64,000 nucleotides of DNA from a virus (lineage: Duplodnaviria; Caudoviricetes). The notes under the pieces were generated by a model. That model was not told where the DNA came from, made no database searches, and saw only the letters and a program-made list of their open reading frames with translations. Location of the stretch: IMG/VR virus record IMGVR_UViG_3300035505_000178; one strand, written 5' to 3'. Positions within the stretch are counted from its first letter, which is position 1, and each line of letters starts with the position of its first letter. The position numbers and the translations under genes are program-made. Positions 1 to 64,000 of this stretch are shown here, piece after piece.

Positions 1-58
1 CATCCCATTCTTGTGAAAGATCGGTTATTTTATCAGCTACGTTCTCAAATTTTGCCAT
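1..58 (-). CDS. 5' end of a late/structural gene running off the window (MAKFENVADKITDLSQEWD...)
   Basis: ATG at 58, 10 nt after the stop of the upstream gene; open to the window edge. Confidence 0.6.
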   Translation of the reverse strand, partial: MAKFENVADKITDLSQEWD

Positions 59-67
59 TCTAAAAAA

Positions 68-268
68 TTAATTATTTTTCCATGTATCATCTTTTAACCA
101 AGGTCTATCTGGTAACCATGTTCCACTTCCGAAACAGCTTCTAATTGCATCATATACAGTAAGCCATACTAACTAAGTTCCTTTGTAGATAGCTCCTATA
201 TTTTTCTCAACTTTATTAGCAATATTCTTATAAACAGATAATATTAACTTTCCGTCTTTATATATCAT
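68..268 (-). CDS. small tail-region protein, 66 aa with TAG=Gln (…AIRSCFGSGTWLPDRPW…)
   Basis: Manual translation; one in-frame TAG; ATGA overlap with upstream gene. Confidence 0.75.
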
Positions 269-1368
269 GACTACGAATTATTTTGTAAATACTATTCAAT
301 AGCTTGTTGTATTAAATCTTCTACTTCAGATTTAGTGTAATAACGTTCAAGTAAATATTCGCTTCGTACATATCCAGTATCTTTGATGTCGTCTTGTCCA
401 TAAGTACAATAATAAGTATCTTCATCTTTTTCCAAAAGATTCTCATATTCATCTTCTGTTAAAACAACAATATTTGGAATATCTGAAAGGAAAGCTACGT
501 CTGCAGAATCAACTTCTAATCTATTATCTTTAACAACGATTTTAGATTCACCTAAGTTTAATTCTTTTGTGTTAACTGTTTCTGAATTTACATCAGTTAC
601 TTCTAAGTTTGTAGATTTGACATTAGTAGCATTAAGAGTTTCTGTGTCAAGCTAAGTTTGTTGAGCTTCTTTATCCTTAGCATATTGATTCTATGTTACA
701 AACATAAAATCATCATCGTCAGAGTCACCCTTTAAATCTTCTTTTGTCACATAATTATTAATAGTTTCTTGATCTACAAATTTTTCATCAACCTCAGATT
801 TAGTATAATAGTTTTCTGCTTTCTCATTTAATTGAATTACACTAACATAATCTTGCTAAAGATCTTCTGTTGTTGTATAATTTGAAAACTTCTACTATAT
901 ATCTGATACAGAACTAAGAGATGCTTTTTTATTTAACTATTCTTCTATACTTTTTCCCCAAGATGCTTTTAAGTATTCTTGTCCTACTTCTTCATCTGAG
1001 AGACTATCTTCATATATATAATAGTATGTATTAGCGTGAAGGAATGTTTGAGTTTCATCTATAGGTTCATAATCCTCAGTTGTATTAGCTTTCCAAGTTT
1101 TATACTCATCACTAGTACAAGCTATAATTTCTATAGATTCATATGAAGCTCTCCATCCTGTCTTCTAATTAATCTAAGACTTATCAATGAGCATATAAAT
1201 ATTACCATCTGCTACACAAGCAACGGTCATACCTTGATAAGCACTATCCGCAGAAATATTATATAAGTCCTCTACACTACTAACTACTGTTCTAATATCC
1301 AACGGTTTAGGAGCGTCTACTTTTAGAGATACTCCTAATACTGCATCACCACTATACTTATACGCCAT
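265..1368 (-). CDS. putative tail/structural protein, 367 aa (TAG=Gln)
   Basis: ORF 1174-1368 continues through TAGs to TGA at 265-267, which overlaps the next ATG (ATGA). Confidence 0.8.
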
Positions 1369-2785
1369 TTAAGATAAAACTTATTTTATGAGGAAGAATT
1401 GCAGAATAAGAACTTTGTTTGGTCCATACTTTATAAGTAATACCATTTAATGTTTCAGTCGATTCTACCCAATCAGACATATTAACATTTAAATATCCTA
1501 ATCCGCCATCTACAGTAAATGAATTTATTTGAGCTTTAGTTCCAGGGAGTTTTATAACTGCAATACCTGTAAGATAAATATCTATATCTGATACTGATTT
1601 ATAGAATGGAACAAGTTCCTATTTAGTTTCAGATCCTTGAGTTCCTGCGTACCAAGGATAAGTAGCAGTAATATTTAATTCTGCTGTAATAGAACCTTCT
1701 TCAATTCTTTTATTAGTTGTTTCACCTTTGTTGTTTATTAAGTATTCTCCAGCAGCATAGTTAACAACACCTTGATGTAAATATGTTCCTATTTTATCGT
1801 AACTTGTTACAGGAGTACTATTAAGAGTTACACTTTCTTCTCTAGAAATTTCTTCACCTGCGTCATTCTAAGTGAATATTAAAGTAGGAGTTAATAATGC
1901 AGATCCGACCTCTACAACGGACTACAGAATTTCTTCATACTCTAATGTAGGTTCTACTAAATCTCTAACAGAAGTTGGAAAGATAATTGCATCAATAATT
2001 TCAGTAAATGATTTATTTTTTAACTGACTTACTGTTACATCTGATATTAAAGGAGATGTTGCATCATCTGGTAACTCTGTATTATAAACAGTATCAACAA
2101 GTTTTTCTTGCAATTCTTCAATCTCTGAACTAACATCTTTGACGTATAATCCTTCATTATTAGATAAAGCATTATTTTCTTTTTCAGAAATAACAACTTG
2201 TAACTTCTCATCTTCAATTGTTATAGTATCAGATAAGTGAGTTTGTATCCAATCAGAAATATTATTATTTACGTCAATGACTTTTAAATCTTCATTTAAT
2301 TTTGTAATCTGATTGTTGATAGACTAAATAGAAGTATTAATTCCTTCTATAGAAGTTGAATTAGAACTGGTATTCAGTAAAAGATCCTAAATCTATGTAT
2401 TAATAGAACTTACGGATTCTTTTAATTGTGCAATTGAATCAGAGTCTGACTCAAAAGTACTAACATAATGAAGAGCATATTGAAGAGCATCCTGAACATT
2501 AGTTAAATCTTTAAACTCATCACTTTTAAATTGTTGTAATGTTTTAACATAATTAACTAAGTCAGACTAGCTCTCAATTATACCTGTTATGTTTCCCCAT
2601 TCAAGAGTTTCATTATCTGCAATTCCTAAATTCTTTCTAACTTTAGCTTTCTCTAAAGCAGTTCTATATTCTCCTAGAAATTTATCCTTTAACAAAGGAA
2701 TAGGTTCACTCTTTACAGGTTTACCTTTCTTTCCACAAGAAATAATATCTGCGTTACTAACCTAAGTGTATGTAGTCTACATCAT
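1358..2785 (-). CDS. putative tail fibre/structural protein, 475 aa (TAG=Gln)
   Basis: MMQTTYTQ... start, in frame with fragment 1922-2113; TAA at 1358; coiled-coil then beta-rich region. Confidence 0.75.
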
Positions 2786-2954
2786 TCTAATTTAATAATT
2801 GCTATTTAATAAAATCGTGATTATCTAATTTAACTGGAAGATTAATAAAACAGATTAAATTTAATATTTCTTGATAATCTGGTCTATTACCCTTTTTAAC
2901 AGCTCTTAGAAAATCTTCATATCTTTTAATAGCTTTTCTTTTAAGAGCATCCAC
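2754..2954 (-). CDS. hypothetical late protein, ~66 aa (GTG start; alternative ATG 2978) (TAG=Gln)
   Basis: DALKRKAIKRYEDFL... reads through 3 TAG to TAA 2754. Confidence 0.6.
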
Positions 2955-3663
2955 AACCAATATGTTTATTATGTCCATGACCAGAGCAGAATCCACCACA
3001 TCTATTAAACATAGATAATAACCTTTCAGCTTCCATGAACTATTTAAATCCAATTAAATAATCTATAACATTTAAAGTCATCCATATAAAATCTCTTATA
3101 TATAGTAAGTTATCTTGTGTGGAGTTCTTACACTTGTCAAGAAGTTGATCAAACAATTGTTTGCAATAATTGATATAACATTGCTACAAATGTCCAGTAT
3201 AGAATACATCAATTCTGCATTTCTATAAAGTAGTTCCTTCAATATTACGTTCAAGAATTTCTTTTACTGTACACTCTTCTAATTCTCCATCAACTTCTTT
3301 ATATATTTTATCGTCTTCGAAAATATAAATAGTTTCCCAATTATCTTTATTTGTTAAATTATCATACCATTGTCGAGTTGGAAGTATCATGTGTGTTACA
3401 ACATAATAACCATCTTCTTTTACTTTAAAAGTACAAGAATCAATATCTTCTGTGTGTTCATTTAACAAAACATCAATTAAAGTTGTGTGATCAGTTGATA
3501 CTTTAACAATACTGTTAAGAGTTGCACTTTCACTATATTTATATTTATCAAAAGTTGCTACAACTTCAACGTCTTCAGGAATATACTGGTTATATTCTTT
3601 AGAAAAATCTTCAATTAATATTTCCCCGTTTAACTTCGGGTGTATGTCAATACTAAATTCCAT
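2941..3663 (-). CDS. structural-module protein with Cys-rich C-terminus (CGGFC...GCGCS), 240 aa (TAG=Gln)
   Basis: MEFSIDIH start; fragment 3223-3699 continues in frame to TAA 2941. Confidence 0.8.
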
Positions 3664-4466
3664 TATTTTACGTATCCTATTAAATAAGGTCCTTGCCATC
3701 TAATTTGATCATCATCTGAATTTATTATACCATTAACTGATGTTGCAGTAATCATCCAAAGTTTTCCAGTAAAATCAGTGATACTTTCTGTTGTCCAACC
3801 ATCACCAGGATTATCAGATTTATTATCTACATTAGGAACATCTGAATCAGTAACTTGATAACGTATTTCAAGTTTACTATCAAATGCCCATCTACCAAAT
3901 TGAGCAGGGTCAGAGAACTTAGTCCATTTACCTTCAACTCTTTTACGAGTAGACATAAAAGCATAAGGTCTTGCTGCACTAATACTTACAGGAGTTTCTG
4001 TCCAACCTTCTGGTAATTTCTCATCATACTAAGTTAAATCATCTTCATCATCATAAACAATTTCAGGTGCTTTCTAAGTAGATTGAGCAATATAGATATT
4101 CTAAATCTTTTCATAAAGATTAGTTGCAACAATTTCATATACAGTATTCAGATTCTGTGTATCTCCGTTATAAGTATATTTAGTTCGTTTCCAAACATAC
4201 GGATATTCATCGTTAGGCAATACAAATGTAGATGACCATGATCCTAATTCTTTTACATAACTTTCATCCTTAGAATCAGTTCTAACATACATTACATCAA
4301 CTATAATATTGTTAGCTGCATCTGCTTCACCACTTAATGTACTTACCTAAGTATATAAATCTGTTATAGCGGTCTACACAGAATCTTTCTCTGTACATGT
4401 AACAGATGAAGCTTCTGTTATAGGATAAATCTTTTGTTTACTGTTATTATATAACTATGTTCCCAT
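3663..4466 (-). CDS. putative tail-associated protein, 267 aa (TAG=Gln)
   Basis: Joins in-frame fragments 4101-4292 and 3663-3956; start MGTQLYN with TAG at codon 4. Confidence 0.8.
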
Positions 4467-4468
4467 AT

Positions 4469-6619
4469 TTATCTGAAATTAACTTTATCATTATAAGGAT
4501 TTCCATCTCTTAGTTGCATCAATTCAATCTCAGTTCTCTTTTGCTAAACTTCAATTTGTTTTTCTTTATACTCTTTATCAGTATTAGCATTGAACCATTG
4601 AACTCGATATTCTAACTGAATCTTTTGTTGCTCTAACTTCATCTTCTCTTCATTCAAAGATTTGAGTTCTTGTTGAGCCTGTTGCAATTGTTGCTACATT
4701 TGCTACAGTTGTTGATTTGCTTCTTCAAGTTTTTGAGATAATTGTTTCAACTAATCGTTTTCTTCCTTTTGTTTCTTTAAAGCCTTTTGAACTTTTAATT
4801 TAATATCAGTAAGACTCTTTGCAGTCATTACTTCAAATAAAATATCAGGAGGAAGGGCTTGAGCTTTAATTAATTCAGGAACTAATTGTTTTAATTGCTA
4901 AATATCCTACATTACTTCTGTACTAGATACAATATGTATATCATAACTAGTTAATGTAAAATGTTCAGGTAATGCAGTGAAAATTCTTTGTTGTTCCTCA
5001 CCAAGTATTAAGACTCCAGATATTCCGTTCTTATATACTTTCTTAGCAACATTCAAACAATCTAATAACATTTCATCAGTAACTAAATCCATCTACTGAT
5101 AATATTGTTTAGTTACAGTAAATGAATTTTGTACACCTTGTTTAATATTAGTTACTGCATCATTCTAACTAATTCCGTTTAATCTTTCTCTAAACACACC
5201 AGTAATAGATGATACTGTACTTTCAACAGATTGAATTGCAATTTCAATAGCTTGAATTGATTGAGCTTTTAAAGTTTCATCAAATCCATTAAAGATTGTA
5301 TTCAAAGGAGCATTACCATTATCGTTTCTTCCTTCTTGTGAACTATCAATTAATTGTAAACCACCTTTCTTATAAGCAATCCATTTTGCAACTCTTTCGG
5401 GCCATTTAACTCCTAAAGTTGTAGGAATTAATGACATATCAATAATACTACCTGATACACCACTATTTGCAACTAACCTATCTTTGTAATAATTTAATAA
5501 GTCATATCTATCTTGTAGTGGCATACATTTAAGCATCAAAGAATATGGTTCGTAAGATCTGTTAAAGAAATAAACTCCATTAATAGTAAGTCTACATTCA
5601 TTAGGATTATCTATAGAACGAACAACCTATTCATCTTTACCTCTTACAATATAAATGCTATCTCCAATTCTGACAACATTGTACCTCTACATAACAAAAT
5701 CATCATCAGTTTCAATCCATTCAACATCATAAACAGGCATTAATCTAAATCTGTGTTGTCCATCTGGATAACCTGGAACATTACTATATTCAGAAGATAT
5801 TATTTCTTTTTCTCCGTAAGTTCGTCTATAACTAACAGCACGTTCATCAGACCATTCATCCTTCAATCTTTTTCTATCTTCTTTTGATAACTCTTTACCA
5901 AATCTATTAAGTATTTCAGCTTTCGTTAACCATTCTCTTATTACTGCTCTTGATGCATCTCTAGCATAAGGAGTTTCATAATTATCATCAGTAAAAGTAT
6001 TCAATGGATTTAGAACTTGAATCTTAACATTACTTTGATTCTAAGAACTAAGTACTCTAAAATAAGAAAGTCCTGAAATTAATATATCTGTTAAAAGCTA
6101 TCTAAGTTTAGTTTTAAGATCCGTTTCTCTTGACTACATTATATACTAGATAATGTCTTGAGCTGCAGTTTCATATTTAGAAACAAACGAGTCATTAACA
6201 TTTTCAATAATTTTATCAAGCTACATTTTAATAGATTTATCGGTAGTATCTTTACCATCAATAAACTATAATAGAGAATTAGTTAAATGACTTTTCAAAA
6301 ACTCTACTAAAGCTTTCTCAATTTCTAACTATTTCTCTCGCTCAATGTTACTTATTGTTCTAGCATCTTTACAAGATATTTTTGGAAGTATTGGAGTATC
6401 CAAATATTCACCGACTAAAGCATCTATATGCTTCTTTAGTAATGGTGTAAATTCAACTGATGTTGGGCTTCCAATTCCATAATTATTCTCTAAGTATTCA
6501 AACTATTCAGGATCTCTTATACCGTTATAATAATTATAAGCTTTCTAAAGTTCTACTTTGTCGTAAACTAACTCAGAAATAACTTCATCTGCTTTGTCTA
6601 TTAATTCTTCGTCCTTCAT
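4469..6619 (-). CDS. portal protein (Crassvirales type), 716 aa (TAG=Gln)
   Basis: Joins in-frame fragments 5687-6004, 5165-5539 and 4907-5092; KAYNYYNG…KHIDALVGE, SITGVFRERL; C-terminal Gln-rich coiled coil; next to terminase. Confidence 0.85.
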
Positions 6620-6881
6620 TTGCTGGGAATTTACCAGTTACGTTATAATGTTTAATTTTAATCATTTTAGAAGCACGTATCTATTCTTTAATAAATTTAA
6701 GATACTCTTCATCTGGCAAATCTGCCATAAACACTATAGGATTTTCAGTATTATTTAAATTAAATGCTACCTTATATCCTTCGGGTTCTAAATCTTCTAT
6801 TTTTAATCTTCCGTTATATTCAGCTTTATAAATTTCTCTAATATAACCTAGGATCGCTTGTTTCAACTCTGTATGGGTCAT
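6585..6881 (-). CDS. hypothetical protein between TerL and portal, 98 aa (TAG=Gln)
   Basis: MTHTELKQAIL start; one TAG, then TGA at 6585. Confidence 0.7.
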
Positions 6882-9153
6882 CTTCTTCGATTCTAATATT
6901 AAATGTAGGTTGATATCTCTATTTAGGAATTGCTCCAAAATGTCGATAACCTTTTTCATCTTTATACCATCCAATATCTTCAAATTCTTCAACATCTTTT
7001 TTAACTACAGAAGGCTACCTTCCAGATAATTCCTAATCTGCTAAGAATGTCATACCTAAGGCAGCAATAATATCGAACTTTGTTTTATTCTCATCGTTGT
7101 AAGAATTTAACTGTTCAAGTATTTCTTCAAACCAGATTGTATGACAATAATCTTCAACAAAATCAGCAGTTAAATCTGTATGTTGTTCAATGATAGCTTT
7201 AGTTGCTGGAGTTCCATATGATTTACTATTACCATTCTTTACATCAGCAAGAGTGGCTCTAGGTCTACGCATAAAATAACTTAAACAATTATTTTCTCTA
7301 GCCCAAGTTACCATTGCCATACGAGTTGCCTCAATATTTATTCTACAATTATAATATCTACATAAGCACATTGCAATTTTATATGCTTCTCTAATATTCT
7401 ATGGTCTATCTTTATACATACATACAATCATAGGTTCAGCTAAACCATATGCACGTTTTAAAATAGTAATACAGAAGTCAGAAGGAGATCTAGTTTGACT
7501 AGAAGTTTGTGCTGCACCAATATCAATACCATCAATACCAGCAACATATAAATCTCGTAATTCTGTATAGTTGCGAGCTTCAAATTCTTCTCCAGCAGCT
7601 TCAGCTTTTATTTGTTTAGCTTTCTAATCTTCTTTATAAAGATCTGACCATACTGGATGCTCAAGTATTTGAACTTTTCCATTTTTATCAGGAATCCATC
7701 TAAAACCATTTATATTGTCGAAAGTATGTTTGTTATTTTTAAAAGCATAAACTAACAATCCTTTCTCAGGTCTTGGACCACGCTTATGTAATTTTATTTC
7801 TGCTAACTAATTAGCAATATTTGTTTTATTAAATTTGTTTACACCTTCAAGACTAAATGCTTCTTCTGCAGTCCAGCATCGCTCAGCACATTTTTTAGGA
7901 TACTCATTAGGTAAAGCTAACAAGTGATTTCTCTCTTCCTATAATACTTCTTTATATTCTTTAGTGTTACATACTCCACGATTATCCATATATTTTGGAT
8001 TCAATGCTTGTATATAATAAGGAATAAAGAATCCTGTCTCTACTGAAGTACCATCAGCAGTATATGTGTGTCTATAAGGTAATATTTTAAAAGCTCTTGG
8101 ATGATAGTAAATCTCTTTTAGTCCTTCTAGAGCTGTACCAGAATCACCACCAGTACCACCAAACACCATAGTTCCACGAGGAACACCTTGTATTTCACAA
8201 AGCTCTTGTCCTTGTACTACAGCTGTTGTTAAATCAGGCCAAGAACCACTTTCATCATATATTAATAAGTCTACACGATCACCACGAATATTAGAAGCTT
8301 TACTTCCATTAATTCCAATGACTGTAGACTAAAAACCAGATGGTTCAAACTAACCATTCACTTTTGTATAAACACCAGAAGTTTTTTGTAAATCTTGATC
8401 GACAATACGAGGTTTAGCAAATCCTCCTTGTGTTTTAGTGTTTAAAAATGTAAGAGCATGAGTAAACTTGCTAAATGTTCCTTTTAAGAATTTATCGTTA
8501 TAGCAAGTAATCATGGTTCTACTTTTTCTAATAGTACTATACATTCTTGCAGACAAAGATGCCATAATTTCTGAAAATCCAATTGAACGAGCTTTCATCA
8601 TTGCCACATGTTTATGCAATATACGTGCCATCTAAAGATAGTGAAAGAATGTATAATGTGAAGCAAAGAAGATAGGAAAATCATCATTAGTACCATAACC
8701 TGATGCTTGAGACTAATTAACTGAAGGTAATTGATAAAAATTTAAAAAGAAATAATTATCTCCAGTAATAGTATATCCATTTACAGAATATCCATATTTA
8801 CAACGAAGATATTGCTCTTTCCAAAATTCATTATATCTTTTACTACCTTTTAAATGCTAAGTGTATTTACCAGTACGTTTATATTCTTCTCTAGCTTCGG
8901 TAAACCAATCTGGATTAAAGTCTAATCCTTTAGTTTCTGTTAAAGGTCTATAACCTGTAATCTCATAAGAAAGTTCTGGATCAAATACTTCTATAGGATC
9001 TTCTTTTCTAACATCCCAATAATCTTTATTATAAGATCTCTCAATTCTTATTTGTTCTACTAATTCTTTTGCTTCTTGTATATCTTGTTTTTCTAGATTA
9101 TCAGCTATCTCCTAAATAATTTCCTAAGCCTAGTCTACTATTCTTTTAGCCAT
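6826..9153 (-). CDS. terL: terminase large subunit, 775 aa (TAG=Gln)
   Basis: Walker A-like KARSIGFSE, Walker B LLIYDESG, GGTGG, RNase H-like YVAGIDGID; fragments 8350-8631, 7939-8169 and 7033-7371 share one frame. Confidence 0.92.
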
Positions 9154-9155
9154 AA

Positions 9156-9716
9156 TTAAATATCTCCTGGATCAAATCCATCTTCAATTCCAGCACGATT
9201 AACAGATTGTTCAGTTAATTCTTTCTTAACCTAATCTTCTAGAATTATTAATTCTTCATGTACCTTATGTAAAGTGGACATTTCCTTCATTACTTTTTCT
9301 GCCTGAAATACAGGCTTACCATTTGCATCACGTTCATTTAAATCCACAATCGTATCAAAGTAATCTATAAACTAATCACAAGCACGTCTTGCAGCCTATA
9401 ATAATTTAATAGATTTATTTGAATCTTGTAGTTCCCTATACTTCCTACAAGCAGCTCGAAAATCAGGATTGTTAAATTCTTCTTCTGTTATTCCAGAATC
9501 TTCTATAGCTTCCTAATGTCGTTCCTATTCTGAATACTAACTATAAGGACTTTTCCAATCTATAGCAAGATAAATATAAGTTAATTCTCTAGTTGCTCTT
9601 TCTTTAAATTTACTTTTATCTCTTTTTATTAGATTGGAAAATTCCTTAGTTAATAATAGTTCAGGTTCATTTAATTCAAGTTGCTTGTCTACATTATCAT
9701 AAACAAAAACATTCAT
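9156..9716 (-). CDS. protein directly upstream of TerL, 186 aa (TAG=Gln); possible small terminase
   Basis: MNVFVYDN...ELTYIYLAIDWKSPY; absent from ORF track because of several TAG; ends 3 nt before terL. Confidence 0.75.
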
Positions 9717-9739
9717 TAATCATTAATTTTATATTTTAA

Positions 9740-11701
9740 TTATTTATCAGATCCTATAGGATACCTTTCACGTAAACGTTCGTTACGAAGACTATCAACC
9801 TATTCTTTAGTTGTTCCAAACATGTTATATACATTTTCATCAGATGCTAAAGTACCACGACCTGCAATTCCAAGAGTAGGTCGTGTAAAACTATATAAAA
9901 CAGGGTAAGTAATATCTTCCATTGTTTTAGCATGTGCTATCTTTCGTGCATTATTTGCATTTTTCATTACATATGCTGCCTTACTTGCTTTACTGAGTTT
10001 TGCTGCAACATTAGCAGCTTTTGCTGCAGTAGTTGCTGCTTTTATTTCAGGTCCAACTAATGGAAGTACCATAGATAAATCACCTAATAAAGATAACCCA
10101 GTCCACCCTGCTTGTTCCCATGAAGGATGATCGTATAACTATTTAGCTTCTTTATATGTACCAAAGATAGGAATTGCTCTTTGAACAAGTTCAAGTCCTT
10201 CCTATCCTTTAGGAATTAAATCTTTTTTTTTTACTTGAGTGCCACAAGCTGCTTTCTTAACATTACGATATTTGTTTTTAAATTCTTCAACCTCATCCAT
10301 TTGTTTTTCAACCATCTTGTTACCATCTTGGTTTTTCTTCATACAAGCTTTACAAATACGTCCACCTTTCTTATAATAACCCATTTCATATTCATCTGGA
10401 CATTTATTTTGTAAGAAATTAATATAATCAAGTTTTATTCCAAATTTAGCTTTACGTTGCTTAGCCTATTGAAATTGTTGATATATTTTTTGTAATCCTT
10501 GTTTACCTTTCTTTTGAGCATATGCTTGAAGTTCTTCTTCGCTAGTAATATTTTCATTATCTACTTGTTTAGCATAAGCTACTAAATATTGCATAAATTC
10601 TTTCTAATCGTCTTCGTTCATAGTTCCTCCTTGTTGATTTTTTTTAATATATTCATTGTGATTAAAAAATGACTTATTGTTATTTGTTTTATAATACTAA
10701 TTAAACCAAGTATTAAAAGCATTGTCTAAAGCAATATCTATTTCAGTATTACTTTTTCCTTGTTTTTTTAAGTAATCAATTATACGTTGTTTATAATTAT
10801 ATTCAAAATCACTTTTAGCTGCACTTTTATCATAATAACCTCTTGCTAATGCTAAATACGGAGAAGTTGTAGTTGTTTCAGTATTTCCATCAGTTCTATT
10901 TGTAGTCGAATGAGGAATAGCCCATTCTAAATAAGGAAAGAATTGATCTTTTAATTCTTGATTATCATAAGTTTCTATAGCTTCATCAGTTTTACTTGTA
11001 TTTGAAGGAGTAACAACCTATTCAGGTTTAGGTTTAGGTTTAATAACTGGTTTAACATAACTAGCTACAGCCTAATCAAAATCCATTAGATTTCCTGTTT
11101 TATTAATATAATCTTGATATGCTTTCTAAGTATTAGCTCCCCATTTACCGTCTTCTAATAATTTGTGACCATTTGTTCCTAAATAACCAAGTCTATTTAA
11201 CTATTGTTGAATAGCTATTACTTGCTCAGGACTTGCGCCCATATTCTAAGCATTCTGATTCCACTATCCGTTTACTATTTGATTCTTAGCTTCCCACTAA
11301 CCTTGATTATTAAAATTGAAATATTTTTCTTTTTCTAAAGAATTATCTTCCATTTGCTAAGCAAGAGTATCATCTTCATTAGTAAGAGGATAAAATTGAG
11401 TAACAGGTTTAGGAGTTCTTTGTTTTATATATTGTTCACGTCTAGCTCTTTCACCTGCAGCCCAATCGTCATCAAACTAAGAATCAAAATAAGAACGAGC
11501 TTTCTTTAAATTGACATTATTGTTAGAATTTGCAGTTAATTCTCCTAAATAATTTTTCCATCGTTCGTTATATGCTTTTTCTCGTCCAGCATTTGCATCA
11601 AATCCATCATCTAAATTTGTTGTTGTATTCTAATTTAGATTTAATATTCCAAATGGGTCTTTAACAGAATATTTTGAAAAATCATAATTACCTAATCCCA
11701 T
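9740..11701 (-). CDS. 653-aa modular protein with peptidoglycan-binding (PG_binding_1-like) motif; putative virion/cargo protein (TAG=Gln)
   Basis: IQQQLNRLGY…DGKWGANTQKAY; no TAA/TGA found in frame; includes fragments 10202-10384 and 9800-10072. Confidence 0.75.
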
Positions 11702-11703
11702 AA

Positions 11704-11907
11704 TTAAGCTAACTTTAAATCCTTGGTACTAAATACAGCTTCTTGTAATAAACCAGAAGTTGTAAACCATCTGCAACGTATTCCTTTTAATCCAGAATTA
11801 TCTTTAAATAATGCTAGCTCTTTTCTCAGAACTAGCATTTTAGGAGATTCTATTTGTCTTAATACAACAACATCTCCTGGGTGAAAATATATTTTATCCT
11901 CTTCCAT
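11704..11907 (-). CDS. YodC/DUF2158-like small protein
   Basis: FHPGDVVVL…SPKMLV…CRWF…F..L pattern. Confidence 0.7.
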   Translation of the reverse strand: MEEDKIYFHPGDVVVLRQIESPKMLVLRKELALFKDNSGLKGIRCRWFTTSGLLQEAVFSTKDLKLA

Positions 11908-12469
11908 TTTTACGTTCTGTTAATCCACTGTTAACTACAGCCATGATACGAGTTTCATTAACTGTTACGAAACCTTGTTTAAAGAACGGTATTTGATTTT
12001 CACAAGCCACTGTAAAGAACACTAAGTCACCAGTTTTTAAGAACTTAACTTCTGGACCAGTTTCAATAACAGTACCTACTTTAATAAATGGACTATCTTC
12101 TTCCTCTTGACCAGTTTCCTGATTTTTGTGAGTTTGAACCGAACCTCCACCTAAATCTACAATAATACCAGATTTTGTAACCTCAACTCTTTGGAATGGA
12201 TTTTCATTAAAAGGTTTAATAAGTACATAACTTCCAAGAGGCATAATCTCAAGACCATTCATATCCTCAGATATTTCTTTAGCATAATTTTCAAGAGCTT
12301 GATTATGTTTCTCAAATTTGTCTATATATTCATCTACCTTAGTGTTGAACTTTTCTTGTTGCTCTCTAAGAAGTGTTTTGTGTGCTTCTTCGCCATTTAA
12401 AACAAAATGTTGTCCTGTACCTTCCATTCCAGTAACCATGTCTGCAATTTTTTGATTTTGATTTCTCAT
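11894..12469 (-). CDS. GroES-like co-chaperonin domain protein
   Basis: IMPLGSYVLIKP…TKSGIIV…GTVIETGP…GDLVFF…IMAVV. Confidence 0.75.
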   Translation of the reverse strand: MRNQNQKIADMVTGMEGTGQHFVLNGEEAHKTLLREQQEKFNTKVDEYIDKFEKHNQALENYAKEISEDMNGLEIMPLGSYVLIKPFNENPFQRVEVTKSGIIVDLGGGSVQTHKNQETGQEEEDSPFIKVGTVIETGPEVKFLKTGDLVFFTVACENQIPFFKQGFVTVNETRIMAVVNSGLTERKNGRG

Positions 12470-12473
12470 AAGT

Positions 12474-12710
12474 TTACCATTTATTCATTTCACATTTTTC
12501 ATTAAATAATCTAGTCTTATTGTCTAATATACATCCGCATATTCCACATACATCTCCAATAATTTTTATATTCTATTTTTCTCTACACTTGTCACATATT
12601 TTAAGTCTATCTTTAGACATCTCTTCTTCTTTATTTGTTAATTTATAATAAATACTTTTAAGTATTCTAAAAGGATGTTTAAAAATAGCAATAATCCATT
12701 TAATTACCAT
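12474..12710 (-). CDS. Cys-rich (Zn-binding) protein, 78 aa (one TAG=Gln); paralogue of 12704-12937
   Basis: DRLKICDKC…CGICGC…KTR…C…KW. Confidence 0.75.
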
Positions 12711-12937
12711 TTGTCTATAATACAATGATTTTCTCGTCTTTGAACTTTAGTTGGAATATAACACCCACAACCTTTTACATATCCTTTTTTAGGTTTATCA
12801 CTAACATCATCATTGTCAGGATTTATATATAAATATTGATTACAAGTATCACTATCATAATTATAAATAGGACAGTGCATACAAATATTTAATCTATCAT
12901 CAATACTCAATTCTTTGGCGTTTTCTTTTGTTTTCAT
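12704..12937 (-). CDS. Cys-rich (Zn-binding) protein
   Basis: DRLNICMHC…C…GCGC…KV…C..KW. Confidence 0.7.
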   Translation of the reverse strand: MKTKENAKELSIDDRLNICMHCPIYNYDSDTCNQYLYINPDNDDVSDKPKKGYVKGCGCYIPTKVQRRENHCIIDKW

Positions 12938-13808
12938 TTAATATACTCTCCTTTTTATAAAAACGTAACATTTTAACAACTTCATCTTTTAAATAAGGTA
13001 AATGATATACAGTCATATTATCATTATGATCAAAGTGAATTAAAACTAAATCTTCAATTTCAAAACTAGGATTTAATTGTTGAATCATAACAGCATATGT
13101 ACTTAACTGCATTGTATAATGCCAATAATTAACATCATCTAAATTATTTAATGGGTATTTCATTTTAGTTGTAGACTTTGTTTTACTATTATAGAAACTC
13201 TTTTGTTCGATTTTCTTATTCGTTTTATAGTCTCCGATTACGATTTTATTACCTTTTTTGATTAATAAATCAATTTGTCCTGCTACGTTTAATTGACCAT
13301 CTTTAGAAGACCAAGAAATAAGATATTCTGGATATATTCCGTTCTCTAAGTCTAAATCAGTTTTACCTTTAACACATTCAAATTTTCCTCCAATTTGAAA
13401 TTTGCTAATGTCAATGTTATGTTTAGCTTTATAAAATGAATTTTCTAAATCTGCATGAATCTTTGTTCCTCTTTCACAAGAGTTTGTATTCTCTGCTTGC
13501 CATTCATCTAAAATTGCTTGTTGTTCTCTATTAAAATCATTTTCAGAAATATCATATAAATCAAGAATAGATTTATCAAATTTCTTAGAATTTAATAAAG
13601 ACTTTTTCTCAATATTCCAAGATTCTTTAGGTAAAAGTTTCTCTAATGCTTTATAAGCAGACCAGAAATCTTTATCAAAATCATTGGTAAAACTATGTAT
13701 CATAGTAGTAACTGATACAAAATTTTTTCTAGGATTAGTAACATCAAAGTATTTATGAGTTTCCTCAACAAATGCAATGTTACCGTTCTGTTTAGTAATT
13801 TCTTCCAT
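12900..13808 (-). CDS. PD-(D/E)XK nuclease (Cas4/exonuclease-like)
   Basis: SVTT, RGTKIH, AGQIDLL, IGDYKT, QLSTY motifs. Confidence 0.85.
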   Translation of the reverse strand: MEEITKQNGNIAFVEETHKYFDVTNPRKNFVSVTTMIHSFTNDFDKDFWSAYKALEKLLPKESWNIEKKSLLNSKKFDKSILDLYDISENDFNREQQAILDEWQAENTNSCERGTKIHADLENSFYKAKHNIDISKFQIGGKFECVKGKTDLDLENGIYPEYLISWSSKDGQLNVAGQIDLLIKKGNKIVIGDYKTNKKIEQKSFYNSKTKSTTKMKYPLNNLDDVNYWHYTMQLSTYAVMIQQLNPSFEIEDLVLIHFDHNDNMTVYHLPYLKDEVVKMLRFYKKESILNENKRKRQRIEY

Positions 13809-13935
13809 TTATTTTTCTCATTTTACATTAATCATATATCATTTTAATCTAAATAAATTTTGTATTTAACAATAATATAAATATATATGATATTGTACAA
13901 ATAATTAACCATATTATTACATATAATTTAAACAA

Positions 13936-14568
13936 ATGAATTATTTTTAGGACTTTACCTTATCTTTTCTTAAAGATGGATCTAAAATTCACATTAAAGA
14001 AGAAAATAAAGGTAAATTTACAGAGTCAGCTAAAAGGGCAGGTGAATCTGTTTAGGAACATGCTCATAAAGTTCTAAATAATCCTCACGCAACTAAATTA
14101 CAAAAGAAAAGAGCGTAGTTTGCAGTTAATGCGAAGAAATGGAAAGCTTAGGACGGAATGAAAATTAATCCTTATGATGCTGGTAATCTAACTGAAACAA
14201 TGTATAAAAATTTTAGTTTTGAAGATTATGGAGAACCGTGGCACCATTATAAGTTTACTATTCCAGAATAGTTAGCAGACAAACTAGGATATTTACCAGA
14301 TGAAAGAGGTCATAGAGATGATAGAGTTAAACTTATTACACATCCAAGTTCTCCTTATAGAGGAAAATGGAAATCACTGTATTAGTTTGATTTAACAGAT
14401 TTTGGTATGAATAATCCTAATCATACAATATTTGGATTAGCAGATGGTGGACAAGACCCACAAGCTGTAGTTACATATAAAGGAGGAATAGTACTTCCAG
14501 AAATTACTGTAACACCTAAAAGTAAATATGTAATGAATCCATATGATAATAGAAAGTTTTATTTATGA
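13936..14568 (+). CDS. crAss-type protein with IHIK..KGKFT…KRAQFA.NAKKW domain, 210 aa (TAG=Gln)
   Basis: Manual translation through TAGs; TGA overlaps next ATG (ATGA). Confidence 0.8.
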
Positions 14569-14750
14569 CGTATCAACAATCTAAAGAAAAAGCAAAAGAA
14601 GGTAAGATAATAATGTTACCAAATTATGTAGGATATTTTAATTGGGATTATGGTATAGAAAATTTAGTATTCCACAATAATACATATATTTGTGTAGCTG
14701 ATGATTTAGATAATATTAAAAACAGAAACGATTTTTATTATATTATATGA
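14565..14750 (+). CDS. hypothetical protein
   Basis: ORF track; ATGA overlaps on both sides. Confidence 0.7.
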   Translation: MTYQQSKEKAKEGKIIMLPNYVGYFNWDYGIENLVFHNNTYICVADDLDNIKNRNDFYYII

Positions 14751-15382
14751 CAGACTGGATTAATGGATGGATTCCAGAAAGAAAACGACAAGATTATTAT
14801 GATAGAATAAATCCAGGTGCTGGATTTGGACCATTTGCATTTATAGGATAGGGATTTAAATATTATTTAGGAGATGGAAGTAGTAGACAAAAAGCAACTC
14901 CAGAATCAGAAGCTAGATGGGCAGCATATTTAGGGCTACCTTATGATAAGTCTAAAGCTCCTGACACTAAAATAAGATTTGAACACGATAAAGATTATCC
15001 TGACCGATAGTATCAAGGATTAAGTGAAGATGCTAAAAATGAAATAAGAGAAAGGATAATTCCAGTACTTGAAGATAATGAATTGAAAGAAGGATGGACT
15101 TAGGTAATAGGAGACAACAATCCTATAAAAAGAAAAGCTAAATTTACTAAAGATAAAACTGTAATATATCCTAGACAAGATCATACTGATGATCTTGAAA
15201 GTTTTGGAATTAGAGAAGTAGGAAATTCTGGAATTTATGAAGTAGGAGATAAATATGATTTTCCTTGGTATGTTCCAATTCCAGATAGACCAGAAGGAAG
15301 AGAACTAATGATTAGAGATACTATATGGAGCCCAAGAGCTAATCCAAAAGAATATAAAAAATTAGTTAAAAAAAGACAATGA
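14747..15382 (+). CDS. hypothetical protein, 211 aa (TAG=Gln)
   Basis: ATGA overlaps at both ends only if TAG is read through. Confidence 0.75.
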
Positions 15383-15693
15383 AAATAATCTACAATAAAA
15401 TAATTCCGTTTCCAGGTTATAAAGCAATAAACTTATTTGGAATATTATTTGCTAGAAAGAATGCAAAGATAGATTAGAAAACTATCAATCATGAATCTAT
15501 TCACACAACTTAGATGAAAGAGATGTTATATATTCCTTTTTATATTTGGTATTTAATTGAATATATAATTCTCCTTATAAAGAAAGATAAGAATCCTTAT
15601 AGAAATATCCGATTTGAAAAGGAAGCTTATTTATATCAAGATGATGATGAATATTTGAAACATAGAACACATTTTGTATGGGCAAGCTTGTAA
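15379..15693 (+). CDS. HExxH membrane-associated putative metallopeptidase (Bacteroidetes family), 104 aa (TAG=Gln)
   Basis: AINLFG…NHESIHTTQMKEMLYIPFYIWY…RNIRFEKEAY; the Q after the HExxH is TAG (15511). Confidence 0.8.
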
Positions 15694-16559
15694 AAAGATG
15701 TCAAACTGGTTCAGTACTTGATACTCCTTGGAGTAACTATATGGAAGAATTAAAAACTACTGATCCAGATAAGTATAATTAAATACAATATAATAAAGCT
15801 CGCAATAAAGCTCCACATAGCGAAATAGTAACCTATACTGACGCTTCTGGTAAAACTGTTAGAAGAGGAAATACTGGAGCTGGATATGTAAGTGGCAATG
15901 ATCCTGTAGGAGATTTTATTGTTACAGGTGCTGTGTTAGGTAAGCCTTTAAGTTGGGTTGGTGGTAAAGCAGTAGACTTAGGATTAGGAATTGCTGGTAA
16001 ATATGGAAGTGGAACTGTTCAATAGGCTGCTAGAAATAGACTTGTTGGTAGAGTAATGAGCAGACAAACTCCAGAAACTCCTCAAACTATATTCTTTAAT
16101 AATGTAGGTTGGGGTCCGAAAGAAACTATGAATGTAGTTCATAAATCTTTATCTGCTGAACCTCTTAAATTATATAATCCTAATAGATATGATGTTGTTA
16201 ATGAAGGAGCTAATCCTCATGGTATTTGGTACACTATAAATCAAGGAGTTGAAAGAACTGCTAAAAATTCTACTCCAGAAAAAGCTGTTAAAGCTGCAAA
16301 TACAAGAAAAATGTTTGCTAAACGTCCTTATACTCATGAAGGAGAATTAACTTTAGATAAACCTATGGTTACTGTAGGTGATGTTCCAGATAGATCATAT
16401 TTAAGTTATTATGCAGATAATGCTGGAGCTGATGGATTAATTTATAATGATATTTATGACAATGGATATAATCATGCTAGAGAAGTATTATCTTATAAAC
16501 TTCATGATAATTAGCCATTAAATATTCCGTCAAATAATAAAGAACTTATATATAAATAA
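15678..16559 (+). pseudogene. 293-codon late gene (TAG=Gln) interrupted by one in-frame TAA at 15780
   Basis: MGKLVKRCQTG start in frame with fragment 16056-16514; single TAA at codon 35. Confidence 0.55.
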
Positions 16560-16568
16560 AAATAGAAA

Positions 16569-17396
16569 ATGATAAAAAATAAGCTTATAAAAAGATATTA
16601 TGAAGGTGGTAAAAGTATACTAAATAAAGAACCAGCTGCTGTAGATAATACTTATGTAAGAAAACCTGAAATATTTACTCCTATAAAAGTTAAAGATAAA
16701 GAAGCAGAAGCCATTAAAGAAAGAATACGTGTAGCAGAAGAATGGCAAAGACAAAATAGTGTAAATCCAGAGGTTTATGATATATTTGAAAATCCTAAAA
16801 AATCTGCTATAATAGAGGCAAAACTAAAATCACGTCGATTTAATAGTATTCCTTATATTAAGGATGATGAAATAATGCTTAGGACAGGTAAATACAATAC
16901 AGGTAAAATAAGTAAAAATGTATTGGATTCTATTTATGCTTCTTCACAAAGAACTGGAGTTCCTATTGAAATTCCTATGGGAATAGCTGGAGTTGAAAGT
17001 ACTTTAGGAATAGGATATGGATTTAAAGAAGGTCGTCCAATTTCAAGTACTGAATTAGTCTCTAATTGGCAGCAATTTGGACTGAATACAGAAAAAGTAT
17101 CTGAAGTAAATAAATATAATGATATTTATCATAAATATTTAAAAGGTGAAAGATTATCTGATTCTGAAATTGAATTTGTAAAAAAGCGGGAAGAAAAGAA
17201 TAATGTTAATCTAAAAAATGTGGAAGCCGTAAAAGAACTTAAAGAAAATCCCATTGATAATGCTGTTAGATATTTCTTAAAGGGGAAGTATAATCCAGAA
17301 GAACCTGGATACAATGATAAAGTAAGAACAGAGGGCAAACTTTTAATGACAGACCCAGCTATTAAGAAATGGTACAATAATAAAATTAAGAAGTAA
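16569..17396 (+). CDS. putative virion protein with lysozyme-fold (transglycosylase-like) segment
   Basis: RTGVPIEIPMGIAGVESTLG; N-terminal KLIKRYYEGG. Confidence 0.55.
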   Translation: MIKNKLIKRYYEGGKSILNKEPAAVDNTYVRKPEIFTPIKVKDKEAEAIKERIRVAEEWQRQNSVNPEVYDIFENPKKSAIIEAKLKSRRFNSIPYIKDDEIMLRTGKYNTGKISKNVLDSIYASSQRTGVPIEIPMGIAGVESTLGIGYGFKEGRPISSTELVSNWQQFGLNTEKVSEVNKYNDIYHKYLKGERLSDSEIEFVKKREEKNNVNLKNVEAVKELKENPIDNAVRYFLKGKYNPEEPGYNDKVRTEGKLLMTDPAIKKWYNNKIKK

Positions 17397-17400
17397 ATAC

Positions 17401-19053
17401 ATGACAAAACTTATAAAGAGATACTAGCAAGGAGGGGTCAATGAATATACTATATAGCCTGGCGACAATTTAAGTATAATTGCAAAAAATAACAATGTTA
17501 AATTAAACGATTTAATAAGTCTTAATAATATATAGGATCGCAATTTTATAAGAGTTGGACAAAAATTAAAACTTCCTCAATCGGTAAAAAAGTTTAATGA
17601 TTAGACTACTACTGAATATATTATACAGCCAGGTGATAATTTAAGTACGATTGCTAAGAACAACAATGTTAATTTAGATGATTTAATACGTCTTAATGGT
17701 ATACAAAACACCAATCTTATTGGAGTTGGTTAGAAATTAAAAATTCCTCAATATAAACCTACTTATTAGGTAAGAAGTTTTAATGATATTTAGTAGATAG
17801 AATCTAATTTAAATTAGAAAAGTGATATTGATATTATTAATACTTATCATGCAACTAAATAGGATAATACTCCTTATATAATAGACGATAAGAAGAACAA
17901 TAAACTAAATGTATATATTAATGGAAAATTGATTAAATCGTTTAATGCTATACATGGAAAATATTCTAATTCTTTTGGAAATACTTATAATAAAAAAACA
18001 AAAACTGGATATTAGCAAACTGATATTGATCCAGATGAAATGACTATAACCTATGTTGATAGTAAAGGAAATATAAAGAATTTAGCTGGTAATCTTACAA
18101 CTCCTGCAGGAATATACTTCTCTAGTAGAAGTAATAACTATCATGGAGCACCTTCTTATATAAGAAGAACTCAACAACAGATAGATTCTAAAAATAATTT
18201 AGGTATTCCATCATCTATACATGCAAGAACTATAAGAGAAGGCGCTAATACTAATGGGTGTACTGGATTATCTAATGAAGACTTACATAAGTTATCTAAG
18301 CTATTAGATGGATATGATAATGTTCCAACTTATATTCTTCCTTCTAATCCACAGAATAGATTTATGATTAGAAATGGATAGCTTTAGTTTAATTCACATG
18401 ATGCTAGTAAAACACCAAATCATTTTACTATAGACTATTCTCCTATTAAGTCAATTAAGTATTCTGCTACAGGATTAGATTCACATTAGAGAGAAGTATA
18501 TAGTGGATTCTCTAAAGGATTAATGCAAAATAAGACTAATCTTTAGAAAGATTTAGGTATTAATAATGATACTTATATACAATTATCTTAGGCTGCGTTA
18601 GGTATATTAGGAGCTGAATCTTAGTATGGATAGAAACATAGTCCTCTTATGAATTTCGCAAGAGCTGCTCATAAATTTATCTCTCATAATAATAGTTCTC
18701 CAGATATTTATAGTAAATATACTACATACGGAGCTAATAAAGATAATAATTCTATAGGATTGACTTAGATACGTTTAAAACGAGAAGAAAATGGTAAATT
18801 AGTAGATAATTTATCTGAAAGATCTAAAGCTCTATTTAAAAAGTATAATATTACAAAAGATGATTTAGTGAATAGTCCAGAAAAAGCAGCTATTGCTACT
18901 ATGATAATATTGGGAGATAATTATTTAAATAGAGGTAGGACAGTTTAGAAAGCTGTTGCTTCTTGGAATCCAAGATAGAATTATTACGATAGAGTAATGA
19001 ATAATTCTAAAAGAGCAGTATTCAGTTAGAATTATCTTAATTTTAAAACATAA
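17401..19053 (+). CDS. 2xLysM + L,D-transpeptidase (YkuD-like) + lytic transglycosylase-like protein, 550 aa (TAG=Gln)
   Basis: YTIQPGDNLS..IA LysM repeats; TPAGIY…SIHAR…TNGCTGL; GILGAES…GLTQI…ASWN; about 20 in-frame TAG. Confidence 0.85.
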
Positions 19054-19754
19054 TGACTAAATATACAAAAAAACAATAGAAATTAATAAGAAGAGGAACT
19101 CCAGGAATACCTAAATATACATAGGAACAATTAGAAGAACGTAGGAAGCAATTAGATAGAGAAGCCGAAGAACAACGAAGACAAATAGCATTATTTCAAG
19201 GAGCTTTAGATCAAGCTGCTGAAGGTTATACTAATCTTGGTCCATCATATAAGGAAGCACAGAAAATAGAGGAGGAAGAAAGATTAAAGAATTGGAGAGA
19301 TTACAAATTAGGAGTAGACGCTACTATGAGAGCCGCTGAATTAGCTTCTGCTGGATATGGTGTTATAAGAGGTGCAGGACATTTATTTCCTAGCTTATCT
19401 AGTTTAAGTACTTCAAGGTATTTTGTACCAAGAGTAATTGGAAAAGCTTTTACTAATGTAGACTATCCACAGTTATTAATGAATACTGTAGGAGGAGTTG
19501 CGGATGGTTATCAATTAGTTACAGCCGATAATACTTTTGATAAAATTGATAATGGTGCAGAGTCTGTATTTGATACTGCTGGCATTGTTGGAGCAACTAA
19601 TGTTGTAAGAAGTACCCCTTTCTTTGGTAAATACAGAAATGCAATAGATACTACATTAGATGCAATGGGTTATACCGCTGCTGGATGGGATTTATTTAAA
19701 GTTACTCCTTGGGGAGAAAAAGTTACTAATTATTTAAAAACAAAACATGAGTAA
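19053..19754 (+). CDS. hypothetical protein, 233 aa (TAG=Gln)
   Basis: TAATG overlap with upstream gene; two TAG before fragment 19326-19754. Confidence 0.75.
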
Positions 19755-19983
19755 GATAAAAGAATTTCTAGTTAAAATGGTAACATCACATTCTGGAATA
19801 TCTTCTAAAAGAGTATGTGGTGTTATAGGATTTATAGTAATAGTATTTGTACTTATATATTGCACTATTAATGTTGTACAAGCTCCAGTTATGATTGATA
19901 CATTTATATATGCAATATGTATTTTATTAGGTGTAGATAGTGTTACTGGAATATTTAAGAATTTTACAAATAATGAGAAATAA
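19747..19983 (+). CDS. putative holin (2 TM)
   Basis: SSKRV followed by two hydrophobic helices; last gene of the cell-wall enzyme operon. Confidence 0.6.
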   Translation: MSKIKEFLVKMVTSHSGISSKRVCGVIGFIVIVFVLIYCTINVVQAPVMIDTFIYAICILLGVDSVTGIFKNFTNNEK

Positions 19984-20025
19984 ATAAAAGGCGACTTCCA
20001 ATTAAGGGAGCCGCCTTTTATTTTT
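19982..20025. terminator. bidirectional intrinsic terminator
   Basis: AAATAAAAGGCGACTTCC-loop-GGGAGCCGCCTTTTATTTTT between convergent genes. Confidence 0.8.
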
Positions 20026-20146
20026 ACCAAGATGTGCTTAATTTATTTAATTCATCTAAGAAATCTAAAGTTATTTGTTCATTTTCTAAATTATTTTCAA
20101 ATATTTTATTTATAAGAGTTTTAGTTTGCAATAAAACATCTGACAT
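20024..20146 (-). CDS. small hypothetical protein (40 aa)
   Basis: MSDVLLQTKTL…; follows 20154-20456. Confidence 0.45.
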   Translation of the reverse strand: MSDVLLQTKTLINKIFENNLENEQITLDFLDELNKLSTSW

Positions 20147-20153
20147 TTCTTCT

Positions 20154-20456
20154 TTAATTTTGTCTAACGAATGATTCATAATCTTTTATTACATTTTTAA
20201 GTTTTTCTAAAGTAGGATAAATACTTATTATAGTTTCCCCTCGGTCATTCTTATAAAAGTACTTTTTAATTTCTTCTTCTGTTTCCTCTTTTTTTGTAAT
20301 CTGTTTCCAATAGATATAACACTCTTCTAATTTATCTTCTGAACATTCAGTTAAGATTTTTATATCTGGATTATTGATGATTTTGTTATATTTTCTTTTT
20401 AAATTAGAAACTTTAACTACATCGTTACCGTTTAATATTACTGCACATTTTTCCAT
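20154..20456 (-). CDS. hypothetical protein
   Basis: ORF track; ATG 2 nt after the 3' end of the suppressor tRNA. Confidence 0.7.
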   Translation of the reverse strand: MEKCAVILNGNDVVKVSNLKRKYNKIINNPDIKILTECSEDKLEECYIYWKQITKKEETEEEIKKYFYKNDRGETIISIYPTLEKLKNVIKDYESFVRQN

Positions 20457-20457
20457 G

Positions 20458-20758
20458 TTATCCCACTAGGATTCGAACCTAGACTAAAAGATTTCGTACT
20501 ACATTTACTTTCACATAAACTACCATATTATAAATAACTTAGGTATTGTAGTCTGGACTATTTCTTTACCATTTAAAAGGTATCCCCTGTATAGTCTCTA
20601 CGCCATTTATCCTTTAAAAGGAATTTAGTAAGCCATCGCCACATCTATTATTTCTAATAAAAAGGTTTCTGTTTATTAGGGGGAATTTTCAATATATATT
20701 TCTATATAAAGCTCCTGATTTTAAGAGTCTTCTGTGCTGACCATTACACCATAGGACA
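20458..20758 (-). tRNA. intron-containing amber suppressor tRNA (anticodon CUA, Gln-type body); exons 20758-20724 and 20494-20458
   Basis: Spliced: TGTCCTA TG GTGT AATGGTCA GCAC A GAAGA CTCT|AAA TCTTT TAGT CTAGG TTCGAAT CCTAG TGGGATA A, a full cloverleaf. Confidence 0.9.
20495..20723 (-). ncRNA. group I self-splicing intron (229 nt, no ORF) in the anticodon
   Basis: 5' exon ends in U paired with G of GGAG (P1); P2 with GAAA loop; P3 TTCCCC/GGGGA; P7 GAGACTA / AAGAAATAGTCC; P8; P9 ACTACA/TGTAGT; terminal G. Confidence 0.88.
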
Positions 20759-20764
20759 ATTATC

Positions 20765-20887
20765 TTATTTATTCTCTAACTTCTTTTTTAAATCTGCATT
20801 CTCTTTGGTAAGTTCTTCTATTTTATGTTGCATAGCTAACATCTCACTTCTGACATTAGCTAGCAACATTCTAATTTGCTCAAACAT
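20765..20887 (-). CDS. small coiled-coil protein (40 aa)
   Basis: MFEQIRMLLANVRSEMLAMQHKIEELTKEN…; overlaps upstream stop. Confidence 0.55.
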   Translation of the reverse strand: MFEQIRMLLANVRSEMLAMQHKIEELTKENADLKKKLENK

Positions 20888-21248
20888 ATTGAGTAAGTTG
20901 TTTAATCTTATTAGAAGCAACTACCTTCAAAGCCTCTTTAAATTTTAAAATTGAAAGTCGTTGTGATTCAATATCATCACTATCAAGACCTGTTTGAATA
21001 CGGTTAATTGTATCATTGCCTAACAAGTCACAAGTATCTACAAATAAATCATCATCTAACTGTTCTAAGAAATCCTGAAACTCTTCAGTTAAACTAGGAG
21101 CCTTTTCGATATGGATGCTTAGGGAGTTATCATCAGAATTAGCAGATATTACTAAATTACCAGCTTTAAGATTACACACTCCTTTTTGTTTTAATTCTTC
21201 GATGAGTCTATTACCAATATCCTCAGTCAATACACTTAAATTAATCAT
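20880..21248 (-). CDS. hypothetical protein (probably leaderless)
   Basis: ORF track; ATG 21248 lies just after the promoter motif. Confidence 0.7.
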   Translation of the reverse strand: MINLSVLTEDIGNRLIEELKQKGVCNLKAGNLVISANSDDNSLSIHIEKAPSLTEEFQDFLEQLDDDLFVDTCDLLGNDTINRIQTGLDSDDIESQRLSILKFKEALKVVASNKIKQLTQYV

Positions 21249-21250
21249 AT

Positions 21251-21308
21251 ACAATAGTACACACGATTTTAGAAAAGTCCAAGTTAAAAATTGTTAAAAA
21301 TTGTTAAA
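21251..21308 (-). promoter_or_regulatory. conserved promoter: (TTTAAC)x3 at 10-bp phase + TTG-N20-TACTATTG
   Basis: Same architecture at 41861 and 59731. Confidence 0.75.
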
Positions 21309-21657
21309 TTAAGAAAAACTAAAAGTAATCTTTATTTTTCTCCCCCCTCTCTACCTAAATAAAATTTGTTACGATTTAACACTTTTTAACAATCTCAAAA
21401 TGAAATTCGAATTACGTGAGTTCGATTATCGAGTGTACAACTTCGAAGTGTGAATTTGGCAGTAACCGAGATTAAAAGTAAATTTAGGAAGATTATGATG
21501 ATGAAGTATTTTAGGGTTGGAGAGAGGTGTTGTATCTTTTCTGAAAAAATTGAGTGGTAGTGGAGAGGCGGTAGACAACCCCTTTAGTCCCCCCCTGTAC
21601 TTTGATATACAAAAAGAATGTATATTGAAATATTAATCACTAAAAATTTATACAATT

Positions 21658-22095
21658 ATGGCAGAAACAAAAAATGACAACAAAGTGCTTAAGGGCGCTG
21701 AGTTGGATGCAGCTATTACCGCTGCTGCAAATGAGTTGAATCTTGGTTCGATGTTGAATTATCGTACTGCGGGTATCAGTCTTAAGAGAGGTGACTCTTT
21801 CAAGATTGTTTCTATCGCAAAGGTAGGACAACCTCGTGAAGAGTTTCAACCGTTGGTATATCGTACTAATACGGGCGCAAGCATCTCAGTTAAGAATTTT
21901 AACAATTCTGATTGGGGTGAAGATGTTGCGGGCGTAACGGTACGAGATAACATCGCATTCTTGCTCACGCACAAAGACAAGACCTTTACAGTCACAAAGA
22001 TTGTGGAGGAGGAGGAGCGTACCCTCAAAGGTGCGGGCGAGAAAGGCGCGGACATTACGTACAAGCCGAAGACCATTACTCTGGAGATGGAGTAA
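21658..22095 (+). CDS. hypothetical early protein (first gene of the + strand block; visibly more GC-rich)
   Basis: ORF track; A-rich leader; own terminator. Confidence 0.75.
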   Translation: MAETKNDNKVLKGAELDAAITAAANELNLGSMLNYRTAGISLKRGDSFKIVSIAKVGQPREEFQPLVYRTNTGASISVKNFNNSDWGEDVAGVTVRDNIAFLLTHKDKTFTVTKIVEEEERTLKGAGEKGADITYKPKTITLEME

Positions 22096-22111
22096 TAGGG
22101 TCTGCATCTGG

Positions 22112-22144
22112 AAAGGGGAGTGTGCAATGCACTCCCCTTTTTTT
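22112..22144 (+). terminator. intrinsic terminator
   Basis: AAAGGGGAGTGT-GCAA-TGCACTCCCCTTTTTTT. Confidence 0.85.
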
Positions 22145-22188
22145 ACTACTGTACTACTGTTTGTAGCTATTTGTTATATAAGATTTGT

Positions 22189-22398
22189 ATGAACGTAAAA
22201 GTAAAAAAGCTTTTGTATTGGTATGGAGCATATTTCGATTTCTATACGAAAAAAAGATATGATTTTCATAGCGATGTTGCGTATTGCCGAGAAGGCGTGG
22301 TTTTAGCACAAATATATAATGATTTTGTAATCAGGCGTATGTTTGTAGATGAACCATATGATATAGATATTTATAATGAATTAATAAGATTGTATTAG
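22189..22398 (+). CDS. hypothetical protein
   Basis: ATG 22189 inside track ORF 22120-22398; ends at TAG. Confidence 0.45.
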   Translation: MNVKVKKLLYWYGAYFDFYTKKRYDFHSDVAYCREGVVLAQIYNDFVIRRMFVDEPYDIDIYNELIRLY

Positions 22399-22518
22399 TA
22401 TATGTTAGATTTTTGAGAGAGGGGTTGGAAAAGTGGTAGTGTCCCCATCACCCCCAAAATTCCCAATTCCTCTCTTTTCTAAAAATCCCAATTTCGGAGT
22501 CATTATAATTACAACTTT

Positions 22519-22577
22519 TTACTGTCGTGCCCACCAAAGCACCTGATGAGTCGCTGCAAATTGCGACGAAACAGTAA
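22519..22577 (+). ncRNA. type III hammerhead ribozyme
   Basis: TTACTGTC^GTGC-loop-GCAC CTGATGA GTCGC-loop-GCGAC GAA ACAGTAA; complete core; cleavage after C22526. Confidence 0.92.
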
Positions 22578-22610
22578 CCTATATATATAAATAAATAAAA
22601 ATTAACTATT

Positions 22611-23027
22611 ATGTTTGAGTTTAAAAATATTAAAAGTAACAAGACTTACACTCTCAATGAGATTGATAAGATTGCTGCTAACTTTTGGAAAGTTAAGGTA
22701 GATGAACACGATTATGCTCGTCCTAAATCTTATGGATTTGGTGCTATGAACTGGTTTGATGTTCTTGGTCACGCGATTGAAGACTTACAATATTTCCAAA
22801 CTAAGTGTTTAGATGGTAAACTACACTATCATAAAACTTGTGGAAGTGATGAGTCAGGCAATCCAATGTTCGACTTTGGTAGGATTGCAAAGCAGCTAAT
22901 CTTTAACTGTGCTTCATCTGATACTATCGACAGTCTTGAGTCTGGACTCAAGTGGTGCAAGCCTTATATTGAGTTATGCTATCACCTCAAGTCTATGGAC
23001 ATTGTTGGTGTAGCAATGGGTTGGTAA
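22611..23027 (+). CDS. hypothetical protein (family with 24378, 25655)
   Basis: EID…FW…WFDVLG…KPYIEL shared motifs. Confidence 0.75.
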   Translation: MFEFKNIKSNKTYTLNEIDKIAANFWKVKVDEHDYARPKSYGFGAMNWFDVLGHAIEDLQYFQTKCLDGKLHYHKTCGSDESGNPMFDFGRIAKQLIFNCASSDTIDSLESGLKWCKPYIELCYHLKSMDIVGVAMGW

Positions 23028-23170
23028 AAAATAAAAGGCTAATCTCACTTCGGTGGGGTTAGCCAAACAATAATAAATAAATGTATATGAAAGAATTAGA
23101 AACTGCATGGGAAAACATTGTTCTATTTATTAACTTAGAGGTAATCTGGTATTACAAAAATCTCGCAGCC

Positions 23171-23258
23171 ACTATGGTTGAGTGAGGAGAGATTTATCCT
23201 ACCGTGAGGAGGTTCCCTTTTGCGTGATGAGGGGTAATTCGACGCAACCACCGATAGT
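23171..23258 (+). ncRNA. candidate structured RNA (multi-branch junction)
   Basis: ACTAT-GGTTG…CAACC-ATAGT closing stem with three internal hairpins; GC-rich intergenic. Confidence 0.45.
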
Positions 23259-23363
23259 AATTATCTTATGGAGGCCTAAACCTGGAGATACAAACGAATA
23301 AAGATCCCAGAGTAAGTTTGACTTAAGCGGAGTTGGAATTTCCTTCTCCGCTTATTTAATAAT

Positions 23364-23400
23364 ACTGTCACACCATAAGGTGTCTGATTAAGACGAAACA
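23364..23400 (+). ncRNA. variant/degenerate hammerhead-like element
   Basis: TGTC^ACACC-ATAA-GGTGT CTGATTA AGAC GAAACA; stem II missing and G8 changed. Confidence 0.5.
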
Positions 23401-23417
23401 TAAATAAATAAATAAAT

Positions 23418-23720
23418 ATGAGAAAAGAAATGTACAATGGTCATACCTACGAGGTAGAGTATAAACCAGAACTATCAAATCCTTTTATGTATACACGTAA
23501 ACATGTATATCATATTAAGAGTGACAACGAGAACTATCCATCAGCACATCGCGATATTATGAAAATAATGAACGATGGCTCTTGGACTGCTGGGCAGAGA
23601 GCATTAGAACTTAAAAAGTCTAACTCTATGCAAAATAATTTACATACTTATCATGAATTTGATTATGATGAGAAATTAGATGTATATGTTTACACATTAA
23701 TAATGCCTTATGACGATTAG
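23418..23720 (+). CDS. hypothetical protein
   Basis: ORF track; AAATAAATA leader. Confidence 0.75.
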   Translation: MRKEMYNGHTYEVEYKPELSNPFMYTRKHVYHIKSDNENYPSAHRDIMKIMNDGSWTAGQRALELKKSNSMQNNLHTYHEFDYDEKLDVYVYTLIMPYDD

Positions 23721-23949
23721 ATTACTTGATTTTGCAGCAAACGAACATTTCGTAGAAATCCCAGATGATACGGAAGAGTTAGTAATAGACATAGTTTCAG
23801 GAGATATGATATTACAGTCTCCTGTATACTATGATACTTGTAAAGAAGATAGAGCTTTGGACTTTTATGACGGAACAGCAGTTCTTAATAAAGAGGATTT
23901 CTCTAAATTAAACGAGATTGAAGAAGCGTTTGAAATATTATATATATAA
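23710..23949 (+). CDS. hypothetical acidic protein
   Basis: ORF track, overlapping upstream gene. Confidence 0.7.
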   Translation: MTIRLLDFAANEHFVEIPDDTEELVIDIVSGDMILQSPVYYDTCKEDRALDFYDGTAVLNKEDFSKLNEIEEAFEILYI

Positions 23950-23961
23950 ACGAATAAATAA

Positions 23962-24381
23962 ATGGAACAGAAAAAGTTTTTAAAAGGTCTCTGTGCTAAC
24001 ATTGCAGTAAGACCCGACAAGTTGTATGAGATGATTACAAATGCTACTAGTAGTACTGGTAGTATCTTGAGAGTGTATCAATTCTTATCTGGCGAATTGG
24101 ATGAGCCAGTAGAGTTTAACGATAAAGACAGAGTAAAAGTAAACTTCAAGTCTTACGATGTCTTAACTGATACTGTAAAATATTGGTACATCCGTAAACA
24201 GACTAGATACTTTAGATCTGTTGCAGATGCTGAGGAGTATAAAGTAGATGGTACAGTTTATGAGTATGCTCCTGGCAGCTACTCATGTACTGATAACTAT
24301 CAGATTGCGAGAGACATCATGTTTAAAGTTAACAACAGTTGCAGTCTTGAAGATTGGAACAACAACACATTTAAGCTGTGA
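23962..24381 (+). CDS. hypothetical protein
   Basis: ORF track. Confidence 0.75.
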   Translation: MEQKKFLKGLCANIAVRPDKLYEMITNATSSTGSILRVYQFLSGELDEPVEFNDKDRVKVNFKSYDVLTDTVKYWYIRKQTRYFRSVADAEEYKVDGTVYEYAPGSYSCTDNYQIARDIMFKVNNSCSLEDWNNNTFKL

Positions 24382-24725
24382 TGTTTGCAATTAAGAAAAA
24401 TAGCGAGTTTGTCTCATTTGATGAGATAGACTCGCTTGCATCTAAGTTTTGGGATACTCCAGGAACAGAGTATAAGTATGTATCACCTATTGGTTATTCA
24501 ATGCCTGGAAATGACTGGTATGAAGTAATAGGTTATCTAACTGCTAAACAAAAAGTAGGAGAGGTTTCACCATATAAGCTTATTGGTGCAATGGCATCAA
24601 TAGCTGCTATTAGTGAGCCTAACTATGAGTGTATAATTCAATCATTAAAGTGGTATAAACCTTATATTGATCTGGTTTTGGAACTGGATCGTTTAGGTTA
24701 TGTATTTGTAAGTATTGAAGGATGA
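24378..24725 (+). CDS. hypothetical protein (family with 22611)
   Basis: DEID…FW…WYEVIG…KPYIDL. Confidence 0.75.
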   Translation: MMFAIKKNSEFVSFDEIDSLASKFWDTPGTEYKYVSPIGYSMPGNDWYEVIGYLTAKQKVGEVSPYKLIGAMASIAAISEPNYECIIQSLKWYKPYIDLVLELDRLGYVFVSIEG

Positions 24726-24898
24726 AACTAGATAAAAAGATGCTAGAGACTATGAAGTCTATTAAAAGGGAGAATTTAATTAGAGAAATTACTCCCGAAA
24801 TGTTGAAAGCTGAAATCGAGAAGTGCATGGAACAAGGCATGACTTATGAGGAAGCTTGTGCTGAATGGGATGTTTCCGATGAGGAAAATACTATATAA
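24722..24898 (+). CDS. small hypothetical protein (58 aa)
   Basis: ATGA overlap; MKLDKKMLETMKSIKRE…. Confidence 0.6.
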   Translation: MKLDKKMLETMKSIKRENLIREITPEMLKAEIEKCMEQGMTYEEACAEWDVSDEENTI

Positions 24899-24923
24899 TT
24901 TAAAACTTAGGTTTTATTTAATC

Positions 24924-24946
24924 TGGCGGCTCGGAAAGACGAGCAT
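24924..24946 (+). promoter_or_regulatory. leader hairpin TGGCG-GCTCG-GAAAGA-CGAGC-AT (copy 1)
   Basis: Second copy with compensatory change at 25084. Confidence 0.55.
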
Positions 24947-24969
24947 CTAACTTTATAAATAGTTATAAT

Positions 24970-25071
24970 ATGAAAAGATCAACTAATCACGTTGCTCCTG
25001 CAACTGTGAAAGCTGGTAGTACTAAAACTGCTCCAGCTGCGTGTGGAACCGCATGTGGTTCAGGTGATTAA
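24970..25071 (+). CDS. 33-aa ACGX-repeat-like peptide (MKRSTNHVAPATVKAGSTKTAPAACGTACGSGD)
   Basis: Manual translation; AT-rich leader; ACGT-ACGS C-terminus. Confidence 0.65.
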   Translation: MKRSTNHVAPATVKAGSTKTAPAACGTACGSGD

Positions 25072-25083
25072 CTCTCGAAAGAG

Positions 25084-25107
25084 TGGCTGCTAGGAATAGA
25101 CTAGCAT
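25084..25107 (+). promoter_or_regulatory. leader hairpin TGGCT-GCTAG-GAATAGA-CTAGC-AT (copy 2)
   Basis: Matches 24924-24946. Confidence 0.55.
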
Positions 25108-25134
25108 TTTTAACAATTCAAAAAATTAAAGAAA

Positions 25135-25461
25135 ATGAAGAAATTTAGATTGGAAAGCCAGAAACAGACTCTGGCAAAGAACGTATATTACGTAAACAAG
25201 GAGTTTATCAAGTATGAGAAAGTGAGAACTTTAGATGCCATTATTGGAGCTATTAATGTTGATTTAGGCATTCTACTTAGCAGAGAAACTCTATTAGGTA
25301 TGATTCGAGACAGTGAGAAAGCTCCTGTTGACGGAACATTCATTGAGAATACTCGCATCTTGGTTGAAACAGAATGTCAATACTATAAGATTACAACTGG
25401 TGAAACTAATGTAGTCTTAGTTTGGTGCGAGTTTGATTCTGAAAAGAAGGATAAGCAATAG
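25135..25461 (+). CDS. hypothetical protein (TAG stop)
   Basis: ORF track. Confidence 0.7.
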   Translation: MKKFRLESQKQTLAKNVYYVNKEFIKYEKVRTLDAIIGAINVDLGILLSRETLLGMIRDSEKAPVDGTFIENTRILVETECQYYKITTGETNVVLVWCEFDSEKKDKQ

Positions 25462-25654
25462 GTATCAGCTGGGTTGAAATTCCCGTGCAGTGGCACGAAA
25501 TCCCTCAAGAAGTAGTAACCTTGACGTGGTTTGAGGGCATTAACTAATAACTACTCACCAAAATTCAACTAAAAACATAATTTATAGATTTTTGGTGATT
25601 ATAGAGAGACTCTTAGAGTCTCTCTTTTAAAAAGAAATTTAAATAAATAAATAT

Positions 25655-25996
25655 ATGCTTAGATTTAACATTTACAACAAGAACGGAGAGATTATTACTC
25701 TTCGTGACCTTGACAAAGAAATTTGTCAGATGTGGAATCAGCCGTTACTAGAAGGAGTTTCTGCTCCAACTGGTTTACATGATTCTTGGTACCAAATCCT
25801 AGTTTATTGTATCAATGCACATCAGTACGTTGGTTTAGTATGTTGGGAAGCAATGATCGGTGTCTTAGCGAGTGCAAGTGCTATTGAAGTTAAAGACGTT
25901 GAAGAATTTGATAAGGTTTTAAAATATTATAAACCTTATATCAAAGTATTTATTGAATTTAACAAAAAAGGTTATCAACTTGTAACAACTAAATAG
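25655..25996 (+). CDS. hypothetical protein (family with 22611; TAG stop)
   Basis: DLD…MW…SWYQIL…KPYIKV. Confidence 0.75.
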   Translation: MLRFNIYNKNGEIITLRDLDKEICQMWNQPLLEGVSAPTGLHDSWYQILVYCINAHQYVGLVCWEAMIGVLASASAIEVKDVEEFDKVLKYYKPYIKVFIEFNKKGYQLVTTK

Positions 25997-26128
25997 TATG
26001 TACTCAGTTATAGACACGACAGGCGCAATCTTAAGAACGTTCATGACTTATAGACAAGCTTATACTTGGATAATAATAATGAATCGTTTTGATTGGGAAA
26101 TTAAATTAAATAAATAAATAAATTAATT

Positions 26129-26362
26129 ATGTTTGAAAATTTACAAAATGCTATTCAGACAACAATTTGTTTGATAGTGTATGCTTTTGAAGCAATCGTG
26201 AAGGTAATTCTCCTCATTATAGGAGTAGTGATAACACTTATTTGCAGTATCTTCGGAAAGAAGATTCCAGCAATATTTACAGAATATGCTGTAAATTTTG
26301 CACCTGCTTATAAGTATAATCTGTGCAAGCAGTTGTTTGACTATTATTTCAATCGTAGATAA
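26129..26362 (+). CDS. small membrane protein
   Basis: Hydrophobic N-terminal half. Confidence 0.65.
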   Translation: MFENLQNAIQTTICLIVYAFEAIVKVILLIIGVVITLICSIFGKKIPAIFTEYAVNFAPAYKYNLCKQLFDYYFNRR

Positions 26363-26547
26363 TGTATAGTCTTCGTATAATCTCTCCAAATGGTACTCAA
26401 ACAAACGAGTACCTTGGAGAGTCATACTCTAAGTATGTCGAGAACGGGAAAAAAGTCATTGAGACTTCTAATCACAAGTTCATTTTAAATCCCGAAAATA
26501 AGAACTTTATTGTAACCAAAGAGGGAACAACTTACGAAAAACTATAA
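26362..26547 (+). CDS. hypothetical protein
   Basis: ORF track, TAATG coupling. Confidence 0.65.
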   Translation: MYSLRIISPNGTQTNEYLGESYSKYVENGKKVIETSNHKFILNPENKNFIVTKEGTTYEKL

Positions 26548-26550
26548 AAC

Positions 26551-26859
26551 ATGTCAAAGAAAGAAAAAGAGTTCACAGCTGTTGTGAATATATTCAGACT
26601 GAGAAGGTCAGCTGATTACAAAGATTATCGCGAGTTCATAAGAAGATATTATTCTTATAGTAAACTTCCAATCTTGCTTTTACAGCATGGATTGGGAAAA
26701 GTGGTTGGTAATCAGGTAGAGTTTAGCAAAGAACCATTACACATAAGCAAGATAGAAAAATGTCTGTATATTTGCAGACAGCAAAATTACAAATTGACTG
26801 AGGAAGAGTGCATCAAGTATCTCAAGAACCTTGGTTACAAAATTTTTAAGGAGTTATGA
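26551..26859 (+). CDS. hypothetical protein
   Basis: ORF track. Confidence 0.7.
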   Translation: MSKKEKEFTAVVNIFRLRRSADYKDYREFIRRYYSYSKLPILLLQHGLGKVVGNQVEFSKEPLHISKIEKCLYICRQQNYKLTEEECIKYLKNLGYKIFKEL

Positions 26860-27143
26860 TATTTGTTATACTATCGCTGTTGTTCCTGTCTTCATGTATA
26901 GATGTTGACAGGAACATTTCTAACATCCTTAAGGTAGATAATAATATTGAACTTACAGAGAATGTTCCGTTTAACCTAGATCTTGTTACTAATGTAAATT
27001 GTAAACAAGGATTCTATTGGTGTACTTATGATAAAGATACAGTTGTATCAATGGATAGAGACACCTATGAATTTCTAATTAACGGATATGAGAGATTTAA
27101 ACTTTATGTTTATAATGGATCATACATTTTAACTTATTATTAA
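26856..27143 (+). CDS. putative lipoprotein
   Basis: Signal peptide ending LSSC. Confidence 0.6.
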   Translation: MIFVILSLLFLSSCIDVDRNISNILKVDNNIELTENVPFNLDLVTNVNCKQGFYWCTYDKDTVVSMDRDTYEFLINGYERFKLYVYNGSYILTYY

Positions 27144-27187
27144 AATGGCTTTAATTTGGATAATTTTCATATTATTATTTATCTATT

Positions 27188-27406
27188 ATGGATGCAGAAA
27201 TACTAAAAAAAGGAAATGAGCTACAAGGCAAAATAAAGTCCATTAAGTTTTTAATTAAACTCTTAGAACAAGAACATCCTACTGCTTTTAAGTTAGGTGA
27301 AGCTATCTATGAGTTTATGGATATGGATCCTGCTTATAAGGATTTAATATTGAAAACTGCTGAAAGTTGTCAAGCTCGATTAGAACGTGAATTTGAAAAT
27401 CTATAA
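27188..27406 (+). CDS. hypothetical protein
   Basis: ORF track. Confidence 0.7.
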   Translation: MDAEILKKGNELQGKIKSIKFLIKLLEQEHPTAFKLGEAIYEFMDMDPAYKDLILKTAESCQARLEREFENL

Positions 27407-27425
27407 ACACTTCTTCTGCTTAGTC

Positions 27426-27470
27426 AGGGATTCGTTGGACATTAAGTTGAAAAACGAATCCCTATTTTTT
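27426..27470 (+). terminator. probable terminator
   Basis: AGGGATTCGTT…AACGAATCCCT-ATTTTTT. Confidence 0.55.
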
Positions 27471-27738
27471 GATTATGGACAAAATAATTTTACCTAATAC
27501 ATTGCAAGTAGACAGAGTTGAAGGCAATGTAATTTATCTGAAACCAGGACCTTATCAAGTAGAGACATTACCAAAATTTAATATTGGTGATCATGTTATT
27601 TACAAAGGAAACACTGTAACAATTGTAGGAATATACTATAATGGTATTAAATTGTTATATACTCTTCGAGTTAATCAATTTGAAGATGACATACAATATG
27701 TAGAGGAGGAAGAATTACATGAAAAGATGGATCGTTAA
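27469..27738 (+). CDS. hypothetical protein (SH3/YorP-like C-terminus)
   Basis: PKFNIGDHV…TIVGI…YTL…EEEL. Confidence 0.6.
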   Translation: MIMDKIILPNTLQVDRVEGNVIYLKPGPYQVETLPKFNIGDHVIYKGNTVTIVGIYYNGIKLLYTLRVNQFEDDIQYVEEEELHEKMDR

Positions 27739-27916
27739 TAAGGAAGTACCTCAACTTACAGTTGGAGATTTAGTAACAATATTGTTACAATGTCCAGAAG
27801 ATGCTAAAGTCTTTGCCAGTTCAGGATTTGAATATGACAAAGCTTATTCTGTAGAACTTCAAACAGATAATACTTTATACATATGTGCGAAAAAACTGAA
27901 ATGTTCCGAGAAATAG
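27719..27916 (+). CDS. hypothetical protein
   Basis: LTVGDLV..L..CPEDAKV motif. Confidence 0.6.
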   Translation: MKRWIVNKEVPQLTVGDLVTILLQCPEDAKVFASSGFEYDKAYSVELQTDNTLYICAKKLKCSEK

Positions 27917-28170
27917 TGGACGAAATGGCAGATTTATATGCTGCTAAGAACTCAGATTATGATGATTCATTTGGTAAATCATTTGAAGAGTATGGTGCTT
28001 ATGCATCTACACAACGTTTAAATGATAAATTAAATAGAATCAAACAACTTCTAAAAACTAACGACGCAAAAGTTAAAACAGAATCGGTGGTCGATACTCT
28101 AACCGATTTGGCATGCTATGCGATAATGTTAAGAATTGAAATCGAAAAACATAATGGGAAACTTGAGTAA
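27883..28170 (+). CDS. DUF1599 / nucleotide-modification-associated domain protein
   Basis: KNSDYDDSF…RLNDKLNR…ESVVDTLTDLACYAIM. Confidence 0.8.
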   Translation: MCEKTEMFREIVDEMADLYAAKNSDYDDSFGKSFEEYGAYASTQRLNDKLNRIKQLLKTNDAKVKTESVVDTLTDLACYAIMLRIEIEKHNGKLE

Positions 28171-28771
28171 TTGGGCAAGAAAAGAAATTGAACTTGCTTG
28201 TAAAAAAGAAGACGAATATGGAAGAGGATGTTATGAATCAGCACTAAAAGCATACGAAAGTTTGTTAGGTGATGGTCATAGCGGATTCTCTTTTAATTGT
28301 ACTAAGTGGATTCTTATTAGATTAATGAACTCACTTCCACTTTCACCTATTAAAGAAGAGGACTTTGAGGATGCTGTTGTTTCTCATATGGAAGATAAAG
28401 ATTCTTATCAATGTCCTAGAATGTCTTCTCTGTTTAAAGACATAGACCTTAAAGGTAATATTACTTATCATGATGTAAATCGTTCTTACTGTATAAATAT
28501 TGACAATGAAGATGACACGTTTGGTTGTTTTCTTGATAAAGTAGTAGACGATTTATATCCGATTAGTATGCCTTACAGTCCTGAGATTGAAAAGTTTAAA
28601 GTCTATGTAAGACAATTTGTAAAAGGAAATACTGAATATATGGGAGTTATTAAAGTGACTACACCTAAAGGTGATACTATCTATATTAATGGATGGTTGT
28701 TTAAATCAATTGATAATGGTCCTTGTTTCCGTATTACAAGAGAAGAATTTGAAGAAGCATGGAGGAAATAA
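28136..28771 (+). CDS. hypothetical protein (family with 38455; likely start MGNL)
   Basis: GHSGFS…PLSPI…QCPRMSSLFK…YPISMPY. Confidence 0.7.
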   Translation: MKSKNIMGNLSNWARKEIELACKKEDEYGRGCYESALKAYESLLGDGHSGFSFNCTKWILIRLMNSLPLSPIKEEDFEDAVVSHMEDKDSYQCPRMSSLFKDIDLKGNITYHDVNRSYCINIDNEDDTFGCFLDKVVDDLYPISMPYSPEIEKFKVYVRQFVKGNTEYMGVIKVTTPKGDTIYINGWLFKSIDNGPCFRITREEFEEAWRK

Positions 28772-29088
28772 TTGTCTGTATTATAGCATTAATTGTAGTA
28801 GGTATAGCAGCATATAAATCTAACAAGATTATATCTGACTGTACCGAAACAGTTAATGATGCTACCTTTAGAATTGCAGTACTTGAAACACAATTATCTA
28901 GATACGATTGGAATTATGGAATTATCTCACAAGATGATCGTAAAATCGTACTTGTAAAATATGAGGATGGTACTGTTAGTATAGCTAAAACATTTTGTGG
29001 TAAATTTATTGATCAATATCTGAAAAGAGAAGATCAACCAATAGCATACAATGAATATGTCACTAGAGATATTAAAAACTGTATTTAA
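28759..29088 (+). CDS. N-terminally anchored membrane protein
   Basis: ORF track; N-terminal TM. Confidence 0.65.
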   Translation: MEEIIVCIIALIVVGIAAYKSNKIISDCTETVNDATFRIAVLETQLSRYDWNYGIISQDDRKIVLVKYEDGTVSIAKTFCGKFIDQYLKREDQPIAYNEYVTRDIKNCI

Positions 29089-29387
29089 CTTTTTAAGTGG
29101 ATATTATATTTATGAGCAACATGTTAGGGGAACTAGGTGAAGTTATAGTCTTTATTGTTAAAGCTGCTTCAATACTGTTTTATGTAGTATGTTTTTTAAT
29201 TTTACTTTTAATAGGACTTTTGATATATGTCTTTTGGTAAAGTTAAGATTTGGTTAGAGAATAAATTTTATAAAGATAACCATAAAAAATATCACAAGTA
29301 TTGTAAAGAATGGTTAGATAATTTACTTCCTCACCAATTAAAAGGATTTGAAAAACAGATGTATAATGACGAAAATAATATTTTAAG

Positions 29388-29726
29388 ATGGGATTAGATG
29401 TTGGTATAGATAAAGTCAAAAAGACTGAAATCAGTTATATCCGAAAAGCCTATTTTTTACAAGAATGGCTTTATAAAAGAGGGTATGAAGTTGATAATAA
29501 CAATAGACTTGAGTTAAGAAAACCTCTTGTTGAAATGTTAATTGCCGATTGTAAAGCAGTTGTGGAAGATAATACTTTAGCTGCAAAACTTCTTGAGAAT
29601 CCAGATAGAGAATATGATACTTTCTATTTTAATACTGTTAAATGGGTTCTTGATGTGTTAGAAAAAGTACTTCCAGAATTTGATAATTTGGAAGATGATG
29701 AACAAATTACAATAAGATTTTATTAA
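29388..29726 (+). CDS. hypothetical phage protein (MGLD family)
   Basis: MGLD…EISYIRKA. Confidence 0.7.
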   Translation: MGLDVGIDKVKKTEISYIRKAYFLQEWLYKRGYEVDNNNRLELRKPLVEMLIADCKAVVEDNTLAAKLLENPDREYDTFYFNTVKWVLDVLEKVLPEFDNLEDDEQITIRFY

Positions 29727-29727
29727 A

Positions 29728-30357
29728 ATGAAAGAAAAGCAAATTACAGTTTCTATTGAAACTGCAATGGATTGGTACAATAGTTCAATTCCTCAATTAA
29801 AAGAACTTGCTTTAAGTATATTTCCAGAAGAAGAATTAAATGAAATCTGGAAACAAGTTACTACATTTGAGGATGCACTTAGAATATGTAATCTTGATGC
29901 AAAAGGAGATGTAACTGATGATTTAGAAATTATTGAACACAATTTTCCTTTTAATCATAAGCAAATTCTTAATTTTTATAAACTTTTTATTGTACATAGA
30001 GCCCTTAATGGAGATACATGGGATCCTTTTGAAACAGAAATTTATGTTCCACTCGTTCATATTTTTAATGATATTGATTCATGTAATAGGTTTGTAAAAG
30101 GTGAAGACTCTTATAATGTTGTACCTATAGATGATGATGACACAATATTTTATTTGGTAGGAGGAGATTGTTATCAACAAAATGATATTTTCAAATCAGG
30201 AGATTGTATATTTTCAATGGCAAATATATGTTGTAAATCAGAAAAAATAGCAAGACATTTTAGTACATATTTCCCAGATCTTTTATACAATGTCTATTAT
30301 GGAAAAACTGTAAATACAATTTGGACTTTAAAAAAAGAGAACAATGATAAATGTTAA
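29728..30357 (+). CDS. hypothetical protein, family A (with 30766, 33107)
   Basis: TFEDAL…ALN…LVGG…CCKSEKIARH. Confidence 0.75.
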   Translation: MKEKQITVSIETAMDWYNSSIPQLKELALSIFPEEELNEIWKQVTTFEDALRICNLDAKGDVTDDLEIIEHNFPFNHKQILNFYKLFIVHRALNGDTWDPFETEIYVPLVHIFNDIDSCNRFVKGEDSYNVVPIDDDDTIFYLVGGDCYQQNDIFKSGDCIFSMANICCKSEKIARHFSTYFPDLLYNVYYGKTVNTIWTLKKENNDKC

Positions 30358-30769
30358 GAAAATAGAAATTCCTGAAGGATATGAATTTGAATGCATTAAA
30401 GATCGTAAAATCATACTTTCTGATATGGCAGGATTTCCAACAACCTATGATGATTGTTTTAAATATTTAAATTTCATTACTGGTGTAGGAGGTTCAAATT
30501 TTGTTCCTGATAATTGTAAAGAACCTATAGAAGCTTTGTGTAAACTTCTTATATGTCGTAATGCTTGGTGGAAGATGGATGAACATTATCGTCCAGATTT
30601 CAACGATCATCTTATAATAAAGTACACAATTAAATGTTATAAAAATAATATTGTCAATTCTCAAACTACTATTGAAAGTTGTATATTAGCTTTCAGAACA
30701 GAAGAGATTAGAAATAGATTTTACAAAACGTTCAAGGATTTAATTGAACAAGCTAAAACATTAATATGA
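30344..30769 (+). CDS. hypothetical protein, family B (with 31768, 32637)
   Basis: ALCKLLICRNAWWK…LAFRTEEIR…FKDLIEQAK. Confidence 0.75.
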   Translation: MINVKKIEIPEGYEFECIKDRKIILSDMAGFPTTYDDCFKYLNFITGVGGSNFVPDNCKEPIEALCKLLICRNAWWKMDEHYRPDFNDHLIIKYTIKCYKNNIVNSQTTIESCILAFRTEEIRNRFYKTFKDLIEQAKTLI

Positions 30770-31365
30770 CAAAAATAATAGTTGATCTTAGTTTAGGTAA
30801 AGCCGTTAATTGGTATAATAGCGGTAATAAAATTCTTAAAGAATTGGCTCTTCAAGCTTATGATGAATCACAACTCTCAGGTGAAACATGGGTAAACATT
30901 AAAACCTTTGATGATGCTTGTAAATTTCTGAATATTTTTGGAATAGACGAAGTTACTAAAATAAATGTTCCTCATACTCTTATAAAAGAACATCTCAATG
31001 CAATATTTAAAATAGACATTATAAGAGAAGCGTTAAACGGAAATAAATACAATTCAGAAGTTTTTTATCCTTGGGTTAGATTTTACAAGGATGTTAAAGA
31101 AGCAGAAGAGGATTGTAAAGAATATGGATGGACTATACAATCAGATATTAACATTAATAATACTCTATATCATGTTGTTAGTGGAGATTCTTATAGTATG
31201 AGTGAAGGATTTATTAATCTTTATGATAATCTTGGAGCAACTTATGCTGATATGGGTTTATTTGGTTGTAGAACTAAAGAAATTGCTGAACATATGAGCA
31301 ATTATTTCTGGAAAGAGGTTATTGATGCTTGTTATTGTCATTTAGGTAATTATTCGTGGTGTTAG
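30766..31365 (+). CDS. hypothetical protein, family A (TAG stop)
   Basis: TFDDAC…EIAEHMS. Confidence 0.75.
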   Translation: MTKIIVDLSLGKAVNWYNSGNKILKELALQAYDESQLSGETWVNIKTFDDACKFLNIFGIDEVTKINVPHTLIKEHLNAIFKIDIIREALNGNKYNSEVFYPWVRFYKDVKEAEEDCKEYGWTIQSDININNTLYHVVSGDSYSMSEGFINLYDNLGATYADMGLFGCRTKEIAEHMSNYFWKEVIDACYCHLGNYSWC

Positions 31366-31544
31366 CTTGGTTTGTTATAATTATATTTGTGTATTTCATT
31401 TATTTAGAAGATCACAATGACTGAAGTATTTCTTTGTTCTATAATTGCACTTTTGATATGTGGAGCTGCTACAGCATTTGTATGTTGTAAAGAAAACGAA
31501 TATCGAAAAGAATTAGAAGAACTGAAACGTAAACTTAAAGAAAA

Positions 31545-31793
31545 ATGATTGCAGCAATAATTATCATAGTTCTTATAGTTTTTATAATTTTTACATTTGA
31601 CGAATCTGATAATAAAGAAATTACTTGGTTAAATACCAAAGTTAAAGAGTTAGAAGAAGAAAATCTTAATTTAGAACGTCAGTTAAAAAATTATGATGTT
31701 GAAATTAAGCATCTTAGAAGAATGTTAAGTGTATATGAAGAATATGAAAGATTTAAATTGAAAAGAGATGAAAAATCAAATAAAAATTCCTGA
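31545..31793 (+). CDS. membrane-anchored coiled-coil protein
   Basis: N-terminal TM + heptads. Confidence 0.65.
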   Translation: MIAAIIIIVLIVFIIFTFDESDNKEITWLNTKVKELEEENLNLERQLKNYDVEIKHLRRMLSVYEEYERFKLKRDEKSNKNS

Positions 31794-32238
31794 TAACTTT
31801 GAGATAGATAAAATAGAAAATGGAACTATCTACCTCAAAGAGAAAGATGTTATTCCTAAAAATTGGAATGAATGTGTAAATACATATGCCAGTGGAGAGT
31901 TTGAAGCTATAAACAATCTTTCGGTTGTTACAACTATAAAGAATCCAATAGTAGGTACCCGTAATTATAATATTCTTCCTAAAGGTTTAGGTGATCCAAT
32001 GTTAGCATTATGTCAATTACTAGTATGTAGAAATGCATACTGGAAAGGAGATTGTAATTGGAAGCCTGATTGGACAAGTAAAGATGATAAATTTATTATA
32101 ACTGCTTGTAATAATAATATTGTAAGAGAGCCATGGAGTTGTTATAATTATATTTTAGCATTTAGAACTGCAGAAATAAGAGATGAATTTTATAACAATT
32201 TTAAAGACTTAATTGAACAAGCTAAAGAGTTACTCTGA
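31768..32238 (+). CDS. hypothetical protein, family B
   Basis: ALCQLLVCRNAYWK. Confidence 0.75.
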   Translation: MKNQIKIPDNFEIDKIENGTIYLKEKDVIPKNWNECVNTYASGEFEAINNLSVVTTIKNPIVGTRNYNILPKGLGDPMLALCQLLVCRNAYWKGDCNWKPDWTSKDDKFIITACNNNIVREPWSCYNYILAFRTAEIRDEFYNNFKDLIEQAKELL

Positions 32239-32588
32239 TGAAAAAATATCTGGTAATTATTGAAGGAGTTTTTGGAAGCGGAGATTGTGTTGAGAAAACA
32301 TTTCTTTTAAATAAAGAAGAATTTGAAATCCTTAAAAAGGAATACAAAGCTTTCTTAAAACGTAGAGAATTGTATCAGACACAAGAAGACCCTATGTGTT
32401 TCGATAATGATATTTTTGATATACATACATATCTTTATGGACTTACTGATGAAGAAGATAGACTATCATTAGATTTCTGGATGAGAACGCCTTATATCAA
32501 AAATATAGGATGGGAAGCATGCGGAAGAGGAGATTTTAAAAGTATTAAATTTATTACAACAGAAGATGAACAATTTACTGAATTATAA
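32238..32588 (+). CDS. hypothetical protein (similar N-terminus to 36628)
   Basis: KYLVIIE…LNKEEFE. Confidence 0.7.
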   Translation: MKKYLVIIEGVFGSGDCVEKTFLLNKEEFEILKKEYKAFLKRRELYQTQEDPMCFDNDIFDIHTYLYGLTDEEDRLSLDFWMRTPYIKNIGWEACGRGDFKSIKFITTEDEQFTEL

Positions 32589-32636
32589 TGAAAATACTGT
32601 TTCTATTAGTTGTAACAATTTGGTTATGGAGAGTTT

Positions 32637-33107
32637 ATGATAAAGGATGATTTTTCGAAAAAACTAAAAATACCAGATGGTTATCAATTCTGGAAAGTAG
32701 AAGGTACAACGATTTTTCTTGAACCTATTAATTACTCTACAGATTATACAGCTTGTGCATGTAAAGTAGAAGATTTAAGTACTATCATAGGAGGACGTAC
32801 TGAAAAGGTTAAACTTGGACAGAACATTCTTCCTTATACTATTCCTACTTATTTATCTTCTGCGATGGAAGCTTTGTGTCAATTGTTAATTTATAGAGAT
32901 GCTTGGTGGAAAATTGATGGTGATTGGAAACCTGAATTTAAATTAAATGGTATTATAAAATATTCAATTACTACAAAAGAAAATGAAATCTATAAAGTAG
33001 CTTCTGTACTTGACAATTGTATTCTTACATTCAGAACTGAATATATAAGAGATGAATTTCTTAAAAGTTTCAAGGATTTAATTGAAGAAGCAAAAGTATT
33101 ACTGTAA
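32637..33107 (+). CDS. hypothetical protein, family B
   Basis: ALCQLLIYRDAWWK. Confidence 0.75.
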   Translation: MIKDDFSKKLKIPDGYQFWKVEGTTIFLEPINYSTDYTACACKVEDLSTIIGGRTEKVKLGQNILPYTIPTYLSSAMEALCQLLIYRDAWWKIDGDWKPEFKLNGIIKYSITTKENEIYKVASVLDNCILTFRTEYIRDEFLKSFKDLIEEAKVLL

Positions 33108-33586
33108 TGAAAGATTGGAAAGATATAACAACTTATGAGGATGCTTTAGAAGCTACTAAATCAATGAGCGATGACCTTTTATGTGATCATCTTGGAGCTA
33201 TCTGTAAAATTAATGTTATCAGAAGAGCTTTAAATAAGGATTATAATCCTTCATTTGTTACAGATAATGTCTATTATCCTTTTATTAGATTCTACAAGAA
33301 TTATAATGATGCTAAGAATGCAGCAATAAGCAATAGCTGGAAACTCTGTGGTAAGGTTGAGATTGAAGGCATTTCTTATTATCTAGTTGGGGGTGCTTTT
33401 TATGACAGCAACCACGGTCTCAGTAATTTTGGTTTAGGTATTGGAAGTGTTTGTGCTTGTATAGGATTATTCTGTTGTAAATCAGAAGAAATAGCACAAC
33501 ATATGAGTAAGTACTTTGCTAAAGAAATTTTTGATGCTTGTTATAGTCACTTAGGTAATTATAAATGGATAGATGAGAGAAATTAA
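33107..33586 (+). CDS. hypothetical protein, family A
   Basis: TYEDAL…CCKSEEIAQHMSKYF. Confidence 0.75.
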   Translation: MKDWKDITTYEDALEATKSMSDDLLCDHLGAICKINVIRRALNKDYNPSFVTDNVYYPFIRFYKNYNDAKNAAISNSWKLCGKVEIEGISYYLVGGAFYDSNHGLSNFGLGIGSVCACIGLFCCKSEEIAQHMSKYFAKEIFDACYSHLGNYKWIDERN

Positions 33587-33953
33587 ATTTAGAGGTAAAA
33601 CGAAGTTTGACAAAAAATGGGTTTATGGAGTTCCTGTCAGATTAGGAACTGATACTTTAATCGTTGATAATCCTACATACTTTCTTAGTGCTCCTTACAA
33701 AGTTAGAGATGACTTAGCCTCTGTTAATGCTTACATTGTTGACGCTGATACCGTTGGACAATATACAGGGTATAATGACCCTGACATCTATGAAGGTGAC
33801 ATACTACTTTGTGCTATGGAGACAGATTGTGTTGTACGTTTTAAAAACGGTTCTTTTATAACAGAAGGTCGTGATGGATCTGAATATTTACTTTCAGATA
33901 CTATCGAGATATGTTTAGGAGTTATTGGAAATATATTTGATAACAAATGGTAG
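33573..33953 (+). CDS. YopX family protein
   Basis: MREIKFRGK…WVYG…TVGQYTG…IYEGDI…VIGNIFD. Confidence 0.85.
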   Translation: MREIKFRGKTKFDKKWVYGVPVRLGTDTLIVDNPTYFLSAPYKVRDDLASVNAYIVDADTVGQYTGYNDPDIYEGDILLCAMETDCVVRFKNGSFITEGRDGSEYLLSDTIEICLGVIGNIFDNKW

Positions 33954-34315
33954 AACTATATTGGCTTACAAGACTTGATAACATAAATATATTATTATGT
34001 TTTACTCTTGCTATCTGTTTAGGATTAACACTAATATTCTTTATTAGATATTGTGCTGCTAATACAGATGGTGATCCAGAAGATTTTCAAAAATCACTTC
34101 TCAAGAATGCAAAACGCTTTGGAATTATTGCAATATTTGCTGCTGTTATAGATGTTTTTGTTCCAACTACTAAAGAAGCATATTTAATATATGGAGTAGG
34201 AGGAACAATAGACTATGTAAAGAATAACAAAACTGCAAGACAAATTCCAGATAAAGTGATTGATGCTATAGACAAGTATATTGATACGTTTACTGAAAAA
34301 TCTAAGAAAGAATGA
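33947..34315 (+). CDS. membrane protein (YWLTRLD family)
   Basis: 2 TM + FVPTTKEA. Confidence 0.7.
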   Translation: MVELYWLTRLDNINILLCFTLAICLGLTLIFFIRYCAANTDGDPEDFQKSLLKNAKRFGIIAIFAAVIDVFVPTTKEAYLIYGVGGTIDYVKNNKTARQIPDKVIDAIDKYIDTFTEKSKKE

Positions 34316-34785
34316 TAATATTAGTATTAATTTTATTGTTAATTATTGCTTTTCTATCTTATGAATTAAGAGATGCTTATAAGTTAAATAAAGTTAATTC
34401 TGAAACAATTGATTCCTTAAGATATTCTGTAGAAAACAAAGAAAAGACTATACGTCAATCTAGTCTATTCTATGAGGAAACAATTGCTTCTCTTAGACAA
34501 AATATTGCAAGTGCTAATCAACAATATGCTAGTCATATTGCTAAGAAAGATGAACTTCTTGAGTATAATAATGATAAAATTATGCAATTAGAAGTAAAAC
34601 TTGCAAATATTAAAATGGAACGTACTAAACTTAGCAATGAACTTAATGCTAAGATTAAACAGTATGAAACAAGAGATAAGATGCTAACTGATCTTATTGT
34701 CAAAAAAGAAAAGCAAATTGATGATTTACTTGTTCGCATTGATGAACTTAAAAATGATTTGAATGAATTTGTTATTAAAAGATGA
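34312..34785 (+). CDS. membrane-anchored coiled-coil protein
   Basis: N-terminal TM + long heptad region. Confidence 0.7.
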   Translation: MIILVLILLLIIAFLSYELRDAYKLNKVNSETIDSLRYSVENKEKTIRQSSLFYEETIASLRQNIASANQQYASHIAKKDELLEYNNDKIMQLEVKLANIKMERTKLSNELNAKIKQYETRDKMLTDLIVKKEKQIDDLLVRIDELKNDLNEFVIKR

Positions 34786-35021
34786 ATTATTATTGGATTA
34801 CTAGATTAGATGCCATTAATGGAATTTTATTGGTTTCTATAATTATATTAGCTGCAAGTTTACTATTTGTAATTATTGAAATATGGGATAATAGTTATAA
34901 ACTTGACTGGGAAATTACACATAAAATATTTTGGGCTAATCTATTTCTTCTTATACTATTCATTCTAATTTATTTATTTGTACCAACAACTGAGCAAGCT
35001 CATATAATTTGGGGAATATGA
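34782..35021 (+). CDS. membrane protein (YWITRLD family)
   Basis: Paralogue of 33947. Confidence 0.7.
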   Translation: MNYYWITRLDAINGILLVSIIILAASLLFVIIEIWDNSYKLDWEITHKIFWANLFLLILFILIYLFVPTTEQAHIIWGI

Positions 35022-35356
35022 CATTAGACGAAGCAATAGAACATTGTAAAGAGAAAGCAACTTGTTACAATGAATGTGGTAAAGAGCATTGGTTATTGAG
35101 AAGATGGTTACTAGAATTAAAAGAATTTCGTAAAAGAAAAAAGATTAGTAGTCTTATAAAGGTTATTAATATTTGGAGATACGATAAAAATAAGTTCTAT
35201 GATATAGCTATTCTTAAACATAAAGATAGTGGCAAGTATTCTTTTGTAAATCTTACTAAAGGTCATATTTGTCCATGTCTTTTTGATACTTATGAAGATG
35301 CTTATAAAGAACTTCTTGATAAACAAAGTAAAGGAGAATTACATATAGAACCATGA
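35009..35356 (+). CDS. hypothetical protein
   Basis: MTLDEAIEHC…WLLELK; YSFVNLTKGHICPC. Confidence 0.7.
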   Translation: MGNMTLDEAIEHCKEKATCYNECGKEHWLLRRWLLELKEFRKRKKISSLIKVINIWRYDKNKFYDIAILKHKDSGKYSFVNLTKGHICPCLFDTYEDAYKELLDKQSKGELHIEP

Positions 35357-35553
35357 AAGAAACAGAATATTGGGCAGTTATGGATAGAGATGGAAATACT
35401 TATTTGTTTGATGATGCACCTATTTGTAAAGGAGGTTTGTGGTATCCACAAGATTTAACAAAGAAGTATTACTATGTTGCACCACGATTACTTCCAAAAC
35501 TTACGTTAGATAACAGTCCACAAAAAGTTAAAATAACATTGTTATATGACTAA
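35353..35553 (+). CDS. hypothetical protein, family C
   Basis: W..DRDG…LF…NSPQKVKI. Confidence 0.7.
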   Translation: MKETEYWAVMDRDGNTYLFDDAPICKGGLWYPQDLTKKYYYVAPRLLPKLTLDNSPQKVKITLLYD

Positions 35554-35764
35554 AGAGCTTTGGATTAGTAGAGATTCTAAAAAATATGGAAATTATCTTT
35601 ATCTTTATACTTGTGAACCTGAAAAAGGTTGTGTTGATGAGGATGGAGAAGGATATTTTCTTAGTTCAGAAGATTTTGAAAGTACTCAATTAATTCTTCC
35701 AGAGGATTGGTTTCCTGAAGTAACTTGGGAAAATTCACCACAAAAAATTAAGATAAGTTTATGA
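35546..35764 (+). CDS. hypothetical protein, family C
   Basis: LWISRD…FPEVTWENSPQKIKI. Confidence 0.7.
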   Translation: MTKELWISRDSKKYGNYLYLYTCEPEKGCVDEDGEGYFLSSEDFESTQLILPEDWFPEVTWENSPQKIKISL

Positions 35765-36108
35765 GTAATATTGGTAAATACGTTTGGGGAGAATCAGAAG
35801 ATCATTACGATAGTAAGATTCGTGATTCAATCGAAGAATGTAAAAGAGACATCAAGGATAATTATGATCAAAGTTTTCCTTGGAATGATGTTCCGCCTGA
35901 TAAAGTTTACATAGGTCAGATTACAAAAGAATTTGATTTTATGGAACTAGCACAAGACATTGTTGTAATGGCTGCAGAAAGAGCTCGTGAATTTGATAAC
36001 GATGCTTGTATTGATCCAGAAATAACAGAGCCTATTGAGAGTTTAATAAAAGATGCTCTTGATATGCGATGTTTGAAAGTAAGAACGCTTGAAATTTTTA
36101 AACCATGA
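35761..36108 (+). CDS. hypothetical protein
   Basis: ORF track. Confidence 0.7.
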   Translation: MSNIGKYVWGESEDHYDSKIRDSIEECKRDIKDNYDQSFPWNDVPPDKVYIGQITKEFDFMELAQDIVVMAAERAREFDNDACIDPEITEPIESLIKDALDMRCLKVRTLEIFKP

Positions 36109-36314
36109 ATGTAGAAGACGAAGCCAGAAAGATGTATGAAATGGCACTTCTTTTTGAAGGAGATACAGTAGAAGAAAGTCTAGATGTTATAGCAAGCTAT
36201 ATAGGTAGAATGCTATACGTTGCTGGACATGATACGAAAACTGCAACTGAGATTTGTGCAAATGTTGCTTTAGGAAGTATGACTATGTTTACTAATTTAT
36301 CGCTTAGAAAATGA
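36105..36314 (+). CDS. hypothetical protein
   Basis: ORF track, ATGA overlaps. Confidence 0.65.
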   Translation: MNVEDEARKMYEMALLFEGDTVEESLDVIASYIGRMLYVAGHDTKTATEICANVALGSMTMFTNLSLRK

Positions 36315-36631
36315 AAGAACTTGAAGTAAAATCAATGTTATCCGACCCGAATATTCCCGACAACTATAAGTTAGGTGGTCGGATTGATGAGAGATTCTTG
36401 GCTGGGGTTGAGTATGTCGAAGCATTGATAGAAGAAGCTCCTGAACTTTGGATAGCGAGAGATAGAGATGACGATAGAATATATCTGTATGAGGATAATC
36501 CAGCATGTGACGAGGAATGTGGAATGTTCTATGAAAGTGATAATGACTTTATAATAGAACTTCCTAAAGAATCGTTTCCTGAAGTAACTTTTGAAAACAG
36601 TCCACAAAAAGTTAATATCGTTATTAAATGA
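36311..36631 (+). CDS. hypothetical protein, family C
   Basis: LWIARD…FPEVTFENSPQKV. Confidence 0.7.
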   Translation: MKELEVKSMLSDPNIPDNYKLGGRIDERFLAGVEYVEALIEEAPELWIARDRDDDRIYLYEDNPACDEECGMFYESDNDFIIELPKESFPEVTFENSPQKVNIVIK

Positions 36632-37035
36632 ATTATTTAGTTGTAATTGAAGTAGACTTCAACAATGCAGATTATAGTAGAAGTACTTTAATCTTAAATG
36701 AAAAAGATTTTGAGTCATTTAAAAAATGTCTTGAATTGTTCTTAAAAGGATTTGACTTTTATTCAAGTTATATCTATGTCTATCGTGGATCTTGGGATGA
36801 AGCAACTCATTGGGATTTCGGAAATTATTTACAAGAAGAAGATTTCTCAAGGTTGTTGGATGAATTTACTAAAGAAGAAATAGACCAAATGGTTAAGATG
36901 TGGGATTTAGTTCCATATTTTGACAATGAAGGTCCTGGAGGTGAAGGATTCCCTAACACGATTACCCAAGTATATTATGTTAATACACCTGACGAGAACT
37001 ATACTAATTTATGGAAACATGAACAACCTTATTGA
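36628..37035 (+). CDS. hypothetical protein
   Basis: ORF track. Confidence 0.7.
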   Translation: MNYLVVIEVDFNNADYSRSTLILNEKDFESFKKCLELFLKGFDFYSSYIYVYRGSWDEATHWDFGNYLQEEDFSRLLDEFTKEEIDQMVKMWDLVPYFDNEGPGGEGFPNTITQVYYVNTPDENYTNLWKHEQPY

Positions 37036-37291
37036 TCAAATTTTAAAATTTGATACTGGAACTAAACTAATAATGGTTGCAGGAATAGTATCATTTATAA
37101 TTTTGGTTATTGTGTACATATCTATATTTATAGATTATCTTATTAATTTATTAAAAAAAAATAAAATTTTATGGAATTATCAATAAAAGAAATAATTGAT
37201 TACTTAGAGAATGATAAGTACTTGGAAAATGATGAAGTTAATTATATGATTCTTGATAGATTTCGTTATGATATTATAAGTTTTCTAGAAA

Positions 37292-37675
37292 ATGAAAAGG
37301 GAGATAAGATTCAGAGGGAAAGATGTTCTAACAAATGATTGGCGTTATGGCAGTTTACTGAAATTTAGCGAAGATGAATGTTATATTCTTCAAGAAGAAA
37401 AAGACAGTGAATTTGTTGAATATAGAGTTAAACCCTATACGATAGGACAATATACAGGTATTAAAGATATAGATGGAAATCCCATCTATGAGAATGATAT
37501 TGTATCTGATCTTAAGCATAACAATACTGTTGTATATTTTCTTGACAGTTCTTTCTGGCAAGGGAATTGTGTACTTACAGAAAATAGTATCAGAGTCTTT
37601 AATTTTAGAGTTATAGGTAATCAATTTGATAGTCCTGAAATAATAATTTATAGAGCTGATGAAACATATTTTTAG
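37292..37675 (+). CDS. YopX family protein
   Basis: REIRFRGK…WRYG…TIGQYTGIKD..G..IYENDI…VIGN. Confidence 0.85.
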   Translation: MKREIRFRGKDVLTNDWRYGSLLKFSEDECYILQEEKDSEFVEYRVKPYTIGQYTGIKDIDGNPIYENDIVSDLKHNNTVVYFLDSSFWQGNCVLTENSIRVFNFRVIGNQFDSPEIIIYRADETYF

Positions 37676-38015
37676 TAATGCGCGACTTAATCATATAAGT
37701 GAAGTTGCAGAAAAACGTGCTCCAAATTTCTCAAGTATGCTTTGGTTTATAAGAGGTGCCATTTGGGCTGACCAAACTTCTACTGACGATTCAACAATTG
37801 AAGCATGGGTAGCAAGAGATAATATTTCTCAAGCTCATGACCTATATTTGTTCCCTTCAAAACCTAGAAAAGTAATGGTAACGGACACGGAAGAATATTA
37901 TTTTGAATCAGACGAAGATAGGTTACAACATCATCTACTTCTTGACAAAGGTGATTTTCCAGAAGTTACTCCAGATATGAGTCCTCGAAGAGTTAAGATT
38001 ACATTATGCGAGTAA
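37659..38015 (+). CDS. hypothetical protein, family C
   Basis: AWVARD…FPEVT..SPRRVKI. Confidence 0.7.
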   Translation: MKHIFSNARLNHISEVAEKRAPNFSSMLWFIRGAIWADQTSTDDSTIEAWVARDNISQAHDLYLFPSKPRKVMVTDTEEYYFESDEDRLQHHLLLDKGDFPEVTPDMSPRRVKITLCE

Positions 38016-38251
38016 AAGGTAATTTTGAGATGTTTGAACTTTATAAAAATTTTTATAAAACTCCTTCTTTAGTAGGTTCATTAAGAAAATATTTTGAAGA
38101 AACTCCTAAAGAGAAACTTAATAAAGATTTGGAGGAAGTTAAAGAATTAAATTCTATAGGACCTGATGTTTTCGAGTATGAAAAATTCTACAAAGAAATG
38201 CAAAAACTTAGGAATTTGGTATCAGATAGACAAGAAAACTCTAAAATATAA
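38006..38251 (+). CDS. hypothetical protein
   Basis: ORF track. Confidence 0.6.
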   Translation: MRVKGNFEMFELYKNFYKTPSLVGSLRKYFEETPKEKLNKDLEEVKELNSIGPDVFEYEKFYKEMQKLRNLVSDRQENSKI

Positions 38252-38284
38252 AATAGAGTATTTACTTCAAATTCTTAAAATGAA

Positions 38285-38470
38285 ATGAAAATTTTTTGTT
38301 TATTTATAATCATGCTTATTTTGTTTTTACAAACATGTACTTCTGTTGTTATTAGAAAGAGCGACTGGAAAACTTTAAATTATAAAGTTGATTCTTTGGA
38401 ACACAGAGTTTATGTTCTTCAAAAACAAAATGATAGTTTAAAAATAGAATTAAAATGCAGGGAAAACTAG
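38285..38470 (+). CDS. small secreted/membrane protein
   Basis: Hydrophobic N-terminus, coiled coil. Confidence 0.6.
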   Translation: MKIFCLFIIMLILFLQTCTSVVIRKSDWKTLNYKVDSLEHRVYVLQKQNDSLKIELKCREN

Positions 38471-39063
38471 CAATCGCAAGAGGAGAAATAACACGATATT
38501 TAAATTCTCAGAACGATGTTCCATATGAAGCTGAATGTTGTAGAGATGCTTTAAATGCGTTTAGTATATTATCAGGAAGATATAATTATGTTAAAGGTCA
38601 CACCTTTGATATTCTTACTCGTTTAGTTGATGGACTTCCTCTTACTCCTATAACGGAAGATGATTTTGAGAGTTATAATTATCAATCTGATCATCCTGAT
38701 ATTAAATATACTAATCATTGTATTCGAATGGATCTTGATAGAGAAATTCGTCGTGATGGAAGTATAACATACCATGATTATAACCGATCTTATTGTATTG
38801 ATGAAAATGGTAATGAACTTAGAATATTAAAACTCGAACGAGTTATTGATGAGATATATCCAATACAACTTCCTTATTATCCAGATTCTGGAAAATATGT
38901 GTTGTATGTAGAGGATTTTAATGTTAAAGATAATTACTATTGTAGAGTTTATAAAATAAAAGTTCCAGAAGGACACACTTGTGCTGTACATGGAATATTT
39001 TATAAAAATAGTACAAAGATTGGAGAAGATGAATTTATTAACGCCAGAAAATTAAGAAAATGA
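38455..39063 (+). CDS. hypothetical protein (paralogue of 28136)
   Basis: PLTPITEDDF…ITYHDYNRSYC…YPIQLPY. Confidence 0.7.
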   Translation: MQGKLAIARGEITRYLNSQNDVPYEAECCRDALNAFSILSGRYNYVKGHTFDILTRLVDGLPLTPITEDDFESYNYQSDHPDIKYTNHCIRMDLDREIRRDGSITYHDYNRSYCIDENGNELRILKLERVIDEIYPIQLPYYPDSGKYVLYVEDFNVKDNYYCRVYKIKVPEGHTCAVHGIFYKNSTKIGEDEFINARKLRK

Positions 39064-39410
39064 AAACAGGAATTAAAGAAGTTAAAAAAGAGTTTATTAC
39101 AAATGATAAGAATATTGTTTGTATTGTTTATATAAAACAAAAAAATTATAATATTAAGGTAGTAGCTAAAGGTATTTCTCGTTGTAGTGACGAGGATGAG
39201 TTTGATCCAGAATTTGGAAGAAGACTTGCCGAAGCAAAAGCTCTCAAGAAGGGTTATTGTAAAATAGCTAAGATTATGCTTAATAAAATTCAAAAGTTAG
39301 AGGAACTTTCTGATAATTTATATGATTTTATGATAAATGTCATTACTGCAGAAGGTTCAGAGGCAGATAGATTGGAATATTTAATTAACAATAAATTCGG
39401 TAAGCAATGA
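39060..39410 (+). CDS. phage protein with G.SRC..D.FD…G..LA motif (gp49/66-like)
   Basis: GISRCSDEDEFDPEFGRRLAEAKA. Confidence 0.65.
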   Translation: MKTGIKEVKKEFITNDKNIVCIVYIKQKNYNIKVVAKGISRCSDEDEFDPEFGRRLAEAKALKKGYCKIAKIMLNKIQKLEELSDNLYDFMINVITAEGSEADRLEYLINNKFGKQ

Positions 39411-39745
39411 TAGTTGTAGTATCTCTTATTTTGTTAGCTGTAATAATTTATACTTACAAAAAACTTTTGAAAGTAATTAAATTACAGTCATCTGATATTG
39501 TTAGAATTAAATGTGCTTACTGTGACTTATATGAAGATATAGTTAAAAGTGTTCCAATTATCGAAGATCTAAAGCTTAGAGATTTTTACAAAGTTCAAGA
39601 AAATGCTAATGTTATAAATGTATATGGATTTTGTAAAAATACTCCTGTGTTAGTTAAAAGTTTCGTTAGTTCTGAATCAGATGATACAGAATATCTTCTT
39701 GGACTAGCTGACGAGTTACTTGATAAACTTAACCAAAAACCATGA
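39407..39745 (+). CDS. membrane-anchored hypothetical protein
   Basis: ORF track. Confidence 0.65.
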   Translation: MIVVVSLILLAVIIYTYKKLLKVIKLQSSDIVRIKCAYCDLYEDIVKSVPIIEDLKLRDFYKVQENANVINVYGFCKNTPVLVKSFVSSESDDTEYLLGLADELLDKLNQKP

Positions 39746-40353
39746 AACGTAGAATAAAAAGTAAATTACGTAATCTCGAAGCAAAGAAAATTGAAAAATA
39801 CTTTAAAGATTTAGGTTTTACTGTAAAAATTAAATCTTGTGGTGGATACTTTTTATTTGATTTTCGGGATGGATATTATAATTTCTACATCTACTTGAAA
39901 GAAATTCCCCACTTAGTCCTTGGCTGGTGGGGAAACCTACATATTAAAACAGCTCTATTTGCAGAATTAGATTGTTTTGTATGTAAATTTAAACCTACTC
40001 AAGTAGAGATAGTATGGGATAATGAAAAGTCTATGATAAAAGACTTAAATAAATGGAAAGATCTAAACTCTTTCAATGAAGATATGTGTAAGATTTATAA
40101 TCGTACACAAGAAGAAATTGATTCTGAGAGAGAGTTCTATAAAGAAATGATAAGTACTAATTCTTTAGGATATAAAACATGGGTGAAATGTCAAAAGTTA
40201 GTTGAAAAACATAAAAAATATGTTTTAAGATTAAAAGAAACTTTCTTCTTTAGACATTATCACGATGTAGTATTAAAAGATAATACTCCTATAGAAGTAA
40301 TTGATGAACTTGAACAAACCGATTTTATTCACGTATGTTGGCAGTCTCGGTAA
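39742..40353 (+). CDS. hypothetical protein
   Basis: ORF track. Confidence 0.7.
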   Translation: MKRRIKSKLRNLEAKKIEKYFKDLGFTVKIKSCGGYFLFDFRDGYYNFYIYLKEIPHLVLGWWGNLHIKTALFAELDCFVCKFKPTQVEIVWDNEKSMIKDLNKWKDLNSFNEDMCKIYNRTQEEIDSEREFYKEMISTNSLGYKTWVKCQKLVEKHKKYVLRLKETFFFRHYHDVVLKDNTPIEVIDELEQTDFIHVCWQSR

Positions 40354-40622
40354 TTTTAATAGCAATTGTTATATATCTTTGCTGTTGTATTGAAGTTGTG
40401 TATTTTCACTGGAGTAAAGATATATTTAGATCAGATCTGTTAGAAGTACAAGATGTTATATTAATATTTATTATAGGAATTATTCCAGTAGTGAATATTA
40501 TAGGTTTTGGTGTGTTTGTTTATTATTTTACATATAAATTGTCAGAACAACCAGATCAAGAGTATTATCAGAAATGGTGTGTTAAAAATAACACTTTGTT
40601 GTATAAATTATTACACTTATGA
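40335..40622 (+). CDS. membrane protein
   Basis: Two hydrophobic segments. Confidence 0.6.
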   Translation: MLAVSVILIAIVIYLCCCIEVVYFHWSKDIFRSDLLEVQDVILIFIIGIIPVVNIIGFGVFVYYFTYKLSEQPDQEYYQKWCVKNNTLLYKLLHL

Positions 40623-40885
40623 AAGAATTAGAATTTTATGCTAGAATGTCACTTGATGAAATATTCAATACACTTCATAATTATATTCTCTGTTGTAGAG
40701 AAAAAGAGCAAAACGATTTTGTTAATCGTATAATTGATCTTGGAAATGATGGAGATTATTCATTAGAAATGAAATATTTAAAAGCTTTAAGAGAACAATT
40801 AAAAATTGACTTCTCACCTAAAGTTGTTGAGTGTTGTGACAAGCTTATTCAAGCAATGAAAGATGATAATTGGGAAGACATTTAA
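40619..40885 (+). CDS. hypothetical protein
   Basis: ORF track. Confidence 0.65.
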   Translation: MKELEFYARMSLDEIFNTLHNYILCCREKEQNDFVNRIIDLGNDGDYSLEMKYLKALREQLKIDFSPKVVECCDKLIQAMKDDNWEDI

Positions 40886-40926
40886 ATTGTTTGTAAAATA
40901 GTATTAATCTTAATAATATCGTTGAA

Positions 40927-41175
40927 ATGCAGAATTTTAAAAGAGTTGAGAAATTCAACCACAATGGAAACTATTTCAAACTGTTTATTGATAAAAATGA
41001 CAGTATTTTTGATGTAAAAAGATTAGAAGTAACTTCTTGGAAACAGGTCAAAGGAAAAAGAGTTCCTGAAAATGTTTCAGAAGAACGTGATACTACTCTA
41101 TTTAACGTTCTAAAAGGAATCCCTTCCACTTTGGCTAAATCTAAGATACATGCTTACATTGACTTAGATGAATAA
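40927..41175 (+). CDS. hypothetical protein
   Basis: ORF track. Confidence 0.65.
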   Translation: MQNFKRVEKFNHNGNYFKLFIDKNDSIFDVKRLEVTSWKQVKGKRVPENVSEERDTTLFNVLKGIPSTLAKSKIHAYIDLDE

Positions 41176-41371
41176 TTTAATTTTAATTTTGTAATTTTAT
41201 GAAAGAAGTAATTAAGAAAGCGGTTAAATGGTATTTTGAAATGGCATCTAAAACTTATGCTTGGACACCAACTGGTATGTATCCAAACAACAGAGGATTA
41301 ATGGATTAAAATATCATCTAGAAGCTGTAAGTACCAATTCGGGTACTTACATTAATTACGTGAGATAAATC

Positions 41372-41869
41372 ATGAAAAAGAGAGTTTACATAACAACTTT
41401 AATTATAGCAATAATTTGTAGTTTTATATCTGGAATCACTACACATTATTTCGTTCCAACGACAAACAAAACAAATGATTCGGTAATATTATTACCAGAA
41501 CACCCTTTCTATCTTTTAGAAGATGTGAATGACTCTATTTTGTATTTAACCTTGAAACACTATGAATTTCCAGAACCTGCAATTATTGTAGCTCAAGCTA
41601 AATTAGAATCTGGAAATTATAATTCAAGATTATGTTTAAATAATAACAATTTATTCGGATTATATAATTCAACTAAAGGTAATTACTTTAAATTTGATAG
41701 TTGGATAGGATGTGTATTTGCGTATAGAGATTATATTTTAACTAAACGTAAAAAGAATGAAGACTATTATCAATTTTTAAAGAGAATTAACTACGCAGAA
41801 GATCCGAATTATATCAAAAAATTGAAGAAAACGGAAAAAATTATTCGTGACAAATATGAGAAATTTTAA
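41372..41869 (+). CDS. glucosaminidase (GH73-like) domain protein with N-terminal signal anchor
   Basis: IVAQAKLESG…NNNLFG…YAEDPNY. Confidence 0.8.
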   Translation: MKKRVYITTLIIAIICSFISGITTHYFVPTTNKTNDSVILLPEHPFYLLEDVNDSILYLTLKHYEFPEPAIIVAQAKLESGNYNSRLCLNNNNLFGLYNSTKGNYFKFDSWIGCVFAYRDYILTKRKKNEDYYQFLKRINYAEDPNYIKKLKKTEKIIRDKYEKF

Positions 41870-41922
41870 CAAATTTTAACATTTTTTAACTTGTAAAACT
41901 CTGTTTGTCATAGTACTATTGT
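41861..41922 (+). promoter_or_regulatory. conserved promoter driving the tRNA cluster
   Basis: (TTTTAAC)x3 at 10-bp phase, TTGTAA-17-TACTAT-TGT. Confidence 0.75.
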
Positions 41923-41931
41923 TAGAAAGAT

Positions 41932-41995
41932 GTTCCAATAGTTTAGATATTAGAACGCAACAGTTGAAACTCAGGAGAATAACCTGATTGGAACA
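41932..41995 (+). ncRNA. tRNA-like RNA lacking an anticodon loop
   Basis: GTTCCAA/TTGGAAC acceptor, D arm, CAAC-A-GTTG stump, TCAGG-AGAATAA-CCTGA T arm. Confidence 0.6.
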
Positions 41996-41999
41996 AAAT

Positions 42000-42072
42000 T
42001 GGGATATGGTGTAATGGTTAGTCACTACAGTTTTTGGAGCTGTCAGTACAAGTTCGACTCTTGTTATCCCAA
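42000..42072 (+). tRNA. tRNA-Gln(UUG)
   Basis: Cloverleaf; loop TT-TTG-GA. Confidence 0.9.
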
Positions 42073-42081
42073 CAATTAAAT

Positions 42082-42166
42082 GCTCGAATGGTGTAATTGG
42101 TAGCCACGTCAGATTTAAGCTCTGATGGTCATTGCGACTGTGTGGGTTCGAGTCCCACTTCGAGTA
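42082..42166 (+). tRNA. tRNA-Leu(UAA)
   Basis: Cloverleaf with long variable arm; loop TT-TAA-GC. Confidence 0.92.
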
Positions 42167-42418
42167 CAAAGTGATTTATTAACACAGTAAGACTATAAAG
42201 GAATTATTTCTGAGGACGTAATATATTTTGTAGCAATGTAAATAAATCCGCTCGTGATTTAGAAGTAGGTACGTAACTATCTAAATTAAACTCAAGAGTC
42301 ATTTGAGGTAGAGTTTTTAGGGAGGGGTTATGACGTGCAGCCAAAACATAATTACAGGATGCATACTGTATATTATCATTTAATCGTTTTACTGATTGTC
42401 TGGTTTGGATTAAAGTTT

Positions 42419-42491
42419 CCCGTATTCGTATATGGAGTACGCTCCGACTCTAAATCGGTGAGGTCTGCAGTTCGATACTGCTTATACGGGC
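42419..42491 (+). tRNA. atypical amber suppressor tRNA (anticodon CUA at 42450-42452)
   Basis: CCCGTAT/ATACGGG acceptor, CCGA-CTCTAAA-TCGG anticodon arm, GCAG-TTCGATA-CTGC T arm. Confidence 0.8.
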
Positions 42492-42494
42492 TAT

Positions 42495-42567
42495 GCTCCC
42501 ATCGACAAGTTGGTTAAGTCGTCAGATTTTCATTCTGGAGTCAGGGGTTCGAATCCCCTTGGGAGTA
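42495..42567 (+). tRNA. tRNA-Glu(UUC)
   Basis: Cloverleaf; loop TT-TTC-AT. Confidence 0.92.
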
Positions 42568-42605
42568 CAATATCGGTAGATTAATTTTTTTAATTTTTAA
42601 ATTTT

Positions 42606-42779
42606 ATGTTTATGCGTAAAGTAATTCTTTTCTCTGCCTTTATTTTGGGCATGATGTGTTCTTGTGGCAATAAGCCAGCAAATGTTTCTACTTCTGCAGA
42701 TTCAACAGCAGTTGATTCAATTGAAGTTGTAGATACTTTGTCAGTAGATACATTAACTCTTGATACTTTGTCAGAGTAA
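42606..42779 (+). CDS. 57-aa lipoprotein with D(S/T)x repeats
   Basis: MFMRKVILFSAFILGMMCSC-GNKPANVSTSADSTAVDSIEVVDTLSVDTLTLDTLSE. Confidence 0.7.
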   Translation: MFMRKVILFSAFILGMMCSCGNKPANVSTSADSTAVDSIEVVDTLSVDTLTLDTLSE

Positions 42780-42821
42780 TTAATTAGATTAAAGTGTTAT
42801 AGCTCACTTTAAAAGCTATAT

Positions 42822-42896
42822 TGGAGGTATAGCTCAACAGGTTAGAGCAATTGACTGTTAATCAATAGGTTATAGGTTCGAGTCCTATTATTCCAG
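42822..42896 (+). tRNA. tRNA-Asn(GUU), bulged acceptor stem
   Basis: ATTGA-CTGTTAA-TCAAT; canonical D and T arms. Confidence 0.85.
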
Positions 42897-43020
42897 CTAA
42901 AGAGATAATTAAGTTTAAAGGACACATTCTTAATTATCATGCACTTCTTTTAGAATATAAACAATAAATAATTAGTGCGTTATTTGTAGTTTATTTAAAA
43001 AATGTAGGTCCGTTTTTGTT

Positions 43021-43097
43021 TGATACTTAGTCCAACCGGCAGGACGCTCATCAAAGTACTGAAATGAGAGGTAGTGGTTCGAATCTGCTAGTATCAA
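43021..43097 (+). ncRNA. tRNA-like RNA with 12-nt anticodon loop
   Basis: TGATACT/AGTATCA, GTCC/GGAC D stem, CTCAT-CAAAGTACTGAA-ATGAG, GGTTCGAATC T loop. Confidence 0.7.
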
Positions 43098-43135
43098 CAA
43101 TTAACCATATGTGATTTAATTTTAAAAATTGCTTT

Positions 43136-43163
43136 AATAGACGGTCTGTGAAGATAGTCTATT
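43136..43163 (+). repeat. conserved GNRA hairpin (copy 1 of 4; others 43562-43589, 44271-44294, 44432-44456)
   Basis: stem-GGTYY-GYGA-RRATAG-stem. Confidence 0.65.
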
Positions 43164-43166
43164 TTA

Positions 43167-43291
43167 AATGATGTATATGGTCAACATCAACGCAGTTCTA
43201 TTTCGCGAGAGAATGTGCAGAGAGTAAGGTGCAAGACAGTAATGGAGAGGGCAGAAGTTCTTGAAAGTACACGATGGAAGTATATATCATT
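43167..43291 (+). ncRNA. candidate structured RNA
   Basis: AATGATGTATA…TATATATCATT end pairing; ORF-free, between tRNAs. Confidence 0.45.
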
Positions 43292-43295
43292 AAAA

Positions 43296-43369
43296 GGATC
43301 CGTAGCTCAGTTGGTTAGAGCAATAGACTCATAATCTGGAGGTCATAGGTTCAAGCCCTATCGGATCCA
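43296..43369 (+). tRNA. tRNA-Met/Ile2 (CAU), elongator type
   Basis: Cloverleaf; loop CT-CAT-AA; no initiator GGG/CCC anticodon stem. Confidence 0.88.
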
Positions 43370-43370
43370 C

Positions 43371-43463
43371 AAACCAGAGAAATCCAGGTTAAAATCCTGT
43401 TTGGAAATAGACTACACATCATTGTTTGCCTATTTAGCATATAGTAGAATAATGCGCTGGTTT
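43371..43463 (+). ncRNA. circularly permuted tRNA-like element
   Basis: AAACCAG…CTGGTTT closing stem; T-like arm precedes closed acceptor-like stem and D-like arm. Confidence 0.5.
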
Positions 43464-43466
43464 TAT

Positions 43467-43541
43467 AGACCGTTAGTTCAGTTGGTTAAGAATGTTTGTC
43501 TTACACACAAAAGGTCGTAGGTTCGAGTCCTACACGGTCTA
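43467..43541 (+). tRNA. tRNA-Val(UAC)
   Basis: Cloverleaf; loop CT-TAC-AC. Confidence 0.92.
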
Positions 43542-43593
43542 CTAAAGGTTAAACATGTGTGAACTTCTGGTTCGTGAGAATAGGAAGTTTTAT

Positions 43594-43664
43594 CTCCGAT
43601 TGACCGAGTGGTTAGGTGAAGATCTGCAAAATCTTAAACATTGGTTCGAATCCAATATTGGAGT
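43594..43664 (+). tRNA. tRNA-Cys(GCA)
   Basis: Cloverleaf; loop CT-GCA-AA; U73. Confidence 0.9.
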
Positions 43665-43666
43665 CT

Positions 43667-44107
43667 ATGATAAAACACAAAAGTAAAGACGCAAAAGAAG
43701 ACCTAGAAACATTTCGTAAATTCTCTTCTGAACATTTAAAAAGTAGAAGAGAATATTATGGACATCTTTGGGAAGATGCTCCAGAAGAGTTCAAGTCTGA
43801 TATAATAAATCAGATTAATAAGGAAATGGAATGGATGTTTGATTTACATCCATATTATGTAGGTAAGAGATGGTTACAATGTAATGCTAGTAGATACCCT
43901 CGTTACTGTAGAGTTAGTAACATTGAATGGGAATTTCCAGATATTACTAATAGTGATAAATTATATCCTGTTGTAAAAAGTATGAAGATTGATGACCACG
44001 ACGTAAATGGAAAAATTACCTACAGTATGACCTATGAATATCCAGAAGAAGATTGGTTCTTAGATGGATGGGTCAATCGTAAGTCAAATGATATAGATGA
44101 TGATTAA
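43667..44107 (+). CDS. hypothetical protein within tRNA cluster
   Basis: ATG 43667 right after tRNA-Cys (the track start overlaps the tRNA). Confidence 0.65.
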   Translation: MIKHKSKDAKEDLETFRKFSSEHLKSRREYYGHLWEDAPEEFKSDIINQINKEMEWMFDLHPYYVGKRWLQCNASRYPRYCRVSNIEWEFPDITNSDKLYPVVKSMKIDDHDVNGKITYSMTYEYPEEDWFLDGWVNRKSNDIDDD

Positions 44108-44158
44108 TTTTATAGTTTAAGTTAGTGTATAAATAATTTGTTTGTGAAAATAGATTAA

Positions 44159-44242
44159 TGGAGTGCTGCAGAGTTGGCGAACTGCGATAGACTGTAAATC
44201 TATTGACTTTGGTCTGAGGGGGTTCGAGTCCCTCCACTCCAA
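44159..44242 (+). tRNA. tRNA-Tyr(GUA)
   Basis: Cloverleaf, long variable arm; loop CT-GTA-AA. Confidence 0.9.
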
Positions 44243-44295
44243 CGTATTGTGTTTTAGATAATCTGATCAATGACTGGTCTGCGAAGATAGGTCAT

Positions 44296-44362
44296 AGCAA
44301 TGTAGTGTAAGGAGCACGCTCAAAAGCTATGAGAAGTTTAGGTTCGATACCTGACATTGCAA
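44296..44362 (+). ncRNA. tRNA-like RNA with aberrant anticodon arm (CTCA-AAAGCTA-TGAG)
   Basis: GCAATG/CATTGC acceptor, GTGT/GCAC D stem, GGTTCGATAC T loop; no U33. Confidence 0.6.
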
Positions 44363-44464
44363 CTCGTGTTTTCATGGTACGCTTATTAATTTAAGCATAT
44401 TAATTTTTTGATTGTTATTAATTTATTTAGGTAATTGGTTCGTGAGAATAGATTATTTAAAAAC

Positions 44465-44554
44465 TGGGATGCTTGGTACAGAGTTGGAGAACTGTAACAG
44501 ACGATGAATCTGTTGGCATTTTTGCCTGAGTAGGTTCGAATCCTACCATCCCAA
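44465..44554 (+). tRNA. atypical Tyr-bodied tRNA with loop CG-ATG-AA
   Basis: Paralogue of 44159 tRNA; 4-nt insertion before D arm; G33. Confidence 0.65.
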
Positions 44555-44664
44555 CTAATTATGGTGATCGTACAATATCAAATTGGAATTGGTTTTGATT
44601 TTCAACCAATAGTTGTAAATCATTATATTGAAGAGATTAAATTATTTAATAAGATAAGATTAAA

Positions 44665-45528
44665 ATGAAAGATTTTTTTAGTAAGTCTGGTATTACCAGC
44701 ACAGATGCAAATTTTTATGCGAATCTTGCACAAGAAAAGATTCAGAATAAGTTGAAGCAAATAGAATCAATGTCTTTTGTGAATACTTACGTTCAAGTCG
44801 TTGGAACAAACGGAAAACTTTTGATGTCTAAAGGAGTACATAAGTATAATATAGATGAAGTAATTAAAAATATTACAGAAGCTAATTCATTATGTGCTTG
44901 GTTAAGAGAAGCTATCAAGTATAAGGATCAGCTTTTAAAAGAAGCAGAACAAGAACTTAATAAAACTTATGAAGTTCCTTGTCCAGAACCTCCTGTACGT
45001 CCTACTCCTCTTACAGAAGATGACATCATCGCTCAGATGGATTCTAATGAGTATTATAAATACTTAGCATTGGAATCTGCAGCAGCTACTTATGGAAAAA
45101 TTATCCATCCTAAGAGACCGTTTAGCATTGCTAGACAGGATCTTTTGGATAAAGTTAATAACCCAATTTCTAAAGAAGGAACTGGAACAGATACAACTTT
45201 GTATTATTACGAAGAAACTGTTAATCCTGATGAAATTGAGGACTATTTTGAGAAATTGCAGAATGATTATAGAGCTTTTGAGAAAGAGCTTAATAACATG
45301 AAAGCAATAATTAAGGATCGTCTGGCTAAAGCTAATATAGACCTCGAAGAGGAATATAAGAAAGCTTATGCTAAATATCACCAAGAATATGTCGATTGGA
45401 CCAAAGCTGGTTCAGACTTCTATTGTAATCAGAAAGAGAAAGTTATTAATGAGAAAGATAGAATATCTAAGCTCAAAATTAAAATTCCTACTGATTTACA
45501 AGACATATTCAATAAAATCTCTAAATAA
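44665..45528 (+). CDS. coiled-coil-rich hypothetical protein
   Basis: ORF track; AWLREAIK, LESAAATYGKIIHP. Confidence 0.8.
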   Translation: MKDFFSKSGITSTDANFYANLAQEKIQNKLKQIESMSFVNTYVQVVGTNGKLLMSKGVHKYNIDEVIKNITEANSLCAWLREAIKYKDQLLKEAEQELNKTYEVPCPEPPVRPTPLTEDDIIAQMDSNEYYKYLALESAAATYGKIIHPKRPFSIARQDLLDKVNNPISKEGTGTDTTLYYYEETVNPDEIEDYFEKLQNDYRAFEKELNNMKAIIKDRLAKANIDLEEEYKKAYAKYHQEYVDWTKAGSDFYCNQKEKVINEKDRISKLKIKIPTDLQDIFNKISK

Positions 45529-45535
45529 TTAGAGT

Positions 45536-45704
45536 TATTATAGAGAGAACGAGAAATCATAATGGACATTATATAAGTTTTAAATTTAACTTCTTCTTGG
45601 CAGGGATTACACAATTTTACAAATTGTCTTTGTCTTCGTTTGTAATTCCTGGTCTTTGTCTTAGTTTTTAACTTAGTCTACGCTTCTCGTTTCTCTCTAT
45701 AATA
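45536..45704 (+). ncRNA. long rod-like hairpin RNA candidate
   Basis: TATTATAGAGAGAACGAGAA…TTCTCGTTTCTCTCTATAATA plus inner CAGGGATTACA/TGTAATTCCTG. Confidence 0.6.
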
Positions 45705-45804
45705 TTTTGTGTATCAGTTGCAAGTTATCTTTAAACTTGATGACTGTTGTCTCTAACTTCTCAACAAGATGAATTGGAGGGGTGCTTATCCTTAAAGCAA
45801 ACCT

Positions 45805-45852
45805 AAAAGTGGATACGTATTCAGATACACAAATACGTAATCCACTTTTTTT
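45805..45852 (+). terminator. intrinsic terminator with possible antiterminator
   Basis: AAAAGTGGATACGTATT…AATACGTAATCCACTTTTTTT. Confidence 0.7.
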
Positions 45853-45871
45853 ATTCTAATAACATTACTTT

Positions 45872-46204
45872 ATGCTAGAAAGAGTTAACAAAAAAGTACA
45901 AGTAGATTATGAATCCAAAATTAAAGAGATTCTAGACGGATTTGACTTTGAAACTACTAGTTGTGTAATGAATGAATGTCTACTTCCAGTATGGGATGAT
46001 GATTGTGAAAGAATTATTGATCGTACTTCTTGGACGATTGGTGATAATACGGCAACTCCTTCTTTACTAAAAAGAATGGCTTCTGATTTGTTACATAGAG
46101 TCGTAGATGAAAGATTAAGTTCGATTGCATCTGGTCCATTCAAAGTGACTAGAGTTGGAGATTACCTATCATTGGCTTTTGTTTATTGTGACTATGATGC
46201 TTGA
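45872..46204 (+). CDS. hypothetical protein
   Basis: ORF track. Confidence 0.7.
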   Translation: MLERVNKKVQVDYESKIKEILDGFDFETTSCVMNECLLPVWDDDCERIIDRTSWTIGDNTATPSLLKRMASDLLHRVVDERLSSIASGPFKVTRVGDYLSLAFVYCDYDA

Positions 46205-46607
46205 AATATATACCGATGGGGCATATAGTTCAGCACGAGAAGCAGGAGGAATAGGAATTGTATTTGTAAAAGATGGAAAGAAATGTTTAGAATATAATAA
46301 ACGATTTAAAAATACAACTAATAATAAATGTGAATTGTTAGCTGTAATATATTCTTTATCATTGATTAAACAACTTTATAATTCAATTGTTATTTATTCT
46401 GATTCCCAGTATGTTATCGGTTGTGCAACTAAAGGTTGGCAACGTAAAAAGAACGTATCATTATGGAACAAATATGATTCTGAATTTAAAAGAGTTTCAG
46501 AATTAGGAAACAAAATCGAATTTGTTTGGGTTAAAGGACATAAAGATAATTTGTTTAATAACATCGCCGATGAATTGGCAGTACAAGCATCACAATGGAT
46601 AGACTAA
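46194..46607 (+). CDS. rnhA: ribonuclease HI
   Basis: IYTDGA, TTNNKCEL.A, YSDSQYV, WVKGH, N..ADELA. Confidence 0.92.
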   Translation: MMLEIYTDGAYSSAREAGGIGIVFVKDGKKCLEYNKRFKNTTNNKCELLAVIYSLSLIKQLYNSIVIYSDSQYVIGCATKGWQRKKNVSLWNKYDSEFKRVSELGNKIEFVWVKGHKDNLFNNIADELAVQASQWID

Positions 46608-46843
46608 AATATGCATCTACTAATGAAGCTGGATATTCTTGGTATTTTGATTTAGTACTTACTAAATACGCTCAAGAAAAATTATCTAAAGAGTATTATG
46701 TATGTGTCTTAAAGAAAGATCCAGAGCCTGGCGAAACATTTTTAGTTAAAGATGCTAAAATAATTATGGAGCTTGACAGTGACATAGAAAAAGCGGCATG
46801 TAAAATTGACATCTACGTTTTTGCCAATGAAAAGCAAGAATAA
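46595..46843 (+). CDS. hypothetical protein
   Basis: ORF track. Confidence 0.65.
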   Translation: MDRLKYASTNEAGYSWYFDLVLTKYAQEKLSKEYYVCVLKKDPEPGETFLVKDAKIIMELDSDIEKAACKIDIYVFANEKQE

Positions 46844-47210
46844 AAGTTTGTGTAAAGTTGCATCCATTTTTCAACCATTTGATTATGGATATATCTTAGA
46901 ATATGAGTTAAAAGCATTAACTAAAATGGCAGAGTTTTTTAATTCTGACAAAACATATTCTGTAGATGCTAAGCTTTACGCAAAACAAATTGAATTAGCA
47001 ATCAAATTGCTGAGAATCGCTATTGGTAGAGATTCTAATTATAAAGATGGATTTTATTATGGTTATACAAATGATAGAAATTGTCGTAGATTTTTAAAGG
47101 TAAATCCACCTATTAATGATGGAATACTTTTAAATGGTCTAAGAGAACAAAAAGCTTGGTATTTGTATAATAAGATGAGAGCTTATAAAATGCAATTATG
47201 GTGGGATTAA
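46806..47210 (+). CDS. hypothetical protein
   Basis: ORF track; C-terminal WWD. Confidence 0.65.
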   Translation: MTSTFLPMKSKNKSLCKVASIFQPFDYGYILEYELKALTKMAEFFNSDKTYSVDAKLYAKQIELAIKLLRIAIGRDSNYKDGFYYGYTNDRNCRRFLKVNPPINDGILLNGLREQKAWYLYNKMRAYKMQLWWD

Positions 47211-47322
47211 TTATGAAGTACAAGAACAAAAAGAAAAAATTGGCAGACAGACAAGCATGGTGGGATAAACAATCAGAGTTATATAAGAAAGCAACAACTA
47301 GACCAGGTTCAATTAAAGTAAA

Positions 47323-47700
47323 ATGATAGAAAATCTAGATGCAGCTATAAAACTTGTAAAAGATTACAGAGCTGTAAAAAAAGAAGACATTGAAAATGTA
47401 CTTGGTGAAGATGAATGGGATGATCCAGAAGAAATTCTAAGAGATGTTACAGGATTTGGACATAAATATAGTTGTCCGTTATGTCGAGGATGTAATGGAA
47501 AATGTACTTTATGTATTCATTCTTTAGATACAGAGTATTTTAAACTTCCTAAAAAAGATCGTGAATATCCAGCTCCTTGTATATTTCATCCTACTTACGA
47601 TGCAATTTGCAACGCAGAATCAGTACAACAATTATTAGATGCACTTTCAGCTAGAGCAGATTACCTTGAAACTTTAATTGACAAATATGACAACGATTGA
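47323..47700 (+). CDS. Cys-rich hypothetical protein
   Basis: CPLC..C..C..C. Confidence 0.7.
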   Translation: MIENLDAAIKLVKDYRAVKKEDIENVLGEDEWDDPEEILRDVTGFGHKYSCPLCRGCNGKCTLCIHSLDTEYFKLPKKDREYPAPCIFHPTYDAICNAESVQQLLDALSARADYLETLIDKYDND

Positions 47701-47965
47701 AGGTAGTTTTTATAAACTTACTCCTGTTAATGAAGCTTCGAATCGTTTTGATTTGGAATTACTTTATGACGTAGGAGGAAAAAATCCACGACAAGAATTT
47801 AAAATTGAAGGATATGGTTATCCTCTAGAAGTAGCAATGGAAAGAATTATTCATTATGCTATAAGAAAAAAACATCCTGATACAATTACCTTAAAAGAAT
47901 ATTTAAATGAATTTATTAGAGAGAAAGAAGCACTCGGAATTACGAATCTTAGTAAGGAGATTTAA
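47678..47965 (+). CDS. hypothetical protein
   Basis: ORF track. Confidence 0.7.
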   Translation: MTNMTTIEGSFYKLTPVNEASNRFDLELLYDVGGKNPRQEFKIEGYGYPLEVAMERIIHYAIRKKHPDTITLKEYLNEFIREKEALGITNLSKEI

Positions 47966-48350
47966 TAAATTGTGTGAACTTCTTGATGATGAATATAAGA
48001 TAAATAGAGGAGGATGTTGTATAGTAGCATACTATATAGCTAAATTGTTAAAGATGTTTGGGTATTCTTATACCGTTGTAATTTATGGAGATGATGATCT
48101 ACCTTTAAGGTTTGAAGATATTGACTTAAGCCAATACCATTATTGTATTAAAACAGAAGGTTTATATATAAATTCAGGAAATATTGGAGTTGATATAGCA
48201 GGTGAGTATGAGAATGTTCCTCTTACTTCTCTGAAACGTCATTATTACACTATGGATTGGAATGAAACATATGAACCTAAAAATAACACGAAAGTCTATA
48301 ACAGATTGAAAAACATTATGTATGACTTTGTACGAGAAAGAAACCAATAA
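47907..48350 (+). CDS. hypothetical protein (INRGGC motif)
   Basis: ORF track. Confidence 0.65.
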   Translation: MNLLERKKHSELRILVRRFNKLCELLDDEYKINRGGCCIVAYYIAKLLKMFGYSYTVVIYGDDDLPLRFEDIDLSQYHYCIKTEGLYINSGNIGVDIAGEYENVPLTSLKRHYYTMDWNETYEPKNNTKVYNRLKNIMYDFVRERNQ

Positions 48351-48567
48351 AGTTAAAGTTAGCAATAAATTTATTTATTGTGTTTCAGTTTACAAAATTT
48401 GGAAAGAAGGAGCAAATCTAGTTGATGAATCTTATTATTCTAGTGATAAACCTCTTAAATTTAAAAATAATAAACTTAAGAAAAAAGATCATATTATGAT
48501 GAGATATATTGATTTAGAATATGCTCCAGAAGAATTTTTAATTAATAACGGATATAAAAAGTTATGA
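48322..48567 (+). CDS. hypothetical protein
   Basis: ORF track. Confidence 0.65.
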   Translation: MTLYEKETNKVKVSNKFIYCVSVYKIWKEGANLVDESYYSSDKPLKFKNNKLKKKDHIMMRYIDLEYAPEEFLINNGYKKL

Positions 48568-49106
48568 AGAAGGATATTGTAGAATATTGCGTAGGAATAT
48601 TTACGGACTTCAAAAATCAGCAACACGTAATTACTGCTTGTGCTGTTAGTAAAACACCTGAATCTTCTGACCTTATGGTTGGTTGGGTAAACGATGATAA
48701 CAGATTAGATGAAGATGAAGACATCTTTAACTCTGTTGTACGAACAGTATCAATTGGTTTCAGTATTTGTAGTCCTGGAGATGAGTATGATGAAGAGGTA
48801 GGAAAACAAATTGCTTTTAATAGAGCAAATAAAGCTATCCCTGTATTGTATTCTACTCAGAAAGGAATTATAAGTTCTGATTTAGTACAGACACTGATGG
48901 ACAAAGAGATTGAATATTTAAAATCTCATCCCGAGAAAATATTCCCAGGATATGCTAAATCCTACAAACGTTATGCAATGAAGGTTGCTGCCAAAGAGTT
49001 GTATGACGAGGCTACACAAGATGAACAGCAAATCATAACATTAGCTCTAAGTGGAGCTGATATTGAGAAATGCTTAAAGATTTTTAAGTGTATGAATGAA
49101 AACTAA
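48564..49106 (+). CDS. hypothetical protein with GFSIC.P.DEYD…G..IA motif
   Basis: Motif related to 39060. Confidence 0.7.
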   Translation: MKKDIVEYCVGIFTDFKNQQHVITACAVSKTPESSDLMVGWVNDDNRLDEDEDIFNSVVRTVSIGFSICSPGDEYDEEVGKQIAFNRANKAIPVLYSTQKGIISSDLVQTLMDKEIEYLKSHPEKIFPGYAKSYKRYAMKVAAKELYDEATQDEQQIITLALSGADIEKCLKIFKCMNEN

Positions 49107-49374
49107 AGTTTTAATCGGAATTTTGTTATGTCTGATTATATGTTTTATTGTTGATAAATGCGATAATAAAGAAACTAAAACTACTATTATTACAGTAACA
49201 AAAGATTCTTTAATTAGAGACAGTATTTATATAATAAATGATTCTATCACGACTAAAATAAAATATATTGAAAAAGAACATGCTGAAAAAATTCCTATTA
49301 TTATGTCTAATTCTGTCAGTGACGACAAAGAGTTTTTCTCAAGATACATTAACAGTTACAATAACAGAGAATGA
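49096..49374 (+). CDS. membrane-anchored protein (possible spanin-like component)
   Basis: N-terminal TM; overlaps next gene. Confidence 0.55.
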   Translation: MKTKVLIGILLCLIICFIVDKCDNKETKTTIITVTKDSLIRDSIYIINDSITTKIKYIEKEHAEKIPIIMSNSVSDDKEFFSRYINSYNNRE

Positions 49375-49633
49375 GCTTAAAACAGCAAATTTGATTTTTC
49401 TAGAACACGAAGAGTTATCTAAAAAGGTACCTCTATTAAATCAAGAAATTAGTAATCTGCAACTGATTAATAAAACTTGGGAACACACTGACTCGATTAG
49501 AGTTTCACAGATAAATACGCAAAATGAGTCAATAAACAAACTCAAAAAATCACTAGATAAACAGAAACGCATCATTAAATATGGTGCGATAGGTACCTGT
49601 ATTTTATTTGTAACATGCCTATTGGTAAAGTAA
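49268..49633 (+). CDS. signal peptide + coiled coil + C-terminal TM protein (possible spanin-like component)
   Basis: Overlapping-frame pair with 49096. Confidence 0.55.
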   Translation: MKKNMLKKFLLLCLILSVTTKSFSQDTLTVTITENELKTANLIFLEHEELSKKVPLLNQEISNLQLINKTWEHTDSIRVSQINTQNESINKLKKSLDKQKRIIKYGAIGTCILFVTCLLVK

Positions 49634-49800
49634 TATTTAAAGATAAAAACGGAGTACATTATAAATTTCCTGAACGTAGTTGTAAAAGATGTTTAAAATA
49701 TCCATGTCTGGAAAAAATGGATTTGTTAAAATCAAATTTTGCAGCTTACGGATGTAAAATGTTTGAAAATTCTAACGTATTTGAAATTTGCAAGAAGTAA
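49615..49800 (+). CDS. small Cys-rich protein
   Basis: CKRC..YPC…GC. Confidence 0.6.
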   Translation: MPIGKVIFKDKNGVHYKFPERSCKRCLKYPCLEKMDLLKSNFAAYGCKMFENSNVFEICKK

Positions 49801-50105
49801 CATATCACGTAAAATTTGTAGCAGAATATACAGATGGAATGGGATATACTACTTATGTATTTGAACGTTATGAATATCCTACAGAAGACGAAAGATTTGT
49901 AATGTGTGTAAGATTTCCTAATTGGGATCAACCAATGTTCTCTTTAGGAGATGAAGGTTATCTTAATGTTAGATTTGTAGAAGCAGGTATAGATAAATGG
50001 TTTGATGGAAAAGATTTCAATACTTATAAATATACTAATGTAATATTCATGAAATTCATAAGGAAAAAGGAATCTTTTGTAACGGATCAGATTATAATAG
50101 ATTAA
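49788..50105 (+). CDS. hypothetical protein
   Basis: YTTYVFE…MCVRFPNW…AGIDKWFDG. Confidence 0.75.
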   Translation: MQEVTYHVKFVAEYTDGMGYTTYVFERYEYPTEDERFVMCVRFPNWDQPMFSLGDEGYLNVRFVEAGIDKWFDGKDFNTYKYTNVIFMKFIRKKESFVTDQIIID

Positions 50106-50130
50106 AATTTAATTATTTTATATTATAAAT

Positions 50131-50994
50131 ATGACTACAGCATTTGGAGATAAACTGAAGGAGGCACTGGAAAACAAAGCAAACGACATTAATTCGTATG
50201 TTTGGAAATATCCAAAAATTAAAGGAGTTCAGAAAGAACTTAAACTTGTTGATGCAACATACGAGCAATTAAGAAAGTTTTATGAGCATTGTAACGAGAT
50301 GCTTTACAATAAAGATTCTAAGAATCCTGGTAGACTTACTCTTCTTGAGATAGTTAATGACCAGATTCTAAGATGTCGTGCGGAACTACTTATTAGATGG
50401 CTTAGAGCTGAGAGACAGTACACTAACACTAAATGTTTGGAGAGTATCAAAGTTATTATAAATAATAATAAAGATACTTTGACAAACGAGACTATTAAGA
50501 CTTATCCTATTGAAACTATTATGAGTGGACTTCCACTTGAGTTTAATGAGATTCCTATTAGTTTAGTGATGGATGCATGTCTTGATTCTCTTGGAGTATT
50601 TGATTCCTCCCACATATCTCTGAACTTTATTACAAAGATGGGTTTTTGGTTTACCCAGCAAGAAATGCAAAAAGAGTTATATGAAAAAGATCCGGAAACA
50701 GGTAAGGCTGTTAACAGATTAGATTTGGTTAGACGTGAGTTTAAGATCGATCCAGAGATCTTTCTTTTCATTAATGATAAAGGATTGAGCTACAAAGAGT
50801 TTAAATCTATGTTTATGCTCAAGAAGGATAAATATTCTAACCTAACATCTGATCAATTAAGACTTCTTTCTACTAAGATCCTCTATCGTTTCCAGAATAG
50901 ATGTGAAGATCAAGCAAAACAATGGAGCGATAAGATTAAGGAGATTAAAGAAATTGCTGAATTGAAAGGATGGGATGTGACTAGAGCAATATGA
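50131..50994 (+). CDS. hypothetical replication-module protein
   Basis: ORF track; ML.N.D..NPGR motif. Confidence 0.8.
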   Translation: MTTAFGDKLKEALENKANDINSYVWKYPKIKGVQKELKLVDATYEQLRKFYEHCNEMLYNKDSKNPGRLTLLEIVNDQILRCRAELLIRWLRAERQYTNTKCLESIKVIINNNKDTLTNETIKTYPIETIMSGLPLEFNEIPISLVMDACLDSLGVFDSSHISLNFITKMGFWFTQQEMQKELYEKDPETGKAVNRLDLVRREFKIDPEIFLFINDKGLSYKEFKSMFMLKKDKYSNLTSDQLRLLSTKILYRFQNRCEDQAKQWSDKIKEIKEIAELKGWDVTRAI

Positions 50995-52262
50995 TAGACT
51001 TGTTCACTCCTATAACTCGTGATGAGCGTCAGAAAGAGTCTGTTAATAAATGGCTTAAAAGTAAAGGCAAAGGAACTATCGTAGCTTGCACTGGATACGG
51101 AAAAACCAGAGTAGCTACTAACATTATACAGATATTACTTAAGAAATATCCTACAATGTCTATAATAGTAGTTGTTCCTACTGATACTTTACGAAAACAA
51201 TGGATTTCAATTCTAGATAATCTCGGATTAGGATTTAATACACAAGTAATTATTATTAATACTGCAAGTAAACATAATTTTAATTGTGATTTATTAATAA
51301 TTGATGAGATTCATCGTTGTCCAGCTGATTCGTTCAGTCATTTATTTGAAACTATTAAGTATAAATTAATTTTAGGTTTAACTGCAACAATAGAACGTCT
51401 TGATGGTAAGCACTCTTTAATAGAAAAGAAATGTCCAGAAGTGGATAATATTTCTATAGAAGTAGCTAAACTTAATAAATGGGTTTCTGATTATGTAGAA
51501 TATCAAGTAATATTATCAGTAGATGATATTAATGAATACAAACAAATGAATAAAGAATTTACTGCTCACTTTGAATATTTTGGATTCAACTGGTCATTAG
51601 TTATGTCTATGCTTGGTAAAGACGGTTATGTTAATCGTGCTAAGTATAGAGATGAAATATGTAAGGATGATGAAAAAAGAAAAGAAGTGTTTAAGGAAAT
51701 TACTTATCATGCGACTGCATTTATGAGAGTTCTTCAGAAAAGAAAGAAATTTATTAATAATCACAAGAGAAAAATCGAATTAGCAAGAGAAATTATTAAA
51801 TATCGTTCAGATAAGAAAATAATTACTTTTTCAGCTAATGTTGATATGGCTAATGCAATTAAAGTTGGATACATTTATACTGGTAGACAAAGTAAAGCTA
51901 AAAATCGTATGACGATTGAAGAATTTTCTACTTTAGACTCTGGTGTTCTTAATACAGTTAAAATGGCTAATGAAGGTCTAGATTGTAAAGGATTATCTGT
52001 GGGTATAGTATTGGGATTAGATTCTAGTGCTACTCAAGGAATCCAAAGAACAGGACGAGTTATAAGGAAAGAAGAATCTTCTAAATTTGCAGAAATGTTT
52101 ACCTTTGTTCTAGAGGATACTGTAGAACAAGAATGGTTTAAAAAATCACATCCGAACGGTAATTATATTACTATCGACGAGGAAAACCTTTTAAAAGTAC
52201 TAAAAGGAGAACCTTATGAGACTTATAAAAAGAAATTAACTAATTTCGTTTATCGTTTTTAA
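50991..52262 (+). CDS. superfamily 2 (DExH) helicase
   Basis: TGYGKT, DEIH, GLTAT, EGLD, QRTGR. Confidence 0.9.
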   Translation: MIDLFTPITRDERQKESVNKWLKSKGKGTIVACTGYGKTRVATNIIQILLKKYPTMSIIVVVPTDTLRKQWISILDNLGLGFNTQVIIINTASKHNFNCDLLIIDEIHRCPADSFSHLFETIKYKLILGLTATIERLDGKHSLIEKKCPEVDNISIEVAKLNKWVSDYVEYQVILSVDDINEYKQMNKEFTAHFEYFGFNWSLVMSMLGKDGYVNRAKYRDEICKDDEKRKEVFKEITYHATAFMRVLQKRKKFINNHKRKIELAREIIKYRSDKKIITFSANVDMANAIKVGYIYTGRQSKAKNRMTIEEFSTLDSGVLNTVKMANEGLDCKGLSVGIVLGLDSSATQGIQRTGRVIRKEESSKFAEMFTFVLEDTVEQEWFKKSHPNGNYITIDEENLLKVLKGEPYETYKKKLTNFVYRF

Positions 52263-52264
52263 TT

Positions 52265-52402
52265 ATGACAGAAAAAGAAATTAAGCTTTTGACTAAGAAG
52301 CTTGAAGCAACAGAGAAGAAACTTGCTAAAGCTAAAGAGGAAATTAAGCAGCTTAAAGCTGATTATGCAACTCTTCTAGAAGTAGCAACAGAGCGTAACT
52401 AA
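52265..52402 (+). CDS. small coiled-coil protein (45 aa)
   Basis: MTEKEIKLLTKKLEATEKKLAKAKEEIKQL…. Confidence 0.55.
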   Translation: MTEKEIKLLTKKLEATEKKLAKAKEEIKQLKADYATLLEVATERN

Positions 52403-52476
52403 ATCCATTCAGTTCTAACGAACATTTAACGATTTGGTGTATAGATTAATCTGAAAATGATTTAATTTATACGCAC

Positions 52477-53064
52477 GTGCTTAGACAACAAATAATATTT
52501 TGTGAGAAATATAATATTAACGCAAATGAATTAATGTTGTTGGAAATATTATTAATTGCTCAAAATGGAGATGATCCAGAAACAGTAAAGACATACTTTA
52601 CTTCTCGTTTTAAAGGAAGTATTCGTGATCTTTTGGTAAATCTTCAAGAAGCTGGAGTTATACTTAAATCGTATAAAATTCCAGAAAAAGGGCAATCATT
52701 TAATCCTATTGATATTCCATTGAATAAAAATCTTGTAAAAGACTTTTATAAGAGTTCTTTCGAAATGGGACAAGAGTTATTTGAAGCATATCCTATATCT
52801 ACAATAGTGAATGGTTCTGAGTATAAACTAAGAAGAGTAAGTAAAAAATTCGATTCTTTAGAGGATGCTTTTAGAGCCTACGGAAAAGCTATTAGAAATA
52901 AACCAGAAATGCATAAAAAGATACTTAGTCTTATTGAAGAAGGTAAAAACAGTGGATATAACTTTACAAATCTTGGAGATTTTATTGTTGACAATGATTG
53001 GCTTAATATGGAATTGATTGCAAAAGATGGCATTTTAACTAATTCTAGTTTAAAATTGTTATGA
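52477..53064 (+). CDS. putative replication initiator/helicase loader
   Basis: wHTH-like N-terminus, ELFEAYP motif, directly upstream of DnaB. Confidence 0.55.
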   Translation: MLRQQIIFCEKYNINANELMLLEILLIAQNGDDPETVKTYFTSRFKGSIRDLLVNLQEAGVILKSYKIPEKGQSFNPIDIPLNKNLVKDFYKSSFEMGQELFEAYPISTIVNGSEYKLRRVSKKFDSLEDAFRAYGKAIRNKPEMHKKILSLIEEGKNSGYNFTNLGDFIVDNDWLNMELIAKDGILTNSSLKLL

Positions 53065-54143
53065 TTGTTGATAGAATATTAGCTGAGATTGACAAAGGTC
53101 GAAAAGGTTTAAATCATGGAATTTCTTTTGGACTTCCAAAATTAGAGAGTATTATTGATGGAGTCACCCAAGAAACTTATACTTTAATTCTTTCAAATTC
53201 AGGAGCTGGAAAAACTACTTTCGCATTATATGCCTATGTTTATAAACCATTAATGGAGAACTTAGACAATGATGATTTTAAAGTACTTTATTTCAGTTTG
53301 GAGATGAATGAAGTTTCTTTGTATATTAAGTTACTAGCCATATATATATTTGAAACATATGGAATAGAGCTATCTTATAAAGAGATATTATCAAGAAAGA
53401 AAGAGTATATCTTGTCTGACGAACATTATGACTTAGTACAAGAATGTGTTCCATGGCTGAGAAAGATTAGTGAAAAATTGGAAATATATGATAAAGCAGT
53501 TAATGCTAACAAAGTATATGCCATTTTAAGAACAAGATTAGAAGAAATAGGAAAGTTTGAGGAAACAGAAACTCGACTTAAATATTATCCTGATAATCCA
53601 AATCTTATATATAATGTTATACTTGATCATATAGGTCTAGTTCGACCACAACCTGGTCATAGTCTTAAACAAGAAATGGATTTACTTTCTAGTTACTTAG
53701 TTACTCTAAGAGAGAAATGTAAAATAAGTCCTATAGTTATACAGCAAGCTAATCGAGAGCAAGGAAATATCGAGAGATTCAAAGCAGGTAAATCAGCATT
53801 TACTATAAATGATGCAAAGGATAGTGGTAATACTGTTCAAGATTGTAATGTAATGATAGCTCTTTATAATCCTAATCGAGATAATCTCAAAACTTATAAG
53901 AAATATAATATTGAGGTTTTGGATCAGTATTTTAGAAGTATTATGGTTCTGAAAAACCGATTCGGAGATTGTGATGTAGAAATAGGAACTAATTTCTTTG
54001 GAAGTATTGGTATCTTTAAAGAGTTACCAAAACCTGATGAGATTTATGATTATGAGACTTATACAAGTCCCAATTATTTATTAGATGATAATAATATTAA
54101 AGAAGATGAAGAAGTAGTTAACAATAACATGTTTACTTTATAA
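53061..54143 (+). CDS. dnaB: DnaB-like replicative helicase
   Basis: SGAGKTT, YFSLEM, ILDHIGL, QQANR, KDSG..QD, LKNRFG. Confidence 0.88.
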   Translation: MIVDRILAEIDKGRKGLNHGISFGLPKLESIIDGVTQETYTLILSNSGAGKTTFALYAYVYKPLMENLDNDDFKVLYFSLEMNEVSLYIKLLAIYIFETYGIELSYKEILSRKKEYILSDEHYDLVQECVPWLRKISEKLEIYDKAVNANKVYAILRTRLEEIGKFEETETRLKYYPDNPNLIYNVILDHIGLVRPQPGHSLKQEMDLLSSYLVTLREKCKISPIVIQQANREQGNIERFKAGKSAFTINDAKDSGNTVQDCNVMIALYNPNRDNLKTYKKYNIEVLDQYFRSIMVLKNRFGDCDVEIGTNFFGSIGIFKELPKPDEIYDYETYTSPNYLLDDNNIKEDEEVVNNNMFTL

Positions 54144-54838
54144 TGGCACAAATTATAGGATTAGGTGGTTTTTCTGGTACTGGTAAAAGTTCTTCGTTGG
54201 CATATTTAGATCCAGCTGAGACTTTCATTATTAGCTGCACTCCAAAGCAGTTATCAATTCCACAGTTCAGAAAAAACTATAAGAAGTTAACGATAAACGC
54301 TGATAAAACTGTATCTGGAAATTGGTTTTTCAGTAATAAGTATGATCAGATTTATAAGATTCTTAATATTGTAGATAAGAGCCTTCCTAACATTAAAGTT
54401 CTTGTAATTGACGATTCTAACTATCTGTTGTCAGAAGAGTTAATGAATAGAGCTTTGGAGAAAGGATACGATAAACATACTGAGTTAGCAAAGCATTATT
54501 ATGATTTGTTGATTAAAGCAATGACTCTTCGTGATGATCTTGTATTGGTATTTATATCTCACATTGTTAATGATGGAACAGATGTAGATCCAAATTATAA
54601 GCTTTTCACAACTGGTAAATTGCTTGATAGAAGTGTGAATATTGATGGTTTGTTCAATTATCTCCTTTATGCAGAGAAAATTATTGAGTCTGATGATAGT
54701 GTAGATTATAAGTTCCGAACTAAGTCACTTGGTAAAGATACTTGTAGAAGCACTAAAGGATGTTTTGAGGAAACTTACATTGAGCCTAACATGAAAATGG
54801 TTATAGATACAATCAAAAAATTTGAATTTGGAGAATAA
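54143..54838 (+). CDS. AAA-family ATPase (AAA_24/Sak4-like)
   Basis: GFSGTGKSSS, LVIDD, FISH. Confidence 0.8.
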   Translation: MAQIIGLGGFSGTGKSSSLAYLDPAETFIISCTPKQLSIPQFRKNYKKLTINADKTVSGNWFFSNKYDQIYKILNIVDKSLPNIKVLVIDDSNYLLSEELMNRALEKGYDKHTELAKHYYDLLIKAMTLRDDLVLVFISHIVNDGTDVDPNYKLFTTGKLLDRSVNIDGLFNYLLYAEKIIESDDSVDYKFRTKSLGKDTCRSTKGCFEETYIEPNMKMVIDTIKKFEFGE

Positions 54839-55383
54839 TGAAATTAGACGTATTGTTTCACTATGACGTGAATGAATCTACTGGTGAGATTAAGTATATT
54901 GGTAAAGAGGAAATTACAGTTGATACCAAAAAGACCTCTTCCAGTACTAAGAAGAAAGCTGATACCAATCCTAATCCAGTAGTAACACTTGATTCCAACA
55001 AATTGATTCTCACACAAGGAGCAGTTGATTTGTTGAAAGTTTGCCCTGACTGTCGAGTTGACATCAAGTATAAGAAGAAAGATAAGAAGACAATTCCTGT
55101 AATTGGAACTGATCAGGCTTTCGGAACAAAGGGCGGTAATAAACTAACACAAAGTAACACGGTAAGTTACAGAGGCTCTGCAAATGATAAGCTTGCAGCC
55201 TTTGGCACTATATTCGAACTTAAACCTACTGAAGATGAAGGTATCTTCTTCCTTATTGGAAATAAAGAGGAGATTGAACCAGAAGCTACAGAAGTAGATG
55301 ATGAGTTTGATATAGATTCATTAGATGATTTAGATATAGAAGATGACGACACAGATTTGGATAAAATTGATTTTAAATTTTAA
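54838..55383 (+). CDS. hypothetical protein with acidic tail
   Basis: ORF track. Confidence 0.75.
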   Translation: MKLDVLFHYDVNESTGEIKYIGKEEITVDTKKTSSSTKKKADTNPNPVVTLDSNKLILTQGAVDLLKVCPDCRVDIKYKKKDKKTIPVIGTDQAFGTKGGNKLTQSNTVSYRGSANDKLAAFGTIFELKPTEDEGIFFLIGNKEEIEPEATEVDDEFDIDSLDDLDIEDDDTDLDKIDFKF

Positions 55384-55388
55384 GAGTT

Positions 55389-56096
55389 ATGAGTTTTAAT
55401 TTTGGAGTAAACGCAAACGAGTCAGCAGTAAGAAGTACACGCAAACCTTTGAAGCCTTGGGATATTTATGATGTAATCTTTAAGGGTTGTGAGGTTAAAG
55501 AGTTCGATGGTAAGAAAGATCCTAGTCAGCATTATACTACAGTTCGTGCAAGTTTTGAGACAGAAGATGGTGATTATTTTACTGTTAATAAGTTCTTGCC
55601 AAAGGATGCAAACGATACTGTAAGAAGAAAAGTTGATAACAAGAACGGCGGTACTAGAGAACTGGCTTCTAATTTTGAGGAGTTTTGGGCTTTCATTAAG
55701 CAGACTGTATATGTATTGAATCCAGATGGATTTAAGAAGTTGCAAGCTGCTGCTAGTAAATTTAAGACTCCACTTGACGCTGCTAATGCACTCGTTACTC
55801 TTACCAAACCTGCGATAAACAAAACAACTAAGCTTAAACTTGTCGGCATAAGTCGTGACGGTAAAGTTGAGGCAAGTATTCCTAGATTAGTAGGAATTAA
55901 CAATGAAGGAGTAGAATTTGTTGCTGATAATTATATTGGTGATAAATTGTTCTTTAGCGATTATGAAGAGGGAAAGAGAAAAGAATATCTTTCTGCTACT
56001 CCAACTGTTGTGAAAACAGATGTAATTGAAAATACTCCCTCTGCTGCTGTAGAGTCAGAAGATACTTTTGATTTGGATGATTTGTTAGCAGAGTAA
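55389..56096 (+). CDS. putative single-stranded DNA-binding protein
   Basis: Position between ATPase and primase; acidic C-terminus DTFDLDDLL. Confidence 0.55.
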   Translation: MSFNFGVNANESAVRSTRKPLKPWDIYDVIFKGCEVKEFDGKKDPSQHYTTVRASFETEDGDYFTVNKFLPKDANDTVRRKVDNKNGGTRELASNFEEFWAFIKQTVYVLNPDGFKKLQAAASKFKTPLDAANALVTLTKPAINKTTKLKLVGISRDGKVEASIPRLVGINNEGVEFVADNYIGDKLFFSDYEEGKRKEYLSATPTVVKTDVIENTPSAAVESEDTFDLDDLLAE

Positions 56097-56117
56097 TAAA
56101 TAAAAATATAATTCCTT

Positions 56118-57128
56118 ATGTTTGATTTTTCATTTGAGTCCAAAATCACTAAGGAATTATTGCTATCTGCTCATAATGAAGAAACGTATATGTCTTATTA
56201 CTTAGGTATTCCTGTCAAGAAAGGCTTATTTCGTTCTCCATTACGAGCAGATGCTCATAATACATGTAGCTATTTTAGAGGTAAATCAGGTATTTTATAC
56301 TTTAAAGATTTTGCTACAGGACAATGTTTAGACTTTGTAAATGTAGTAATGACTAAATATGCTTGTAATTATTATAAAGCATTAGACATAATCGCTGGTG
56401 ATTTTGGTTTAACTAAAAAGTCAGACAAAAAACCTATCGTAATAAAGGCTCAACCAAAATTTGAAGAGGAGAAGCAAACATTTATACAATGTGAAACTAA
56501 ACCTTTTTCAGAAGGAGAATTAAAATGGTGGGGAAGTTATGGAATTAGTCAAAAAATCTTAAGTAAATTTCATGTTTTTAGTTGCAAGACTGTATTTTTA
56601 AATGGAGTTGTATTTGCTCAATCTTCTGCAAATTTTCCTATTTTCGGATATTATTTTGGAAAGAAAGAAAATGTAGAACAATGGCGAATATATATGCCTA
56701 AAAGTAAGAATACTAGGTTCTTAGGAAATGTATCTCATAAAACAATTCAAGGATATAAACAAGTAGTTGATAAAGGTAAATTATTAGTAATTACTAAATC
56801 AATGAAAGATGTAATGTGTTTATATTCTATAGGCATTCCTGCAATTGCTCCTAATTCCGAGACGCAATTCGTAGAACCTAAAATGTTAGAAGAACTTAAA
56901 ACAAGGTTTACTAATATTGCACTATTATTTGATACCGATTTAACTGGAGTAAGGTTTATGAATAAGATTCGTAAACAATATCCAGAATTAATAATCACGT
57001 TAATTCCTAGAAAATATAAAGCTAAAGATATTAGTGATTTTTATAAATTGTATGGGAAAGATAAGACAGTTAAATTAATTAAAAATACAATTATTAAATG
57101 GCAAAAAAGTAGACAAATACTAGTGTAA
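56118..57128 (+). CDS. DNA primase
   Basis: SPLR.D…FKDF..G; TOPRIM ITKSMKDVM, FDTD..G, KDISD. Confidence 0.88.
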   Translation: MFDFSFESKITKELLLSAHNEETYMSYYLGIPVKKGLFRSPLRADAHNTCSYFRGKSGILYFKDFATGQCLDFVNVVMTKYACNYYKALDIIAGDFGLTKKSDKKPIVIKAQPKFEEEKQTFIQCETKPFSEGELKWWGSYGISQKILSKFHVFSCKTVFLNGVVFAQSSANFPIFGYYFGKKENVEQWRIYMPKSKNTRFLGNVSHKTIQGYKQVVDKGKLLVITKSMKDVMCLYSIGIPAIAPNSETQFVEPKMLEELKTRFTNIALLFDTDLTGVRFMNKIRKQYPELIITLIPRKYKAKDISDFYKLYGKDKTVKLIKNTIIKWQKSRQILV

Positions 57129-57655
57129 TTGCAACATATACTAAGACTGGTGAAATCATGACCTTTGACTCAATAGAAGCAGCTTCTGAGATGACAGGAC
57201 TTGAAGTTAATTCTATTAAAGCTAGAGCTAACAAGCCTGGTTCAGGAGCTAAATCTAAAGATGGTATAACTTTTACTTGGGCTGATGAGAAAGTCAGACG
57301 CTCAAAACAAGCAAGTCGATCTAAAAAGAAAGGTAGTGCTTATGAGTTGGAAGTTATTCATAAATTGAGAGAAATAGGTTATAAAGGATGTGTATCTTCA
57401 AGAAGTCAGAATAAAGCGTTGGATGCAGATAAAGTAGATATATATGATATGGATGGAGAACTTCCAGTAAATATTCAATGTAAATTTACTCAGAATCTTC
57501 CAAACTATTTTGATATTAAAGATGCTTGTTCAGATAAAGATAAACCATTCTGTTTATGTTGGAAGAAAGCAGGTAAAAACGGCGAACAAACTATAGGTCA
57601 AGTTGCTATTATACCTATAGATTATTTTTATTACTTATTGGGTAAATTATGTTAA
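57098..57655 (+). CDS. Holliday junction resolvase (PD-(D/E)XK) with NUMOD1-like HTH; probable start 57098 with TAG=Gln at codon 5
   Basis: SKKKGSAYELEV, VDI, IQCK; N-terminus SVIATYTKTGEIMTFDSIEAAS. Confidence 0.75.
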
Positions 57656-57888
57656 TAGTAAAAGGAAAAGTTCCAAAATCAATTCCTAATTGTATAATTA
57701 ACACATTTTCAGATGAATACGAAATTTATTTAAGTAAAGCTAAGAAACCTTGGCGAACACCTGAAGGATTTTCATTACAATTTGATACTACATTATCAGA
57801 TTTGAAATTGTGTTATTTTATTCATTGTGGAAATGATGAAATTGAAAATTTGCTCAAGAAAAAGTTGAATGTAATTGAACAAGGATAA
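57649..57888 (+). CDS. hypothetical protein
   Basis: ORF track. Confidence 0.6.
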   Translation: MLIVKGKVPKSIPNCIINTFSDEYEIYLSKAKKPWRTPEGFSLQFDTTLSDLKLCYFIHCGNDEIENLLKKKLNVIEQG

Positions 57889-58390
57889 TTTAAGAGTTTC
57901 GTTTGACATCGACGATACTCTTGCGGGATTTTGGGAAGCTTACATTAAAATGTTTCCAGGAGATAAAAACCTTATAGATTCAGTTATTACTAAAAATGTA
58001 AATACTTTAAGACACAATAAGGAATTTTGGGAAAGTTTATCTGTTATTGATAGACCTAATTTTGAGCCTTATAATTATTGCACTAAACGTGTAAATTGTA
58101 AGTCTTATACTAGAAATTGGCTAGCTAATAATGGATTTCCAATTAAACCTATTTATCAAGTATATTATCAAAAAAGTAACAAAGCTGATTATATTAAAGG
58201 TAGATGTGATGTGTTGATTGATGATAGTATTAGCAATGTACAAAATGCTATTAAATCAGGTTTACCTGCATTATTAATTGACAGACCACATAATCAAAAT
58301 GGTGACCCTGTATTTAGAATTTATAGTCTAGATATAGAGGAAATAGTTTGGGCATATAACCTAGAACTAGAAACATTACAATGGATTTAA
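57875..58390 (+). CDS. HAD-family 5'(3')-nucleotidase-like protein
   Basis: FDIDDTL, K…DVLIDD, PHN. Confidence 0.8.
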   Translation: MNKDNLRVSFDIDDTLAGFWEAYIKMFPGDKNLIDSVITKNVNTLRHNKEFWESLSVIDRPNFEPYNYCTKRVNCKSYTRNWLANNGFPIKPIYQVYYQKSNKADYIKGRCDVLIDDSISNVQNAIKSGLPALLIDRPHNQNGDPVFRIYSLDIEEIVWAYNLELETLQWI

Positions 58391-59391
58391 GCAATATCAA
58401 AATCACTCCATTACTTGATACACTAAGATTACAAAAGATTAGTGATGAAGTATATTTTTCTGAAAAGTATAGAGGATATGTTAGCAATTCTAGACTTGGA
58501 TTAATTAATCCAGATCAAGGAGGAAGTGCTGAAAAGTTTTTTAACGGATTTCAGTTTAGCTTTTCAACTTCATTCCAATTAGGATCTGCCGTACATGAAC
58601 TTGTACTACAACCAGAAAGCTTTGAGTTAGCTGAAGATGTTGGTAAACCTACTGCGAAGTTAGGTGCAATGGCTGACGAATTATATCCTGTATGGCTTCA
58701 ACATCCACTTGAAAAAGAAGATATTATAAAAGCTTCTGATAAAGTTGGATATTATAAAGGTAAAATTACTGATGAACTTGTTAATAAAGTTCTGATTTCG
58801 TGTTATCCTTATTGGAATAAACGAAAAGCTTTACCTGAGTCAGATAAAGAATTAATATTCTTAGATAGTAAATCTTTAGAGATTACTAAAAGCTGTGTTG
58901 AAGCATTGCGGAATAATAAGAGTGTACAGAATCTTCTGCATCCAGAAGGTTTGATTGATACACCTATTTCAGAAAACGAACAAGCTATTTTATTAGATGT
59001 TGAAGTAAATTGTCCAGATGTAGAACCTTTTATTATAAGGTTAAAATCTAAGCTGGATAATTATACTATTGATCTAGACACTATTACTGTTAATGATGTT
59101 AAAACTCTTGGAAAGATGTTGAATGAGATGGATACCAACATTGTTAACTATCATTACAGTAGAGAATTTGGAATGTACGTTTATTTATTAAAACTGTGTG
59201 CTGAAAAATTCTATAACATTAAAGATCCAAGAATCAAGGCTAATTATTTAATTGTTTCAACTATACCTAATTTTTATACAAAAGTTAGACCTGTTACAAC
59301 TAAAGAAATAGCCCAGGGTTTTAATGAGTTTAAATCGCTGTTAAAACTTGTAGCATATTATATTGCATATAAAGGTTATACACTAGAATGA
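58381..59391 (+). CDS. PD-(D/E)XK exonuclease (RecE/DUF3799-like)
   Basis: SNSRL, GSAVHELVL, KSKLD, NDVKT, Y..E..MY. Confidence 0.8.
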   Translation: MDLSNIKITPLLDTLRLQKISDEVYFSEKYRGYVSNSRLGLINPDQGGSAEKFFNGFQFSFSTSFQLGSAVHELVLQPESFELAEDVGKPTAKLGAMADELYPVWLQHPLEKEDIIKASDKVGYYKGKITDELVNKVLISCYPYWNKRKALPESDKELIFLDSKSLEITKSCVEALRNNKSVQNLLHPEGLIDTPISENEQAILLDVEVNCPDVEPFIIRLKSKLDNYTIDLDTITVNDVKTLGKMLNEMDTNIVNYHYSREFGMYVYLLKLCAEKFYNIKDPRIKANYLIVSTIPNFYTKVRPVTTKEIAQGFNEFKSLLKLVAYYIAYKGYTLE

Positions 59392-59738
59392 ACGAACTAG
59401 AAAAGTTAAGTTTTGAAAAAGTGAGTAAACTTTATGTTAAATACTTTAGTTTAGGTTTTCTAAATACAAGTTTAGAAAATAAAATGGCGTGTATTTGTCT
59501 TACTTGTTATATTACAAATACATTAAAAGCTAAAGGTAAAAATATAACGTGTTATGATGTATTGTTAAAAATTAAATCCGATAGTACCCAAATTGAGAAG
59601 GATACCTTTCTCAAGTCATTAGGGGCGATCTGTGAAGATTTAATGTATGGGTGTAATACTTTCCCTGATTTTGGAATAAAACCTCAGGAAATGCCAAAAA
59701 CACTCAAAAAACTTTTGGACACTTATGTTCCATTTTAA
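59388..59738 (+). CDS. hypothetical protein
   Basis: ORF track. Confidence 0.7.
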   Translation: MNELEKLSFEKVSKLYVKYFSLGFLNTSLENKMACICLTCYITNTLKAKGKNITCYDVLLKIKSDSTQIEKDTFLKSLGAICEDLMYGCNTFPDFGIKPQEMPKTLKKLLDTYVPF

Positions 59739-59811
59739 CATATTTTAACACTTTTTGACAAATTTTAACACTGAAATAGTTGGGAAATTTTCTCAACCGT
59801 AGTACTATTGT
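59731..59811 (+). promoter_or_regulatory. conserved promoter
   Basis: (TTTT(A/G)AC)x4 at 10-bp phase, TTGGGA-17-TACTAT-TGT. Confidence 0.75.
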
Positions 59812-59881
59812 GTACAATTGATTTAGATAACACATAATCGACAAGATGAAAATGTTTTAATGTTTTAAATGATTAATTATT

Positions 59882-60448
59882 ATGAGTACAACAGTTTTGA
59901 ATTTCAAGAGAGTAGAGGTAGTAGCAGAGAGCAAAGAGGCAGCATTGGCACAGGTATCAGAGCTTTTCACAACACAGCAGAAGGATGCAACAACTGCATT
60001 TAAGAACTGGAAAAATAAGAAAGGTGGTATTATTAGTGAGCGTGATATTAAGGAGTTTATGTTGGATTACCTTAATCGCAACACTAAGAATTGTCCAGGT
60101 GCTTGCTGTTTGATTACTCTTGAGGCTGCCGTTAAGGATACTCGTGAGCGTCCTTACAAGCAGGTTAATGTAAAGAGCGAGGGTCGTCGTAAGTATAAGA
60201 AGTTCTTCAATATTCTCGACGAGGCAACAAATGAGTTGATTCTCCGAGTTGGTCCAGATAAGACTAAGGCTGAGGCTGCTAATGTTGTTAAGGATCTTTA
60301 CAAGACTGGTGATTTGAAGAAGGATGTAACACTCAGCTTGAGCCATGAGGTAGTAGAGGGTACTTCTGTCGTAATGAAGTTTAAATACACACCTTCTAAG
60401 AACTCTAAGCCAGGTCGTTATGTATTCTTTGGAATTGTAAACGATTAA
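59882..60448 (+). CDS. hypothetical protein, monocistronic
   Basis: Own promoter and terminator; DTRERPY motif. Confidence 0.8.
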   Translation: MSTTVLNFKRVEVVAESKEAALAQVSELFTTQQKDATTAFKNWKNKKGGIISERDIKEFMLDYLNRNTKNCPGACCLITLEAAVKDTRERPYKQVNVKSEGRRKYKKFFNILDEATNELILRVGPDKTKAEAANVVKDLYKTGDLKKDVTLSLSHEVVEGTSVVMKFKYTPSKNSKPGRYVFFGIVND

Positions 60449-60486
60449 TTTTATCATATAAATATCCACTCCTTTTAGGAGATACA

Positions 60487-60520
60487 AGGTCACTGCTCGT
60501 GAGGGTAGTGACCTTTTATT
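60487..60520 (+). terminator. intrinsic terminator
   Basis: AAGGTCACTGCTC-GTGA-GGGTAGTGACCTTTT. Confidence 0.8.
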
Positions 60521-60573
60521 GTCTAGATACCAGCCTAACGGCTTAACTTAACAATTGAATAAAACAATTAAAA

Positions 60574-62103
60574 ATGAAAATTTCAACTATTAAAAAGTAT
60601 ATCGACATCATCACACTTGCTAAAAACAGTAACAAATCTCTTAAATCTTATTGCGATGAGAATAACATTTGCTATAATAATGTAGTAAATAATATTCATA
60701 ATCTTAATAAGAAACCAGAACTTACAGAATTGGAAAAGACTCTTGTTGATCTTTATAATTCTGTCAAAGTTTGTAATAAAAAGAAAGAGAATGTTGAGAC
60801 TGATGATAGAGCCAAGACATGGTATTTAAGAGGTGATGATACTAAGATTACTTATTATTGTTATGAAATTTATAAAAAGAATAAAAATCCATTAACAGGT
60901 AAGTTTTCTCGTGAAGAGATGGCTACCATTTATAGATTGTATTCATATTATGGAGATTCACTTACACAAAAATCTGTAGCACGACATTTTCCAGATTTGT
61001 CTCTTGTAGACTTTAAAAGAGTTCTTAGAGCATTTAATATTTATAAAGCTAATAGTCCATTCCCACAACATATGTTGGAGGAATATGACGAAGATACTTT
61101 AAGAGAGATTCAGCTTAGAGAGAAAGAGAATAGTTTTCTTAGAAAAGCTGAAGAAGATGCTATTAAGAATAATGAGAAACTTCTCAAGAAGTATGCACAA
61201 GAGAATATTGACTTAAAGAAACGTCTTGAGGATAAGAAAGATTTTAAGGTTAATCTTCCAAAAGTAAATCCAGTTTATATTACTAAGGAGGAACATTCTT
61301 CTAAGAGTTTAAATGTTTATCTTGCTGACATTCATTTAGGTAGTTATACTGTAACTGGAAGTTTATTTGACGAGAATAGATCTTATGGATTTGAAGAAGC
61401 TAAAAGACGTTTAACTGAAGTTATTTATAAAATTGGAGAACTTGGACATATTGAACATCTTAATATTGTCATGCTTGGCGATAACATTGATTGTTGTGGT
61501 TTTACGGGATACACCGCACGACAAGATCATGTAATGCCTAATAATATGGATGCTAAAGAGCAAGGTAATAAATTTATCGAATTGATTGATTGGTTTGTTA
61601 GCACTCTTGTAATCAATAATATGGCTAACTTTATTAAGATTTATTCTGTTCCAGAAGGAAATCACACTGGAGTATTTGAATATATGTGTGTAAAAGCACT
61701 GTTTGGATATTTAAATGTTAAATTTCCAGATATTGAAACTACTCTGTGGGAGAAATTCTATGGACGATTTGAGCAAAATGGACACGTATTCTATTGCTTA
61801 CATGGTAAGGATGCAGCATTTATGAAACGTCCAATGCCATTAGTAATAGATGACAAAACTAAGGTAATGCTTTATGAGTGGCTTATGAATCAAGGTGAGA
61901 AAGGAAATAATATTCACTTTATTAAAGGTGATTTGCATTCCAATGCACTTAGTTCTTGTAAGAAACTTGATTATAGAAATGTATTGAGTTTATTCGGATC
62001 TTCTGACTATAGTAATTATAACTATTCACAAAACGCATATGGAGTTTCATATGATTTGATGTTAGGAAATAATCTTGTCAGAGGAACTTTTGAGAATATG
62101 TAG
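60574..62103 (+). CDS. calcineurin-like metallophosphoesterase domain protein (TAG stop)
   Basis: ADIHLG, LGDNID, GNH, HG, GDLH. Confidence 0.85.
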   Translation: MKISTIKKYIDIITLAKNSNKSLKSYCDENNICYNNVVNNIHNLNKKPELTELEKTLVDLYNSVKVCNKKKENVETDDRAKTWYLRGDDTKITYYCYEIYKKNKNPLTGKFSREEMATIYRLYSYYGDSLTQKSVARHFPDLSLVDFKRVLRAFNIYKANSPFPQHMLEEYDEDTLREIQLREKENSFLRKAEEDAIKNNEKLLKKYAQENIDLKKRLEDKKDFKVNLPKVNPVYITKEEHSSKSLNVYLADIHLGSYTVTGSLFDENRSYGFEEAKRRLTEVIYKIGELGHIEHLNIVMLGDNIDCCGFTGYTARQDHVMPNNMDAKEQGNKFIELIDWFVSTLVINNMANFIKIYSVPEGNHTGVFEYMCVKALFGYLNVKFPDIETTLWEKFYGRFEQNGHVFYCLHGKDAAFMKRPMPLVIDDKTKVMLYEWLMNQGEKGNNIHFIKGDLHSNALSSCKKLDYRNVLSLFGSSDYSNYNYSQNAYGVSYDLMLGNNLVRGTFENM

Positions 62104-62122
62104 AAATTAAAAACATCTAAAA

Positions 62123-62500
62123 ATGAATAAATTATTAAATTTAGCAATTAGTAGAAAAGGAAAGTATGCTGACAAACATGTTGTTGATATGTATGATAAG
62201 TATCTTCCACTTTTTGAAAAAGTTTGCAAGAATAATCTCGATTCTATAGTTTGGGTAAACGGATATGATGAATTTTATGAACCAGATGAAGTTGAGAGTT
62301 TTCTCCTTGATACTTTAATGGAGACTGCAGTAAATCTCGGTTATTTTCCACATTGTGATGATTCGTTCTTCATTGAAGGAGATGAAGTAGATTATCATTA
62401 TTGTGAAGATGAAGAAGAAGAGCCTATTGAACTAGTTAAAGAAGATCTACAGAAATTTAAAGAGTTGACAGGTATAAATATTGAAGTCGTTGTAATATGA
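62123..62500 (+). CDS. acidic protein, tandem family D
   Basis: YLPLFE…L.E.A…Y.PHC.D…KFKELTGI. Confidence 0.75.
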   Translation: MNKLLNLAISRKGKYADKHVVDMYDKYLPLFEKVCKNNLDSIVWVNGYDEFYEPDEVESFLLDTLMETAVNLGYFPHCDDSFFIEGDEVDYHYCEDEEEEPIELVKEDLQKFKELTGINIEVVVI

Positions 62501-62856
62501 ATAAATTATTTGAAATTCTTTTTAAGAAAGCTTTTGAATACGAAAAGCTTGAAAAGCTTTTTGAAGAATATCTTCCAATTTTTGAAAGTCTTTGTCCTAT
62601 TGACTGTATAGAATGGGATTATATTGATTCTGATGATTTTGATGATATAGACGCACTTAAACAGACTCTTTTAAGTAATCTAATGAGTAATGCATTAAAA
62701 TTAAATTATCTTCCTCATTGTGAAGATCGTTTTGTTATTGCATATGAAGGAGTAGTAGAGTATGAGCCTGACTATTCTGTAGATGATATTGCATCAATTA
62801 GAAAAGATCTTGATAAATTTGAGAATTTAACAGGTATAAGAGTTGAAATTTTATGA
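62497..62856 (+). CDS. acidic protein, tandem family D
   Basis: YLPIFE…YLPHCED…KFENLTGI. Confidence 0.75.
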   Translation: MNKLFEILFKKAFEYEKLEKLFEEYLPIFESLCPIDCIEWDYIDSDDFDDIDALKQTLLSNLMSNALKLNYLPHCEDRFVIAYEGVVEYEPDYSVDDIASIRKDLDKFENLTGIRVEIL

Positions 62857-63218
62857 ATAATTTATTAGAAGCTGTTGTTAAAAATTACGACGGAATTGAT
62901 GATATTGAAGTTCTTTGTTCAGAGTATGAATCTAAATTTGAACATATAGGAGTATCTGATTTTAAAGGACTGTTACTTAGATCTATAGTGCTTCCAGAAG
63001 ATCTTGATAATTTTGAGGATTATCTGATTGAAAATTTAGTTGAGACTGCAATAGAGAATGGTTATCTTAAACATTGTATTCTTGATGATTTTGATTTTAT
63101 AGAAATGCAATATTATTGTTATGAAGATGACGATGAAGAGGAAATTGAATATCGTAGAAATCAAATAGAACAATTTAAGAAATTAACAGGAGTAGAATTT
63201 GAATTTATTGTAGAATGA
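62853..63218 (+). CDS. acidic protein, tandem family D
   Basis: ENLVETA…YLKHC…QFKKLTGV. Confidence 0.75.
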   Translation: MNNLLEAVVKNYDGIDDIEVLCSEYESKFEHIGVSDFKGLLLRSIVLPEDLDNFEDYLIENLVETAIENGYLKHCILDDFDFIEMQYYCYEDDDEEEIEYRRNQIEQFKKLTGVEFEFIVE

Positions 63219-63631
63219 GATTCTTTGAATATTTAACTGAAAACTGGGGATTTAAGTCTAACGTATTAGATTTACTTACTGACTTTGATTCAGATATATT
63301 AGATAGAGTCTTAGATAATTATGCCAGTCTTGAGTTCTTTAATGCTGAATATCAAACTGATTTTGTGTATGATGTTGTATTTGAATATATAAGTGAACAA
63401 TATAGCATTTATGAATTAGTTTACGGAGAAACAAATGATGATATTGATAATGAAGGACTTGACGGAAATTACATTATTCAAGATATTGATGAGTCTTTAT
63501 GTATGGTTATTTTGTGTAAAGAATCTTTCCGAACAATTGATCCAGAACAAGAAGCATCAGAAGAACAATTACAAGAAGCACTGGATACATTAAATAATTC
63601 GCTTCCGATTAAATTTAAATTTGATGAGTAA
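63215..63631 (+). CDS. acidic hypothetical protein
   Basis: ORF track. Confidence 0.7.
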   Translation: MRFFEYLTENWGFKSNVLDLLTDFDSDILDRVLDNYASLEFFNAEYQTDFVYDVVFEYISEQYSIYELVYGETNDDIDNEGLDGNYIIQDIDESLCMVILCKESFRTIDPEQEASEEQLQEALDTLNNSLPIKFKFDE

Positions 63632-63962
63632 AATTCTAAAAGAAATAGTTGATAGTAGCATCACTGTTGATGTTGCTTCTATTCTTTCTGCTTATGAACA
63701 CGCATTTAATATTATAAATGTAAATATTGAAGATTATGATTGGTCTCTTGTTACATTTAAATATCTAGATTCAGAACGAGTAATGAGAAATATCTGTGCT
63801 GAGAATTTAGTTGAAGCCTTAATAGAAAGGTGTCTTCTTCCAGAAGGCACTACATTTCTAGAATCTAATGAGAAAGGATTTATTGTAGAAATGAAAGAGA
63901 AAGATGAACCACTTTTAGATTACCTATCAGATTTAATTAAAATTGAAATAAAATGCAAATAA
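63621..63962 (+). CDS. acidic protein, diverged family D
   Basis: YE..F…ENLVEAL. Confidence 0.7.
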   Translation: MMSKILKEIVDSSITVDVASILSAYEHAFNIINVNIEDYDWSLVTFKYLDSERVMRNICAENLVEALIERCLLPEGTTFLESNEKGFIVEMKEKDEPLLDYLSDLIKIEIKCK

Positions 63963-64000
63963 CAATCGAACAATTATTACAAGGAAAAGCCACTAGAATT

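Follow-up and report, generated by a model that had tools for sequence, protein, structure and literature searches.

A putative amber-suppressor tRNA gene interrupted by a group I intron is present on the minus strand of a 64-kb window, a term used throughout for the whole stretch of phage DNA that was analysed (64,000 nt; IMG/VR record IMGVR_UViG_3300035505_000178; G+C content 30%). The gene consists of two tRNA halves separated by an intron that contains no ORF (Table 1), and the boundaries given for all three parts in a preliminary description of this DNA proved exact. It is located at the border of a block of recoded late genes, among TAG-free ORFs of the minus strand. Genes in the recoded block contain up to 22 in-frame TAG codons, a number which falls to almost none from ~20.9 kb onwards, and the genes for the portal, the terminase and a lysis-type protein are open only if TAG is read through (16–22 in-frame TAGs). 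The TAG-free genes of the window include those for a helicase, a primase and exonucleases. The terminase is 22–27% identical to crAss-like terminases and 44% identical to that of one unclassified gut phage, indicating that the source is a distant crAss-like phage. Opposite the TAG positions, terminase homologues most often have Q (30 of 151 cells, compared with a 3% background), which supports the reading of TAG as Gln. The split tRNA has U1-A72, G10 and a D arm that is near-identical to that of the phage's own tRNA-Gln(UUG), its global identity to tRNA-Gln being no higher than that to other tRNAs and hence not discriminating. The split tRNA is thus likely of the Gln type.

The ORF that starts immediately downstream of the split gene is syntenic with the suppressor tRNA in related phages, and the best homologues of its product are 51–61% identical to it, although no flanking DNA common to the window and the relatives found through this ORF was detected. 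The two closest homologues (60–61% identity; L155:1-1600 and L162:1-1528) occur on sequences in which no tRNA is present, where the homologue follows the C-terminus of a GroEL-like gene. A short direct repeat of the form TTAACAATTTT, at 21270-21320 on the minus strand, lies a little way upstream of the cluster of TAG-free ORFs of that strand and could be a phage-specific regulatory site. A scan for sigma-70 promoters gave 13 sites against 15.3 expected and no terminators were detected, while the Bacteroidota -33/-7 motif gave three matches against five expected, none of them near the split-tRNA operon. On the plus strand at 22519-22577, ~1.8 kb from the split tRNA, the type III hammerhead ribozyme model (RF00008) scores 42.3 bits (E = 7.7e-6 over the entire window), slightly less than its gathering score of 48.5.

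Table 1. Features of the split suppressor tRNA locus and related elements of the window (positions from the first letter of the window; helix strands are listed in the direction of the RNA).
Feature	Coordinates	Strand	Details
TAG-recoded late block	265..19754	.	Portal 19 TAG, large terminase 16, LysM/endolysin-type protein 22
TAG-free ORF, 100 aa	20154..20456	-	No family match; start 2 nt after tRNA
3' exon, 37 nt	20458..20494	-	Loop nt 36-38 (AAA), anticodon stem 3' strand, variable loop, T arm, acceptor 3' strand, discriminator A
Group I intron, 229 nt	20495..20723	-	No ORF; first base U at 20723, omega-G at 20495
P9 domain	20498..20552	-	P9.0 (20552-20548 with 20502-20498) around P9a and P9b
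P9a, P9b hairpins	20545-20521, 20519-20504	-	
Catalytic core	20556..20596	-	P7 5' strand 20596-20591, P3 3' strand 20587-20583, P8 hairpin 20582-20567, J8/7, P7 3' strand 20561-20556
P4-P5-P6-P6a domain	20602..20671	-	P4: only 2 supported pairs in subfamily
P3 5' strand	20680..20684	-	Partner 20587-20583; 5/5 pairs compensatory, 100% paired
P2 hairpin	20693..20708	-	GAAA tetraloop; 6/6 pairs compensatory
P1	20712..20727	-	Exon CUCU (20727-20724) and intron U (20723) pair with guide AGGAG (20716-20712)
5' exon of tRNA-Sup(CUA), 35 nt	20724..20758	-	Acceptor 5' strand, D arm, anticodon stem 5' strand; 3' end is loop nt 32-35 (CUCU)
Non-canonical tRNA(CUA) candidate in tRNA array	42420..42491	+	ARAGORN only

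When the two exons are joined in silico, ARAGORN reports a 72-nt cloverleaf with a 7-nt loop, CUCUAAA, and the anticodon CUA, in agreement with the cloverleaf that the preliminary description had derived from joining at 35|36. Displacement of the 5' splice site by a single base gives an 8-nt loop when the joined exons are submitted to the same program. The point of insertion is between nucleotides 35 and 36, i.e. inside the anticodon itself, and the CUA anticodon is predicted to arise only once the exons have been ligated. CCA is not encoded in the 3' exon. The expectation that standard tRNA finders could miss such a gene was borne out, as default ARAGORN detected 11 tRNAs in the 64-kb window, all within an array at 42.0–44.4 kb, and did not call the split gene, while Rfam at gathering thresholds gave no match at the locus. 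When introns were allowed, ARAGORN miscalled the gene as tRNA-Arg(acg).

The exact position of the junction is given by alleles which lack the intron. Enumeration of possible U/G splice pairs with ARAGORN alone is ambiguous, an ambiguity settled by these alleles together with P1. When IMG/VR was scanned for exact words from the 5' half of the tRNA, 12 phage contigs of 106–225 kb were identified in which the tRNA halves directly abut without an intron. In all 12 the anticodon arm is the predicted ligated product and ARAGORN assigns the gene as tRNA(CUA); one of the 12 scores 63.3 bits on the Rfam tRNA model. The intron begins with T but exon 2 with A, and the intron ends with G but exon 1 with T. 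Since the bases flanking each boundary differ, the boundary of the 229-nt indel is unambiguous and cannot be slid. Both the intron-plus and intron-minus forms sought among relatives thus occur, with an identical junction.

Directly 3' of the intron-less suppressor tRNA of L012, at 961-1022, there are weak matches to HDV-like ribozymes (CPEB3 model, 23.9 bits, E = 4.7e-4; HDV-F-prausnitzii, 20.7 bits), a signal which is probably a 'theta ribozyme' such as those published as occurring beside phage suppressor tRNAs. No HDV-like signal was detected 3' of the split tRNA of the window.

The intron has the anatomy of a group I ribozyme. All of the helices listed in the preliminary description were correctly assigned, with P1 and its U.G wobble at the 5' splice site, P3, P7, P8, P9 and the terminal G being present. 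When the Rfam model Intron_gpI (RF00028) was applied to 461 nt around the locus, the core was matched at E = 7.5e-5 with the R/S core (P7) aligned, but the score of 26.6 bits is under the gathering score of 50. For tRNA introns, a working cut-off of 18–20 bits combined with tRNA context, with a 0.5% error rate, has been used, and none of the Rfam group I seeds is bacterial (Williams 2020, 10.1101/2020.01.27.920355). A pooled Rfam search of several loci gave no match at E <= 0.01, which is attributed to the filters and the search space.

Comparative evidence for the fold was obtained from an alignment of 19 short introns with a few exon bases, taken from 35 distinct phage introns described below. 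Without any structure supplied beforehand, RNAalifold recovered P2, P3, P4, P5, P6, P6a, P8, P9.0, P9a and P9b in the order of a group I intron, with compensatory double changes in 30 of its 40 pairs. Addition of the P7 pseudoknot gives 46 pairs in 12 helices, with compensatory changes in 30 of the pairs. Across the 19 members, 94.7% of cells are paired, compared with 33–45% when partners are slid by 1–3 columns, and there are 144 double-change cells compared with 22–40 after sliding; in 500 shuffles, no observed measure was ever attained. P7 is invariant in 19/19 members, U at position -1 is present in 19/19 and omega-G in 17/19. In addition, the guide co-varies with the host loop, CUA hosts combining exon CUCU with GGAG, and Leu, Lys and Ile hosts combining exon (A)CUU with the guide GAG(U). 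The copy in the window forms 46/46 consensus pairs and retains 103 of 106 conserved columns, its three departures being located in a compensated pair (one) and outside the scored helices (two). Combined, these comparisons provide strong evidence that the window intron is a ribozyme under purifying selection. In the sensitive Rfam scan of the locus, the 229 nt showed neither a riboswitch match nor an additional domain.

Two CUA-hosted introns of the family, L021:777-1000 and L031:8923-9147, have A at the position homologous to omega-G and lack P6a, and may be decaying or using another 3' splice site. Decay therefore does occur in the family, which lends some weight to an alternative in which the window holds a dead intron within a pseudogene, TAG being decoded by the candidate tRNA at 42420 or by a suppressor encoded outside the window. 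The presence of this second CUA candidate points in the same direction. Four gut 'metatranscriptomic' runs contain the locus and their contigs bridge both splice sites in the unspliced form only, the joint being absent; a 72-nt tRNA is, however, beyond the reach of contigs from RNA libraries, and DNA may be present in these libraries, such that the data are uninformative with respect to splicing. Conservation argues against a dead intron, as the window copy keeps U at -1, omega-G and the consensus pairs and columns enumerated above, and its exons still form a perfect cloverleaf. The 42420 candidate is, moreover, non-canonical. Only one base separates its acceptor and D stems, its D loop is 5 nt, and U.U mismatches are present, including a U.U pair in its 6-bp anticodon stem. 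The Rfam tRNA model does not match it at E <= 1, and neither an exact-word search of IMG/VR nor blastn against GenBank phages yielded a relative. Its layout resembles that of tRNA-Pyl. The split gene is the only canonical CUA tRNA within the 64-kb window. We consider the alternative of a dead intron within a pseudogene to be highly improbable.

The family to which the intron belongs was investigated using an 18-nt stretch over the P7 3' strand that is common to the window, Lak-B1, cr115_1 and Lak-C1. This motif occurs once in the window, with 0.11 occurrences expected by chance at <=3 mismatches. A scan with it identified 48 further phage loci, in each of which the motif is just upstream of a tRNA 3' half. 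From the 52 oriented motif-bearing sequences (the 48 loci, three GenBank copies and the window), 43 could be typed and yielded 35 distinct introns, hosted by tRNAs for CUA (16), Leu(UAA) (12), Arg(UCU) (4), Lys(UUU) (2) and Ile(UAU) (1). The 16 CUA-hosted introns are always inserted at 35/36, in several different tRNA bodies, two of which have long variable arms, while the 12 phage tRNA-Leu(UAA) introns are inserted at 34/35. Copies in CUA suppressors are found at the same site in Lak megaphages and in crAss-like phages. Two contigs of ~160 kb, IMGVR_UViG_3300045988_089481 (L006, L028) and ..._105372 (L035, L057), each have a 586–587-nt tRNA-Leu(UAA) intron; one of them has an intron-less suppressor tRNA and the other a 223-nt intron in its suppressor tRNA. 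One phage can thus hold two such tRNA introns.

A similar scan of prokaryotes, with one genome per species, gave 87 motif matches, nearly all of which are in metagenome-assembled genomes (MAGs) of gut Bacteroidales. On bacterial MAG contigs, tRNA-Leu(UAA) interrupted at 34/35, the classical setting, accounts for 46 of the 65 matches that were typed. A single CUA host was observed among these 65, on an 8.7-kb contig which is probably a mis-binned phage. In both phylogenetic trees constructed, the window intron is placed within the Leu radiation as sister to the Lak-B copy. The tree that includes P1 and P2 groups 14 of 15 CUA-hosted introns in one set (SH-aLRT 95). In the core-only tree, from which P1 and P2 were removed, the relationships of the CUA-hosted introns are not resolved, and the AU test (p = 0.13) does not reject their forming one clade. 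A single origin of the CUA-hosted introns is consequently not claimed, as its support is lost on the core-only tree.

As judged from these comparisons of sequence, the window intron is a member of the tRNA-Leu(UAA) family that occurs in gut Bacteroidales and in their phages, its guide having been retargeted from CUU to CUCU. The loops targeted by the family are alike, namely CUU|AAAA, CUU|CUAA, CUU|UUAA and CUCU|AAA, and a change of one or two bases in the guide would suffice to retarget the intron. Because the target loops are so similar, suppressor loops are susceptible to the intron and no selection need be invoked.

Whether a phage requires the intron to be removed is best illustrated by cr115_1, a complete RefSeq genome (NC_055898.1, L163) whose late genes contain 7–80 in-frame TAGs. 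ARAGORN calls only two tRNA-Leu genes, one tRNA-Arg gene and a tmRNA in this genome. No suppressor is detectable in it other than a split tRNA(CUA) at ~30.3–30.9 kb, where the record leaves a gap without annotation between gp24 and the gene for the terminase. As the sole detectable suppressor is split, such phages must depend on splicing. Elsewhere in the genome, the cr115_1 record annotates a GIY-YIG homing endonuclease, an HNH endonuclease and an intron-type reverse transcriptase.

The preliminary description had tied the code switch to the ribozyme and had proposed that splicing acts as a timer or sensor. Dependence on the ribozyme is upheld by cr115_1; the timer or sensor is not. In that proposal, slow or conditional removal of the intron, governed by GTP, Mg2+ or folding, would time the translation of the late TAG-containing genes. 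Several observations are in keeping with it: the only canonical CUA tRNA of the window is the split one, splicing is obligatory where the split gene is the only detectable suppressor, as in cr115_1, and introns recur in the suppressors of unrelated phages. A regulated group I ribozyme is, moreover, already known, namely the intron of Clostridioides difficile that is controlled by c-di-GMP. Furthermore, a ribozyme of another class that occurs beside suppressor tRNAs has been proposed to join in the switch (PMC10879173). However, intron-less alleles serve relatives which are equally TAG-recoded, and the same family occupies sense tRNAs and bacterial tRNA-Leu, where no switch exists. The intron is also minimal, the 229 nt having no added domain of an aptamer type and no riboswitch match, and homing is suggested by the occupation of this site by a second intron, one that bears an endonuclease. 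The similarity of the loops (CUU|A and CUCU|A) accounts for the association with suppressors without selection. A purpose-built timer or sensor is thus not supported, and we regard splicing-gated timing of late translation as quite improbable. The broader proposition, in which intron removal is rate-limiting or conditional such that the ribozyme sets the time of the code switch, and repeated colonisation of suppressors has been selected for the delay or for immunity to endonucleases, also appears unlikely to us. A further suggestion, that the intron shields the anticodon from anticodon nucleases, fails on logic since protection would extend to the inactive precursor alone, the working, spliced tRNA being exposed. 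In our reading the code switch depends on the ribozyme and nothing indicates that the ribozyme regulates it, although a passenger can be co-opted later.

Comparison of alleles and of neighbouring DNA indicates how the intron is distributed. Between the intron-plus L035 and the intron-less L004 and L005, the neighbouring blocks are collinear and 88.7–94.4% identical, and between the window and Lak-B only the tRNA and the intron are conserved. In phages that are syntenic with the window at this locus, the site is occupied by a different intron of ~1 kb with a gene for an HNH endonuclease (PF01844; 26 bits, the cut-off being 21.4). Rfam does not detect this longer, L016-type intron, and its group I status derives from sequence features only. 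It is from the distribution of the family that past or present mobility of the short intron is suggested, the copy in the window having no homing endonuclease gene.

The two introns could also be rivals: by interrupting the recognition site of the homing endonuclease encoded in the ~1-kb intron, the ORF-less intron would spare the suppressor gene from cleavage during co-infection and would be retained for this reason. Intron-borne endonucleases mediate competition between co-infecting phages, as established in work on T-even and jumbo phages, and such a role is consistent with immunity here, as are the presence of two unrelated intron types at exactly the same site in syntenic suppressor genes and the fact that the HNH endonuclease of the long intron passes the Pfam cut-off. 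Against this, the long intron that carries the HNH gene is not recognised as group I by Rfam. Immunity through occupancy of the site is improbable in our estimation, and it is compatible with the intron being a passenger, as it bears only on why the intron persists.

Combined, the results favour an intact, ORF-less group I intron at U35/A36 of an amber suppressor, likely of the Gln type, in a distant crAss-like phage, the intron being a mobile or formerly mobile passenger, a reading to which we assign a probability of roughly 0.8. The steps of splicing that follow are read from the anatomy of the intron and established group I chemistry. The precursor would be transcribed from the minus strand within the TAG-free ORF cluster, and the intron would fold such that the loop sequence CUCU and the guide GGAG form P1, with the U.G pair at the splice site. 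An external guanosine would then attack after U35, the terminal G (20495) would dock in P7, and ligation of the exons would create the CUA anticodon. No P10 is evident in the window intron, and hence the anticodon stem probably holds the exons together, as it reportedly does in the Anabaena pre-tRNA-Leu intron. Host enzymes would subsequently trim the ends, add CCA and charge the tRNA. The intron would be kept competent for splicing because the phage needs the tRNA.

Full-text literature searches turned up no report of suppressor tRNAs, or of phage tRNAs, that contain a group I intron, in accordance with the statement in the preliminary description that no case was known for suppressors. The closest known system is the classical tRNA-Leu(UAA) intron, assigned to IC3 and designated 'Leu.3Ug' (Williams 2020, 10.1101/2020.01.27.920355), with which the window intron shares the invariant P7 and J8/7 core, the order of helices, the anticodon-loop location and the U.G/omega-G setting. 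In contrast to the classical intron, the host is a stop-codon suppressor in a phage genome and not a sense tRNA, the site is one position further 3' (35/36, 'Sup.4Ug', rather than 34/35 at U34/A35) and separates the second from the third anticodon base, and the guide is GGAG and not GAG(U). Insertion at U35/A36 of a CUA suppressor thus makes it a relative in a new setting rather than a member of the class Leu.3Ug. The survey in which these classes were defined (10.1101/2020.01.27.920355) describes 21 tRNA settings from bacterial and archaeal assemblies only, and its text names no suppressor or phage.

Code 15 crAss-like and Lak phages (PMC7886860; 10.1101/2021.08.26.457843) have the same TAG-rich late, structural and lysis genes and TAG-free replication genes, and a phage-encoded CUA suppressor of the Gln type, as is likely here, but the suppressor is uninterrupted in those papers. 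Recoded genomes in which no suppressor is detectable were noted by Yutin 2021 (PMC7886860), and both that study and Borges 2021 (10.1101/2021.08.26.457843) discuss introns only in protein-coding genes. Theta (HDV-like) ribozymes (Kienbeck 2024, PMC10879173) are likewise coupled to the maturation of phage suppressor tRNAs; however, they cleave a 3' trailer outside the tRNA, whereas the group I intron is inside the anticodon and must ligate the exons. Kienbeck 2024 (PMC10879173) discusses a role for theta ribozymes in the code switch and does not mention introns. The T4 td, nrdB and sunY introns and the delta and zeta introns of crAss-like phages (PMC7886860) are mobile self-splicing phage elements, as is proposed for the window intron, with presence/absence polymorphism among relatives and variants that bear HNH or GIY-YIG endonucleases. 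In contrast to these introns of protein genes, the window intron is hosted by a tRNA gene, has no ORF and is a ribozyme of the tRNA-Leu family. What is new is therefore the occurrence of a known intron family in the anticodon of a phage amber suppressor, an occurrence which we consider to be real and the intron to be intact.

The intron family is common to phages and their Bacteroidales hosts, and it can reach new anticodon loops by small changes in the guide (CUU to CUCU). Intron-split suppressors explain at least some of the recoded genomes in which a suppressor is not detected, cr115_1 being a concrete case, and tRNA finders applied to phage genomes should add a step that is aware of group I introns. 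In such phages, translation of the portal, terminase, tail and lysis genes would first need a group I ribozyme reaction, a dependency which offers a possible handle to study or perturb the code switch.

What the first reader, a model, noticed from the sequence alone, without database searches (positions are those of the whole stretch)
43098..44456. Repeated unit between tRNAs: variable U-rich tract (often antisense to a start-codon region) plus a conserved GNRA hairpin
Seen: four hairpins (43136-43163, 43562-43589, 44271-44294, 44432-44456) share stem-G·A-G·U-3bp-GYGA with compensatory changes, and each ends within 10 nt of the next RNA gene. In three, the preceding tract contains CAT. Its reverse complement reads like a Bacteroidetes initiation region, e.g. 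aaaattaaatcacatATGGTTAAT, caaaaaattaatATGCTTAAA, gcgtaccATGAAAACAC, tcacacATGTTTAAC. I found no exact match to genes in this window. Inference: small RNAs excised by tRNA processing, with a variable guide and a constant protein-binding handle, that silence host or phage mRNAs. Alternatively they are only processing signals.
Basis: partly seen in the sequence, partly recalled or inferred. Interest (0 to 1): 0.7.

Follow-up and report, generated by a model that had tools for sequence, protein, structure and literature searches.

The report
Conserved hairpin punctuating phage tRNA arrays
A short RNA hairpin with an almost invariant tip sits just in front of several tRNA genes in this gut phage; it belongs to a large family, found in no database or paper I could search, in phages of Bacteroides-type bacteria, and it most likely marks and protects RNA ends rather than guiding gene silencing.

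Summary
The window, from a TAG-recoded crAss-like phage, has five strong copies (one new, before tRNA-Tyr) and one weak copy of a hairpin. Its module is Y-(G)G-YYY-GUGA-RRR-UA-G on a freely covarying 5-9 bp stem. All five strong copies end 0-7 nt before a tRNA, tRNA-like or structured RNA.

The same module occurs over a hundred times in Bacteroidales phages and prophages, including cultured crAss001 and DAC19. In host genomes it is sporadic. It is read on the sense strand (51 G·U against 5 A·C) and matches no Rfam family or searched paper. This scan met what is probably the same family once before, on other DNA (e1-5185927).

In complete phage genomes the copies cluster in tRNA arrays. Elsewhere they lie in short gaps between co-oriented genes, and 55% are followed by a U-run.

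Best reading (about 0.4): a hairpin that becomes the 3' end of the upstream RNA, by termination or by RNase P cutting the next tRNA. Its invariant tip probably binds an unknown factor.

The "antisense guide" idea is weakly supported. CAT is 1.9-fold enriched upstream, but complementarity to start regions is not above controls, apart from one borderline case.

The parts
43136..43163 (+). Hairpin copy 1 (core 43143-43156, GGUCUGUGAAGAUA; 7-bp outer stem). It lies 37 nt after the tRNA-like gene at 43021-43098 and about 4 nt before a folded 125-nt stretch.
   Evidence: 39.9 bits
43562..43589 (+). Hairpin copy 2 (core 43569-43582, GGUUCGUGAGAAUA), 4 nt before tRNA-Cys.
   Evidence: 45.5 bits
44134..44157 (+). 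Hairpin copy 5, new and degenerate (core 44139-44152, UGUUUGUGAAAAUA). It lies 26 nt after the stop of ORF 43667-44107 and 1 nt before tRNA-Tyr.
   Evidence: 32.2 bits
44271..44294 (+). Hairpin copy 3 (core 44276-44289, GGUCUGCGAAGAUA), abutting the atypical tRNA at 44296-44363.
   Evidence: 31.3 bits
44426..44461 (+). Hairpin copy 4 (core 44437-44450; the outer stem can extend to 11 bp), about 3-4 nt before the tRNA-like RNA at 44464-44553.
   Evidence: 42.6 bits
60487..60514 (+). Weak variant copy (core UGCUCGUGAGGGUA) in the gap between two co-oriented protein genes, 58 nt before the ORF that starts at 60574.
   Evidence: (17.5 bits, E 0.05)
43099..43135 (+). Variable spacer tract 1 (contains CAT). 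It is highly variable between strains.
43543..43561 (+). Variable spacer tract 2 (contains CAT).
44244..44270 (+). Variable spacer tract 3 (no CAT; has the UUGUGUUUU motif).
44364..44425 (+). Variable spacer tract 4. It starts with CGUGUUUUCAUGGUA, a motif that recurs after tRNAs in unrelated Bacteroidales phages, and contains a small palindromic hairpin.
43594..43665 (+). tRNA-Cys(GCA), downstream partner of copy 2.
44159..44243 (+). tRNA-Tyr(GUA), downstream partner of copy 5.
44296..44363 (+). Atypical 68-nt tRNA (ARAGORN calls it Ala-AGC; no U33), downstream partner of copy 3.
44464..44553 (+). tRNA-like cloverleaf with a long variable arm and anticodon loop CGAUGAA. ARAGORN does not call it. 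Downstream partner of copy 4.
   Evidence: (tRNA-Sec model, 25 bits, below threshold)
43167..43292 (+). Unannotated folded stretch closed by a 12-bp stem, between copy 1 and tRNA-Met. Whether it is an RNA gene is unproven.
   Evidence: (z -2.2)

Best explanation
The element is a sense-strand RNA hairpin that punctuates transcripts of Bacteroidales phages and ends up as the 3'-terminal structure of the RNA upstream of it.

Between protein genes it is usually followed by a U-run and so acts as an intrinsic terminator. This is inferred from its shape.

In tRNA arrays it lies 0-7 nt before the next tRNA. RNase P cleavage at that tRNA's 5' end would then leave the upstream RNA ending in the hairpin plus a very short tail. 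That upstream RNA is a spacer, or the mRNA of ORF 43667-44107. From general knowledge of RNase II, PNPase and RNase R, such an end resists 3' exonucleases. This step is also inferred.

The almost invariant tip, Y-(G)G-YYY-GUGA-RRR-UA-G, cannot be explained by folding alone. It is most likely the docking site of a conserved, still unknown protein, more probably a host protein than a phage one, because very different phages share the tip. That factor could act on termination, on processing or on stability.

Shown here: the structure, its strand, its conservation, its positions and its distribution. Inferred: every biochemical step.
For: - **Structure and strand.** 97.8% of cells pair and 202 carry double changes. 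Outer stems hold 51 G·U against 5 A·C, and 124 of 138 stems are longer on the given strand.
- **Orientation.** 84 of 138 copies have a same-strand ORF ending within 200 nt upstream; only 11 have a possible antisense ORF.
- **Position between genes.** The median distance is about 44 nt after a stop codon and 38-51 nt before the next ATG. DAC19 has one 20 nt after a stop and 18 nt before the next start.
- **U-run.** At least 4 U directly after the stem in 65 of 138 copies (64 of 117 outside the tRNA class), against 6-11 of 138 in downstream control windows and 11 and 34 of 138 in upstream ones. There is no A-run upstream.
- **Position before tRNAs.** 21 non-redundant copies lie -3 to 11 nt before a tRNA 5' end, mostly 2-5 nt.
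- **Clustering in arrays.** In complete phage genomes the copies cluster in the tRNA arrays: 7 of 7, 5 of 6 and 4 of 5 by my reading of the coordinates. In the window it is 5 of 6.
- **Invariant tip.** The loop is GUGA in 129 of 138 copies. The inner helix always has pyrimidines 5' and purines 3'; the search pattern imposed that Y/R rule and several fixed bases, but not the GUGA loop or the closing pair. The closing pair is Y-G in 43 of 43 copies that were not selected by the search word.
- **mRNA case in the window.** Copy 5 lies between the stop of ORF 43667-44107 and tRNA-Tyr.
Against: - No RNA ends were observed. The only public runs that hold this phage are kept as contigs, which cannot show starts or ends.
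- The copies next to tRNAs mostly lack a U-run, so two different ways of making the 3' end must be assumed.
- In a spacer without an ORF it is unclear what benefits from protection.
- A hairpin that blocks 3' exonucleases would hinder trimming of the upstream tRNA unless RNase Z cuts first.
- The clustering in tRNA arrays of complete phage genomes is not what a general terminator would show.
- No candidate binding protein was identified.
Confidence: 0.4

Rival explanations
1. It is a 5'-leader element for tRNA maturation. In this reading the hairpin belongs to the downstream tRNA. It would be a recognition or cleavage site for an endonuclease (of RNase III, Y or E type, or a phage enzyme) that separates precursor units. 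Alternatively it could be a leader structure that tunes or gates RNase P cleavage.
For: - The spacing to tRNA 5' ends is tight, mostly 2-5 nt.
- The copies cluster in tRNA arrays in complete phage genomes.
- The hairpin also precedes non-tRNA structured RNAs, such as hammerhead-like units in L081 and L103 and the folded stretch at 43167.
- The same arrays carry other processing devices in related gut phages (theta ribozymes, PMC10879173).
Against: - The distance from loop to tRNA 5' end varies (about 11-19 nt in the window), so the hairpin is not a ruler.
- Most family copies are not next to tRNAs, and 55% of those are followed by U-runs.
- Only 1 of the 25 annotated crAss001 tRNAs has it, so it is not needed for tRNA maturation in general.
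- tRNAs in these loci are not preceded by ordinary, non-family helices more often than control windows are.
Confidence: 0.2
2. It is a cis-acting transcription element of the nut/put/EAR kind. The nascent hairpin, possibly with the U/G-rich tract upstream, would bind RNA polymerase or an elongation factor (NusA, NusG or a paralogue). This would cause pausing or processive antitermination across untranslated, terminator-rich RNA islands and long horizontally acquired operons.
For: - The architecture is a linear U-rich motif followed by a hairpin with a GNRA-type loop, as in lambda boxA-boxB.
- It occurs in tRNA arrays, which are untranslated and therefore Rho-prone (general knowledge).
- It occurs in a Bacteroides capsule locus 35 nt before a UpxZ gene.
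- Window copy 3 shares CUGCGAAG with the B. fragilis opsE site (PMC11685472).
- An earlier follow-up in this scan reached the same comparison (e1-5185927).
Against: - U-runs directly after the stem are the opposite of what an antiterminator site needs.
- The copies are repeated every 100-400 nt instead of once per operon.
- The Bacteroides rrn boxA sequences (UUCUUUGAAA and AUCUUUGACA) do not match the upstream motif.
- The majority core lacks the YGCGNAGCR ops hairpin.
- The model's hits in G001 lie far from its five rRNA operons.
Confidence: 0.15
3. One reading: spacer-plus-hairpin RNAs released by tRNA processing are riboregulators. The variable tract would pair with start-codon regions of host or phage mRNAs, and the hairpin would be a protein-binding handle.
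For: - CAT is 1.9-fold enriched in the 40 nt upstream: 116 occurrences against 39-88 for its five permutations. It is not enriched downstream.
- The contexts UUUCAU and UUCAUG are the antisense of AUGAAA.
- Spacer 4 can pair with the start region of ORF 49096 at -26.7 kcal/mol, against -20.1 ± 1.7 for dinucleotide shuffles; 0 of 150 shuffles reach the observed value.
- There are precedents. Bacteroides FopS and GibS sRNAs pair near start codons (PMC11697453). From my own knowledge, E. coli 3'ETS-leuZ shows that tRNA spacers can be functional.
Against: - Four of five window tracts, and the crAss001 tract, pair with start regions no better than with ORF interiors or than shuffled tracts.
- The spacer 4 hit owes part of its energy to two similar palindromic mini-hairpins, which are self-complementary by nature.
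- Tract 1 is hypervariable between strains.
- Most family copies follow protein genes and have no free 'guide'.
- The recurrent UUUUCAUGGUA motif sits right after the upstream tRNA, not next to the handle.
- No discrete small RNA was observed.
Confidence: 0.08
4. It is a DNA-level element: a recombination or mobility site of the REP, attC or IS200-end type that shuffles tRNA cassettes.
For: It sits beside cassette-like tRNA genes and is sporadic in host genomes, mostly in prophage arrays and acquired loci. One strain lacks an 83-nt spacer block in this array.
Against: - The strong strand asymmetry (51 G·U against 5 A·C, plus a conserved G·U and G·A) fits RNA, or at most one DNA strand.
- Stems differ completely within one genome, unlike REP copies.
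- The conserved part is apical, not basal as in attC.
- No transposase or integrase association was seen.
Confidence: 0.03

Closest known systems
Intrinsic (Rho-independent) terminators and T7-type intercistronic hairpins that leave a protective 3' stem-loop
   Same: A sense-strand hairpin in short gaps between co-oriented genes. It is followed by a U-run in 55% of the copies that are not next to tRNAs, and it would end up at the 3' end of the upstream RNA.
   Different: It has a sequence-specific, nearly invariant 16-nt tip. The copies directly before tRNAs lack the U-run. In complete phage genomes the copies cluster in tRNA arrays instead of marking operon ends.
Lambda nut site (boxA plus boxB hairpin bound by N) and other cis antitermination RNAs (HK022 put, Bacillus EAR)
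   Same: A small hairpin with a GNRA-type loop and a conserved upper stem, preceded by a U-rich linear tract, carried by phages.
   Different: There are many copies per operon. U-runs often follow. The linear tract does not match Bacteroides boxA. No N-like partner is known.
Bacteroides FopS/GibS small RNAs (PMC11697453)
   Same: The unit is 'single-stranded tract plus terminal hairpin'. These sRNAs act on start-codon regions in the same host group, and one family member is phage-borne.
   Different: In FopS the seed is conserved and the hairpin is ordinary; here the hairpin is conserved and the tract is variable. There is no Rfam match, and the element is embedded in tRNA precursors rather than having its own promoter.
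tRNA-spacer-derived regulatory RNAs (E. coli 3'ETS-leuZ; from my own knowledge)
   Same: It lies in spacers of polycistronic tRNA precursors and would be released by RNase P and RNase Z or E.
   Different: No target or sponge partner is evident, and stable accumulation was not shown.
Theta (minimal HDV-like) and hammerhead ribozymes of gut phage tRNA arrays (PMC10879173)
   Same: It occupies the same niche: a small structured RNA in tRNA arrays of Bacteroidota gut phages, some of them stop-codon-recoded. In L081 and L103 it sits directly beside hammerhead-like cores.
   Different: It is a simple hairpin with no double pseudoknot or three-way junction. It lies 5' of tRNAs, not at their 3' ends. 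Nothing suggests catalysis.
Histone mRNA 3' stem-loop bound by SLBP (analogy only; from my own knowledge)
   Same: A short 3'-end hairpin whose stem sequence (GG-YYY.../...RRR) and loop are conserved because a dedicated protein reads them.
   Different: It is eukaryotic with no homology. The loop and pairing details differ.

Membership tests
Intrinsic terminator | Stable hairpin on the transcribed strand | tested here: met
   Folds of -5.7 to -18.4 kcal/mol. Covariation and G·U asymmetry.
Intrinsic terminator | U-tract immediately 3' of the stem | tested here: inconclusive
   Across the family, 64 of 117 non-tRNA copies have at least 4 U, against 4-8% in downstream control windows. In the window, copies 1 and 2 reach 4 U only by counting stem bases, and copies 3 and 5 have none.
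Intrinsic terminator | Termination of transcription at the site | not testable with these tools
   The public runs are contigs only.
Lambda-type nut site | boxB-like hairpin with a GNRA-fold loop | tested here: met
   A GUGA tetraloop on a conserved 3-bp helix. This is resemblance in shape only.
Lambda-type nut site | boxA element resembling the host rrn boxA | tested here: not met
   The Bacteroides rrn leader and spacer carry UUCUUUGAAA and AUCUUUGACA. The enriched upstream words are UUGUGU, GUGUUU and UUCAUG.
Lambda-type nut site | One site per operon, promoter-proximal | tested here: not met
   5 copies in 1.3 kb in the window and 7 in 2.2 kb in G273.
FopS/GibS sRNA family | Match to the curated model or the conserved R1 seed | tested here: not met
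   No Rfam hit at E up to 5 in 41800-44700. The tracts are variable.
Theta / HDV-like ribozyme | Nested double pseudoknot starting at the tRNA 3' end, with a catalytic C in J4/2 | tested here: not met
   Only 18-37 nt precede the hairpin in spacers 1-3, and 0-7 nt follow it, so there is no room for P1-P3 and P2'. No Rfam hit. The motif is described in PMC10879173.
tRNA-spacer-derived sRNA (3'ETS type) | Lies within a polycistronic tRNA precursor between processing sites | tested here: met
   Positions relative to ARAGORN and Rfam tRNAs. Co-transcription is inferred.
tRNA-spacer-derived sRNA (3'ETS type) | Stable accumulation and a complementary partner RNA | tested here: inconclusive
   No read-level data. 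Complementarity to start regions is not enriched, apart from spacer 4 against ORF 49096.
Bacteroides ops (UpxY recruitment site) | Non-template DNA hairpin YGCGNAGCR in a capsule-operon leader | tested here: not met
   Only window copy 3 shares CUGCGAAG. The dominant core UUCGUGAGAA lacks it.
REP / attC-type DNA repeats | Whole-element sequence similarity within a genome, and function independent of the transcribed strand | tested here: not met
   Stems differ between all copies in one phage. 51 G·U against 5 A·C.
Any Rfam 15 family | Covariance-model match | tested here: not met
   Only tRNA hits in the window and in related loci. No hits at all in the Bacteroides host loci that carry the hairpin.

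The most novel reading that the evidence does not exclude
tRNA processing in Bacteroidales phages releases a class of small RNAs that each consist of a fast-evolving single-stranded tract and the invariant GUGA hairpin. A dedicated hairpin-binding protein would load them as guides or sponges against translation-start regions. This would be a tRNA-punctuated array of programmable riboregulators, with a handle-plus-guide layout like a CRISPR RNA (from my own knowledge).
Probability: 0.07. Interest if true: 0.9.

Novelty: new variant of a known kind. Interest (0 to 1): 0.6.

Why it matters
Gut Bacteroidales phages, crAss-like ones included, are among the most abundant human-associated viruses, and their RNA biology is barely known. 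I found no description of this motif, yet it has over a hundred independent copies, textbook covariation and a sequence-specific tip. That points to an unknown RNA-binding factor or RNA-polymerase interaction in Bacteroidales, a group reported to lack Hfq and ProQ (from my own knowledge).

The motif is present in two cultured systems: crAss001 with B. intestinalis, and DAC19 with B. thetaiotaomicron. Its role in termination, tRNA-array processing or RNA stability can therefore be tested directly. It would also improve the annotation of phage RNA islands and could provide a compact terminator or insulator part for Bacteroides engineering.

Tried and rejected
- **Theta/HDV-like ribozyme.** Rejected: the spacers are too short and there is no Rfam hit.
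- **Divergent genes as the source of the CAT enrichment.** Rejected: only 11 of 138 copies have an antisense ORF of at least 60 aa that starts within 60 nt.
- **Sense-strand mini-ORF from the AUG in UUUCAUGG.** By hand-reading of several copies, the frames and stops are inconsistent.
- **Bacteroides promoter (-33 TTTG, -7 TAnnTTTG) with the hairpin in or after it.** Some host copies have a -7-like box just upstream. But covariation of the outermost stem pairs requires the full 5' arm to be transcribed, and the phage copies lack the box.
- **A general rule that any helix abuts tRNA 5' ends.** Not supported: by my subtraction of the family hairpins, 50% of tRNAs have such a helix, against 45% of control windows.
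- **rrn boxA similarity.** Not convincing.
- **Partner proteins.** A TROVE/Ro60 partner is absent from the window. Pfam and PHROGs gave nothing for the ORFs inside and beside the array, apart from a glucosaminidase and an RNase H.
- **Close relatives for comparison.** The 287-aa neighbour gave none. The RNase H neighbour gave two loci at 56% identity, neither with the hairpin. blastn of the odd RNAs against the held loci gave nothing.
- **RNA-seq.** 21 runs labelled as metatranscriptomes hold parts of the stretch, but they are kept as contigs. Contig ends near hairpins (43162; 44264-44267) and uncovered parts cannot be read as RNA ends or as absence.
- **Literature.** Searches for the core sequences and for related terms found nothing that describes the motif. 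The GUCCY-hairpin and Bacteroides-1 motifs of Weinberg 2010 are different.
Full report
**What is there.** Reading 42400-45200 and folding the spacers confirms the four hairpins at the reported coordinates. Each has a variable outer stem, a G opposite an A, a G·U pair, a 3-bp helix with pyrimidines on the 5' side and purines on the 3' side, and a GYGA loop. The 14-nt core pattern, allowing one mismatch, matches five times in the 64-kb window. All five are on the + strand within 1.3 kb. Shuffles give 0.34 matches and none of 100 reaches five. The fifth match (hairpin 44134-44157) is a degenerate copy that abuts tRNA-Tyr.

ARAGORN and Rfam place tRNA-Cys, tRNA-Tyr and an atypical 68-nt tRNA 0-4 nt after copies 2, 5 and 3. 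Copy 4 precedes a cloverleaf-shaped tRNA-like RNA that only reaches a sub-threshold score. Copy 1 precedes an unannotated 125-nt folded stretch.

**Setting.** The window is AT-rich. Its long reverse-strand genes open only when TAG is read as a sense codon (17 against 9 ORFs of at least 250 aa). It carries a CUA-anticodon tRNA. Notes on the same genome describe the giant virion RNA polymerase genes of a crAss-like phage. No whole genome is held for it, and no phage in the annotated collection is close at the DNA level.

**A large family.**
Nearly all hits are flanked by complementary arms of quite different sequence.
- An alignment of 57 copies gives 97.8% paired cells, 202 cells with changes on both sides (56 in shuffles) and a covariation score of 0.79 against 0.16. 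Slid controls stay at 37-51% paired.
- A covariance model built from this alignment scores the five window copies at 31-45 bits. It finds one weaker variant at 60484-60517, between two protein genes, and many more copies with variant cores in the fetched loci.
- In 138 non-redundant copies the loop is GUGA in 129. The inner helix is UUC/GAA, UCU/AGA, UCC/GGA or UUU/AAA. My search pattern allowed only pyrimidines 5' and purines 3' here, and fixed several core bases, so those features are partly imposed. The GUGA loop and the closing pair were not imposed.
- The pair that closes the outer stem is Y-G in 43 of 43 copies not selected by the search word.
- The outer stems hold 51 G·U but only 5 A·C, and 124 of 138 stems are longer on the given strand. 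The structure is therefore read on the sense strand, almost certainly as RNA.

**Distribution.**
- The same 16-mer hit 119 stretches in 596 Gb of bacterial and archaeal genomes. About half of them lack arms and are scattered over unrelated phyla, as chance matches would be. The 59 with arms of at least 5 bp lie, with few exceptions, in Bacteroides, Prevotella, Alistipes, Muribaculaceae and similar gut assemblies.
- With the model, 12 of 121 genomes sampled from the family of Bacteroides sp. KFT8 have a copy at E up to 1e-4, usually a single one. Only 2 of 151 genomes sampled across that genome's phylum do, and one of those is KFT8 itself.
- In Bacteroides chromosomes the copies lie in prophage-borne arrays of tRNA-like genes (L190, next to a gene that I judge Erf-like by eye). 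They also lie in intergenic gaps of acquired loci, for example five in a capsule locus, one of them 35 nt before a UpxZ gene.
- In three complete phage genomes, by my reading of the coordinates, 7 of 7, 5 of 6 and 4 of 5 copies fall inside the tRNA array. In the window it is 5 of 6.
- Two cultured phages carry the hairpin. crAss001 has one copy, which by the coordinates ends about 7 nt before tRNA-Glu. DAC19 has three; the best lies 20 nt after one gene and 18 nt before the next.

**Contexts.**
- Copies are co-oriented with their neighbours. 84 of 138 have a same-strand ORF ending within 200 nt upstream, and 11 have a possible antisense ORF.
- They lie about 44 nt (median) after a stop codon and 38-51 nt before the next ATG.
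- A run of at least 4 U follows the stem in 65 of 138 copies (64 of 117 outside the tRNA class). Control windows give 6-11 of 138 downstream and 11 and 34 of 138 upstream. There is no A-run upstream.
- 21 non-redundant copies lie -3 to 11 nt, mostly 2-5 nt, before tRNAs of many isotypes.
- A few copies directly precede hammerhead-like CUGAUGAG cores (L081, L103).
- Ordinary non-family helices do not abut tRNAs more often than control windows.

**The antisense-guide idea.**
- CAT is enriched in the 40 nt upstream: 116 occurrences against 39-88 for its permutations. It is not enriched downstream. The enriched words include UUCAUG, UUUCAU, UUGUGU and GUGUUU.
- A motif close to GUGUUUUUCAUGGUA recurs right after the upstream tRNA in unrelated phages, in window spacer 4 and, in a variant form, in crAss001. 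Real divergent genes do not explain it.
- Predicted duplexes between the five window tracts and the start regions of 108 ORFs are no better than with ORF interiors or than shuffled tracts. The exception is spacer 4 against ORF 49096: -26.7 kcal/mol against -20.1 ± 1.7, with 0 of 150 dinucleotide shuffles as good. Part of that pairing comes from two similar palindromic mini-hairpins.
- The crAss001 tract shows no enrichment.
- In strain variants seen in public runs, tract 1 carries six substitutions and a 6-nt insertion. No change was listed inside hairpin 1.
- Those runs are kept as contigs, so they cannot show discrete small RNAs or ends.

**Comparison with known elements.**
- Rfam gives only tRNAs in the window and in related loci, and nothing at all in the host loci that carry the hairpin.
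- No paper in the library holds the core sequences.
- The GUCCY-hairpin and Bacteroides-1 motifs are different.
- The theta ribozyme paper does not mention hairpins or leaders, and the spacers are too short for an HDV-like fold.
- The B. fragilis ops sites (YGCGNAGCR) resemble only copy 3.
- Bacteroides rrn boxA sequences do not match the upstream motif.
- FopS and GibS sRNAs are the nearest precedent for regulation at start codons in this host group. They have a conserved seed and an ordinary terminator, the reverse of what is seen here.
- An earlier follow-up in this scan (e1-5185927) reported a so-far undescribed hairpin family just upstream of tRNA genes in several Bacteroidota phages. That is probably the same family, but I could not compare the sequences.

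**Mechanism.** One statement covers both contexts: the hairpin becomes the 3'-terminal structure of the upstream RNA. This would happen by termination where a U-run follows, or by RNase P cleavage where a tRNA follows within 0-7 nt. Copy 5, between the stop of ORF 43667-44107 and tRNA-Tyr, is the clearest example on an mRNA.

A hairpin with a tail of a few nucleotides resists 3' exonucleases (general knowledge of RNase II, PNPase and RNase R). The invariant tip calls for a sequence-reading partner. Because very different phages share the tip, a host factor is more likely than a phage one. All of this is inference, and I give it about 0.4.

**Verdict.** This is a real, widespread RNA motif of Bacteroidales phages that I could not find described anywhere. 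It has very strong comparative support and an open function. Its preferred interpretation is weakly supported, and its fallback ('processing signals') is closer to the evidence.

Noticed in passing
window 1-19053 and 42420-42491: The long structural genes open only when TAG is read as a sense codon (17 against 9 ORFs of at least 250 aa). A CUA-anticodon tRNA lies at 42420-42491, 3 nt before tRNA-Glu. The standard-code early and replication genes lie on the + strand from about 22 kb onward.
   Followed up: partly
window 43374-43456: One contig of run X4 joins 43373 to 43457 and skips 83 nt, with 2 other letters between. A related strain therefore lacks most of the 96-nt spacer between tRNA-Met and tRNA-Val, the stretch another reader called a permuted tRNA. 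The block is dispensable or mobile.
   Followed up: no
window 45359-45797: The stretch after the 287-aa ORF is by far the deepest part in three RNA-labelled runs: depth up to 464 against 0-28 over most of the tRNA array (61 in one bin). Sequencing-adapter letters sit at 45359, 45779 and 45797. This suggests an abundant discrete RNA or fragment, though DNA carry-over cannot be excluded.
   Followed up: no
window 44296-44363 and 44464-44553: Two tRNA-shaped genes have intact acceptor and T arms but anticodon loops without U33 (AAAGCUA and CGAUGAA). The second has a long variable arm and is missed by ARAGORN.
   Followed up: partly
window 44364-44397 versus 49071-49110: The start of spacer 4 is imperfectly complementary over about 34 nt, with two exact 8-mers, to the start-codon region of the 92-aa ORF at 49096. 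Both stretches contain a small palindromic hairpin with similar arms.
   Followed up: partly
L081 3862-4016 (-) and L103 6979-7128 (+): In two viral contigs a family hairpin is followed by a hammerhead-like core (CUGAUGAG...), then by a second family hairpin and tRNA-Gln. The hairpin thus precedes ribozyme units as well as tRNAs.
   Followed up: no
L190 1800-2960 (Bacteroides sp. KFT8 chromosome): A prophage-like array of tRNA-shaped genes has 25-60-nt insertions. Each gene is followed by a 3-bp GUGA mini-hairpin (CUCGUGAGAG or CCCGUGAGGG), then a GUCGUGUUUUAUUUUGUG tract, a family hairpin and a U-run. A gene that looks Erf-like by eye lies next to the array.
   Followed up: partly
L232 1300-1780 (-) and L233 2180-9550 (-), uncultured Bacteroides genome G003: One Bacteroides genome has 16 copies. 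Three lie in a 230-bp tandem duplication behind FdtA-like genes. Five lie in a capsule locus, one of them 35 nt before a UpxZ gene.
   Followed up: partly
L239 46870-48288 (crAss001 gp96) and L109 10223-10918: crAss001 encodes a TROVE (Ro60-like) protein next to a 900-nt gene-free gap. A distant relative of that protein is encoded near the hairpin-rich tRNA array of L109. The window has none.
   Followed up: partly
L026 9480-10980 (-): An RNA island has at least six family hairpins, tRNA genes split by insertions of about 100 nt, and a recurring second hairpin, GGACGAAAGUCC, 16-20 nt after two of the family hairpins.
   Followed up: no
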